Source: Botryllus schlosseri
Taxonomy: Eukaryota
Reading direction: 5' to 3'
DNA length: 64,000 bases
Assembly: GCA_051294905.1 (NCBI GenBank)
Contig: CM119371.1
Coordinates: 34,722,001 to 34,786,000, forward strand
The position numbers and the translations under genes are program-made. The notes beneath the pieces are model-generated. The model was not told the origin of the DNA and did not search any database. It saw nothing but the letters and a program-made list of their open reading frames with translations. Shown here in pieces: positions 1 through 64,000 of the stretch. The first letter of the stretch is position 1, and each line of letters opens with the position of its first letter.

Positions 1-131
1 AGATTTATCACGTTGATGTGAAATTTGTTCATGATTGGCTCGTTTTGCAATATAATTATCCTGTGGCATGTACAGGAAATCCAGAAATTGGATTAGAATC
101 AACTTTTGGGAAAAATACATTTTTATTTTAC

Positions 132-282
132 CGGGCTGTGATTGCTTCAACGCCAGCATCGGATCCGTTTGACGTAAGAGCGATCTAGCTGCCCCCAGTT
201 CACGAAGCTCCACCAGCTCCAGCACAATTTGTTCGTACAGGTCAACAAGAGCTTTATCCGGGAGCTTGAGAGATTGGATGGC
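132..282 (-). CDS. SMU1: SMU1 (WD40 spliceosomal factor) coding exon 2; gene continues left of the window
   Basis: Acceptor ttttgcttctcgcag, translation [50 protein letters not shown], donor G|gtaaaa. In phase with exon 1 and matches the recalled SMU1 CTLH region. Confidence 0.93.
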
Positions 283-651
283 CTGCGAGAAGCAAAATTG
301 ATATGAATTATTATTGTTGATCGGCTCGCAATTGATAGCGAACGTAACATCGCAAGTCACATAGCGATACCAGATTAAAAAACAATATCCATTGTTTCGT
401 TTTTTTAATTATAAACCACATGCCCGCTACTCCAGAATTATAGGTGGAAATTAATACACACCCTACTTGGTATAAGTGTCGAGACAGCACAATGGTATGG
501 TGCACAGCTGCAACACTAATAGATTCTAGAAGTACTCCATTACCGAACTGAGAAGTTATGTATTTTGTAATAGTTTCATCAAAATACTCTGTAGAAACTT
601 GCTCAGTTGAAGGTTCACGGCTAACATGCTGTTCAAACTTATGCGAATATT

Positions 652-1352
652 CAGGGTTGTAACCAAGCCACAAGTCAATTTCACTTTTATAGTTTTGACT
701 TGAGTCGGGTCAAGTCATTATCAATTCACCACCGAGTCAAGCCCGAGTCCAAGTCAGCTTGAGTCCGAGTCATAGCATCCCACTGTTCAGTTTTCAGTTC
801 AATCCGGTCAACCCACTTTTTTTCAACTCTGCTCGAGTGATAAAGAATGCCTCGCATTCATAATATCGTTATTTTCCTCATACAATTGAATAGTATATTC
901 ATATTGAAATGAACCCGAATATTTTCAGCTGACACTCGTCAGCAATTAGTAGAGAATTGGAAAGAACATGGTATATGAACAATAGTCTATATATTATAAA
1001 TACAGTGTTCTTTCCAATTCTCTACTAGTTGGTGACGATTACCCCTGACTGACAAGTGTCAGCCGAAAATATTCGGATTCATTTCAATATATATGTTCAA
1101 TTATAGATCCAAAAAGCTCTTCAATTTTCCCCAGTCTTAACAGTTTCTTGCCCTATTTTCCATGTATTAAGACTGATAGACGATCTACCAATAATGGGTA
1201 ACGTTACTATTCCTCGAAGTTACTCGTCCTAGGCTCTAGTCATAGGACTTGGTTCGAGTCACGGGCAATGGCTCGAGTACAAGTCGAGTCAATAGAAAAA
1301 TTGACTCAAGTCGAGTCGGGTCATTTTGCGCATTTGAGTCATTACAACCCGG
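652..1352. mobile_element. hAT-type MITE of the GACTCGAGTC-rich family in SMU1 intron 1, with a nested palindromic MITE at ~893-1095
   Basis: Ends CAGGGTTGTAA / TTACAACCCGG; flanks cgaatatt / caaatatt (7/8 TSD); related copies at 27613-28163, 46438-47019 and ~49400-49840. Confidence 0.75.
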
Positions 1353-1442
1353 CAAATATTCATTCAAAAATTCTACAAGTTAGTCGCATAAACTCATATC
1401 ACTGGTAACAAATAAAAATCATGACCAGATTTCAACACGAAC

Positions 1443-1625
1443 CTGCAAAACAGTGTCCCAGTGTCCGTTATTGATGTCCGACACAAATCCGTCGATACTG
1501 TCCACAGTGTTCAAGGATATTGTCGACTCCTCTTGCAGCATTGTCAGAGTCCGATGCAAATTACTCTCCTTCAGATACTGCTCGATCAACCGTATCACGT
1601 CAGCGGACTCTATTTCTAAGGTCAT
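1443..1625 (-). CDS. SMU1: SMU1 coding exon 1 (LisH region)
   Basis: [61 protein letters not shown] closely resembles the SMU1 N-terminus; phase-0 donor CAG|gttcgt at 1442. Confidence 0.95.
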
Positions 1626-2485
1626 GATTACTTATGATCTATATCCACAAAATATAACGACATCCATCATTAATTTACTATCGTTTGATATATATTTTGA
1701 AGCGAGTTATGTATCAGGACAAAGAATTGAAACTTTACGCGTGCGAAAATCCAATCCCTTATCCGAAAAACTATAATAACAGTAGCACATAAATAGTTGA
1801 TAAAAAGATAATGCAAGCATTTGCATATCTATCGCTGATGTAGGAGACGTATCTCATTCATTTAAACTTCATGTTCAGCGTATGTCATGCGCCTTATACA
1901 TGAGAACAGTAACTGTCGTCTGTCAATATTTGTTTCTATATATACGAACGCATCTTATGATCCAAATGTGTGGGCAATAATTTAAACTAGGCGCCACACA
2001 CAAGGGGTCGTAAGAATGAGCAGCAAACTTCACAATCTAGAAATAAGACCGATAAATGCAGATGCAGACATGTCGTCTTCAATTAACAGACTAGTTCATG
2101 TATTGCATAATAATCCCAGTATTTATGACTAAATTTTATTCAACGCCATCTGCTTTTGGCGTTTTCCCCAGAAATGAAACATACGAGGGAGGACAGTTCA
2201 ATTGCAGACAATTTATTACCTGGAAAGTGATTGAACAATAAATTTTCAAGACATATCAGACATTGGATATATCAATAAAAATTTCACCTGAAAAGCTATG
2301 TGATAAAATGTCTTAATATAAACCGTGCCAGAATATAATGAAATACCATTTGCACAACAAATTCCATCTTAACAGCGCCTGTGATACATGTAAACTCCAG
2401 TTGGCACCAGTGTAATTGAAATCGAGATTGCAATACTTCCTACAATGATCTATAATGCTGCGTACCGTTAAAAAAGCTGAATTAT

Positions 2486-3451
<966 letters not shown>

Positions 3452-4832
3452 CTAACGTGCCGGTATACTTATTCAATTAGTTGTCGGTAACATGTTACTA
3501 TTAGCTATGCTGTCATCAGGAACAAATCGTCATACAAGTATACACCTGAACTAAAGAATACAATACTTCGCCTATATATTAACTCGGCTTGTGCTTGTGT
3601 TGCATTCGGGTATTCCAAGCTTAGTGAGTTAGTGACCATTGATCGGCGAGCACTGAATCGTATCAAGAGAACTGTTGCCAGATCTCAAATATTAAAATAT
3701 GCCGGCACCGTAGTAAAATAGTGTGAGACACCATATCTTGTGCCAAATTCAGAAATATTGAAGAATGACGAATAAAGTGGGTGAAAAATAGCTAATGTGT
3801 CTAATGATTCCACGACAACGATGGGATGTTTTCTTCATAATGTTTAATAATATTATGTTGTCAAGGGTCCGGCGCTGGTCCTCGAGCGAGAATGTGGTGT
3901 TCTTATCCCTATATTTTGATGAAATGATAAAAAAGGTGAAGTCTTGATAATATTCTTGACTTTGAAATCTTCGTAGCAAAGATAGTAAAATACTAGTGAA
4001 CACAGCACCCTGAAGTAGAATATTGCGGCACTACGCATCTCTTGACTTCTATCTAGCGGACATTAAGTTTGGATCAAAAAAAGTGAAATGAAGAAAAGGT
4101 GAATGAACTATTTTCCTCCCAATTTCCGGTTTCATTAGCCCCACAATGAATATAGGCCTATATATCATGCGCATAGAATACGACGATTAATTGTTGAATA
4201 ATTCCGCAGCCACTTTCCGTTTTAACCATCCCTTCTCGTAGCCAGCACTTTTCCAACTTACCCCCTAAATATGAAAAGAGCAAGACGCCGGCTAACTAGC
4301 CGGGACGGCTGAATCATCTACTCAATACGTTTTCTGGCCTTACTTATCAACAAGGTGGTCTTAATTTGTCAGAATTTCTCCTCGGGTAGAAATAACGCTG
4401 TAAAATCCTACTCCAATATAAGAATATAAGTATATTAGTGATTTGCAAGGCATGCAAGAACTACTTAAATAATTCAATTCAATTTATTGCTAAAAATTTC
4501 ATCATTTCAGTGCACCACAAGACTGCGATAGAATGAAAGATAGAAAGGTGTCGAAACGACTTGAAGTTGTCTTCGAAATCAGACACCCCCGGCCTAGGCG
4601 AGGTAAAAAGGGAGGCATGAACAACTGAACATGCACACTGAAATGTTTGAAAAGCCCACAATTGAGTAACTCTAAAATGTAGATAGTTGCTCAAGGTTCC
4701 GCATACTTTCAGTAGTAGATTGGAGGGAGGGAGCTACCTTCGTCATGCATCTTCAATTCTTCGTAAGAACATCCGAATGATTGGCGACAGGAGAACAAAG
4801 CATTGTCAAAAGTGCATAAGTAGGCTATAAAC

Positions 4833-6851
4833 CAGTGTTGGGATCAAGTCACTACCTTCGAGTCACGAGTCACGTCGAGTCAATGTACATTTTGACTCGA
4901 GTCAAGTCAAGTCAATCGATTTTCAAAGGTGACTCGAGTCAAGTCAAGTCACTCGATTTTTGGAGGTGACTCGAGTCAAGTCGAGTCAAGTCAAGTCAAG
5001 TCAAGTCAAGTCACGAGTCAAGTGACATTTCAAGTCAAGTTGCCTTTTCGAAGAATGTATGAGGCATGATTATACTTCATTGCAATTTGCTAGCTGTGTG
5101 AAATACAGTTTCAGTGGTCACTGGTAATTGATTCCGAACCGATGAACGAATATAGAGTTACATATATACACGCAAGAACGCGCTGTATCCCTCACATATA
5201 CGTATAGGACTGTTATTCTACGTAATTGCATAGCCTCAATTTATAGTTACCAGCCAAAATAGAGAATAGAGAAACTAATTGATAGGATGCCATACATTAC
5301 CCATTTACAAATAGATATGATACCATTCGAGCCTGCGCCAATGGTTGAGGACTATATAATCTCAGGGATATATAGAAGTTAAGGGATAGGGGAGATGTGG
5401 TACCGATGGATCACTGGGACCGAAAATACTTGAAAAATTCTCCTTGATAATTCCATGATTACACTCCGTGAATTTGTCTACAATTAATTGCTGATAGAAT
5501 CTTTCCTCACATGCAAAAAATCGACCTGCGTGAGTTATGGGGTCTGTGACGAATGATTTACGTTTTCGGGGGTGTAAAGTAAATTTGGATCGACATTTGC
5601 ATTTTTCTATATCCCCCTTCAGACTAACAAACCCGCCATAATTTTTGATGTGAAGTATAGGGCTTGTATCAGGGTCTATAATGGCACATATTTTCTGAAC
5701 AAATACCATCCTCGAGTGGACTATTTTCAAGTCAACTACAATATTTATGGGGTGGGGGACCTATGGTACCATAGCCAAATCACGCAAAATAGATGGACCA
5801 ACTAATCACTTAGCAACAGATACTCGCCTACATATCTATCGGCTGTAAATCATAGTTACCTGTGGTGTTTTATCGCTATTACGAGGTAGTTGAAAGTCAA
5901 AATGTCGATTTGCGGGTAATATGTATGTGGCATTAATTTTGTAAGTTTAGGCGCAAATCGAAAAATGATTTTATGCCAACATTTCAGTTGGTATAATCTA
6001 TTTTATTCTTGAAGGTGGCGACGAAACATTCTTCATTGGCTTGCTGTAGCTTTAGCTTATAGTACACAACAAAACAAGTTAACAAATTTGAGTTTTTGAG
6101 CGTATGTCTCATAGGTCCCGTGGTCGTGTGCCTTTGGACCCACCGGGTGGGGACCGATGACACGTTCGAGCAACAAATTTTAAACGTTTATAAATATTTT
6201 TTGAAAAGGCGGATATTCATGTAAATGTCCGCGATAGGTAGAGCTTGTATGGAAGTGTTTAGACAACAAAAGATCTGCTATTCTCGGCTAAAGATATGAG
6301 GGCCAGGGATCATTTCGCAATTTTTGATCCATTGGTACCACATCTCCCCAATATTAGTTCTATATATCCCTATGCATAAACTATATTCGGCTTCAATTCC
6401 AATAAAACAAGAGGTTTTGTTAAGGTAAGAACGGAGAACAGAAATAGACGTTTTGCTATTCTATTACTTTACCACAAGAGTTACACGACAACGTAAGCTG
6501 TATGCTCAGATCACTTCGTTTGCGATCAACTTATTCGTGAGAGAACAATCGAGGCTCATGGAAGCGCACGGTCATTGAATGATTGGTCGCTCTCACGGGT
6601 TACACCAGCGTTTCGCGAACAATCCGAATAGATGCAAGATACAGTGATTTTTATCGACACCGATTACTTGATGACTTGAAATTGACTCGTGAATTTTGCT
6701 CCGAGTCACGAGTCAATCCACATTTCTGATACGCCGAGTCAAGTCAATTCGAGTCATTTTAGCAAAGTGACTCGAGTCAAGTCAAGTCATGTGCAAAAGG
6801 TGACTCGAGTCTGACTCGAGTCAAGTCATGACTCGAGTCATCCCAACACTG
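4833..6851. mobile_element. Non-autonomous hAT element with subterminal AGTCA/GACTCGAGTC arrays, containing nested insertions
   Basis: TIR CAGTGTTGGGAT / ATCCCAACACTG; perfect 8-bp TSD ctataaac at 4825-4832 and 6852-6859. Confidence 0.9.
5389..6349. mobile_element. 961-bp Tc1/mariner-pogo-type MITE, copy 1
   Basis: TIR GGGGAGATGTGGTACCGATGGATC (one mismatch at the right end); TA on the left; same length and highly similar to 24027-24987 in opposite orientation. Confidence 0.88.
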
Positions 6852-7348
6852 CTATAAACACACACGCGTCCACGTCGGTCAGCTATCATATGGTCGACAT
6901 GAATGGTCATCGATCTAGCAAATATGCCGGACTTGCAGTGTGGGCAGTATCTCACCGGCTATCTCGCAGTCGTCGAACATGTCCACATTCAATTCGAAAT
7001 GCAAGCAATTTTTACGGAATAAATAGGCCTACTAGTCATATCGTCAGCCCTCAAGTTTACCGCACTACGACCTGACAGGGGTGACTCGACTCGAGTCAGA
7101 CTCGAGTCATATGACTCGAGACTCAGACGGCCAAGAGCGAAGTACAATGTAATGTCGAAGAGTAGTAAAGTATAACCACCCTATTCGGGGTGCGTCTATT
7201 GGTACTGCTACTTGAAAATGCGACCAGAAAGTATTAAAAGTGAGGAAAACTAGTAGAGTATATGTATATTATAAATGCGAACCATTCGATATCACCAAAC
7301 AGAGTTATAACAGTGGGTTTAACAAGACTTTATCTGGAAACTGAGCAG

Positions 7349-8055
7349 TAGGGGTGTTTAAAAATACTTGTTTTTTTCAAATTTTGTCGGCTTACTTGTC
7401 AAATCGTCAGGTTACCTAAAAAAACGTTGCACAACAAATTTGACTGAATTCCAACCAGTAGATGCCGAGGTCAGTCAAATTGAAATTTCGGTCATTTTTG
7501 AAATAATAGTATTTACGGTGAGCAATTTTGTCACACCGGCATGACCAAAAATCGTGTTCCAGGTATACCTGAAGAGGCATAGGGATGTTTTTTCCATTCG
7601 TTATATGGTCTTGACGAGGGCCTTTGGTGGAGTTTGGACGAAGACATCGCCAGTAAACGAAAAAAAGATATGACACGGATTAGCTGGAAATTATAGTCCA
7701 CTTCATTGAAATAGACACGTTAAAAGGATGGTGAGATAATTTTCAAATAGAGTAGCCTACTTTGAACACTAAAATGAACGACCACGAAAATGAAATGAAC
7801 TGACAATAAACACTTATACTACGGGTAAATATATATCTCGTGTGATAATCAATATCTATATTCTTGGTCGGTTCAATGTAGATTTCTTCACGACGCAATT
7901 TGATATTATGATATTTTATCATTTGCTCTGCAGCACTCCTATAGTACTCTCACAGGCGAAGTATAAGACTAATGGGCACCGTGACAGATCTCCTTTCTTT
8001 CAAAAGTTATCGTCCTCTCTACATGTCATCCTCCATATTAGGTTAATACCATTTA
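7349..8055. repeat. Dispersed ~700-bp repeat (probable DNA-transposon derivative); other copies at ~25811-26470 and, inverted, ~28855-29280
   Basis: Shared blocks such as gtcaaatcgtcaggttacct and ccagtagatgccgaggtcagtcaaattgaaatttcggtcattttt. Confidence 0.75.
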
Positions 8056-8588
8056 ATTCAGGGGTGGGCGAATATTTTTCTCCGCGGTGCAAATGAGAAG
8101 CAGAAAATATGTTGGCGGGCCGAGTCACAAATTTTAGATGTATTCTCTAGCATATTTATTTTATTTCTGAATTGAAAGCAGTGAATTACACTAAATGGTG
8201 CTCAATGGATGTGTTCATATTGGGAACGAGAAATTGACGGTCAATTTTTACCAAAAAATATTTATTTGCCGTCATATTTTGAAACAATGTTGAACATGAT
8301 ACACTTTGAATTCTCTTTAAACCCCTATCCGCGTTTTTCTATCAATAAATGTATTTGGGGTGGTCGAAATAGCCCTTCGTCCGCCCCCTCCCCCAAAAAA
8401 CGTTGGTCATGGCCCCCCGAAGAGTTATAAACCGAACTTTATAACCTAAAGCCCCTTCCAGATACTCGTTTTTAACATTACTTCTGAGCGCGGAATATTT
8501 CCTTGATTCATGATTCAATCGGTCAATAATATTGGTAATTGCTCATATATATTGCTGTGTTTTTGTATCCATTTCCATCGATTCAAAA

Positions 8589-9145
8589 CATCACAAGATT
8601 GCAATACAATGAAATGATTGCAAGGTGTCGAAACGACTTGGAGTAGTCTTTAAAATCAGACGCACCCACCCGACGACAACTAAAGCACAGAAAAGCCCGA
8701 TAAAGTAAGAAAGCGCAAGAAATAGCGTCAAAAAATGGACTGAAGAAAGATTAACATCGAAGAAGACTGTAAACAACGGGCACTTAGGCCGAGGTGGATG
8801 CCTGACTAAGAGACCGCCGCTGGTCGTTTCGGCATCCCCCTCTGTTCATAACATGGCATTGTGTCTTGTATAGGCCTATATCGGAATCGTACATTGTGTG
8901 CGTGTCTTGGGCAGATGGAAATATATTCTTCAGGATTACCGGACCACGACCTAACATCGACCCCGCCCTCCTCCACATGCCACCTCATTTTGTCGCTTGC
9001 GTCTTATATTCTCTGCATTACTTTTCATTCAGTGTGCATGCCTCTTATTTTTCGCCTAGGCTAAGGTGGGTGTCTTATCTTAATGGCTACTCCAAGTTGT
9101 TTCGACACCTTCCTATCTTGTCATTGTATCGCAGTCTTGTGGTGT
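8589..9145. mobile_element. MITE with ~55-bp imperfect TIRs; partial copies at ~4513-4575 and ~40480-40545
   Basis: cacaagattgcaatacaatg...aaggtgtcgaaacgacttggagtag is mirrored by ctactccaagttgtttcgacacctt...cattgtatcgcagtcttgtg; no TSD resolved. Confidence 0.65.
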
Positions 9146-9287
9146 TGTGAAGTGATAAAATTCTTGATAAAACTGACATTGTTATATAATTTCACTCATG
9201 AAAAAATTACATTCTAATTTTACAAAAGAAGTGTAAAAAGTTTTGCGCCATAAATTAGTGGAGTATCAATGAAAGTATCCTTAAGAC

Positions 9288-10934
9288 CAGGGGTGGGCAA
9301 TTATTTTCCTCCGCGGGCCAAATGAGGAGTAGAAAATACGTTGGCGGGCCGAGTGAAAAAATTTAGGTGTATTATCCGGCGTATTTTAATGTATCTAAAT
9401 TACATTGTTAATATATGCTCCTCGGTGAATGTGTTGACGTTTGGCAATGGGAAAGTGGCGGTTAATTGAAAAAAAATCTATTTGCTGTCATGGTTTGAAA
9501 AATGTTAAACATGGTGCATTTTTACCTTTCTTTAAACCCCTATCCACGTTCTTCTATTAAGACACTAGAACAGTCGTTCTCAAGCTGTTTACGCGTGCCC
9601 CTTTATGATAATGAAAAATTTCGCGCCCAACCTCCCCATCATGATATCACAACAGATTAAAAAGAACAACCAGAATATCAGCAATCCTAACGGACGGTTT
9701 GGTAGCATGGAAGGATGGTTGCTGATGAGAGAATCTGTAATATCAAAATCGCGGACAATTCGCAGATCAATAACTACACTATCAATAGGGGTGACTCGCA
9801 AGGAGCGCGAAAAACATTTCGTTTAATTTCGGCTTCGCGCCTCCCTTCAGATGCTCTCACCCCTCCCTTCGACAACCACTGCACTGAAATGTCTATGGAG
9901 GATGGTACAGAGCTGTCTTGGTCGCTATGCATTCCGAGCAGAGCGCAGCTCAAATAGCCTTGATGTTCAGCGAAGTTTGCATTTTTACTGGAATTCGCCC
10001 TCCCTTGACCGAGTATTTCGTGTTTTTGTCACAATTCAAATCCTTAATCTCGGCGACATGCTCCGCAACAACTAAATGGAGGGGTTACTAACGGCAGTAT
10101 ACAAATATTTAGTGCTCTAATCCTTTATAAATGTTAGCTTTCGGCTTTCACTTTTTAACATGCCCGTTCATGATCCTTGATGGGTTTGTTTGTTTTATTC
10201 ACATAATTGGCTTTATTACAACTTGGATCATTTGCACTAAGTACAGAAATTGCATGTCAATGAATTTGCGGACTTTTATTTTGCCATTTGCTCTCTCTTC
10301 TTACGGGCTTCACAAAGCGCTGTGTATACAGCGGGATCGGCGATGAGGAGCCCAGATAAACCGCAGCACATAAAAACATGGCAGAGCCGAGACTCGAACC
10401 ACAACCAACCATTGGTGTCGTGACTGCAGTTTTTAACCAACTGCGCCACTTGCACTAATCCTTCGACTCTCAGCTTTGGGCTGCCGGTTCACCCTTCATG
10501 GGTGATCGTTATGACGAGTCATATAATTATCACGAGCACTGATTGACTTGTTTTACGAATTAGGGATTTGGAACAATTTGAAACACGTACCGTATAATGC
10601 ATAATGTAACAATGGCAACAAAGGTTTGACCCAGACAATATGGAAAGAGTGATTTCTTGTGAATTTAATTGTTACTCATATTTTGCCACATTGCCTTTAT
10701 TTTGAATTTGGATTACGCAGCATGCGAGTTACGTATAGGTAGCCTAATCGTGCTATATTACTGAACAGGCTTCATAGTAAACGAATTTCCTGTTTAGTTG
10801 ATACAGTCTATGGTTTTAGTCCGCGCATCAAAATTCAAAAAGCAGGATTAATATTATGAATTCCAAGCAATCTTTCACGGGCCACACAGAATTGCTTCGC
10901 TGGCCGCATTTGGCCCGCGCTTTGCCTGGGCCTG
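9288..10934. mobile_element. hAT (Charlie/Buster-like) non-autonomous element with a nested SINE fragment at ~10340-10450
   Basis: Ends CAGGGGTGGGCAA / TTGCCTGGGCCTG with subterminal GGCC(C)GC motifs; perfect TSD cttaagac at 9280-9287 and 10935-10942. Confidence 0.85.
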
Positions 10935-13257
10935 CTTAAGACAGAGTTCCTTAAAACCTTTTAGGGCTTGTACCCCTTAGCTGCACTGAAATGTTTCTCG
11001 CACCCCATATTCAGGATCGCAACTGCACTTTGTCAAGCCACCTTCAAAGGCTGGTATTGGGCTCCCACAAGGTTTTCAACACAGCTTATGTGGATTTCAG
11101 GGACAGGAGACATTTCAGCGACTGGAGATATTAATATCGACGGTGTCGCCGATGTGCTGTAATGTCAGGGTCCGAATGTTAATCGTCGTCGTCGGTACAC
11201 CGAACGTCACAGGTCTTCGCGTGCTGGAAATTACGGACAACGTCGAAGTGCGCCCCAGCAGGGTTCTCAGCCCTGGACTAAAGCACCCTAATGGCCACAG
11301 GGCACCATTCTCTCATAATTGCGAAAAAAGTCCCTAGACTCATTTCTGTAACTAATGTTGTATCTTTTCTTCAGTCTGCTATTATTTTGTCGGAGGGAAT
11401 GGCATACCCCTCATTAAGAAATGACTCACCGAATATTTTACATTCAAATGAAAACTAAATACCGGTAAATGAAAATTTGCCTCAAAGACTGTAAAGTAGA
11501 AGTATCCTTAAAACATTAGGCCTACCACTCAAGCAAAGAGCAGGCAGGTAAGTCTACTTGAGAACTATGAAGAATCAGAAGCACAGATCTGAATAACCAC
11601 TAATGAAATGTCGCTATCTGGGATTTCGCAAAATCACACCACACTCGTCAGGCTTACATTTTCCCTTCACCACAACCCCAAAAAATAAGGCAGAATTATA
11701 TCATTTTATGATAGAAACATGAAACATTTCAAGAACTCTCGTCGCTACGCCGACAGTCGTCGTGAACGGACGCAACGAGCATCTCAACAGTCCGCATATC
11801 GCAATGAACAATGAAAAAGCGACACCGCTATGGAAAACATCACACCGCCGTGAATTTATGTCAGGAAATGATGGGAATTTTCTAGGTTCAAAATCAATCC
11901 CACAAGGAGACTAACTGGTAATGTAATGTGCAATGAAAAACCACCTACTAAAATGACGAATTCGCGATAACAAAAACACAGCATATGCTCAGTAGCTATA
12001 TAATTCTTGCGACAGCTGTGCTGAAATGCACTTTCACGCCAAATACTTGAGCAAACACGGCTTACGCAATCAGTGCAATTAGAACATGCAGTCTCAATAT
12101 CTGAGTGCATCGAGCTGATGTTTTCAAAAACTTCCACGATAATCTCAACTGACCCATTCATTCCACAGTGGCGGACAACGGGAGACGCTTCAAGAAACGG
12201 GGGTTTACAGCGCGTAACACAGCTCCGATTAGTTTCAAGAGGTCATTTTGTTGGTCTTAAGACGCATTCCGGTCGGAATATCAAGACATCGTGTCACTAA
12301 TATTAAGACACCATCACAACGAACATACGATCGAACAATAATATATTCATATAGAAATAAACCCGAATATTTTCGGCTGACACTGGTCAGGGGTAGTCGT
12401 CAGCAACCCGTAGAATTGAAGAGAACATTGCATATCAACAATCGTATCCTCAAATGACACGAAAATTCGAATAATCAAGCGATAAATTCGGGTTTCTTTC
12501 AATATAAATACAGAATCAAAACGTATATTGAAGTTCTGTACCTCCAAAAGTGTCTCCAAAAGGTACAGTGCAATCATTTCACGGCATCAAATCCTAATCT
12601 TTTGTCAGTTGAGCTGGAAGTTCAGAGCTCACATGAAAGAAAAACGCTGCATGTTCAGGCTGAAAGACTTATCTAAGAAACCACGCTTATACAGTGAGAA
12701 TGAGTATTTACCCAACATCCCCCCTGTACATCATTCGAATTCGGGGCGTCGAGTTCAAACAACAGCTCAGTGGGACAGAATGATTAATAACGAATGACAT
12801 GAAGAATATTGATCAGAAGTAATACGAATAATAATAAAACACGGAAAGACCAAGAAAATAATAACAAATAATATGCCACTTGAGATCGCTATGTACTTTT
12901 GAATAAAACTGGATTGAGCTTCGTCAAAATGCTTCCTCGAATCGACAGAGTGGGTTTTGACCATGGACTTACATCGCAACGTGTCCGGATTTGTGGAGAA
13001 TAACGCCAGTGGATGTGTTTACAGCTGTCGAAGTATGAGGTAGATTCATCGTTCTGTGGCCTTATCGCTAGAGCTGGGCAAATTCGAGTACCCGAGTGTT
13101 TCGATTCTGAATGGAGTATTAAACGTGGAGTCGGGTATGACGGCAGCATGAATGATTTGCTCCAATATGTACCTTTTTGCAATCAAAAAATAATACAATG
13201 ACAGTACTACGTGACATTAAACATTATTTGGTAGATTTTTGACCATACCAATTTCTT

Positions 13258-13780
13258 TGTTCAAAAATAACTTTTTTACGGATCCTGGGGATTCACTGAT
13301 TAAATTGTTAGGTTGCCTAAAAAAAGGCAGCACACCAAATTTGGCTCAATACCAACCAGCCGAAGCCGCGGAAGAGCCGATTGAAATTTTCAAATTTACT
13401 TTATAAATTATTAAATTTTTTTAACAAATTTTACGGTCAACCCCACGAAATTGTTAAGTCGCCCAAAAGAACGGTGCATACCGATTTTTGCGCGCTTCCA
13501 ACCAGTAGAAGCGAAGTTATCGCAGTTGAAAGTTTTGAATTCGCAAATATAGCATCGATGGCGGGTAGCCTACTGTAATCCCAGAACTGTTGATGAATAA
13601 CTCAAATAGCTTCGCTTCTACGGGTTGGAATTACGTCGAATTTCTTTCGCATCGTTTTTGTAGACAACTCGACAAATTCATGGGGTGAACAGTAAAATTT
13701 GAAAAATAAAACTCATTTTTTTTTGAAAAAATTCAAAAATTTCCGTTGGCTCTGCCGTGGCTTCGGCTGGTTGGAATAGT
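13258..13780. mobile_element. Diverged, truncated member of the palindromic hAT MITE family seen at 41835-42444
   Basis: Starts tgttcaaaaataactttttt...gattaaattgttaggttgcct; internal inverted symmetry (ccagccgaagccgcgg / ccgtggcttcggctgg). Confidence 0.65.
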
Positions 13781-15295
13781 GTCAAAAACAGCCAAAAAGA
13801 GCAACGAAAGTATAATTCTCATTGACAAATTAACTCTCAGTGTACTCGATAAGATGATCTCTCACTATTTGACTCGACTCATTAGAATTAATACTCGATT
13901 CAGATTTGACTACTCAAATCAGTTTGCCCAGCGCTACTTTAGGATTCTACATGGATATTTCCACATTTTGGTACAATTTTGGGTTCATAACACAAGGTTA
14001 CCCTCTCCGCCAATAGCGTTCAACATTATTCAATATTGTCCAACACTACGGAAACAGCACTCATTTCAAAAGCTACTGACGGATACCATTCGTTTTTTTA
14101 TCATAATATAATGTCCATAACAAGAATAGGGATCGATAAGCATTGTATTTCATTCTACGAGGTTTTTTTCCATGGAATGCTATCTCACCCACATTTCGGC
14201 CGTTACGGTCAATGTTACAGCATGTGATATGGCGAGTTTTCAAGAAAGGTGCTATTTTTATCATTCACACGGCATTCGGTGGTTAATCGCGTTAATACAT
14301 CTGAGCGGTCTCAAGAATAAGTATCTGTAAATATATTGCATAGCAGTTATCCTCGCTTGATACCATACGTCACAGGCCGACGTCAGAAAAATCCGAGTGG
14401 ATATCAGTTTCCGTGGCACTCTGTGCTGTTAATTAAGACGTCAGGACATGGCAGGATTAATGCCTGGAAATTAACTACCGTACTCATCGCCATATTCAGT
14501 ACACCAAGTAAAGTCTGGCACCAAAGCTGGTAGTATTATAAGGAATCATTTGAACATCACATGAGCATGATGCATATGGCCGCATTAGTCAAAGTGTCTC
14601 AGATGACAACAATTTGACGAATGAAATTCATATCAGGACTGAAACAGACACATATTACATTTTCATCACCATTTCAACAAATGCTCATAACTCATTAACC
14701 CCGTTAATACTATACATTAAAGTTATGCTTCAGTAATTTTGATAATTTCCTTCAATAGAGGCCAGATAAAGTACCGTAACATTTATGGACAACAATTTGT
14801 CATAGACTAATGCTTACGCAGCTCCGGGATTCATGCTTATAGTTGGGAAAAAAAACTGCAGTGTTCATAGCGATAAAATATCTTGACCAAGCCCCTGTGA
14901 TAGGAAATTGCTGATATTCCAATCGAATGGGCTCAAGCATCACAGGCAAACCATGATTGGGGTTTCTAAGCGCACGAGAGACACAAATTCGGATACCAAT
15001 CGACTGGCGTTCGCATTCTCCAGAGCACAATAAGTTAAAACAAAAACAGGACATAAAACAATAATATCCACCCACCACGGAACGATGGCGAATGAAAGCA
15101 GTCAAACACGTATGAAACAACGAAAATTCCAGTATTCTCATTGCACTTGGCAACATGGAACAGTTTCCCATCAAATGCGTGGGGTCTAGAGTAGAAATGG
15201 TCACAAATCAAATGGACAGTTGGACACACCGCACATGTTCTACGAAACTATTTTATGCACACGCAGCCACGTTCAATTACCCACAAAGGCGATAT

Positions 15296-17803
15296 CTACT
15301 CTGCCAGCTCATGGATTACGGAATGCATCGAGAGATCAAACATCCTATCTCCTGTCCCAATGCCCCCGTGTTTATTCCCTTTTTTGTTCGTTTTAATCGG
15401 TTGCGAGGAACGACGTATAATTTTAGCTTGGGGCAACCGCAAAAGCTGCCCCATGACTCCCGAGTCTGTGAATTCCTGCCTCTGAGACGGATCGCCGGCC
15501 CAGCACGCCATTAATATGTCTTTCACTTCTTTCGAGCCTTGAAAATGAGAAAGGCTCTGCTTACGGCCGTTACCGACTTGCCAGATTATAGACTCTGACG
15601 AGTAGCCTTGAAAAGGCCAAGCGCTAGTCAGCAGTTCGTACCACACGGTACCGAAAGCGTACATATCCGATTCTTTAGTGTACGGCAGTGAAGGCGGCGT
15701 GAATGATTTCGTGTTCGGAACGTGTAGCGCGCGTATAATCTCAGGCGCCATGTAACACAACCAACCGTCTGGAATCTGCAAAGTGCCTGCCTTCATTACG
15801 ATACTTTTGGAAGATATCTGATGCAGTCCCAGTATCCCGAAGTCCGTGATAGTCACGCGGTTACCGTTGATGAAAACGTTCTTCGATTTCAAATCCTTGT
15901 GCACGATGCCGCGCGAGTGCAGATACCCCATTCCTTGCGCGATATGTTGCGCTATAATTTTAGCATTGTTCAGATTCACGTGGTCCTTGCTAGCTCGGAT
16001 GTACTGGTACAAAGACTTTCCCCGGCAGTAGCTCGTGACTATAGCTAGTTTCGGCAGATTGATACTGGAACCCATAAAGAGTTCTATGTTGTCGTGACGT
16101 GTTTTTTTATATAAAGTCACTTCTTCTTTAAACGCTCGTAACTTTTGTTCGTCGTTATGGTACACATCGATCACGCGTATCGCTACTTCTCCATGCCACT
16201 TTCCTTTGTAGACAGTCCCAACGCGTCCTTGACCGATGGGGTCTTGAAAAACAAGCTCCTCCCAAGGCACGTCCCACTCTTCATGCACCCCGCTCATGGT
16301 GCTGGACTGTCGCATTAAACCTTTCCTCATCTTTATATTTTCAGCCTCTTCGTTATCTTCCGACTCGTCAGGCGTAACGCGGGTGTCGCCTTCGCTTGAC
16401 ACGCTAGTCCGCGGGTCTACAAGAACAGTGCTGTTGGTAAGGTCTTCCCTGCTACCGCGGTAGGACTGTAGCAGTAAATTATCACCCTCAAGCGTGGATT
16501 CTGTGTTAATTCGCGACAGATTTTTAGCGATATGTGCAGAGCTGATGTTTAAGTCAGTATCATCTCGATCGAAAGCAGTAATCAAAGTGTTAGCGTCTGG
16601 ACACGTGTCGGACCTGTGTTTATGTTGAATTTTGTCTGCCATATCGTCTACGTGTTCCTCACTTTTATGCCTTTTCAATCCCATTTTGTCTTTTATCTTA
16701 TCTTTGAAAGCCCGGAAACGGTTATACCGCGGCTTCGACTGTTGGGGTTGGTGTTCTTGACCCGGGTATATGGGAAACTGTGGTACGATCGGGGTTAACG
16801 GTGTCCTGGGTGACATCGGTGACCCACTGGAACTATTATGACTCGACGTGGTCTGTGACGGTTTTCGAATCCCTGTCGCCGAATTAGGCCTGAGCATATC
16901 CACAAAGTCAGGCAACATAGTGTCGCGTATCTCGATACTACCGGGACGCTTTTTCGTCTTTTTAGTCGGTATCTTCTCGACTGACGAATTCAAGTGCGCC
17001 GAAGAGCTGGAGTTTGTAGGCGGTCTTGTTTTGTGCAGGACCGGCCCGCTGCTCTGTCGGACGTGCGATTTCGCGGGACGCGTGCTTATAAACACATCGT
17101 TTGATGTGTTAGCATGCGGTAAAGTGCGGTGTCCGTCGAGTGGAAACACATCCGCTTGCGTCGAGTGTAATTCTTCCGTGGTGTTGAATCGGGGTAAGCT
17201 TTTTTGACTCGTGCCTTGACTCGAAGACGGATAATTCTCGGATTGATCGCGTATATCCGTTTTCGAATTCATTTGAAGATTTTCGTTATGGTCCACACCG
17301 GACGCATTGCTGTCCGACTCGCACCCGTTTTCATTTGTACTGGTACCTTTCTTCCAAGAATCCCAATACCCCGTGCTTTTTTTAGTCTTGTTGAAATTTC
17401 TCAACAAAGACAAAGCCGCACATACCTTACGCACGTCTTCCTTGTCGTTGGGCAGGCCGTCCAGAAATTTTGATATCTCATTATCCGAGAGAGACATCAG
17501 GGCCTCCAACGAGATCAATTTTGCCGTGATTTTTTGCTTCGCGCCTTCCGACACGCCGACTATAACCAGCCATTTCGATAACGAGGGATATGATTGGTAT
17601 AATGATTGGTTCTTTACGTCGGGATCTCGCGATTTCACCATTAATTGCTCCCAAAATTGTTTCAGCAATTTCCCTTCCAAGGATCGGATTTCGTCTTTGA
17701 TGAATTCCTGTAATCGCAGAGCGCGCAGGGCTACTAGCCTTTCCGACATGATGTCGATCATACTCTGTATGTCGGCCAGCGTTTCAAGCGTTTGGTCGGC
17801 CAT
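15296..17803 (-). CDS. KSR: Kinase suppressor of Ras (KSR1/2-like) pseudokinase scaffold, single coding exon, 835 aa from the first ATG
   Basis: N-terminal CC-SAM-like region (DIQSMIDIMSERLVALR...EIRSLEGKLLK...YPSLSKWL); kinase domain EEWDVP, GQGRVGTVYKGKWHGEVAIR (Arg for the catalytic Lys), KTRHDNIELFMG, HKDLKSKN, DFG, GWLCYMAPE; C-terminal RRSSQP. Splice acceptor tttctttgttacag at 17927, upstream of the ATG. Confidence 0.93.
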   Translation of the reverse strand: MADQTLETLADIQSMIDIMSERLVALRALRLQEFIKDEIRSLEGKLLKQFWEQLMVKSRDPDVKNQSLYQSYPSLSKWLVIVGVSEGAKQKITAKLISLEALMSLSDNEISKFLDGLPNDKEDVRKVCAALSLLRNFNKTKKSTGYWDSWKKGTSTNENGCESDSNASGVDHNENLQMNSKTDIRDQSENYPSSSQGTSQKSLPRFNTTEELHSTQADVFPLDGHRTLPHANTSNDVFISTRPAKSHVRQSSGPVLHKTRPPTNSSSSAHLNSSVEKIPTKKTKKRPGSIEIRDTMLPDFVDMLRPNSATGIRKPSQTTSSHNSSSGSPMSPRTPLTPIVPQFPIYPGQEHQPQQSKPRYNRFRAFKDKIKDKMGLKRHKSEEHVDDMADKIQHKHRSDTCPDANTLITAFDRDDTDLNISSAHIAKNLSRINTESTLEGDNLLLQSYRGSREDLTNSTVLVDPRTSVSSEGDTRVTPDESEDNEEAENIKMRKGLMRQSSTMSGVHEEWDVPWEELVFQDPIGQGRVGTVYKGKWHGEVAIRVIDVYHNDEQKLRAFKEEVTLYKKTRHDNIELFMGSSINLPKLAIVTSYCRGKSLYQYIRASKDHVNLNNAKIIAQHIAQGMGYLHSRGIVHKDLKSKNVFINGNRVTITDFGILGLHQISSKSIVMKAGTLQIPDGWLCYMAPEIIRALHVPNTKSFTPPSLPYTKESDMYAFGTVWYELLTSAWPFQGYSSESIIWQVGNGRKQSLSHFQGSKEVKDILMACWAGDPSQRQEFTDSGVMGQLLRLPQAKIIRRSSQPIKTNKKGNKHGGIGTGDRMFDLSMHSVIHELAE

Positions 17804-19919
17804 TTTGGGTCTCCAGTCATTACGGTAACTTGACAAGGTAAAGTCTACCCGGGTGTCTTGATAATCCAAGCATTCGAATCGAAATCGGGTGATAAACTAA
17901 GTCAGGCTACTGGCTATACCAAATATCTGTAACAAAGAAAGTATGTTTGTTTCTGTACGCAATTATGGTCAAAGTTGGTTAGTTGCAAACCCTTCACTAG
18001 AGGACACATAAAATCACTAAACTGATGAACTTGTGAAATATTGCTCAATGATGCGATAAATACAATCATAGAAGGCTATTATGTGCCTTCAATATTAACG
18101 GACTAACGGTTGCAAAACCGCAATATAATACTAATTACCGGTGATATATTCATATCGAAATGAGCTAGTCACTACCAGCCACCACTGCTCAACCGAAACT
18201 ATTCAGGACTATTTCAATATGAATATAGTATTAAACTGTATATGCCTATTGTCTGATCTGATTATATTAATAAGTAATAATAATATTTCGCACAAACTTT
18301 TCAATTCAATTAAAACCGATTGTTCTGTACACGAGCTGCAGTTGACTTGATGGTTTCGCAACGTTTCACCAAGCCATGTTATCATTTCTCTTTTCATCAA
18401 TCCTAGGATTTATTATAATAACAAAATCACCACAACATTAAAATACAAGTTGCCCCTAGATTTTATCGTATCAATTCCGCCATAACATTAAAGATGCACT
18501 AGAGGTGAAATTATTTCTATACTTAACTAAAACCATAATATCCTTTCCTATAAATATATTACATTAGCGCCCTGTAATCAAATGCAATTATATCCATATA
18601 TTAGCCTCAACCATAACATCCTTTCCTATAAATACATTAGGTAAGCGGTAAGCACCCTGTAATCAAATGCGATCAAAGTACTCTAACTGGTTCACACAGG
18701 TTCACAATATTTAACCGTCAGTCGATAGAAGTTCTCCACGAAAATCTGCCTGCAATGCATAATATAGCGTAGATATCATTCCGCGATTATTGAATAGAGT
18801 AAATACTTTGGGTAAAATTAACTCAAATGTGTCATAGATATTGTTGATACAAAAAATATTGACAGCTTGTGAGGGACTAGAATAGGGCATATATTATACT
18901 ATTAGTTGGAATAGCACAGTGGGTGACATATCATGCAGTCATTGTGGTGTTCTAGTTGATAAGTTCAGTGCAAACCACAGCATAAGTGTGTGCTTTCGTA
19001 TGATCCAATTACAGTGGTAACGTAACTCATTACATATAGGCTGTAGCATGACATGTTCATGTTCATGCAGAGTACATTCCATCACGATTATCAGGTCTTA
19101 TCTCCTGACCACAAAAGAATGCACAGTTGCCGAACTGTGATCATTCAGTGCGCAATTTTTTGTTAAAATTAGCTGCTCTCTTCTGTCTACATAAGATCAC
19201 TGGTGCGATTCGGCAAGTTTGGAGCAGTTCTACAGAGCCTTCGCACAAAACTTCATGATAGCAGTGAGCTGGTTAGCATTAGGCTATTGTCAATGACTTT
19301 TTGCAACTGAACCAGGTGAAAAATATGACTATTAGACAGAACCTGCTGACGAAAAAGACTCCCACCACTGCCTAGTGCCTATAATGCATTTATCCCAATT
19401 CGCCAGTAAGTCAAATTAACCAGGTTTGCGTCTTTGTCAATCTTCTGCAATTAATGGCACACTGCACAGGAATAAGTATTTTTGATTTTGATACATGATA
19501 ATTTTGCTTTGTTTTTTCTTTTTCTAAAAATTCCACTGATCTGTTCAAGCGGCAGTGCGGAATCTGTGTGGTGCAAGGTGCAAACACACAGTAATCATCT
19601 AAAATTTCATGCAGTCATGCAGCTGATAGCCGGATTAAAAAACATTCACTTGGCCACCACCAATTTTATATAGGGAATATACATCTTTACTAATATTTAT
19701 TTTACATTGATTTCAAATTATCTCCGCTTACTGTAAATGCTATATTATCGTTGGCCTTTCTTCAGTTTTCCAATGAAATTGCGATACGCAAGGCCTCCCG
19801 AAGTTGCACTCTTATGACGCGAGGTGTCACTCGATACGGTTCTAACCATACTGCAAAATCGGACGATTTGTCACACACAGTAAAGGTGCCTTGATTCCAC
19901 CCTGGGCCTATGGAATCTA

Positions 19920-20680
19920 CCGTAATTTACCATGTATAAGGCACAAAATTTCGCAAATTTTATGTCCTAAAATCGGGGGGGGGGTCCACTGCGCATTATG
20001 CATGGGTGCAAGGTGCAAGCTTTGAAAAAATCTCCCTCGAAATAAAACACCACACCTTTCTTCATGTTTTGTTTGCAATCGCGCATCGCATTCGGCCATC
20101 GTGCCCAGTAATTCGTATTATCAATTAGCGAGAAGCGTGTTGCCAATTAGTGAGAGTCGTCTGCGCTGCACAGTGCACAACAGCACGCGATCTTCTGCTG
20201 AGTTGATTTTTCGTTTGTACGCAAGCAAAATCAGGTCAATCCTAGCTAATTTCTCGCGTTAACGACAGGCCTGAACGACCGTATATGCATCAGGCCATAT
20301 GCACAGATATAATCGCATCTCCAACAGTCCTGGTGCGCACGATCTAATCGTTGGCCTGAGCAATCGCATCTGCAATAGGCCTCGTGCGCAAGATAACCTA
20401 GGTGGCCTGAACTACCGCGTCGAGGGGCCTTGCAGGCTTTGGCTGCAACCTACAACCGTTTAAGACCAGACACGATGCTTTCAAGTGCATAATGATAAGC
20501 AACCGTTATGTCATGATTGTTCAACAGTGACATCGCAAAACAGAATGGCATCGAATACTGAAGCATGACCATCGCTGGTAACTTATCATATGCGCATGAT
20601 ATCGCGTGATACGCGCACATACATGCCATGTTGAGGGTGTGTATTACACATGGGGGTGTATTATACATGGAAAATTACGG
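19920..20680. mobile_element. Tc2/pogo-type MITE
   Basis: TIR CCGTAATTTACCATGTATAA / TTATACATGGAAAATTACGG (19/20), TA on both flanks. Confidence 0.85.
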
Positions 20681-21689
20681 TAGGTCTGCATTAAAAGCTA
20701 TATCAACTGACTACATGCGATAAATAATTTAACATACATAGCATGATAGCCAACATTGACAGAAGTTCACAGTGATGAGTCCTCACCTATACGAGTAATC
20801 CAATTCTACTAATCTAAATCGGAAAAAAGCGAGTAGCTATAATTCTAATTCCAACCAATTTGGTAAAGCTGATAAGTTTCTATAGCTGTCCAAATCTGCA
20901 CGACGAATATTCAGGATAAATTGTTGATGTATGGCAACACCAACACTCAAGATATGACATGAGATATGGGCCTATGCAAACCAATACAATACCACCACAT
21001 TCACTGCAGACTACATGATATAAATCGTGGAAATGTAGAAGCAACTTCAATTTCATTATTACTATACCATAAGTATTATAGTATTGTGAGTGCAATGCAT
21101 GCATAATATTCATATGCCACGAATGTATTCGTTAGTGCCACTCACAGCTTGTGTCCACTTGGCCTATGTGATGTATTTAACTCAAGTAACCATATGATGT
21201 GACAGTGGGCAGCGTATAGTGAAAAAAAACTTGGGTATTAACGCACATAAAAATATCTCCCCCTTTGATACGCCCCTGTGCAGTGTGCATAAGTAGGTTA
21301 CAACACACATATATGTGTTCGCTTTGCGTTGCGTAGGCCTATTCGGTATATGTAAATGTGTATGAGTTACAAGCGCATCGGTTTTCAACTATGACGGACC
21401 ATGATTGTGGAACATAATTCTGCAAGCAATCAGACAGTCATGAAGTTCACCCCATTCCAGTTCCAGTCATAATACAAGATTCAACTTCAATAAATATTAG
21501 TGTGCACCCGAGAGTTGAGATTATTTCCTGATCATGGTCTGGGATCTGAGATGTTATTGCGCCCTATAGACCTACCGATTTAAACGCTAGGGTGCTCTTT
21601 TTTTCCTTTTATATGTTATTTCTCATTTTTAATCCAGTGTACCACACATACTGTACATATATGCCTCTGTTTACATGTTCTAGACCAGT

Positions 21690-22140
21690 AGAGAGAGAGA
21701 GAGAGAGAGAGAGTCTTTATTTTCATCGAACCAAAATACATAACAAACGGCAGTGATGGTGGTACAGAAAATATGCGTGCACAGCAGTATTCGGTATTAG
21801 ATAGGAATGATCGATAAGACCGTGAAGGTCATCTAGTCTGATCACACCAGCATCAAACAGGTACACTTGACTCTGAACAGTCTGGCTGTAAAGAAATGTT
21901 TAGTTAAAGGAAAATAGAAAAAAAAATTAAACAATGGTGGCAAATGATCAATGAAGCAATGTCTTGGCGAGGTAGGGCAACAGTGTTAGTGTAACGACAA
22001 GAGGTGATCAAGTAGGGCTTTTTTGAATCTATTATAAGGCAATTCACGGATATGTGGTGGTAATGCATTCCAGATGATAGGTCCCGAGTAGTTGATAGAT
22101 CTCTTAGTTAGGTTGCTATTGGGTGGGGGTAAGTAGATGC
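21690..22140 (-). mobile_element. 5'-truncated LINE (CR1/L2-group) 3' end with a (CT)n tail
   Basis: Minus-strand peptide YLPPPNSNLTKRSINYSGPIIWNALPPHIRELPYNRFKKALL* fits the ORF2 C-terminus (GPxxWNxLP...FK); followed by a 3' UTR, AATAAA and the (GA)n run at 21690-21713. Confidence 0.75.
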
Positions 22141-23543
22141 AAGTAGCCTATATTCTCAAACTTTTTGGGATTGGGGACCTTCAAATATCAGAAATGAACC
22201 AAAAATGTATAATTATTAGGACAACTAAACTCAAAAACAAAAATGGGAAAGTCTCAGTAGGTGTAATACGTTAATTAACGTTATAGGTTTCTGTTTCTTC
22301 ATCATGGCAAAGAAAGACTTGTTAAAAACCAACTCGACCTTTATATTTCAGTTTCTTTTGTAATAACTGCGATTTTGCTGTTTTACTTGCTATAGCCTCC
22401 CTGACAAATGTCGCTTACCGAGATATTGTAAACTCGAAATTCAACTAGTGTTTTCAAACTATTCTCACTCCCCTCAAGACTTTATGAAGTTGTAGGTTAC
22501 TTCCAAACAGTTTGGTCGTTTCGACTCCTGTCTATACTTTCATTTTTCGCGGATTTGAAATGATAAAATTATTACTGAGCTGAACTGAAACTACTATACG
22601 ACATCACTTTCGAGTAAGTCTCGAAGTGTCTGCTTGTAATCTGTCTCGGCATCGGCATTTGCTCCACACTTCAAAGAAATCTGGGTGTTTACGAATACAA
22701 AATATCTAAACGGAAATAATAATACTTCCGTAGGACTAGAAATATACTCTGTGATCACATGCATCCTTTTGATTTCCGTAGCAGTCTGGAGTTAAATCAT
22801 GTGCTTGTGGGGATAATTCAGTAAAATATAATATTAGCTTTCTCTTTTTGTCTCATGTATCTGTGCATTTTTACATTATTTGTAGGTGCAGGGTAGCGTT
22901 GTTAAAAAAACTTTTTTTTGTCAAATTTCATAGGCTTAGCAGGCCAATCGGGCCCTGAGGATATAAAGCTGTATCAGCTGTATCACGCTGTGGATATAAA
23001 GCTGTATCAGCTGTATCACCCTGTGGATATAAAGCTGTATCAGATGTATAAGCTGTATCACCCAGTGGATATAAATCTGTATCAGCTGTATCACTCTACC
23101 TGTATGGAATTGGTGTCTTGTGTTCAAACAATTCTTGATTTTGTTTATAATAATGTTTTAATTACTTTAACTTTGAGAATCATCGCTGCTCCCATATTTT
23201 ATAAGACAAACCTTACCGAGATTCACCCAGGTATCACTCTACAACAAGTAGGCTACACGTCTATGCTATGTCTGGGATGCGCGAAATAGTCTAGTAGACT
23301 ATCACTCTCAAGTATCAACCATGTCACTCAGGTATGAGCTGTCTCACTCCATTATCAGCTTTATCATCCAGATTTCTCTCTGCATAAAAAGTATCACGCC
23401 AAGACTACGTCTGGGATGCAAAATAGTCAGGTGTCGGAACACAAGGGTATCGTCCCCTACAGTGATTATGCAAACGCAATGTCAGACGTAAACTAGAACA
23501 TCATCATCATTGGTTTATTAGCATTATCAGGACGCATTATAGC

Positions 23544-23984
23544 CAGGGCCGTAACAGCACTTCGTCAGCCCCCCCCCCCCCCCAAAAAAAAACGTTGGTC
23601 TTGGGCCCCCTATACGGTGATAAACCGACCCCCGCAGGCTATACGCTGTTTATCGCTACATCATCTACATTGGGTCTCCATTTAGTGAGCTAGCTCTTCT
23701 CGCCTAAACGCGCGAAGCAAGAGAAATTTATATATTTCATGATTGAGTCGGTCAATATATGATCGGAAATTGCATATATATTGCTATCAATTTATTATCC
23801 TCTCTAGGCCTACTCTCGTAATCAGATTTACCGGTAGAGCTGAGTAAGGCGTCTTTAAAACTGGGTTTTTTGAAATTTTCAAAAAATACTCTATATGCTA
23901 ATTCACGAAATAATTTTGGGCCCCCTTCGAGATCGCTCCCCCCCCCCAAATTGGGAGGTTTAGGGTGCGACAGTTACTGCCCTA
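23544..23984. mobile_element. hAT MITE nested in the foldback-like element
   Basis: Ends CAGGGCCGTAAC / GTTACTGCCCTA; perfect TSD attatagc. Confidence 0.85.
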
Positions 23985-24026
23985 ATTATAGCAAGGCAAC
24001 AAGATGATTTGTGCGATGATGAAGTA

Positions 24027-24987
24027 GGGGAGATGTGGTACCGATGGATCAAAAATTGCAAAATGATCTCTGGCCCTCAAATCTTCAGCCGAGCATAGCA
24101 GATCTTTTGCTGTCTCAATACTTCGATACAAGCTCAACCTATCGCGGACATTTACATGAATATCCGCCTTTTCAAAAATATTTATAAATGTTTAAAATTT
24201 GTCGCTCAAACGTGTTATCGGTCCCCACCCGGTGGGTCCAAAGGCACACGACCATGGAACCTATGAGACATACGCTCAAAAACTTAAATTTGTTAACTTG
24301 TTTTGTTGTGTACTATGAGCTAAGCTAAAGCAAGCCAATGAAGAATGCTTCGTCGCGACCGTCAAGAATAAAATTGATTATATCAACTCAAATGTTGGCT
24401 TAAAATCATGTTTAGATTTACGCCTAAACTTACAAAATTAATGCCACATACATATTACCCGCAAATCGACATTTTGACTTTCAAATACCTCGTAATAGCG
24501 ATAAAACACCACAAGTAACTATGATTTACAGCCTATATATATGTAGGGGAGTTTCTGCTGCTAAGTGATTAGTTGGTCCATCTATTTTGCTTGATTTGGC
24601 TATGGTATCATAGGTCCCCCACCCCATAAATATTGTAATTGACTTGAAAATAGTCCACTCGAGGATGGTATTGATTCTAAAAATATGTGCCATTATATAC
24701 CCTGATACAAGCCCTATACTTCACATCAAAAATGATGGCGGGTTTGTTAGTCTGAAAGGTGATATAGAAAAATGCAAAGGTCGATCCAAATTTACTTTAC
24801 ACCCCCTAAAACGTAAATCATTCGTCACAGACCCCTTAACTCACGCAGGTCGATTTTTTTTGCATGTGAGGAAAAATTCTGTCAGCATGTAATTGTATAC
24901 AAATTCCTGGAGTGTAATCATGTAATTATCACGGAGAATTTTGCAAGTATTTTCGGTCCCAGTGATCCATCGGTACCACATCTCCCC
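24027..24987. mobile_element. 961-bp Tc1/mariner-pogo-type MITE, copy 2
   Basis: Perfect TIR GGGGAGATGTGGTACCGATGGATC; TA TSD on both sides. Confidence 0.92.
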
Positions 24988-26691
24988 TATAGACCATTAA
25001 GATTCACTTACTCAACAATGATCACTCATATAACACCTGGCCACCTGGCCATCATGTTCGAACGGATATCACATAGTATCATATCTAGACAGCTTTCAAA
25101 CCTGCATTTGAATTTGATAATCCCAACTACTCCTGTGTGTTTGTGTACCCACATCTGCCTCTATAGACCCAGATACTTACGATACTGTTTTTTCTCATAA
25201 AAGAAATAAGTTTCATGAACGAAAATAACGCAATGATATGTATACAATTTTGCAATGTATATATATGATTGAATAACGTAACCCCGGAACGAAATTAATT
25301 GCAATCAATATTGTACATCCACATACATTATAGGAGGACAACCCTACGATAAGAGAGCTAAGTATCTAAATTAAACAATACAGTGTCAGTAGTAATTGCG
25401 TTCATAATAAAAGATGTTGCGGGCCGTAAAATAAACGTCTGTGGTCAACTAGTCTTGTCACAGCCATCAAACAGTCACACTTGTCTCTACACATACACAG
25501 CAGTCTGCAGAGAGATACCGGGATGATAGGCTATAGCTGATATATGAGGGATACGGCTGATACAGCTGCGATACAGCTGATACAGCTGATATAGCTGTGA
25601 TACTGCTGTGCTACAGCTGACACAGCTGATACAGCTGATGCAGCTCTATATCTACAGGGTGATACAGCTGATACAGCTTTATATACACAGAGTGATACAG
25701 CTGATACAGCTTTATATCCTCAGGGTGATACAGCTGACACAGCTGATACAGCTTTATATCCTCAGGGTGATACAGCTGATACAGCTGATACAGCTTATAT
25801 CCACAGGGGCGTCAAATCGTCAGGTTACCTGAAAAAACGTTGCACACTAAATTTGACTCAATTCCATCCAGTAGATGCCGAGGTCAGTCAAATTGAAATT
25901 TCGGTCATTTTTGGAATAATAGCATTTACGGTGACCAATTTCGTCACACCGACATGACCAAAAATCTTGTTCCAGGACCCAGGTATGCCTGAAGGGGCAA
26001 GGATATGTCTTTTTCACTTCTTTTGATCCTGACAAGGGCCTATTGTGGAGTTTGGATGAAGACATTGCCAGTAAACGAAAGAAAGATAGGACACGAACTA
26101 TAGCTGGAAATTAGTCCACTTCATTGAAATATAGCCATGTTGAAAGGATGGCGAGATAAGTTTCAGTTACAAACTGAAATTAACGACCATGAAAAGGAAA
26201 TGAACTGACAAAAAGTACGTCAAATACGGGTAAATATCTCTCTCAAGCGATAGTCGATAACTATATTCTTTGTCGGTCCAATGTAGATTTCTTCATGATG
26301 CAAATTGATATTATATGATATTCTATCTTCTGCTCTGCAGCACTCCTATAATAGCCTATACCCTCACAGGCGAATTATAAGGCTAATGGGCATCGTGACA
26401 TATCTTTCTTCCTATCAAAAGTTATCGTCCTCTCTTCATGTCCTCCTCCATATTCGGTTAATACCATCTAATAGTATCCATATGTCGTGGTAAAACACCA
26501 ATGCTTTTTATTACTCTGTGACAAGAAGGGTGTTCAGGCAATGACTAATGAGCTTTATAAGCTTAGTGGGTTGCCATTCGGTTTCCCTGAAGCTCGCAAA
26601 GTTTCGAGCACATAAAAATCTCCAGTATCAACGCTTATGTGAAGTACCAGAAAGGTTTTTCATCTCATGAATACTATTCATTGGCATAGCC

Positions 26692-28586
26692 CAGGGGTGG
26701 GCAACCTGCGGTCGTAGAAGGAAATTCAATAAGTATGTGTTATTGGCGGCCGTCGACAGGCAAATTGAACTTACGAATTTGATTACAAAATTTTTGAGAG
26801 ATCTTATTTTATCTTAAAATTTTCTTCGCGCTAGCCGCGATTTAATGCCATACTTATTTTTTCGATTTTAATATAGTATTATCCTTTGTAAGCTAAGCTA
26901 AGGTTTTAACCAAGTCACAAGTCAATCTCACTTTTATAGTTTTGACTCGAGTCAAGTCGAGTCATTTTTATTTCACCACCGAGTCAAGTCCGAGTCCCAG
27001 TCAGGATGAAGATGGCCGAGTCAGAGTCATGGTATTACGACTCGAGTCTGAGTTCAAGTCATATGTCTATACACTGCTCAGTTTCCATCTAAAGTCTTGT
27101 TTACCCACTTTTTATAACTCTGTTTGGTGATATCGAATGGTTCGCATTTATAAATGCTAGTTTTCCCCACTTTCAGCAGTTTCTGGTCGCATTTTCAAGT
27201 ACCATCACCAAGAGACAGAGGTGGTCAAAGTAGTAACGAAAGCTACTCAAGTAGAAGTAGAAGTAGGGACGAAAAAATCTACTCAAGTACGAGTAGAAGT
27301 ACTTCTTCCATAAGCAACCTAAAACTACTTAAAGTAGAATAGACTGAATTTAAATCTAATCAAGTAAGTAAGTAGTTGTTAAAATGATCGTAATTCGTTC
27401 ACATGGATTGTCAAAAGGTGCAAATTAAGCTATGCGACAGGTGTCGAGCTTGATTAATATTGATGCATACCAGGAGGTATCCAATTTGCGACAGCATAAG
27501 CATTCGTCCGATCATGGGATGAAAATGATAGTATTGATATGGAAATGCGATACTAATCCTCTGTTTACTCGAACAGCACGATTTAGAAAACATCATGGTA
27601 TGGCGCACTCCCCAGGGTTGTAATGACTCGAGTCACGATTTTCAGATGACTCGACTCGACTCGAGTCATTTTCTCAAAATACGGAAATGACTCGACTCGA
27701 GTCAATCTGTGTATTGACTCGACTTGGACTCGAGTCATTGCGCATGACTCGGAGCAAGTCATTGACTCGAGATTCAGACGGCCAAGACCGACATTTCATT
27801 GTAATTTCGAAGCCAACACACTGTTGGGATTTCGTTTGTTGGTACTGGTGCTTGAAAATGCGACCAGAAACTGCTAAAAGTGAGGAAGATTAATATATTA
27901 TAAATGCGAACCATTCAATATCACCAAACAGAGTTTAAAAAGTGGGTTTAGGAAGACTTTAACTGGAAACTGAGCAGTCAACACAATGACTTGGACTCGG
28001 ACTCGAGTCATAATACCATGACTCGGACTCGATCCTCTGTTCGCTGACTTGGACTCGGACTTGACTCGGTGGGAATTGAAAATGACTCGACTTGACTTGA
28101 GTCAAAAATATAAAAGTGAGATTGACTTGTGACTCGGAGCCTTATGACTTGGTTAAAACCCTGGCACTCCCCATATTATAAGGCCGGTGGTTTAGTCGAT
28201 GAAGAGCAATGCGGAGAAGTTGCATGGGATACGGTGTAAACACCAGTGAATCTGATAACATGGGCTGATAAAAGATTAATATTTAATAGTAATATGTGAA
28301 TCTACTAATGATGACGAAATGCATTTGCGAATCTGAAAACAATTTCGCGCTTCGCGCGACCAAAACGTATCCCTGTAATTAGTCGGAATATGTCCACTCA
28401 TGATTTCGTTGTGCACAGTAAACCGATATGAGAGTTCACCGGGAATGGACATGGACAGTTTAACATGGGTAAACTGGGTAATTGGCTTCCAGTTAGTTCA
28501 TTGCAGCTTATGCATTGGAATGCGGCCGTAGGCTACATAAGTACTCAAAATGCGGCCGGGAATAGCAAAAAGGTTGCCCACCCCTG
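26692..28586. mobile_element. hAT (Charlie-like) element with several nested MITEs
   Basis: TIR CAGGGGTGGGCAACCT / AGGTTGCCCACCCCTG; flanks gcatagcc / gccatagc (imperfect). Confidence 0.75.
27613..28163. mobile_element. hAT MITE, GACTCGAGTC family
   Basis: Ends CAGGGTTGTAA / TTAAAACCCTG; perfect TSD gcactccc. Confidence 0.9.
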
Positions 28587-29280
28587 GCCATAGCCCATTC
28601 TCAATAGCAATCAACAACATTTTTAGCGCCCTGGATCAGTCAATATCAAGTAGCAGAGAAATATTCGAACACTGAGATGCTGAGGAATGCAACTGATGTC
28701 TCTGTGGATGAGATTTTGGGAATGGCGACTTTGCAATCAGTAAAAACTTCGAATCAAGGCAGAGAGGCGTCGGTATACCCTGAATAACTGGGATAGATTT
28801 CGTGAAATCTAAATTAGTCCGACTTGAAAAATTTTACCTGTATTTTACCTGCTTGGTAGTTCATTTCCTTTTCGTGGTCGTTAATTTCAGGGCGTAAGGT
28901 ACTCTATTTGAAAATTATCTTACTATCCTTTTAAGGAGGCTATTTCAATGAAGTGGAATAATTTCCAGCTCATTCGAGTCGTATATTTTTTTCGTTTACT
29001 GGCAATATCTTCATATAAATTCCACCATAGGCCCTTGTCAAGATCAAAACAAGCGGAAAAGACATTCCTGCCTCTTCAGGCATAACGAACACGATTTTTG
29101 GTCATGTCGGTGTGACGAAATTGGTCACCGTAAATACTATTATTTCAAAAATGACCGAAATTTCAATTTGATTGACTTCGGCCTCTACTGGTTGGAATCG
29201 AGTCAAATTTGGTGTGCAACGTTTTCTCAGGTAACCTGACGATTTGACGACTAAGCCGACGAAATTTGGAAAAATAAGTC

Positions 29281-29701
29281 TAGGGTTACCATATTTTGAG
29301 ACCAGAAAAAGAGGACACTTTTCGAAAATGCTGAAATCTCGCTAGAACCGGAAAAGAAAACTGTTGATTTTGAAAAAATTTCGACCAATAGTACTGTGTT
29401 GACTAAAAAAGGGCATCACTTTTACCCGACTCCCGAATTACTCGCTTTTACCTCATTTCAGAGGTGTTGACTAAAAAAAGTCATCTTCCCCATCCTTGCT
29501 CACTAAATTCCCATCGCGCCGTATTTTTCGTTGATTGTCTTGCCTACTCTGACGTTCGCTGCATCGGATTTCAGTTTCTGAGCACATTTTAACACTTTTT
29601 CGAGAGAAAAAGTGGACAAATTTCCAAAAAGAGGGGGATATTTAGGCGTCCTCCGCGGACACTTTCAATTTATTGAAATATAGAGGACATATGGTAACCC
29701 A
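29281..29701. mobile_element. hAT-type MITE
   Basis: TIR TAGGGTTACCATAT / ATATGGTAACCC with subterminal GAGGACA motifs; TSD not clear. Confidence 0.65.
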
Positions 29702-31739
29702 TGTGACGAGAACACGGATTCTGTAATTTTAACTCGGCTAAATAATCTGCAACTACATTTCAAGAGCTTCTTGGAGGTACACTATTTCAATATACCGCAA
29801 TTGGATAGGATATTCATATTGTAATTAACCCGAATATCATTTGAAAATTCAAGCCGGTGTCATATTTTGTGATACGATTGTTGATGTCAGCCGAAAATAG
29901 TTGGAGTTACGCAGGGAAGTAGAAGTAGTCTAAAATCTTCCGAAAGAAGTTGAACATCCCAAAAATTCCACACTGTAATTTCAATTTAAACAACATGGAA
30001 CTGCAGTCACATACTCATTTAATCTTTCAACATGTTTCATGGCGTGCATAAGGACGGAAATAGACACTGTAAATGTGAATCAAAGGTTAATGTCAGCTTC
30101 AATAGCCGGACCACGTAGCCTACATAATTCTTCCCCGTGGCAATCGTCGAAACGGCTATCCGTAGTTCACGGAAGTGTATCTATGCAACGAGGTTGAAAT
30201 AGTATCAATTATTATTTTTTCGCTGTCAGGTCCTTGAAATTGATAGCAGCTCATACAGTTTATATATAATATCACTAAAGGGTGTGCCCACCAAAAGCAG
30301 TAAAACACATGTTTCGATTAGGCTAACTTGATTCATTTTAATGTTCAACAGTGACCTTGAACACTATGATTCTGAACATTCACTTAACCTGCAAAAGTAT
30401 ACGAACTTTTCGTGGACCAGTATAGCGTAATAAAATCCTTCGCAGACCGCCGCGTAATGTTTGAATATGCTTTTCGATCGCGGTATTTAATCAAGACTCC
30501 CTAATGACAAAGTTATAGTCTCCACTGCCGGATGACCAAGGCTACATGAGGAGAGAGTATCTGAGTTTATGGCTATACTCACCATCCGGCGGTGGTGGTT
30601 GTATCCTCTCCGCTCAGTAGTCGAGCGGGGATTGAACTTATCAATGACAATTACCGACGTGACTGACTTGCGTGCCTGAGTGAAATTACCTCCATTTTCT
30701 TGTCTTTACATGCAATAAAACATAGTCCGTGACAATAAAACCGCGGTACGGCGTGCATGGCTGTTTCTGTGACGTATCGCACGACATGCTGCAATAATAC
30801 ACTATCATGTTGTATAGGCCTTGGGCGGGCTATATGTGCATTGTGCATGCAAGCTGCAGATATTAGTTTCACACGGTACGCTTAGAACCTTACTACGTAT
30901 AATGTTTCAGTTCTTCAAAAGGCAGTGACCCTCAATCGTACGCGCCGACGTAGTATGGAACAATACAGGGAAAGCAATGCCACACGCATTGGCCCTGTAA
31001 TGCGAATATAATGCTAGTCAATTCCTCATGTGATATAGGCCACAACAAATCTTTTATGATTGCGTTACTAAGCTAAGTAATTGCTGCGAACTAATTGAGG
31101 ATAGTTGAATGATGTAGGCTACTTTTCAAGCAGCTTATTCCAAAAGATTTTAATATAGGGGTAATAGTGCTGCGATTGTTAAAGAATATATTCATTTTTC
31201 TTGGGGTGTATTTTGACATAGGTGAGAATAACGGATAAAGACCTATATACGACAGCAATTAAGGACATTGGTAGATGTATATGAAGTTTTGATTGATTTA
31301 TCCTAAGCAGGTCCGTACACACGCGCTTTTATATACGATACTGCGAGCTATTGATTGTCCTCTGTTACGTGACCGAACATTTCGCATTTACCGTGAAATG
31401 AAATTTTATAATATGTAACGCTGCAATCGAAGCTTCCTTGAGTTAGTTAGAAAAGGCCATCACAGTGTCATTAGAGCAAATAGAGCCCGACTGCAGGCAC
31501 CGAATAAATCGTTTTTTTTCGCCATGTTGCAGATTTCTCCACGTTTTAAGTATTGCGACTGAGACGAGGAAAGGCAGGCAGAATTCAAAGAACGTAGTTG
31601 TTGGTTTAATACTCGAGGTGTTTAATTCTCGGATTTCGGGGAGCTTCGAAACTTAAGGCCATTTTACAATCATTCCATATTCATTTTGTTGTGCCAAGCA
31701 AGCATTTTGTACGACGAGAAGGCCTAAAAAACCGGCCGA

Positions 31740-32020
31740 TGATGATGTTGTTTATGGTATGGTGCTTGTCGATTACAGTGGTCATTTACACCAGATCCAT
31801 CTTCTTTGTTGTTTGTTTGTTTTGGGGTATTCATGGTGTTTGTCGACTACTATGGACATTTACACAAGGCCGCAGCTGCCGACTTACTGTAGCACAGCCC
31901 ATTTCTAGGCTGCCGATAAGCCTAATAAACCTGTAGCCGACCTCGCTCGGACATCGAACCCCCAACGTATTGGTAGTGTAACACTGTAGCAGAGGATCGC
32001 ACCACTACCCTATCTCGTCA
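31740..32020 (-). mobile_element. Degenerate tRNA-derived SINE-like repeat
   Basis: Minus-strand A-box-like TAGGGTAGTGG and B-box-like GGTTCGATGTCC; body gtagtcgacaaacaccatga is shared with ~39050-39155; simple-repeat tail. Confidence 0.5.
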
Positions 32021-32811
32021 CACCGTAAACGGCACCAGCAGTGTCGAAGTCAACTAACCAACTGCCATCTCCATCTGCTGTAAAGGAGACAAAAACAAGA
32101 AAAAACCGCGGTCGCGGGGTTTCTCATTACGGACCACACATATGAAATATATTAACCACAGGATTCATGTAGAGCTCACCAGGCTATAGTCCGTTGAAGT
32201 GCTGTGCATCCTTGACAATTTTCACATTAAATGTATAGGCAGGGGTGTTCGACGTAAACCTAGTCAACGTTGCTACTCAAGTAGAAGTAGAAGTAACGCA
32301 GTAAATTATATTAAACTACAAGTAGAAGTATAGCGCTTTCGAGACATGCCGAAACCATTTCAAGTAAGTATAAAATTGAAGGTATGCCGTAATTGGTAAG
32401 TATAAGTGGCAGTATAGTCTGAAAATAGAACCTATTGAGAACTTAGTGTAAGGAGGCAAAAACTGCTTAGTTGCTGACCACTTTTTGGTGCCACAGAATC
32501 ATTATGATAAAGGCAAGCGACAATTCGACACACATATACAAAACAGAAAAGTCAAGCAATGCTATATAAAATATATGACATAAAATATAAAATGGATTTT
32601 CACATGCATGTATACAAACGCATCGGCCAGCCTTCAGTATAACCATAAAACATTTCAGAAACACGCGTGTGTACTGTGAGTAGTAAAAGCCCGTTGCGAT
32701 CAAAATAGCTACATAGGCTCATTTTTTTGGTGCCACATCAAATGATTCAACGGCACTCTCGTCTCCATGCATACTTCATCAAACCAGCTGTTTCAATCTC
32801 AGGAACTGCGG

Positions 32812-33756
32812 TTAGTGAACTAAATGCGAGCGCCTGTTTGCAGCAAGCTTCAGCACGGCATCAGTGTTCCACTTTTCGTGGGCTTTGCGCTGCGGGATAT
32901 CGATTCCGTAATACCAAAACAAGCACGCGAGCTGCTGGTGCCTTTGCTGTCGCTCTTCCAGTCCGTTTTTCAAAGATTTCATCAACTCCGAGCTTGGAAT
33001 CCAGTCAGCGTTGCTGTCTAGGACAGACCACACAGCTAACGGTTTCGGACGCATCCACTTCCCGCTACAATCATTCTGATTGAGCACACGGTTCTCTGGG
33101 AGACAAGAGGTTTCGGCTCTACTAAGTTTGATAGTTAAGCGACGCTGTTTAATTTCGTTTTTCAGCCAATCGAAACATTTCGTTTTCTGTCCGCCATTGA
33201 TATCTTCATTACCAACTCTTTCGAATATGAATTTCTCGTAGTACAACTCATCTACGTCCGGGCGTTCGGGCGCAACTATGTACACTGCATCCAAGCCCTT
33301 TTCGAGCCGCCTTTCATTCATTGCATAAATCACGGAATGAGTGCTTTCGATAGCATACTCCGCGTCAATCTTCAGATTAACCCCGAAATTCATTAATTCA
33401 GTAGCCGTGTATTTGTATATATGCAGTTTCCGGTACAGGATTTCATTCATTCTGAGAATCAGAGACTTGCAGGGAATCCAGTTACTGTCGCTTTCAATTC
33501 TAGCACGTATCGTACTGGTGGACGGATACATCCAGGTTCCTTCACATGTGTAATCATTGATTTCGCAACAGCACTTTCCTTTCACGAGCTTTCTGCTTTT
33601 GATGATTTTAAATTTGATTGTGACGTTTTCGTTGTCGATTTCCTCTCGCAGCCAATCAAACCAGTTGATTTTCTCTGTGTCGTTCTCGACTGATACCGGT
33701 CTTGATACGATGGAATCATAAGTAACGCAACTTTGCGGCCGTTCGTCACTAAGCAT
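32812..33756 (-). CDS. Uncharacterised 314-aa protein made of two tandem diverged ~155-aa domains
   Basis: ATG-started 945-nt ORF in AT-rich DNA; internal repeat conserved at protein level (FDWLxxEI...TIK...CxGxWMxP...SxxxWIP...G[VI][ND]...RR); acceptor-like ttttag 5 nt upstream of the ATG. Confidence 0.8.
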   Translation of the reverse strand: MLSDERPQSCVTYDSIVSRPVSVENDTEKINWFDWLREEIDNENVTIKFKIIKSRKLVKGKCCCEINDYTCEGTWMYPSTSTIRARIESDSNWIPCKSLILRMNEILYRKLHIYKYTATELMNFGVNLKIDAEYAIESTHSVIYAMNERRLEKGLDAVYIVAPERPDVDELYYEKFIFERVGNEDINGGQKTKCFDWLKNEIKQRRLTIKLSRAETSCLPENRVLNQNDCSGKWMRPKPLAVWSVLDSNADWIPSSELMKSLKNGLEERQQRHQQLACLFWYYGIDIPQRKAHEKWNTDAVLKLAANRRSHLVH

Positions 33757-35039
33757 CGTAACTAAAACATTGGTTTGTCATGAGCTATATACCTAAACAG
33801 TAGAGGAAAATCACTTTATTTTCCAAACTGGATCAAATACTTTCAAACCACTTCAAGTAGGTCGAGGATTAGCATACTTTTAGTCGAAAATGACTACTTT
33901 CAAAATTGCCTATATCTTCGAGACTAACGAAAAATAAGTGCAATCCTTGAAAATATCGTTGCTATTAAATCAAAGTACTGCAGCTTCTGTCCATTTTACA
34001 CATGTTGAGAAAACTAACTTTATGTAGAGTTCTCATTTTCTTTCGGCCATATATTGGCCACGATTAACTTTGAAACGATGTGATAAACATAAACATGGCC
34101 AAGATAAGACCGTAAACATGAAAATTTTACAGAAGCATGATTTTCTATAAGTTTGAAAAATGGAACTAAAATTTCTTAAAAAGGGACATAAGCCACTTTG
34201 ATTACCCCTCGACGATATATTCAGTTAGCGTGATGCAGGACGATTTCACTTAGACATTTGATGCAAACTTATCACGAAGGTATATACTCTCCACTTTTCG
34301 ACATCTGACTGTAAAATTTGAAAATCCTGCTTTTCGCGTCATAATATGTGATGAATTATTTCAATTTTGTGCTTTCGACGAGATCCCGCTAACATGTTGC
34401 TTATAGCCCGTGGCGAACTGAATTTCTTTTTATTTCTATACTCGGTATTGACTTCATTCCTTTCTGCGTGCACACTGTGGACATACGTGTAGCTGTTATG
34501 GTCCGCCCATAGATACTCTACGTTTATCAGTTACTGTCATACTTATTAAATAACATCTATCCGTGACTATGGCTATACCTTGTACGCATCACATTAATCT
34601 AACAAAAGGTATATTTTATTATCGTCAGGAATACATCGTTCAATCAAACATCTCGGTTACATACGTCTCTTAACTTCATTAGACTAAACATAAGCTTTTA
34701 CAAACGGGGGACTTTAAATCGGGCAGTAAGCTCAAGTGTCGAACCGCTATTGTGATAACAGTAATTCGAGATTGCAGGCGTGGTGATATAGGTCTTTTGT
34801 TTGATATGCTACTCGTACACCGATCATATTGCGCGCGTGAATGCGAAGACCTTATGACATCTAGTTCGATTTCAGTGCCTTATCCTTCATAATTATTGTC
34901 CAGTCTACCAGACCGTTTATTTTGTAAGTCACCACTTCCGTACATTGGTAATAATATTTTATCAATAATTTATTCGGATATTGGGATTCGAGTCAATTCG
35001 AATATCACTCAGTAAGTAACACTTGAGTATATATATACG

Positions 35040-35450
35040 TCCCTTTTATACGACCTCGAAGAATATAATGCCAGTTCTTTTATTGCACTTCGTGACAATA
35101 TACTGTGGGTTGATCGGGATTTCAGAGATATGCTATGTTCACTAACGTGCATAGCTTTGTACAACACGATTCCTATGCCGCGATACGACCGATATAAGTT
35201 TCCAGGCTTCCACAGTGGAAACTAGTATCGAAACTATAATTGTCGTTGATAACTTGACTCTCAATGGTATAATATCAGTACTCGAAAAAACGCTATGCTG
35301 CGTAGCGTATCTACTTTTACGAAATTATGATGCTGCCTCTATTCTTATCATTGACATGAAAAGTACATTCAGATTTTGCAAGTCACGGCTGCTTTCATCT
35401 ATCGTGATCAGCTGTATCCCTGTATCGTCATGTGCGGCATGAACTTTCGT
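35040..35450 (-). mobile_element. Possible old RTE-clade LINE reverse-transcriptase remnant
   Basis: Interrupted minus-strand frame IRIEAAS*FRK...VFSSTDIIPLRVKLSTTIIVSILVSTVEAWKL resembles the RTE pattern RIxxAxxxF...KLxLYxTxVxSILxYGxEAWxL. Confidence 0.4.
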
Positions 35451-37479
35451 TAATGTCACGTTGCCAGCCAATCAAAATACCACATGCAACAGATGAATTC
35501 CGACACTTCCTACATAAGCCTGAGGCTAATTGTTAGGATGTACGATTAATCTTATTCTAGACTCTGTACGTCTGCTTCCTAAGGGTACTGCATCCTAGTC
35601 GAGGAGTATTCCAGTATAGTTCATAATTCAATCTTGTGACAGGAAATGATAGCGGCCGACTAAGCGATTGATACGATTTGACAAAGATGTTGTAAATGCG
35701 AGCCAATGCGAAATCTTGCAATGACGTTCACGGTACATTGCTCGGTAATGCAGCAACTTGAACAATGAACATTGTATAGTAGAATCGTGTTGATTATCTG
35801 GAATTCATAAGACGAGATATAGTGTCGCAAAATCAATAACAAGCAGCAGCAAGACAATAAATTATACTGGATAATGTTTAGACAGAGGTTTGGCTTACAT
35901 TAAACTCTGCTGTAAGTCGTAATTGTATCTCAGCATTACAAAAGGATGCAAGTATTTTCTTGACGTTTCATGGGTTTGGTACAGGGGCGGCCAACCCGTG
36001 GCCCGCGGGCAAAATACGGCCCGTGAGGTAATTCTTGAAATTAGTTATAACATCAGGTAAACTTGCAACGCCAACCAAACCTTGATTAGCCTGACCGCGA
36101 AATTTGATGATCACTGAAACATCAGTTCCGACGCAATGGCGCAACCAGGGGTTCATAACTTTATTTCGCGCGGTGCCACTTTGGAGAAATTTTCATGGTT
36201 TGGTGCTCCACATATTTCGAGGATCGTATATACGCGTTGCATATCCGTTTTTAAATGAACCCGAATATTTTCGGCTGACACTCGTCGGGGGTAATCGTCA
36301 GCAGCTAGTAGAGAATTGGAAAGAACATCGTATATCAACAATCCTATCACAATGTTCTTTCGTATTCTCTTCTCACTGCCGACGATTGTCAGCAGACAAC
36401 ATTCTGGTTTATTTCAATATGAATATACTATTCAATTGTATGTTGAAGTTCTATGCATCCGAGAACCTCTTCATATAGTATTTCATTTCAGAACAAGTTG
36501 ATATAGAACCGATCCTACAATCCGACGGGCACCATGAGTCTGAAATTGGCTGCAGCTGCTGGGATGATTGTGACACTTTTGCGTCTATTCTCAGTAGGGG
36601 AGTTGTCTCCGACTGGACCACCTACAGACTCCATGGCAGAAATGGTAAATTTTGACAAAATACAACTAGTAAATCAATGACACTGTAATCTCTGTGACGG
36701 TAGTGCAGGATGAATGCTGTTCGAAATATGAGCTCAGTACCGATTCGTGACGTGTGCTTACCTGTTACGAGATGGCAACGCTTGTCCCCGTATACGCTAC
36801 GCAGGCATGTTTGTTTTTGGCAAACGCCAAAAATACAAAACATAGATTATTTTTGGAATGTTTCAGATTTTATTTTCGGCGATTTTGCCATCGCCATGAA
36901 TTCATAATTCATAGAGTCGAATTCACCAGGTTAGGCAATTTGGTTTGGTCACAAAACGTGTAGCATCCACTTAGCGCCATCTAACAGCAAGATTAAAAAA
37001 CGAATTGACAACAACATAATATTTTGCACAGCGATGCGAAGCGAGCGAACTAGGTCGCGCGTGGCGGCTTCATGATGTAACAAAATGCACTATAGCGATG
37101 GCAACAGGAAAATGCCGAGTCATTGCGCTAAATCCAAAATTCAGGGCTCTCAGTCACGGATTCCAAAATATACTGATTGCAAACGAAAATCCTATATACT
37201 CTTGCTGGCAAGGATTATCTACTTCCTAATCGCCAGACTCGTCAATCCGTAAGTTGGCGGTACTTCCAAATTTAATCTGCCGATTTCATGGCCTCGATCC
37301 TAAGATTTTCATTCACCTTTCATGGACCCCTTGAAAGGTAGTCCGCGGACCCAAAGGAAAGGACTTGATGTCCTTGATGTTTTTTGCGGCATATACACCG
37401 ACTCATGATACACATACACACGATCTGTGCATATGCACACCATGAGTGCATGATGTGCATATGCCGCTGGACAAGGAAG

Positions 37480-37667
37480 TGCAGATATAGCCTTTACGGC
37501 TTTTTAAGTCATGCACCACCTCTCCATGCTATCCCAGTAGTGCATGAGCGCCAAGCAGGGTAGTCATGGATACCAGTGTTACTAATCAGGTCTTTGGTCT
37601 GACCCGGCCGGGGATCGAACCCACGGCCTACCGATCAAGAAGCCGGACGCTTCACCATTACGCTATA
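37480..37667 (-). mobile_element. tRNA-derived SINE
   Basis: Minus strand: A box TAGCGTAATGG, B box GGTTCGATCCC, then GGTCAGACCAAAGAC...CCCTGCTTGGCGCTCA, which resembles a conserved SINE central domain. Confidence 0.75.
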
Positions 37668-37947
37668 TCTTGTCGGCGTATGGTTAACGGGCCCCTAAGC
37701 AAGAATTTTGCGTTCCGCACTTGTTTTGTCGCTTCATACCTACTCCTTTCAATTTTATCAACAACTTTCATAAGCACATATATTTTTGAAAAACCCTTAT
37801 TTTTGGAATATCAAAAATTCTTATTTCTGGCAATTTTGGCACCTGGTTCCCGAAATGCCAATAATAAACGTGAATGTATATAGGCCTAGCTACATCCCGT
37901 CTCAAATTCATCACACGAATTCGTAAAGTTATGGCGTGATATCAACT

Positions 37948-38050
37948 ATGAACGACGGGTTGAATTTTCAGCCTCGGGACACCGCAGGTATCATTAAACG
38001 AGGACCGTCTTGCGCTGTGTCGGAATACAACGAAGAGCTATCAAGAGGCG
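37948..38050 (+). CDS. Candidate upstream coding exon of the rhodanese gene (start uncertain: ATG 37948 or acceptor at 37971)
   Basis: Frame MNDGLNFQPRDTAGIIKRGPSCAVSEYNEELSRG ends at donor G|gtacgt in phase 1, compatible with the exon at 39626; no homology recognised. Confidence 0.35.
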
Positions 38051-38547
38051 GTACGTCTATCGTCAGTTTCTTTCAGTTAAATATCTATGAATACTATATA
38101 GCTTTCGTTACGTTACCGATCAGGGATATCTAGATATCTGGATGTCTCTAGTCACGGAATAACGGCAATAACATTAATTTTTGAAGCCACCCCGCTTCTA
38201 ATGAATGAATTAACCTTAGGGCTGGGTACAATGATTTGAGTCGACAGACAGTCGAGCGCTAAAATTACACGCCCCTAGCCTTATATTATATCATGTTTTC
38301 CTGAGAATACTACAGGGGAACAGTATAGTGCGAAACTAACCAAGCTTTTTACACATAGCCTACATTTGCTAATCTCATTATTATGAGAAAATGGGCTCCG
38401 ATTTGATATGAACCGAACTTGATTCAATTTACAAGCTTTCGCAAATTCAGTAATTCTAATTCCAATCAAATTCAAAAAACCTGTGTAGCTAAAATTCTAA
38501 CTCGAATCTAATTTTGAAAGGCTGAAAGTTTTCTAGATGTCCTAGCC

Positions 38548-39429
38548 CAGGGGCGGGCAGCTTCTCCAGTCGGTGGGCCGGATATAGGAAAATTATAAGT
38601 ACTTGGAGGGCCGGATTGCTGAATCGATACATCATTCGTCCATTTATTCACATACACAAGGAATAAATCGTATTTAATGAATGTATTTTAACGACAGCAA
38701 TGTCACATCACAGCTACTTCTCGTCGATAATGACGAAGACAATGTGGATTAGGGAGTAGCGTTGCCATACAGGCGCCACCATGTCTGGTTCTCTCTGATC
38801 AGTCGACACACGGTGCAATCCTTAAGTACGATTTCAAGGCGTTCGATAAGTCCAGTACCCCATATTTACAAAGATATCAATTCATTCGGGTTGAGTAGGT
38901 GACGAGATAGTGTCGTGTTCAACTGTGTGGCCTAATTACTCTCGATATTGAATTCATGCGACCTACGTCCTCGACAAAATTTGAATAGTTGCCCGCGACC
39001 CGTTTTGAGTTGGCAACCACTGACATAAGCGGTGTCTTACAAAAGCCTAGAAGTGTGCCGTGCTACATGTCGGCAGTTACGGAATCAAAATTAAGAAATA
39101 TCAGCCTGGCGTAAATGACCGTTGTAGTCGACAAACACCATGATTACCACAAACGAAATCGTTGAGTACATCGTAAATGCCGATAATGCAAGTCGTCTCG
39201 CTTCGACGAACTTTCGCGTAAGCTCCACTCTCGCACGCTGCGCATACTCGCATATAATAGGAATAACATACAGTCACTAAAATTAGACATAGTAAACAAG
39301 TAGTAGGGTATATCGGCAGACTGAGGCCACGGGCCACATTATCATGTAAGACGGAAAACAGTCCTAAGGCCGGACAAAATCTCTTCGCGGGCCGGATCCG
39401 TCCCGCGGGCAGTAGGTTGCCCGCCCCTG
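38548..39429. mobile_element. hAT (Charlie-like) MITE; diverged sister copy at ~41227-41790
   Basis: TIR CAGGGGCGGGCA / TGCCCGCCCCTG; perfect TSD tcctagcc. Confidence 0.9.
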
Positions 39430-39625
39430 TCCTAGCCTGATATGAAGGTGATGGGCACGCAGGCCGCATGCGGCCCGCAAGTTGATTTTCTTACGGATGG
39501 CAAACAATGCTGGCAGTTGTTAGGCTATAGCCAGTAGCCACTCATTCTGATTTCCAGTCGGGCTCTTATAATATTCATTGTCACCCTGCCGTTTTTCGCT
39601 AATGCTTGTTAACGTTATAACGCAG

Positions 39626-39763
39626 TGCAATCACTTTCGTATCAACAAATGTACAATTTGATCAAGTACAACCAATCGGAATTCGTACTCGTGGACATCA
39701 GGAGGCCCGACGAATACGCGCAAGGATACATCCCGACTGCGTTCCTGGTCACAATCACCAACG
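39626..39763 (+). CDS. Single-domain rhodanese (TSTD1/TSTD3-like) exon A
   Basis: cgcag|TG...G|gtaag (phase 1-1); QSLSYQQMYNLIKYNQSEFVLVDIRRPDEYAQGYIPTA matches the rhodanese motif lvDvRxxxEyxxGhIPxA. Confidence 0.88.
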
Positions 39764-40036
39764 GTAAGGATATCACAATAAAGAGGCTGATTTTCTCGAA
39801 TCAGTGATTCACCAATCCCCGCACTTTTACATTACATATCTAACAAGTGGATCCGACTTACATATGTCCGACTATAGGTAGGGGACAAATACCTTTTATT
39901 TTAGGTATGTCGAATAGACGATCTGAGGGGATCTGAAATTACAATATTTTGTTTTTTTATTCTTCTTCTTTTAATCTTTAATCAGCGTGCAACTGTGCTG
40001 TGAACGGGGCACGCCTCTAGCAACATCTTCTAGGGC

Positions 40037-40450
40037 CAGTGGTTCTCAACCTTTTTCGACTCATCGCCGCCCTGTCAATCTCAAAACAAATTTTCGCCCC
40101 GCATATTTACGGATATGAAAAAGAGTACATAGCCTATATAAACTGGAAATTTATTCACTTAACTCAGTTCGCTGGTGAATGTACTAAAAAATGGCATTTT
40201 TCCGAGGCTGTAGGTGCTCGTGTAACCGGTTTCCGTGTCTACTTCCCCATTGAATTGACACTTTTTTCGCATCATGATCAGAATAAGCCACCTTCACGTT
40301 CATTTTTGGCGGTTTTAATTAAATATATCTACATGTACGTCCAAACATTTTCTCACCCCATCGCCCCCTGTCGCCTCTTTGGTATTTAGGCCCCCTTGAT
40401 TCTCAAAATCACCCACCGGAGGGCGATATCGCCCACGTTGGGAACCATTG
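40037..40450. mobile_element. hAT MITE (CAGTGGTTCTCAAC type)
   Basis: Ends CAGTGGTTCTCAAC / GTTGGGAACCATTG; ttctagg on both flanks. Confidence 0.75.
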
Positions 40451-40604
40451 TTCTAGGTCCAGGTATGGGTTTCAGATTAGAAGGCTACTCCCAATTCGCT
40501 TCGATGTCTTTCTATCTTTCATTGTATCGCAATCTTGTGGCGTTTCGAATTGATGAAATTATTTGAAAGCAGATACTGCTAGCATACCGAACTTCCATTG
40601 GAAC

Positions 40605-41178
40605 TCGGGCTGCATTTGAAACAGACTGTGTTTCCAAAGACTTTGGTTAAAACATGTTTTAAACAGTGTTTTAAACAATTGCTTTTTTGAAAAAACAAAA
40701 TTGTGTTGTTTTTTCAAACGTTGTCTAATTTTGCCATAATTGTGTAAATACATCCTAAAAAAATCAACATTAGCCTACGGACGAAATGCAGCCAAAATAG
40801 TCGACGTATACGATGTGTGGTGACTGGACCCCCGACACCGTCGTCGGTTCAACAGTTTTTGCGCGTAGATATAGATCATTGGTACGAAATGGGTGTTCTG
40901 ATGATGATGATGACCGCCGACCGTACAAATGCAGCATAACGATGTAGCCCTGGTTAAAGATATTTTCGTTCTGTTTATGACAGTGATTGGAAGCAGTTTT
41001 CGTCGGAGTAGCTATATTTACACCACATTTTCAATTGTCAATGTCAATCCAATGTGACGTCACCATTAAATATTCGTGACGTCATCACTAAACAAAACAA
41101 TAAAAAAAATGCTTTAGACAAGGGCCTTGTTTTACATATGTTTGTTTTAAATTGATTTTTGTTTCAAATGCAACCCTA
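40605..41178. mobile_element. hAT-type MITE; related inverted copy at ~62356-62803
   Basis: Ends GGGCTGCATTTGAAAC / GTTTCAAATGCAACCCTA; shared aaaacatgttt and gtgacgtca motifs. Confidence 0.65.
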
Positions 41179-41834
41179 ATTGGCACTGCGTACAATGCAT
41201 TATTGTTTATATAGCATGTGTAGTGCGGGGGCGGGCAACTTCTCCAGTCGGCGGGCCGGATATAGGAAAATTATGTACGTGGCGGGTCGGATCGCCGAAT
41301 CGATACATTATTCGCCCATTTATCCACATATACAAAGAATAAATCGTATTTAATGAATGTATTTTAACGACAGTAATGTCATTTTAAAGCCATTTCTCGC
41401 CGATAATGACGAAGACAATGTGGATTTGAGAATAGCATTGTCATACAGGCGCCGCCACGTCTGCTTCTCTCTGATCAATCCTTAGTTAAGATTTCAAGGC
41501 GTTCGTTAAGCCCGGTAACCCATATTTACCAAGATATCATTTCATTAGGGTTGAGTACATCGTAAATGCCGATATTGTAGTCTTCTCGCTTCGACGAACT
41601 TACGCGTAAGCTCCACTCTCGTACGCAGCGCACACACGCATTGGCCTAATAACATACAATCACTAGAATTTGACGTTTAAGCAAGTAGTGGTGAATCTCG
41701 GCAGACTGGGGTCGCGGGCCACATCATGTAAGACGGGAAACTGTAAGCCGGATAAAATCCCGTCACGGGTCAGATCCGCGGGTCCCTCCATGGTGTAGTG
41801 TACAGACTGCAGAATGTGCTCGTACAATGTACAA

Positions 41835-42444
41835 TAGGGCTGTTCAAAAATAACTTTTTTTCCTGAATCTTGCTGGTTACTTGATTAAATCGTTAGGTTG
41901 CCTTAAAAAACGACGCACACCAAATTTGAATTCATTCCGACAAATATTCGCGGTTTACGTAGAGTTTGAAAATTTTGGATTTGCCCATAAACGCAAAAAA
42001 AAAAATTTCGCAAATTTTTTTGCCAACCCCATGAAATTGTTGGGCTGTCTTCAAAAACTATGCAAAACAAATTTGACTCAATTCCAAGCCGTAGAAGCGG
42101 AGTTTTTCGGTGATAATTCTTGGATTATCCACCAATCAAGGATAATCCCAGAATTATCGAATAAAAACTGAAATAACTCCGCTTCTACGGCTTGGAATTG
42201 AGTCAAATTTGTTTTGCATAATTTTTGAAGACAGCCCAACAATTTCATGGGGTTGGCAGAAAAATTTGAAAAAAAAAATTTTTTGCGTTTTTGGGCAAAT
42301 CCAAAATTTTCAAACTCTACGTAACCCGCGAATATTTGTCGGAATGAATTCAAATTTGGTATGCGTCGTTTTTTAAGGCAACCTAACGATTTAATCAAGT
42401 AACCAGCAAGATTCAGGAAAAAAAGTTATTTTTGAACAGCCCTA
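41835..42444. mobile_element. 610-bp almost fully palindromic hAT MITE
   Basis: TAGGGCTGTTCAAAAATAAC...GTTATTTTTGAACAGCCCTA; the two halves are near-identical reverse complements (mirrored ORFs 41881+ and 42398-); perfect TSD atgtacaa. Confidence 0.93.
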
Positions 42445-42501
42445 ATGTACAATGAATGCTGTCAAAGTAACAATATTGTATGAGAATATAATGCTGTATA
42501 T

Positions 42502-43213
42502 CAGGGCCGGCCAACCCGTGGCCCGCGAGACGGTTTTGAGTGGCCCGCGAGGTAATTTCCGAAATTTCTAATATCATGAAAAATGGATTGCACAGATTGT
42601 GAACTTGCAAGGACAACCAAAAATTTGATTAGTCTGGCCGCAACACTTGAGAGGTGATGACTAAAATATCAGTTTCGACTCATTGAAAGATCCATCAACC
42701 ATTCACATATTGGTAGCCTGTATCTTCGTACACTACGATAAAGCAGGATAATTTGCGATAGATTTATCAAAGGTAAAAAAATTTCTGCATGCTTGGCGCA
42801 ATATGTTGTCACTCGGTTTCTTGTTTTTAAAATTGGTGCCCTTTTGTGCAAATTGAAGCACACCCAATGTATCAGATTGAGTCTAACTATATTCGCGATT
42901 ACGAGACAAAGTGTCGTTCAACATATGCGACCTTGCGTTTGCGCTAGCAGTAAGACCGTCGACTATGAAACCTAGGCATGAAATGATTGACGCATGTTGG
43001 TCGCAGCTTTCGATATCGATATGTCCATGCGCCGAATAGCCCAGTCCTCGCAAACTTAGCCCAACGATATACAGCAGGCCCGCAATATAGTCAAGTGACA
43101 ATATTATTGACCTATGAACTTCAACAAATTTTCGCGCTTCGCGCGGATAGTGGCCCGCGCAAAAGTTCGTCAATTGAATGTGGCCCTTTGGCTGAAAAGG
43201 TTGGCCAGCCCTG
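42502..43213. mobile_element. hAT MITE; related 5' end at ~35982
   Basis: TIR CAGGGCCGGCCAACC / GGTTGGCCAGCCCTG; TSD ctgtatat / ctgtgtat (7/8). Confidence 0.85.
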
Positions 43214-43263
43214 CTGTGTATGATAAGCTACTCAGCGTTGACTGAAAACAATTCTCTTTACAG

Positions 43264-43384
43264 GCGCCTTCGAGAAACATGTCGACTTTCGCCAAATAAT
43301 GTGCGGCAGGAAGTTCGTGGTAGTCTATTGCAGGTCTGGCCGCAGAGCCCAACAGGCGGTGGAAGTTCTGAAATCCATTATCCC
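43264..43384 (+). CDS. Rhodanese exon B (active-site loop)
   Basis: tctctttacag|GC...CC|gtaagt (phase 1-2); GAFEKHVDFRQIMCGRKFVVVYCRSGRRAQQAVEVLKSIIP contains the catalytic loop CRSGRR. Confidence 0.92.
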
Positions 43385-43514
43385 GTAAGTTTTCGGATGA
43401 CATTTACGAACGTGACGAGTACACTAGCAATGGTGTTGCATTTGCATCACACAATCATCCTGGCGCTGAAAATGCCGATGCAGAGTCTCTTCAGATCCAT
43501 ACAAATAACTTCCG

Positions 43515-43640
43515 GGGAAGCGAGTGGCGCGGTTGGTTAAGCGCCAGCGTCACGACACCAATGGCTGTGGTTCGAATCCCGGTTCGAACTATCTTCTATG
43601 TGTCGGAGGTTCAACTGGGCTCCTCATCGCTAACCTCACT
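43515..43640 (+). mobile_element. tRNA-derived SINE head (inverted copies at ~10340-10450 and ~51085-51130)
   Basis: A box TGGCGCGGTTGG and B box GGTTCGAATCCC; the downstream body ctgggctcctcatcgc is shared with the 10340 copy; no proper anticodon or acceptor stems. Confidence 0.7.
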
Positions 43641-43967
43641 GCAATAGCAGTGTCTCGAAAAGCCCAGTATGATGGTGAGCCGCGCCAGTAAGAAGTCGGC
43701 AGTAAAGAACAAGTCCGGACGCATGAAAGAGAGAGAGACTGAAATTGAGAGCGCGCGAGTGTGGAAGTCGTCCGGAAAGAATACCAAAAAGCAAAGAACC
43801 TGAACATTACTGATATCATTGTCGTGGTGTACATGACCTTAATAGGCGATAAACACCACTGTTGTATGTGTCAAATAAACCAAACAAATAACTTCCTTGG
43901 CTATTCTCTTTCATTCCGAGCGCGCCTAGCCACGGGCTCGAACAAATGAGGAAAGCCATACTACAAA

Positions 43968-44006
43968 CAGGGATATATAGAACTTAAGTAGTTCTATATA
44001 TCCCTG
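43968..44006. mobile_element. 39-bp hairpin micro-element with hAT-like CAGGG ends
   Basis: CAGGGATATATAGAACT-TAAGT-AGTTCTATATATCCCTG (17-bp perfect arms); flanks actacaaa / gctataaa (6/8); an interrupted second copy at 5363-6372. Confidence 0.65.
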
Positions 44007-44263
44007 GCTATAAAATGAAGCACACTGCTTGGCTACAGACTAGTAATAGCTTAATTTTCCAAGCCGGGACATACGTTGTGTAGCTGGGATACTGTACCAT
44101 CATAATTAACAAGTCTCCAAATCAATACTGGTTAAGTATCGGGCTGATGGCTTGACATGATAGTCTCCAAGCCCTGGAGTAAACAGAATGAAAATTCTTT
44201 CAAGTGGATGTTGAAAATGAAAAAAAAGACATGCGGTTTTCATGGCAATGCCAATCTTTAAAT

Positions 44264-45150
44264 CAGGGGCGGGCAACATACGGCCCGCGGGCCGGAACCA
44301 GCCCGCGACGGGATTTTATGCGGCCCGCCGACAGTTTTTGGTCTGGGTCTTACGTGATGATGAGGCCAGCGTCGCCGTCTACAGGCATTAATGCGCAAAC
44401 ATTTTCGAGTAGGAACATGAGCAAGACAAAGCGACGATCCAATACAACTGATGTTCACTGTATTGACGTTGCCATGGGCGAATGGGACCATGCCATTCCC
44501 AAGTTTTTCGAGAATATACGTAATATTTATAAGAAGTGGAATATTATCGGGCAGATGGATTCAAACTAAAAAAGAATTCGCGCACACGGCGCGATTTAGT
44601 GTCTCTACGTACGTGACTTGATTATGAGAATACAGTATCATAAATACACTAGAATAGCCCGCGTTTTCAACAAAAGAATCAATAAGAAAGAACGGGCCCG
44701 AAGTGAATAATCTGCCATAAGCTCATGAATGTATATTCTTATGTCATGATCAATGTTCAAAATTATACGTGCTGTAAATTTTCGAAGAAACCACTTGCTC
44801 ATACACTCACCAATATCATTGATCAAATTCATTCATTTATGCAAAAAATTTTCGCGCTTGGCGCGACTACAAACCAGATATTCTCTGATTTTTCATCACA
44901 TTCATATCTCTAACTTGGGCTCGCCTGTGAATCGGTCGCCCAATCCAGATATACTTCGCAACTGCAGAAATGCGTGCATCTCTGAATTGTATGTACAAAG
45001 GGTAGTGCAGGGTAGGTAGGATGGACGGATCTGTGGCGAGTTCACAAAGGGGAGTTCCCCTAAACTCATAGAAAAAATTCAGGAATGCAGCCCGCCTCAT
45101 GTTCATGTTCCCCTATCCGGCCCGCTGAATGGAGAAGTTGCCCGCAACTG
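44264..45150. mobile_element. hAT (Charlie-like) MITE
   Basis: Ends CAGGGGCGGGCAAC / GTTGCCCGCAACTG; TSD ctttaaat / ctttaaag (7/8). Confidence 0.8.
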
Positions 45151-45475
45151 CTTTAAAGGATGCAACTAATGCCAAACGGACATTGTACTCTTAAAAATAC
45201 AAATTGAGAGAATTAAGTTATTTTGCCTAAAAACAGTTCAACTAGCAGTGAAAGTAATCGTCATACATAACCCCTTGAGTGCGTGGTGCAAGTAGTCAAA
45301 ATAAATTTCAATACGACGACAAACGGCACGATGGCCAAACTATCACTGACGGCCGCTAGCTGGCACCATAGGCTAAATTGGCTCGCTCTGCCAAATGTAC
45401 CGAAACCCAAGTATTTTAGATCGTACAATTGATGAGTACTACATCTTATTGAATGCTTGTGTGCTGTGTTTTCAG

Positions 45476-45542
45476 GATCAAGATATACCCTGGATCGTGG
45501 CTAGAGTGGAGCAGGTTGAATCCGAGAAATGTCATCGAATAG
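45476..45542 (+). CDS. Rhodanese terminal coding exon
   Basis: gtgttttcag|G in phase 2 gives (P)IKIYPGSWLEWSRLNPRNVIE*, with the rhodanese C-terminal signature YxGSWxEW. Confidence 0.92.
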
Positions 45543-46079
45543 GCATAGCATTACTATCCAGTTATCAGCTGTACCGAAATGAAGTAATGCGAAATTGAAG
45601 TCATACCAGATCGAAATATACGTATGATGTACAAGCGTTCGGTCAAACGCATAAAATATTATTGCACCGCAAGTATGGAGGAGTAAGGTTAATTTAATAC
45701 CAGTTACAATCGATTTTGAGCTCGGATGATCAGCTACAAGATTCTCACCTCTGTTTACGAAGCCGCCAGTATGTTAGCACATCCGGTCGCCCAGCCGTGA
45801 AGTCACGTGTTTCACACCTATCCGCATATTATTTGTCTATAAGCGAACACTCGTATAATATCGAGCACCCCGTCTTCTTTGTAACAAACGGTAAAATATC
45901 TCAAAGGCTTGTCCTCAGCCGAAGACCTGACACTGACACACAGAATCCAGATTGAAAAAACACTGTTATACTCTGTTAGGTATATCTTCATTTCTGACAA
46001 TGACGAGGCTCACGAAAGTTGCTACGAAGGGTGCAATGCGACCACCATGGTTAACATAATATCAACTTATTTCTGGAAT

Positions 46080-46335
46080 TTATTGCTCATATTCATAAGT
46101 AGCAGTCACGTCGTTCGAATTTTCCACTCTACATGAAGGCACTAAATAATGAGTATAACTTTCAGCGGAACCAACAGCGTGATAGCAGTTGTCGTTTGGG
46201 GATACATGGAGGCCTGAGTCGGCATGCTTGGCTCCGTCCTCTGACACGCGATCAGTTATATGGTAGGCTGCGATATCACTATATTTCACCTGGTCGAAAT
46301 CCTGTTGCGGTCCTTTCGAATTTTTCATTCGCAAT
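46080..46335 (-). CDS. CUB-like receptor exon 5 (cytoplasmic tail with tyrosine motifs, stop)
   Basis: ttctctatacag|A in phase 2; (R)LRMKNSKGPQQDFDQVKYSDIAAY...NCYHAV...THYLVP...ATYEYEQ*; AATAAA overlaps the stop. Confidence 0.75.
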
Positions 46336-46437
46336 CTGTATAGAGAAATTCATACGCGAAAGCGTTAATCGAATCCGAGTTCGAATTCAGAATTTCAAGC
46401 CGAATATTTCGGCTAATACAAATGACTGTATATAGAT

Positions 46438-47019
46438 CACGGTTCTAACCAAGTAACAAGGTTCTGAGTCACAAGTCAATCTCACTTTTATAGTTTTGAC
46501 TCGAGTCAAGTCGAGTCATTATTAATTCGTCGCCGAGTCAAGTCCGAGTCGAAGTCAGTGGTTAGAGGGTCAATACCGAGTCATAGTCTTGATACTCGAG
46601 TCCGAGTCCAAGTCTCTGGGTTCACTGTTCAGTTTTGAGTTCAATCCCTTTCAACCCACGTTTTTCAACTCTGATCGGGTGGTATAGAATGACTCGCATT
46701 TATAATATCGTAATTTTCCTCAGCCCGGAAAGTTTTTGGCCCTATTTTCCAAGCAGCACAATTGATAGACGAAATACCAATGATGTGGTAACTTTACTAT
46801 TCTTCGAAGTTACAATGAAATGCCTGTCTTGGCCGTCCTAATCTCGAGTCATATGATTTGGTTCGAGTCATGCACAATGACTCGAGTACAAGTCGAGTCA
46901 ATACACAATTTGACTCGAGTCGAGTCATTTCACGCTTTTGAAAAAATTACTCGAGTCAAGTCTAGTCACCAAAAAATCGTTACTCTAGTCGAGTAATGAC
47001 TCGAGTCATTACAACACTG
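46438..47019. mobile_element. hAT MITE, GACTCGAGTC family
   Basis: Collinear with 27613-28163 in inverted orientation; flanks atatagat / gcatagat. Confidence 0.75.
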
Positions 47020-47884
47020 GCATAGATAAAATTTTCGACGGTATGTTCAGTTGTTTTCTTTGTTCAGGTTCCGTGGTATAGGGATCATTTCACTTTGCTC
47101 TAGTGACAATTTCTCTCAAAAACGTGATACAAACTCATCCAAAAACCACATTATAATTTTCAAAATCCTATGTATGAAAAGTGAGTAGATTTGCCTCAAA
47201 AACTTTCAAGTAATCTACGAATCCTAAAGCATTCCGCTCTAGTACAGTATTACAAGTAGGCCAGAGGCGAGCAACTTCTTCAGCCTGCGGGCGGAATATG
47301 AGAAAAATGAAGTAGCCTACTTGGCGGGCCGGATTCCTGAATCGAGACATTAATCGCGTATTTATCCACCTATATAAGAAATAAATCATGATTAATGTAA
47401 ATTTTAAGCGTGGGGCATAGGGATCGAAAACAGTAGTCAATAAATTCATTAACGTAATGTACTGTGGTCGATCAAAGTTGTCAACAAGTCAACTCTGGCT
47501 GCATGTTGGACATACAACCCTTAGTAACGACTGCACGTGAACATAAGTTTTATTGGAACGCTGCTTTGTCTCGTTAATTTGGACGTTCGAAAAGGTTTGC
47601 TCGCGAAGGTATGTAGCCTAGATGCGGGCCGCGGGTAACATTATCATGTAAGACCGGAAGCTGTCCAGGGGCCGCTCATAATCTCGTCGCGGGACGGATT
47701 CGGCCCGCGGGCCGTATGTTGCCCGCCCTGAAGCACAGGCGAAACCAATACTTGAATATTTCTTAACAGTAGAGTACTCGATTACTGACAACCTCTGAAC
47801 TTATGTCGAAAACTTACAATGTCCACTTGTCTCATAGTCGGTGTCATGGCGAGTTTTGACGGTCAGTAGCGGTAGTTTACTCAC

Positions 47885-48065
47885 CGCTTGCACAGTATGG
47901 CTACGGTAGCTGAACATCCCAGCAGCGACATCCCGCAAAGAGCTAATAATCCGACCATAATCCAAGTTAACGGTGTCTCAATGCTCGTGGACTGCTGTGA
48001 TTCGGTGGACGAGATTTGTGGAACGGTTGTTTGTTGGTAATTTGATGTCGAGACTTGCACTGGTT
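47885..48065 (-). CDS. CUB-like receptor exon 4 (Ser/Thr-rich stalk and transmembrane helix)
   Basis: cacttttatag|AA...CG|gtgagt (phase 1-2); EPVQVSTSNYQQTTVPQISSTESQQSTSIETPLTWIMVGLLALCGMSLLGCSATVAILCKR. Confidence 0.85.
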
Positions 48066-49985
48066 CTATAAAAGTGATTAAACTGAATCATGATAGATAA
48101 AGCCAGTGGATATAGTGGCGCATATCAGGCGTAAAGGTTCTTTTTTGCGTAACGGATAGAGATAAGTTAATGCTATAAACCACATCAAGATATAACATAT
48201 TGATATATCACGAAAATACTACACATCTGCATACATTCTACAAACGTGCAAATGAACACCAGTATAAATAGGTTTTATAACGTTCTTCCCCTCGATCTAA
48301 ATCTAGATTCAATAATGGTATGCGGCAAGTCCTTCGGCGTTCAACAAGTTGTCATTACGAACTAAGGCAAGAGCAAATTGTGATTAATCTCATTTCTAAC
48401 TGGAGTCGACCCTTACGACTGCTGCGGCCATTTCGCGACCCAGCTACCACCTTATGATTGCTTGTTCCGTAGCGATCCTCGTTAAGTAATGTCAGTTTGA
48501 CAATCAAATCGATATATTTGCTGTTACTAATTTTGGCTATTTCCAAGCGATATCAGTATAATATACCATATGCATTTTATAAATATAACATAGCACCCCC
48601 TCTTTTATAACAATAACCTTTCGTGGGCCGTTATAGAGACTGTGCTAAGAGATTAATCAGATTCCAAACATTAGATTTAAAATTCATTTATCCAGTATAC
48701 TAAACGGGGGAAACCTCATTCCATATTTCCATACAATTGGCGGATCCCACAAGCTGTGGATTTGATAGCTATAGTTCATTGGTTTTTTCCACGTTCTTCC
48801 AACGGTCGTTATAACCAAAACTAAAATCGATTGATTCGCTTATCAATATTCATTCCATACCCCCACTCAACATTGGAGGCCTGCTGCAATGCTGCATACA
48901 TTTCCAGCGGGTTCCAGGAAAAGTTGGCAGGGAAGAGGCAGCCAAAATTGTCATTGATGCTACTTATGTAGAAGTGGAAGTGATTGGATTACGAGGCGAA
49001 CAGGGCAGTTCTAGAAATCCTTGGAGGCGAAGTGTAAATTTATACTTAATCACTGTGTACTGGGTATACCGCTGCTATATCGGTCTTCAGGACACCCATA
49101 AACTTCTTCAAAGTATTAGCAGGAAGCGAGATTAAATGAAACGCAACTTTGAAGTGGTTGAACGAGACACGAAGCGCCGCAGACTTTTATGAGTCATTCA
49201 CTACTGAAAAACTACAAACTCTGCGTGATACATCTCCACAACTAACGCAAAAAGTGCCAGTGTCACGTATCAGCGCGATTCCAAAATTATATAACATTAA
49301 CGTCACACGCGTCTGCACATCTGCATGTTGGAATGACGCTATCCCTCAGTAGATGACGCAAACATGTTCTGTAACTATGAATAGCGAGCAAGTGTAGTCT
49401 AACAACCAAGGTTGTAATGACTCGACTCATGTCTCAAATCGGCGCGCAATTTTTTGTTGACTCGAATTGACTCCAGACTTTTTTAAAAATGAAAAATGAC
49501 TCGACTCGACTTGTACTCGAGTCATTGCGCACGACTCGACGAAGTCGTATGACTTAACACATTCTATATGAATTACTCAAGTCTCGTATATCAGGAGCGG
49601 TACTAGAAAAATAGGCCCAGGTCTTTTATCTGTTTGAATAAACATGTTTGGAGTGAGAAAAATTAGTATATTTTGAATTCGAGGTGTTCGTAATCACCCA
49701 AGAGTTTCACAGAAGTGCGTTGAACGTGACTGGATCTCGATAATGAACAGTAAACACTATGTCTCGACTTGACCCGAGTCAAAACTATAAAAGTCAAATT
49801 GACTTGTGACTAGGAACCTTTTGACTTCGTTGCAACCCTGCTAAAACACACTCAATTTATCAATAATCAATCATCGTCAGAATCTATTTTTATCTCAACA
49901 AGACACGCATAAGGCACAATGCGATACACAAGACACAATGCTTATATAATAGCCAAACCAACTTGACTATAAGTACTTTACTTAC

Positions 49986-50210
49986 CGATGTTACACGGAA
50001 AAAGCTTGTAGTCAAACGAAAACGACATATTTCCTTCGCTTTTTACTTGGTACCGAACATTCTTTATCGTCGTAACATTATTGTTTATCCAAACGAAATC
50101 CGTGCAGTTATCACTCTGAATGGCTTCCGGGACCCGTCTTTTATCGCACGAAGAGGAATGAGAATAGACAATGCAAAAACCGATTGGCATTTGGCAGAAC
50201 CCTGGCATGT
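49986..50210 (-). CDS. CUB-like receptor exon 3 (second half of ectodomain)
   Basis: tatctcacag|AC...G|gtaagt (phase 1-1); DMPGFCQMPIGFCIVYSHSSSCDK...NCTDFVW...GNMSFSFDYKLFPCNI. Confidence 0.8.
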
Positions 50211-51225
50211 CTGTGAGATACCAGGGTATGAGTCATTAAATACTGCTGTGCGGCATGAGGTTAACTATAAAGCTCTGTACCCAGAACATACAAGCAACCA
50301 TTTTCAAGATTCAAAATATTGAATGACATTTGCAGAAGTCGTTGGCAACAACGCACGTCTACTATTTTGGATTAGCCTATACCCAAGCGGAGTTTGAGTA
50401 GTTGAACTACTTACTCAAGAGCTTGCTCAAGATTTTACACCTCTTCCAGTTGTACTCAAACAGTTTGTTCAGGCAAGACTACTCAGTTTCTTTTTTACAA
50501 TTTGACTGTTGAAAGGTAGAAATTATGTTTCGGGGTAAGTTTGCTTCACTTATATGATCAAAATTGTCATACGAACCCCGTGAAATAAACCTTGCATCAC
50601 GATAACTGAATATACCATCAGAAATTTACCATTATGTTCTGTTACTATTTATTTTTAGTGAGTCGCGAAGATACATCCGGTCATTTATTAGTCGACCTCC
50701 GATTAATTGCCAAAAGTCTGCCATCCATTCACCAAATCCACTCATTCCTATTTTCATATCGTTTTTACGTAGTTTTTGCATGTCTAGAAAATCGTTGCTT
50801 CTATAATAGTAATTGAATATAAATTTACGGACCTACTTCGAGTTTTTAATAATATTATTGTTGTCACAACACAGTGGCCCTTATCGCCTTTTCAGGCTAT
50901 GTCCACCACGACACGAATTTATGGTAATGTTCATTTCTTTGACTTCGTAATCTTTTGGGGACCACTTTCCATTCTTGCTCCCAGTCAATTTCAGTCCCTT
51001 TCGCTCCCATGCGTTCCCATCGTGGTCTCTGCTGCCGACATGTAGCACAGCTGACTTTCAGTCTGGGATTTTCAATGCACTATCGTTGGTGTCGTGACTG
51101 CACTATTTGACCAACTGCGCCACTCGGTTCCTTACCACTTGTAGTTCCATTTACAAATATCCATTTCAGTAGCAATATTAACTTCTTTGATCACATCTAG
51201 ATATTTGTAATCTCATCAAACCAAC

Positions 51226-51453
51226 CTGAAAATCTTAGTAATCCGGCGCATAAGCCACTTTCATACAACGATAGCGATGCGAGCTTGATGATTATCACAT
51301 TTCTTTGTGGTGCGGAGACTGGGAATGACCATTTGCACACTGCTGACACCGTTTCGTTACCTTCGTAACTGACAGTTCCGGAAGACTTATCGAGGATTTG
51401 AGAAGCCGGTGCGTATGCGGGACACAGTGCAGCGCCGAGCTTGCTGCTTGCTC
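51226..51453 (-). CDS. CUB-like receptor exon 2 (first half of CUB-like domain)
   Basis: tattttgcag|GA...G|gttggt (phase 1-1); LCPAY...ILDKSSGTVSY...VCKWSFPV...VIIIKLASLSL...LCAGLLRFS resembles the CUB pattern C...lxxxsGxi...CxWxi...ixlxf...C...l. Confidence 0.8.
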
Positions 51454-51586
51454 CTGCAAAATACGTGGGTGTCAAATCATTAGTCGCAAAGGCTGGAGAA
51501 TCATGATCAGTGTAGCATCAACCCATCCAATGATCCCGGAGTGTGCTGATACGAAGAGGTGGCCAGTAACGAAGTGCTTCTACATT

Positions 51587-51658
51587 TCCGCAGTAGTCAG
51601 ATAGTATTGTGTATAGTAGCACTCCGCAGTAGTCAGATAGTATTGTGTATAGTAGCAC
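51587..51658. repeat. Perfect 36-bp direct tandem duplication
   Basis: tccgcagtagtcagatagtattgtgtatagtagcac twice in a row. Confidence 0.95.
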
Positions 51659-51999
51659 TATTACTCAAAAGTGGTTTTGTTTACTTTACAGACTACGAGG
51701 GATATAGAATGACTCGCATTCCCAATACAGTCATTTTTATCAGTTTTAACCATTGCCGACCCTATCAGACGAGCTACCAGTAATGGTAACGTAACTATTA
51801 CTCGAAGTTACAATGAAATATCTTAGCCGTCCTAGTCTCGAGTCATACGACTTGTTTCGAGTCATGCAGAATGACTCGCGTACAAGTCGGGTTAATACAA
51901 AAATTGACTCGACTCGAGTCATTTTACGAATTTGAAAAAATGACTCGAGTCAAGTCGAGTCACCAAAATCTGGTTTGCATCCTGTGAACATCGTCTTAC

Positions 52000-52033
52000 C
52001 TAGTAAGATTGCTGCAAGTACACATAGCTGCAT
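52000..52033 (-). CDS. CUB-like receptor exon 1 (signal peptide)
   Basis: aacATG CAG CTA TGT GTA CTT GCA GCA ATC TTA CTA G|gtaag = MQLCVLAAILL; phase 1 joins exon 2 to give MQLCVLAAILLGASSKLGAA. Confidence 0.75.
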
Positions 52034-53479
52034 GTTTGCGGCGACAGCCCATGGAAATATACGGAATAGAGTCCGACTATAAACTCGATGCCTATTGACA
52101 ACGTATAGCCTGTCTGACAAGTCAATTTAAGAGAATCGGTAATCCACGAAGTCTAAAAGATAAATACAGTTAGTCAAAGTAGTCAGCGTTGATACTCTAA
52201 TGCAGTGCTCTTCAACCGGGGTTGTCGTACACCCCAGGGTGTACCAGAATTTGCAAAGGGTGTACCACTCGGATGGGGTGTACAGGGGTGTACCAGATCC
52301 GAATTACAATGAGCCGATGGCTAGCTATCACAAAGGCAGGTTTATGGGCCAGTACAGGTTGACGCACAGGTTAATGAGCAGTATGGTACGATGTTATCTC
52401 AAGTGTAATACCATAGTGTCCTATATGGTGTCGACACAAGCAAATCGCACGGTTCAATGAAATTGCATCACGTCACAGTTTCCATTTGGCTACAGGCAAT
52501 TTGACGGTGATTTTTGACCGGCTTGCCGAGCATTAAATTTGATGAATCGGGTATCAATCGAAAGCTGACTCTGCACTGATTACGAAAATATAAATTTTAT
52601 TCCGCTCGCGGCCCTGGAACCCCCACAATCAGCCCCCAATTATTCATTGTCGAGTAGATTGGCAGTGTGACGCAACAATGCTGTCTAGCGAAACGAGAGA
52701 CTAGCTCAAGAGCAAGGATGCGGCCGAGCGGCGAGAGTGGGATCAGCTGACGTCGCGGCAATAGCGATGTGCAAACGCGCCACAGAGAAACGCTGCGCTG
52801 TTGATACTTTTTCTATGCGTTTCGGTACAAGCGAGCACACACCAGCCTTTCCTTGACTTGTAAGGGTAGAACTGGGTCCACAGAATGTATTACGGCCCTA
52901 CCAATTTTCGCGCAATATCCTTCAGCTGATAAAGATATGTCATTGGATATTGGACATTGGATATGTCAGATTATTATGATATCGATTGCCTTAGCCCGCT
53001 TGTTGCGTAGGGCTCCAGAGACACGTCGCGCTGTTGATGGCGGGTGTCGATACTTTCTATAGTCGCTTGTATGGTTAAGTGTGAGCAAGGAGCATTGAGC
53101 ATGAGCATACATTACAAGCTTTTATTTGATCCGTATGGGTAGGACTTGGTCCGCGAATGCAGCAGGTAAAATGTTGATTGTTGAATAAAGTTTAACAGCA
53201 GGAGTGTCGAATTAAATTGGTATCGCTGTCCGGATTCAATCCGTTACTAGAAAGCTTGCGGGCCATACCTGCCAAATGATTCCAAAATGTTACCACCAAA
53301 TTCATACCTTTGTTTTTCACTGGAATATATCTGATATCACTATAAACATTGACGTTGGAATTTGGTTTAGCATTTTTCAATCACCAAATAGTTTTTTTGA
53401 ATGCCGGGGACCTTTTGCGTCAAAAGTAATACAGTGGTATCACAGATATTTGAAATATATTCATTCTGTAGCCTGTATA

Positions 53480-56359
53480 GGGTAGAGTGGGGCAAAACGC
53501 CTATCGTAAGGGAGAAACGCCATAAAATCCTCCGTGCTATTCGAGTTGGTCTAAATTTCATAGTATCAACGCGAGATGTCGTACCTTATCCAATATGAAT
53601 GTATGGAAAGCTTATGTATCGTTTATCAGCAGTAAAATCATGATTCATCCATGTTCGTCAAAATGCCGTTTTGCCCCATGGGTGGGGCAAAACGCACACG
53701 AAGGCGTTTTGCCCTACTAGGTCTTACAATTTACCCACTGATACTCTGTTAAGGATTTCTTTTTCATTCGTATACAATTATACATGCTTACTAGCCCACT
53801 ATAAATTGAATCCTGTACAAATGTTGCAACCCAAACATGTAATGAACAAAAAACAAGCTAATGAACGAAAATCTAAAATCAGATGTGCCAAGGCAAATAT
53901 TGTGTTAAAGTCAGTCAGAAAGGTCGTCGTCCTCAGAATCACAATTTTGACAAATGAAATGGCGATCTCCAAGCGTACATTCTTGATGTGCCCATAAATG
54001 GCAAATCAGACACTGAATCCATTTTTCCCCGGGCCTACTATTACGGAATGGCTCAACGCAAATCAAGCAAGGCCATTCTTCGTCATCTCTTTTGTTTTTG
54101 GGTGGACATTTATCCTTAGGCACCTTCTCCTTTTTCGATCTCTTTGTAACCGGCTTCGGTGATTTAATTTTTTTTTGCAGAGCGTTTTTATAAGGTGATG
54201 ACGTAAGCACTTCTGAGTTTTCTGCTTTCCTGGATCTTTTTCGTTTTGTGGCTGATTTAACCGGCGAACATAACTCGTCTATAGCTTCCCTTGCCTCTGA
54301 ATGTTTTGAAGTCGAAGCCATGGTAGTTGATTTAACTACCTCGCAATCCGTGTTATTGGTGGTTCCTCCCACTTCAACTATACTTGGGTCGGTAGTGGAG
54401 GAATTATCTTGGCAGTTGTCAGCATTTCCGGCATGTGGGTCTGGCTCATCGGTCATTTCGGACGCGATGAAGTCTTCTTCCGAGAATATATCTTTATTGA
54501 ATGGCCAAAGTCCACAGGCCCTGAAGCCATTGACGGATTTCTCTACCGTAGCACATCTGTTGTAAGCAACAGCAAAAATCTCGGCCATATCGAAAAATTG
54601 GACCCTCTTTCCTGGATTTGTTACCATCCAATTGTCCACCGATGAATTATAACTAGATTTTAAAGATTTAAAAAACGTTTTATCGAGTGGTTGCATTTTG
54701 TGGGTGCAGTGAGGTGGTAACGTCAAAAGTTCGATTCCGTTCGAACGGGCATAGTCGATTGCAGCAAGGGTTTTATGGCTATGATGACCATCCAAGATGA
54801 TTAAATGTTTTTCATCAACTGTGGGTTTTGCAATTGAAACGAAATGTTTTAGCCAAACTAAGAAACTTCCTTCATCGGTCCAGCCGTTTGCAGTGCAGTG
54901 GCCAATTGATCCAATGGGTGCATTTCTCATTAGCCCGTCCACCATTCGTTTTCTTGGAAATATAATCATAGGGGGTATGTATGCTCCCGCCGCATTCGTT
55001 GCGCAAATTATCGTGACCGTTTTCCCTCTTTCCCCGCTCGTCATTTTCCCAACTTCTCGTGCACCTTTCGTCGCAATGATGTTGTCAGGCTTTTGGACAT
55101 TGGTAATTCCGGTTTCGTCCATATTCCAAATACGAGTTGGCACGTAACAGTGTGAGTTTAAAACGCCCCGATAAGCCGTGTAAAACTTTTCCACTTGAGG
55201 CTTATTAAATCCCACTGCCCGTGCTATACTGGTAGCTTCCGGCTTTCGAATTGATAATTCTTGATGACGTGATAAGAAACCACGTAGCCAGTCTTTGCCA
55301 GCCATTTTAACGTCGTCATTAAACCGATGTTTCATTCCCATCTTTGTGGCAAAGTCATAAGCCAGACGGCGTACGTCCTTCGTAGTTAAGCCAAATAAGG
55401 CCTTTTCCATGTCCTTAATCTTCGATACTATTTCACTTTCATATTGAAGATTTATGTCTGGTTTAAACCTCCCCAATGAAATAGAACCCGGGTTCGATAC
55501 TTCTTTATTCGTATGTCGACGGAGCGTTCTAGGAGGTATCCCGTAATATATTGCCGTTGTCTTCAACGCCGCGCCTCCTTGCACGGCGTCCATAGCTTTG
55601 CGCAAGTTTTCTTCAGAGTACGACGCCCTGGATGTTTTCCTTTTATAAGTCCTCACCATGTTTTTGTTCTGCAGGTAAATAATAATTGTAGTGTTTTGAT
55701 TAGACTGATTAGTGAACACATTTAGTTGATTCTTGATCAAACTCCCCAGAGTTCCTGTTCGAGTTTCACACTCATCTCGCGTCTTTGCATGCCATTTAAA
55801 AAAATAGTGATTAATTTACAGACCATAACCGTTTAAAAAAAATCTACCAGTACTGTATTGGATATCATTGGAAATTCCTTATCAAACAACATGATTTTGA
55901 TCTCCTGGGTAATGATACGAATGCGAATCACTTCAAGGGGTAAAACGCCCACTAGCGGCGTTTTACCCCGCGTATAGGGTGGGCGTTTTAGCCACGAGGC
56001 CGCCATTACTTTCGAAACACTAACAAGGTGGTTATTTTGTGTATCTGACGATGAAATTACACTAAAATCACATCGAACATAGTAGGATCCTAAATAAGAT
56101 GAGAAAGATTCATTCGGCGACCTCAATAGTTACGTTTCATCCAGTTATATTACGGTTATTTTTGTAAGAAACAAGTCAAAAAGTAATATATTATCGTAAA
56201 ACTCACCAAGTCCTCTTTCAACTTCAGAAATTAAGGTGACAGCTCCGTCTGACCATTAGGCATACTTTAGGCTATTGTGACTCATTCAACAATCACTTTG
56301 TTTGGTAATAGCGATGGTGGGCGTCTTACCTCACAGGGGCGTTTTACCCCACTCTACCC
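53480..56359 (-). mobile_element. Full-length pogo/Fot-like DNA transposon
   Basis: 22-bp TIR GGGTAGAGTGGGG(C/T)AAAACGCC; TA TSD on both sides; inner copies of the AAAACGCC motif; uninterrupted transposase ORF. Confidence 0.95.
53911..55659 (-). CDS. pogo/Fot-like DD35D transposase with HTH_psq/CENP-B-type N-terminus and C-terminal PHD finger, 582 aa from MVRTYKRK
   Basis: WNMDETG, LIILDGHHSH, then 35 residues to the D of QPLD; AGKDWLRGFLSRH helix; C4HC3 CLIC...CLICHLWAHQEC...CQNC; acceptor ctgcag 9 nt upstream of the ATG. Confidence 0.95.
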   Translation of the reverse strand: MVRTYKRKTSRASYSEENLRKAMDAVQGGAALKTTAIYYGIPPRTLRRHTNKEVSNPGSISLGRFKPDINLQYESEIVSKIKDMEKALFGLTTKDVRRLAYDFATKMGMKHRFNDDVKMAGKDWLRGFLSRHQELSIRKPEATSIARAVGFNKPQVEKFYTAYRGVLNSHCYVPTRIWNMDETGITNVQKPDNIIATKGAREVGKMTSGERGKTVTIICATNAAGAYIPPMIIFPRKRMVDGLMRNAPIGSIGHCTANGWTDEGSFLVWLKHFVSIAKPTVDEKHLIILDGHHSHKTLAAIDYARSNGIELLTLPPHCTHKMQPLDKTFFKSLKSSYNSSVDNWMVTNPGKRVQFFDMAEIFAVAYNRCATVEKSVNGFRACGLWPFNKDIFSEEDFIASEMTDEPDPHAGNADNCQDNSSTTDPSIVEVGGTTNNTDCEVVKSTTMASTSKHSEAREAIDELCSPVKSATKRKRSRKAENSEVLTSSPYKNALQKKIKSPKPVTKRSKKEKVPKDKCPPKNKRDDEEWPCLICVEPFRNSRPGEKWIQCLICHLWAHQECTLGDRHFICQNCDSEDDDLSD

Positions 56360-58643
56360 TATATATTCCTAATGTAACTTACGTAAAACGGATTTGCAGT
56401 ATTTTTTTCGCATCTGTGAATAACTGAATGTCCATTGTCCATTCGGCCCAACAGAGTTTGCACTTTCTCGCCTTCTCGAAATTTGGCAAGGTCACCGACG
56501 TGGTGCTTATGGGGACTAGAGTGAAAACTCAACACTGTAGTTGTATTACTACAATATGATATATTTACATTATCTAAATTTGCTGTCTTGAGTGAATCTT
56601 ATTACTTGAAAGTACATTTTTCTTACTAGAAATATCTCTAACAGCTGAAGGATTGCGCGAAAATTGGTAGGGACCAAATACATTCCGTGGACCCAGTTCT
56701 ACCATTACAAGTGAAGGAAAGGCTGGTGTGTGCTCGCTTTTAGCGAAGCGCATAGAAAAAGTATCAACAGCGCCACGCATCTCTGGAGCCCTACGCAACA
56801 AGCGGGCTAAGGCAATCGATATCATAATAATCTGGCATGTCCAATGTAGACTACTTAGACGTAGCCTACATATCTCTATCAGCTAAAGGATATTGCGCGA
56901 AAATTGGTAGGGCCCTAATACATTCCGTGGACCCAGTTCTACCCTTACAAGTCAAGGAAAGGCTGGTGTGTGCTCGCTTGTACCGAAACGCATAGAAAAA
57001 GTATCAACAGCGCAGCGTTTCTCTGTGGCGCGTTTGCACATCGCTATTGCCGCGACGTCAGCTGATCCCACTCTCGCCGCTCGGCCGCATCCTTGCTCTT
57101 GAGCTAGTCTCTCGTTTCGCTAGACAGCATTGTTGCGTCACACTGCCAATCTACTCGACAATGAATAATTTGGGGCAGATTGTGGGGGTTCCATGGCCAT
57201 GAGTGGAATAAAATTTATATTTTCGCAAGCTGTACAGCGTCAGCTTTCGATTGATACCCGATTCATCAAATTTAATGCTCGGCAAGTCGGTCAAAAATCA
57301 CCGTCAAATTGCCTGTAGCCAAATGGAAACTGTGACGTGATACAATTTCATTGAACCGTGCGATTTGCTTGTGTCGACACCAGATGTCATAAGCAAATAT
57401 TTCTCCTATTCATTTAGCCGTCGGCAATAGACCAATGGTTCCGTTTGGTGTTGGAAAGTATGCAGTTAACATATATGTGTTCAGCTAGTGATTTTAGTCT
57501 TTTAGATCTTAGTGATTTTTGAAGGAACCGCCGCGATAGCTCAGACTTCTTGAATCTGTACTTCCTATCCGACGTTAATAAATACCGCAATACACATAAA
57601 TGAAGTGACGTAGCCAGCCAGGGTCGAAACAGCTTCCATGTTGAAATCGAAACCCTTTTGTTTTAAAATGCCGATTTTATGTCCAATATTTCGCCATACA
57701 TTTGCAATTTAGTATTTTGTTATTAGTGCTGCAAATTAGCGACAATAGACTGTGTATAGCGGCATACGATCTAAGGTTACTGACATCTCTTGCAGCCCAA
57801 GTGCTACTATCGACTGTATGTGGTGTGGGGCAGGCCTGATACGCCGTACGCTACATGGTGCGCCTGCTATCATCGCTGATCTGAATTACCGCTTCTGCAG
57901 TAGTAACTTTACTTACTCTCTCCCCAATACTGTTACATTTAGGTTGATTATCGTTCGTAATGTCATGCTGTTTTTGGGCTGACAAGAAACAAATTCCAAT
58001 TTGCGTGGCGGGCGGCTTAACTGGCTGCGAATAGACTCTGTGACTACAGATAACTAACCTACGGTCCGTAGGTAGTTATCTATGCTGTGACCAAATACTA
58101 TTTTATTCAAATCCAAATTTTTTGACGACAATAACTCCGCTTCTACTGGTTGGAATTGAATCAAATTTGAAGAACATCATTTTTATAGACAACCTAATAC
58201 TTTCATGGGTGAACAGAAAAATTTCAAATTTTTCGTTATTCATTTTATATAATAAATAGAAACTTTCTTCTCCCGTAGCAATGCGGCTACTGGTTGGAAT
58301 TGAGCCAAATTTGGTGTGTAGGCTTAAGTTAGGTAACCTAACAATTTTATCAAGTAGCCAGATTCGAGAAAAAAAGTCATTTTTGAAGACCCCTAATGTA
58401 CAGGGTTGTACGAGTTTTGAGCAATCGTTAAAAGGGTGTACGACGTCGAAAAAGGTTGAAGAGCACTGCTCTAATGTAAGCGGCATATACTGTCAAGACG
58501 TCTCAATACTGCTCCAAATGGCAGTAGAAAATGGAAGACCAGAAAAGCACTCAAGCAAAAGTAGTTTATAAAAGGTAAACTTAGTCGAGGTAGTGTATAC
58601 TTTTAGCAGTTAATACTTAATAACCACTGGCTACATTCTAAAT

Positions 58644-59875
58644 CAGGGGCCGGCAACATACGGCCCGCGAGGGGATTTTATCCGGCCCGCGGACAGTTTC
58701 AGGTCTTAGTTGATAATGTGGCCCGCGGCGGTGTCCGGTCGATACCGAGAATGGACACCACCGAGAATGCAATGTATGCAATGCAGGCATGTTATGTATA
58801 TATACAGGTCGTGTGCATGTACATGTGAATGACGTCTTTGCCATATTCGGTGTCGATTATCTTATATAAATTTCTCGTTGGCGCATTTGGGAACCAAATT
58901 TCGGAAATTTGGCTCTTTTAAAGATCGGTTGGCGACGAAAAATTACGTTTGGCGCGTTGGCTCCAATTTGGCGCATTTTACTATAAAATTATTTAACAAT
59001 TGAACTGAAGTAAAGTCGAATCACTTTTCTTTAGTTCTCGTTCTAACCTTGGATATTAGGATTTGCAGGCCTATGTCATCATATAAGCGGCTTATTGCCA
59101 TCACAGTGCTTCTCTCGCGCTCCATATTCTAAATCAGGGGTCACCAACGCGGGCCCAAGGTACCAGATGAGTCACCCACCGGCCTGTTCTAAAAAATGGA
59201 GTAACAGCTCTAACCAGTGAGCTTTCAAATAATGAGATTGATTTATTTAGCTGTTTTTGTGTAAATCACACTAACATGTAACTTAGTTACTCCCTAAATT
59301 TACCCGCTTCAATATTTTACTGTTTTTCGGCTGTTTTCTCGTTTTGTGTTGACAATATAGAAAACTTTCTTCTTAAGACAGATAGAAACTTGATGTTTTG
59401 ACAGCTTTTGAGCTATATATCCTGACTCTACGAGCAGTGGTTGTTGAGTTGTGCAATTTACCCCCTCATGCGCAGAAATTGGGGGTTGCCGGCTGTAAAA
59501 TAGGAGCAATTGCCTAAAGTCAATTTCTATTGCAGTTTCAGGTCATTTGTCGGGATTTAAGAACCCCTTTTTTCGATTAAAAAAAGTTATTTTCATTCCA
59601 CTCTAACGTAAACGTGCACATGCTGTTGACAACGTATCATTTTTGTGTTTAGGTCTAATTTATAAGCATATTGGTTGAAATCGGAAATAGTTGTCACATT
59701 TTGGAGAGCAATTTGGCTCTTTTGAACCACCAGCAGTTGGCCACTCTGTACATGCGATTTATTCCTTGTATATGAGGATAAATGGGCGAATAATGTATCG
59801 ATTCAGCTATCCGGCCCGCCAAGTACTCAATATTCCTACATACGGCCCGCGGACTGGAGAAGTTGCCCGCCCCTG
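58644..59875. mobile_element. hAT (Charlie-like) MITE with nested fragments
   Basis: Ends CAGGGGCCGGCAAC / GTTGCCCGCCCCTG; perfect TSD ttctaaat. Confidence 0.88.
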
Positions 59876-60403
59876 TTCTAAATTGAAAAAGGCATCTTAG
59901 CGACTGACGCAACATAACTATTGACATCAAAAACTGGCGGAATCTTCGAAAATATATTCAGTTACAGCAGGGCTGCAATACGTCGCATCTTAAGAGGATT
60001 TGTCCTCATTTTTCATGAAATCGAAAATGTCCTCGGGAGACGCCCGAATCTTCCCCTTTCTGTCAATTCGTCATCCGTTATAGCTTTGACAGCCAGGAGA
60101 TTGTGCAGCGACAACAAAACAAAAAACGCTATAGAAGACGCGAAAACTACGTTAAAGTGTGACTTTCTGGAAACGAGCTGGGAAAATACTTTTAGCCAAC
60201 ACAACAGAATTTCATGAGCGTGGGTCTTCCGGTGGTGTAGTTGCGAGTCGAGTTGATAAAGTGATCCTTTTTTAGTCAAAACAACAGAATTTCCCGTTTT
60301 CTCATCCGATTTTATAAGTTTTGTGATTTGTAAAAAGTCCCTTCTTTACCGGATCTTAAATTATGGTAACCGTAGTTACAGTGATACATAGACTATTTCA
60401 CAC

Positions 60404-60832
60404 TAGAAATGTACAGCACAGGATCGGGATTTGGAATTCTAACCGGACAGGAATCCTGCATGCTTTTCATAAACAGGATTGGATTCGGATCCACATTTCT
60501 TTCCAGAGTGCCGGATCCGGATCAGGGCAGGATTCTGAATTTCTAGTTCACGAAAGTGTCTTTCTGATTGTTTACAATACATCAATGTTTTGTGTGAACT
60601 TTGACCCGGCTAGTTTTGCGTTGCATCACATATCCTTGATAACAAGCTCCAATGCATTGTCGAGGTATAGTTTGAAAAACATCGGCTAAGGGGCCAATGG
60701 ATGCTACCAGATCGGAACAGGATTATTTTGGATTCAAATTTTAGCATTAACAATGGAAACAGGATCTGGATGTCATTTTTATTAAACAGAATTGGATCCG
60801 GATCCCTAAAAACCATAATCCTTACATCTCTA
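60404..60832. mobile_element. hAT MITE with GGATC/CCGGAT subterminal repeats
   Basis: Ends TAGAAATGTA / TACATCTCTA; perfect TSD tttcacac. Confidence 0.85.
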
Positions 60833-62180
60833 TTTCACACGCACACTACGAGTATCTCACTCATAAAAGGTTATCCAAATTAATCTTAAAACTAGATTCT
60901 GCTTTTCTAAAAGGTAGCATTATCGCCTAAACAACTGCTACGTGGAAGTGGTCAGAAATTGCCACTTGAGTAAGAAGTACGTGTGAGAAAGGTCTACTTG
61001 AGAATACATTTAAAAAAGTAAGAATACTTGGTTTTCGTAACTGACCTTACTGCATTCTATTAATTACAACCCTGAAGAATATATATCATTGGCAGATTGT
61101 TAACCTTCACTGCACTAACAGAAGGAATATCACACACCAAAACTGATTCCTTCATCACACAATATTCGTTCCCGCAACCAGGAAATTGACACCTATGGCT
61201 CCCATTCAACTTTTCTTATTTCATAACTAATTGCGGCTTCTAATATGATTGCGCAAATGGGCGTCTTTGCCGCTGTTCGGCCGTGTTTCAGATATTAGCG
61301 TCAGTCATGTCACGTATCGCGCTGACCGAATGCATGATTCCAATCCGACCACATACACACTAGTATATGCAGTAGGCTATATAAATACACGCAGTCTTTA
61401 CGAACGTATGCATTATTCTCTGTTTGGAGTTGATCGTGATCAATCTGAGCAATGAGCATTGACCACTATGCACCGTAGTCGTGAGTGAAATATCCATGTG
61501 AACTCGATGCTATAGTTCATTCGTTCAACTACTACCCTGAATAGCCCCTGGCGCGTAATCAAGACAGCCACGAGGCTATTTACAGCACGTATAGCAACAA
61601 TGTGCAGACAACGTTCGCTTCTGTTATACTGGAAATACAGTAACAAACAACATGACGATTCGCAGCACGAATGACGGATTTGTAATTTCGCGTATGGTCT
61701 ACGACAGGGGCGGGCCACTTCTACAGTACAGTCGGCGGGCCGGATATGGGAAAATGAAGGTCGTGGCGGGCCGAATACCTAAATCGATACATCAAACGCG
61801 TATTTATCCACCTACGGGATTAATCGTATTTAATGTAAACTTTAAGTACCAAACCGGATTTCCGTTGTGCTAACGCATGCTCTACTCCTACTAACTTCGG
61901 AATTCGATGGAACTGTGAACGCCACTGGTAATATCTTCACATGGAACATTACTGCAACGTGCAACCGTAGAGCCTGCGAATATTATGCGTGCGACCAATT
62001 CGACCGGCCAGATAGTTCCATAGCCACAGAACGAGTGTCAGAAGAAACCGAATCGAGGTACATTCAATGGAGCCGATCTTGTTTTGCTATGACAATTACG
62101 TAGTACAGTGGTTCTCGACCGGGGGTCCGTGGACCCCTGGGGGTCTGCGAAACTTCTAAATTTGCAAAATTAGTGATACC

Positions 62181-63472
62181 GAGGGCGATTTTTTGACCTA
62201 TCAAAATTTTGTCAAAATTATAGCGTTAGGTCAAAATTTGTCAAAATTGTTTACAAAGTCCAAATTTTTTTGACGTCTGCATTTCGTTTGTATCTTAGAT
62301 TTTGCACTGTCGGTGAACTTATCATGTAATATTTTACAGCTTTTAGCCTACTAGGTAGGGTTGCATCTAAAATTAAAATCAATTTAAAACTAACATGTTT
62401 AAAACAAGACCCTAATTTCAAACGTTTTTTCATGGTTTTTTTGTTTTGTTTTTTAAAGCCATGACGTCACGAATAGTCGATCGTGACGTCATAGTGGATT
62501 GACATTGACAATTGAAAATATAGGGTAAATATAGCCCTTTTGACGAAATATCTGTACTATAAATGTTGAACCGACTATTTTAAGGGTTCCAGCCATCCCA
62601 TATCGATACACGTCGGCTATATCGGGTGGTAATTGTCCGTAGGCTCATACAACATGTTTTTGGAAATGATTTGCGCCATTAAGGCATAATTGTACAACTT
62701 GGAAAAAATCAACTCTTTTTTAAAGAGCCTTTGTTTAAAACACTGTTTAAAACATGTTTGAAACAAAGTGTTTTAAAACACCGTTTGTTTTAAATGCAAC
62801 CATAGTTATAGACCAACCGTTGGAGACGGTCTATTGTCTGCCCATTGTGAATAATTAACGGTGAAATGAAAAAAAATAGGTGTACATGGTGGTATCGTCA
62901 ACTTATACCAAAATGTTGTAACTGAAACAAGACTGCTTGGTTCTTATATCAAGAAGCGCATGATGAAAAATTGTGATGTAGATTGTAGACAACATTGTCA
63001 TAATGAAGTAACATGGTGTGTCACCAGCAGTGTACGCACAACTTCATTGTTGTCAGTTAACAACTGCAGCTGTTGAACGTTTTTTCTCCATTCTTGGCAA
63101 GCTACTTAGTAAGGATAGACACTTTGTACCCGAGAATGTAGGAAAGTATCTTTAGTTGTACTACAACAAATTTTAATTATTTCTACAATAATACGTGATG
63201 TAACTACTGGAATCCTTCATAGGGCCAGATATAAATAAAATAATAGATTTTTTCGTGTAAAACTTTGTCAGTTTTTAAGTCTAAAATGTTTTTTCAGGTC
63301 AAACTACTTCGTAAGGACAGACAGTTCCAACCAGAAATGAAGATGTAAGAAGTACAATTTTAACATTATAGGAGAAAACACCCAATTTGCATACGTGAGG
63401 TCAAAATTTGGTCGAAATTTTGATTTTATAGGTCAAAATCTTCCGTTTTTAAGTTGAAAAAGATTCGCCCTA
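62181..63472 (+). mobile_element. Internally deleted hAT element carrying a transposase 3' remnant
   Basis: Ends GAGGGCGATT / GATTCGCCCTA; flanks gtgatacc / ctgataac (6/8); subterminal ggtcaaaat repeats. Confidence 0.7.
62930..63177 (+). pseudogene. hAT transposase C-terminal dimerisation-domain remnant
   Basis: VSPAVYAQLHCCQLTTAAVERFFSILGKLLSKDRHFVPENVGKYL*LYYNK fits the hAT motif TSAxVERxFS...R...ENL; contains a stop and frameshifts. Confidence 0.75.
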
Positions 63473-64000
63473 CTGATAACAAATTTGTAACATTTTTAAA
63501 TCAAGGAAATCACGAAGCAGTTTCGCTTCAAAAGCGCTAATGTTTCAGTAAGCACATCGTCAGAGTGGCCATATGAGATGAAATATCCTACTGTGTAAAC
63601 TCATTTTAATAGCCAAATTGCCAATAGCCTACTGATACAAATGTATATTGCTGTTTAAAGACGTTTTGTTGAGGTTTGTTGAAAATAGTTTTTCTAGTCT
63701 GTCTCATGTGTGATATGCATAAACACTATTCAAGAATATCTTGAAGATGAGCTGCTATATGGAAATGCCTAGTCTGGACGTGATAACTTCATTGAAAAAT
63801 ACGTTTCTCTATTTCGGGGCCATATATGTTGCGATCGTGCTCAAAGGTGTCACCGGAAGCGTCAGCCGTTATAAATTACATTCGCCGCCACCTACCTTTG
63901 CGTGGAAATGGACTTCCGGCACTCGTTCATATCAAATGGAAAGCGTGAATTTTCAAGACACGATCACATATTTCAAGAGATAAGAAATCCAGCTGCATAA

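Follow-up and report, generated by a model that had tools for sequence, protein, structure and literature searches.

Do five minus-strand exons of Botryllus schlosseri form a real gene, and could its product be an inhibitory receptor that combines a CUB-like outer domain with an ITIM-like motif in its tail? Within the window, i.e. the whole stretch of 64,000 nucleotides (64 kb) that was analysed, the exons make up a new orphan receptor-like gene, for which inhibitory signalling would be plausible.

Exon chain, transcription and predicted topology

The preliminary description had joined the five exons in phases 1, 1, 1 and 2. This chain was reproduced with GT donors and AG acceptors throughout, resulting in 924 nt, 307 amino acids and one terminal stop codon. 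Its features are as follows:

52000..52033, minus strand: exon 1 (aa 1-11), with the start codon and the hydrophobic core of the predicted signal peptide; from sequence, with an AG/GTAAGA donor
51226..51453, minus strand: exon 2, last part of the predicted signal peptide, then the first (N-terminal) half of the CUB-like domain with Cys22, Cys51-x-Trp, Cys80 and NET44; from contig X2/14, X12 depth, ESM Atlas and glocal profile
49986..50210, minus strand: exon 3, remaining C-terminal half of the ectodomain with Cys93, 100, 109, 123, 160 and three sequons; joined to exon 2 in X2/14
47968..48065, minus strand: first part of exon 4, Ser/Thr/Gln/Pro-rich stalk, aa 163-195; from composition, contig X2/12 breaking at 48066
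47885..47967, minus strand: second part of exon 4, predicted membrane helix at about aa 197-221, then a basic stop-transfer segment; from hydropathy, contig X1/4 breaking at 47885
46080..46335, minus strand: exon 5, predicted cytoplasmic tail (85 aa, 7 Tyr) and stop codon; X12 depth about 12, contigs X1/2 and X2/9 breaking at 46335/46337
46272..46289, minus strand: VKYSDI, ITIM-like or YxxPhi motif, aa 239-244 with Tyr241; from sequence
46079..46084, minus strand: AATAAA, candidate polyadenylation signal overlapping the stop codon; from sequence and X12 depth

Read evidence was taken from 4 of the 24 listed runs, comprising contigs guessed to be RNA and raw reads of the same species, and RNA of the gene was present in 3 of these 4. 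In the RNA-type contig X2/14 the segment 49988-50210 runs directly into 51226-51456 (record letters 281 to 282), i.e. intron 2 was removed exactly. Contigs X1/2, X1/4, X2/9 and X2/12 end at 46335, 47885, 46337 and 48066, respectively, each carrying 10-51 further letters, and the contig breaks fall 0-3 nt from the ends of exons 2-5. Raw RNA run X12 has a rescaled depth of about 4-12 over exons 2-5, whereas the unique bins of the introns (48092-49296 and 50261-50501) have a depth of 0. The gene is real, expressed and spliced. Mapping of RNA to the four proposed junctions confirmed junction 2 as joined and gave no other join among the junctions listed, which are mostly repeats. Run X1 contains unspliced pieces as well, and run X16 has zero depth in the repeat-free exon bins. 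Exon 1, the better of 2 signal-peptide-like first-exon candidates in the 12.5 kb upstream, is covered by no read piece listed. At the other end, X12 depth drops to 0 below 45923, and a candidate 3' end at about 46000-46065 would agree with the depth of the bins.

The predicted signal peptide and membrane helix support the reading as a type I membrane protein. All 8 ectodomain cysteines were located (residues 22, 51, 80, 93, 100, 109, 123 and 160), as were the four N-glycosylation sequons NET44, NCT122, NVT132 and NMS148; further cysteines lie in the putative signal peptide (Cys4) and in the membrane segment (Cys206/213/221). The latter reaches a 19-residue hydropathy maximum of 2.14 and contains no charged residue. 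The stalk is Ser/Thr-rich as described, whereas the label mucin-like is generous for a 35-aa linker (aa 161-195) with 13 Ser/Thr. Phase-1 introns, which typically bound shuffled extracellular modules, flank the CUB-like domain.

Fold of the outer domain

The assignment as CUB-like was supported for the N-terminal (exon-2) half, by the Atlas and the glocal profile, and not for the C-terminal (exon-3) half. Exon 2 carries the pattern of a CUB N-terminal half, namely Cys1, G-x-I/V, Cys2-x-Trp, L-x-F/L, Glu and Cys3. Of its ESM Atlas matches 24 of 30 belong to the CUB set; the two top scores were 0.96 (in a cluster with 17% CUB) and 0.94 (98% CUB), with 189 and 178 of 256 features in common (recognition 2791), and no Atlas row among the matches listed for exon 2 names an Ig family. 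Glocal alignment of exon 2 with the N-terminal half of an independent CUB profile gave a z of 3.7; 3 of 1000 shuffles were as good and 3 of 244 window decoys scored higher. We give this test little weight, because it was devised after the local HMM had failed, the gap costs were our own choice and the reversed whole domain also scored above the shuffle mean.

For exon 3, glocal alignment with the C-terminal half of CUB was equalled or surpassed by 273 of 1000 shuffles, and no usable Atlas match was obtained. The local HMM returned -0.7 bits, with 190 of 1000 shuffles as high, for a profile of 78 prokaryote and virus CUB domains that had no animal CUB control. Pfam, queried with the exons separately, contained no CUB match (PF00431) at E<=1 for exons 2 and 3 and no Ig or Sushi match; neither a PDB sequence search nor hhalign (probability 0.1-0.2%) detected a CUB. 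Folding of single exons reached pLDDT values of 42.9 and 36.9, a confidence at which the 0 Foldseek matches at E<=0.001 are meaningless. When the peptides of exons 2 and 3 were modelled as two chains, the score was 0.12 against a mark of 0.34, which speaks neither for nor against the fold.

CUB domains contain up to four Cys in two disulfides. Spanning 139 aa from Cys22 to Cys160 with 8 Cys, the domain departs from a CUB in size and Cys content, exceeding the length of about 110 residues given in the accessible text of PMC10850435 and PMC10214685 by about 30 and the Cys number by four. The extra Cys-rich insert proposed earlier can be placed by eye in two registers, PEAIQS...DFVW of the hhalign alignment or YQVKSEG...FSFDY. 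Calcium-binding CUBs and the single-CUB spermadhesins share with the domain the Cys-x28-Cys-x-Trp start, the alternating hydrophobic strands and Glu76 at the first acidic ligand position; spermadhesins are secreted, unlike the predicted membrane protein. The remainder of the calcium signature Tyr-Glu-Asp-Asp (PMC10850435 and PMC10214685, accessible text) differs: in a weak alignment, YD after Cys3 reads AG, so that Gly replaces Asp, and the last Asp is kept in neither register. The site at which calcium-binding CUBs hold the ion is probably missing here, and binding would consequently be calcium-independent.

Tail tyrosines and proposed function

VKYSDI was found where it had been placed, together with the further tail tyrosines. 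The motif matches the ITIM consensus [ILVS]xYxx[ILV] in one copy, as claimed, but the match has little statistical weight, as 12-25% of shuffled tails contain one too. Among 20,000 shuffles the fraction was 0.21 for this consensus, 0.12 for [ILV]xYxx[ILV] and 0.25 once Thr was allowed; the stricter [ILV]xYxx[LV] does not fit VKYSDI, and a rate of 0.029 applies to a pattern refined post hoc with the motif already known. Most known inhibitory receptors of the human benchmark, 41 of 51, lie below 0.05, the cut-off being 0.25 (PMC11460946, accessible part), which leaves VKYSDI at the weak end of the range of known inhibitory receptors. Its resemblance to an ITIM could be due to chance. The definition applied to Botryllus FcoR, I/L/VxYxxI/L/V, and the FcoR core-1 definition, which fits YHAV in the tail, are given in the accessible part of PMC12582321, and the listed ITIMs in that of PMC7226588 include the similar NKG2A VIYSDL and TACTILE IKYTCI. 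The 7 Tyr among 85 tail residues correspond to a p of 0.014-0.03 against an assumed background of 3-3.5%. Several of them follow acidic residues, and neither YxxP nor YEEI occurs in the tail. None of the 8 exon differences between individuals that are listed falls in VKYSDI.

We tentatively favor, at less than an even chance, a CUB-type inhibitory recognition receptor in which VKYSDI docks an SHP-type phosphatase. In this predicted type I membrane glycoprotein the one outer domain, likely of CUB type, would, by analogy with known receptor biology, recognise a protein or a glycan as its ligand, and ligand binding would cluster the receptor. A Src-family kinase would then phosphorylate Tyr241 and neighbouring tail tyrosines, which would become docking sites for SH2 proteins. 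VKYSDI would most probably recruit a phosphatase of the SHP type, and this phosphatase would damp an activating signal. Adaptor-coupled activating receptors have a charged residue in the membrane segment, unlike the uncharged one found here. Homologues of Src, SYK, SHP-1 and SHIP are expressed in Botryllus vasculature (PMC12582321, accessible part). A gene cluster or paired partner was not found in the 64-kb window. It is improbable, in our view, that colonial ascidians built paired immune receptors with tyrosine motifs on CUB as well, recruiting it as a third recognition fold in addition to Ig and C-type lectin, with this gene as an ITIM member bearing a disulfide-stapled variable insert and activating counterparts among other CUB-membrane genes.

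Relatives, variation and competing readings

That the gene has no known relatives was upheld by protein, DNA and metagenome searches, none of which gave an accepted match. Two protein collections were queried with exon 3 and one of them also with the tail: exon 3 yielded 0 of 1 candidate among longer proteins and 0 matches at E<=0.001 among 1.84 billion representatives, and the tail 0 of 48 candidates at E<=10 among longer proteins. Exon 2 matched 0 of 600 stretches of prokaryote DNA and 0 of 44 of viral DNA. Four metagenome matches for exon 3 (18-37 residues, 27-30 bits) were rejected as chance. These blanks count for little, since the queries were short single exons. Within the 64-kb window tblastn found no paralogue, and an exon scan returned only the CUB-pattern and membrane exons of this gene plus one candidate inside the repeat 39248-39436; for the neighbours RNF121 and KSR an exact look-up had no match. 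No paper combining "CUB domain", ITIM, ascidian and transmembrane was found in a literature search outside which most subscription papers, bioRxiv supplements and annotation tables lay; the listings held nothing on a CUB-type ITIM ascidian receptor, and the accessible part of PMC13635237 contains no relevant passage. The gene may be an unnamed model in some published annotation.

Between individuals 14 of 454 letters (3.1%) differ in the outer-domain exons 2-3, compared with 4 of 158 and 7 of 182 in exon 5. An excess of outer-domain polymorphism was thus not found, the value being about the published genome-wide level for Botryllus schlosseri (3.63%). The suggested role in immunity, allorecognition or gamete interaction was not substantiated: nothing ties the gene to any of them, and it stands alone in the 64-kb window with ordinary variation.

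The ectodomains of the vertebrate ITIM receptors NKG2A, LAIR-1, CD33/Siglec and Ly49 are Ig or C-type lectin. An extracellular CUB, one membrane helix and a tyrosine-bearing tail are the features that CDCP1, DCBLD1/2, LRP12/MIG-13 and NETO share with the predicted protein; they possess several CUBs or extra LCCL, FA58C or LDLa domains, are Pfam-detectable, and none is to our knowledge described as an ITIM receptor. No sequence similarity to them was found. Vertebrate ITIM receptors are likewise single-pass, with an uncharged membrane segment and a VxYSx[LI]-type motif (PMC7226588, accessible part), but most have two or more ITIMs or one that is statistically strong (PMC11460946, accessible part). 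Botryllus FcoR are also lineage-restricted type I membrane proteins with tail ITIM and YxxI/L/V core-1 motifs; they differ by their 520-610 aa, Ig-Sushi-Ig-Ig ectodomains and clustering in head-to-head pairs with multi-pass Fester genes (PMC12582321 and PMC12065747, accessible text). The gene was rejected as an FcoR member on account of its 307 aa with a single domain of 139 aa, the missing Ig and Sushi matches and the lack of a paralogue or Fester partner in the window. The accessible supplement of PMC12582321 does not contain three of its peptides, except for YSDI within the FcoR4 N-terminus. HrSMLP1 of Halocynthia (about 74 kDa, FNIII-like; PMC6916515, accessible part) is unrelated.

The product could instead be an adhesion, cargo or co-receptor protein whose YSDI serves as a YxxPhi endocytosis or sorting signal without inhibitory signalling, a reading we consider somewhat unlikely. 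CUB proteins do work in endocytosis, co-reception and fertilisation (PMC10214685, accessible part), and the ITIM match is near chance level. YSDI fits YxxPhi, with Tyr241 20 residues from the membrane. Sorting signals usually sit at about that distance. However, YxxPhi occurs in 0.72 of shuffled tails and hence deserves even less weight than the ITIM match, and the Tyr excess is unneeded for sorting. This excess, with acidic residues before several Tyr, would suit a Src substrate. The vertebrate CUB-membrane proteins CDCP1 and DCBLD1/2 signal in this way, and the tail tyrosines would then dock kinases or adaptors instead of phosphatases and steer adhesion, migration or budding. With YxxP and YEEI missing, and no sequence link to CUB-membrane genes in a search that sees about 60-70% identity only, we regard this as unlikely.

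It is also unlikely that the outer domain adopts a beta-rich fold other than CUB, e.g. a divergent Ig-like one as in Fester/FcoR, or is a hybrid in which only the first half is CUB-like. The failed CUB profile searches, the missing exon-3 signal and the surplus of length and Cys speak for it, whereas exon 2 groups with CUB by two separate methods and Ig goes unnamed in the listed Atlas matches. It is very improbable that the gene is decaying or under little constraint, or that the spliced signal stems from a processed copy elsewhere, with no current function in either case. The amino-acid-changing share of the listed differences (6 of 8) equals the neutral share of 0.76, a DNA transposon lies 390 bp upstream of the gene, the host genome includes intronless genes and the read runs examined were of RNA type only; yet the frame is open across five exons with every splice site intact, RNA was found, and the 8 listed differences fall in the stalk, the membrane edge and the tail.

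For NK-like "missing self" decisions, Botryllus-type ascidians serve as the principal model among invertebrate chordates. In the ascidian papers PMC12582321 and PMC12065747 (accessible text), the ITIM receptors that are described are the Ig-based FcoR. Should the motif be a sorting signal only, the gene would add one more orphan membrane protein to a genome that appears to hold many. If the inhibitory reading is true, a CUB receptor wired to an ITIM would mean that outer folds of further kinds are combined with inhibitory signalling modules; as a candidate for blood-cell, gamete or bud recognition, the gene would be small and testable.

Gene model and its transcripts

The five-exon receptor gene proposed in the preliminary description proved exact to the base when checked against the sequence, with GT-AG sites joining the minus-strand exons in phases 1, 1, 1 and 2 into a coding sequence of 924 nt (307 aa):

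52000-52033 (-), exon 1, predicted; of two candidate first exons resembling a signal peptide within 12.5 kb upstream, it is the stronger
51226-51453 (-), exon 2, first half of the ectodomain
49986-50210 (-), exon 3, second half of the ectodomain
47885-48065 (-), exon 4
46080-46335 (-), exon 5, 85-residue cytoplasmic tail

Likewise confirmed were the eight ectodomain cysteines (22, 51, 80, 93, 100, 109, 123, 160), the four sequons and the position of the ITIM-like motif VKYSDI at aa 239-244 (46272-46289, minus strand). Hydropathy analysis revealed a hydrophobic stretch at the N terminus and a single segment long enough to span the membrane (about aa 197-221), with KRLRMK after it. The "mucin-like stalk" is indeed a Ser/Thr-bearing linker (13 Ser/Thr in 35 residues), but a short one. 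In another frame, an ATG lying 19 nt ahead of the start codon (52052 onward, minus strand) opens 39 codons that overlap the start codon in the spliced message; this could damp translation if the ATG lies inside the mRNA.

Four of the 24 listed sequencing runs were aligned to 45200-52420: the contig sets X1 and X2, whose RNA nature is a guess only, and the raw-read runs X12 (unstranded) and X16. In one X2 contig (X2/14, 620 nt) positions 49988-50210 are followed by 51226-51456 at consecutive record positions, and therefore intron 2 is removed exactly. The RNA check of the four junctions thus bore out the second, whereas junctions 1, 3 and 4 were without joints among those listed, which are dominated by repeats. 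Four further contigs end at 46335, 46337, 47885 and 48066, i.e. 0-2 nt from where exons 4 and 5 are predicted to end, and carry 10-51 extra letters past their break. Raw RNA depth in X12 was about 4, 7, 10 and 12 on exons 2-5 and zero across the unique intron bins; exon 1 received no support from any listed read or contig piece of the four runs. As X16 displayed no depth over repeat-free exon bins, expression varies with the sample. Unspliced pieces of the locus were present in X1. Very high RNA depth (~1000 X12 reads at 51040-51068) was observed on short elements at ~50990-51131 (intronic, SINE-like in appearance) and 45476-45611 (downstream), mostly stemming from copies elsewhere; ARAGORN detected no tRNA in them.

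Origin of the ectodomain

Pfam and PDB sequence searches with exon 2 or exon 3, each alone, returned no CUB match. In the ESM Atlas, 24 of 30 matches of exon 2 belonged to the CUB set (best 0.96 and 0.94; recognition 2791), and exon 3 gave no usable match. With an independent profile of 78 prokaryote and viral CUB domains (7/7 of those checked pass PF00431), local HMMER missed the domain in its spliced form (190/1000 shuffles scored as well), and hhalign left it undetected. In a home-made end-to-end alignment test, written after these two results, 11 of 1000 shuffles were as good as the whole spliced domain. For exon 2 against the N-terminal half of the profile this number fell to 3/1000, with 3 of 244 window decoys scoring above, and for exon 3 against the C-terminal half it was 273/1000. 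The first half of the ectodomain is thus, judged by sequence, probably CUB-derived, and a CUB origin of the second half is unproven. The originally proposed CUB-like ectodomain is supported for its first half (Atlas, end-to-end test), but not for its second, nor in Pfam, local HMMER or hhalign.

Compared with the typical CUB length of 110 residues stated in PMC10850435 and PMC10214685, the ectodomain is ~30 residues longer. The extra residues could be internal if YQVKSEG and FSFDY form the last two strands, or partly terminal if PEAIQS-DFVW is the canonical register, which the alignments to the CUB profile favour. Neither register preserves the full acidic calcium triad, and single-exon AlphaFold models were unusable. 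By profile and length the ectodomain formally falls outside CUB (PF00431), yet its first half resembles it. As a separate observation, the 242-kb viral contig IMGVR_UViG_3300025770_000870 encodes at 92-832 an apparently secreted protein that carries a clear CUB domain (PF00431, E 1e-15); among the sequences compared, its closest relatives are in Bacteroidota genomes.

Relatives, variation and neighbourhood

No relatives were found for exon 3 in the protein collections searched, for the tail among the longer proteins searched, or for exon 2 in DNA of prokaryotes and viruses; since each query was one exon of only 67-84 aa, distant relatives may escape. The 64-kb window holds no paralogue, no second CUB-pattern exon and no other convincing membrane exon, and the sequence and literature searches made for the gene and its layout did not find them.

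Contigs and window differ at 14/454 letters in exons 2-3, 4/148 and 5/159 in exon 4, 7/182 and 4/158 in exon 5; non-coding pieces show 0-8 differences per 180-223 letters. The ectodomain is no more variable than the tail, its divergence being near the B. schlosseri heterozygosity of 3.63% given in PMC12448946. Beside the X2 exon-4 contig with 5/159 differences lies a second (47908-48031; 14/124), perhaps from a paralogue or a distant allele. Of the eight exon differences listed, six are non-synonymous, which matches the neutral expectation of 0.76; more differences exist than are listed, and all eight fall in the stalk, membrane edge or tail.

Around the receptor lie housekeeping genes and a DDE transposon; the features noted in the window are:

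1419-1631 (-), LisH-bearing first exon (Pfam LisH_TPL) resembling that of SMU1; same strand as RNF121 and 850 bp downstream of it
2486-3451 (-), RNF121 (313 aa), intronless among spliced neighbours
15296-17896 (-), KSR-family kinase (836 aa), likewise intronless
32812-33777 (-), 321-codon open frame without a Pfam match, in which two FDWL blocks suggest an internal two-fold repeat
41825-42454, 630-bp near-palindrome, 91% self-complementary; same repeat family at 13258-13786 and 58095-58414
52423-57385, apparently intact DNA transposon, which we take to be Pogo-like, with 94%-identical inverted repeats of ~620 bp (52423-53038, 56763-57385)
53911-55815 (-), its 634-codon open frame, whose product carries DDE_1 and, at the C terminus, a Cys/His finger

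The transposon lies upstream of the receptor, its inverted repeat being separated from the start codon by 390 bp, and may have cut or altered the promoter. The best matches of RNF121 are two unnamed proteins (81%, 79%), ahead of those in Styela clava (76%) and in Phallusia and Ciona species (68-73%), an order that points to a stolidobranch ascidian host. The window GC of 40.8% fits B. schlosseri, for which PMC12448946 gives 40.5% (N50 30 Mb), but PMC13746493 reports >40% for other styelids as well, so that this species is a probable host.

Tail motif and candidate functions

As first described, VKYSDI fits the consensus [ILVS]xYxx[ILV]; it also meets the ITIM definition used for the fester co-receptors (FcoR) of Botryllus (PMC12582321) and differs little from VIYSDL, the ITIM of NKG2A (PMC7226588). 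The stricter xx[LV] form is not matched. Shuffled tails contain a match in 21% (broad consensus), 12% (FcoR form) or 25% (Thr allowed) of cases; in the human benchmark of PMC11460946, 41 of 51 known inhibitory receptors lie below 5% chance and 10 between 5 and ~25%. These rates place the tail at the weak edge of ITIM receptors, which it resembles at most by motif. Its seven tyrosines in 85 residues exceed an assumed 3-3.5% background (p 0.014-0.03). An uncharged membrane helix speaks against coupling to an activating adaptor, and as the receptor helix carries no charged residue such coupling is disfavoured. The receptor was also considered as an FcoR and rejected on size, domains and clustering.

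Our best single guess, a tentative one, is a lineage-restricted surface receptor with a predicted SHP-type phosphatase at Tyr241 of VKYSDI. It has close rivals: that VKYSDI acts as a sorting signal, with no inhibitory reading, appears somewhat unlikely, and a CDCP1-like kinase/adaptor scaffold is more doubtful still. The kinases and phosphatases required for ITIM signalling are expressed in Botryllus vasculature according to PMC12582321. For the SHP-type reading, a predicted calcium-independent CUB-like domain would bind a partner, the tail would then be tyrosine-phosphorylated, and SH2 proteins would dock on it, with an SHP-type phosphatase at Tyr241.
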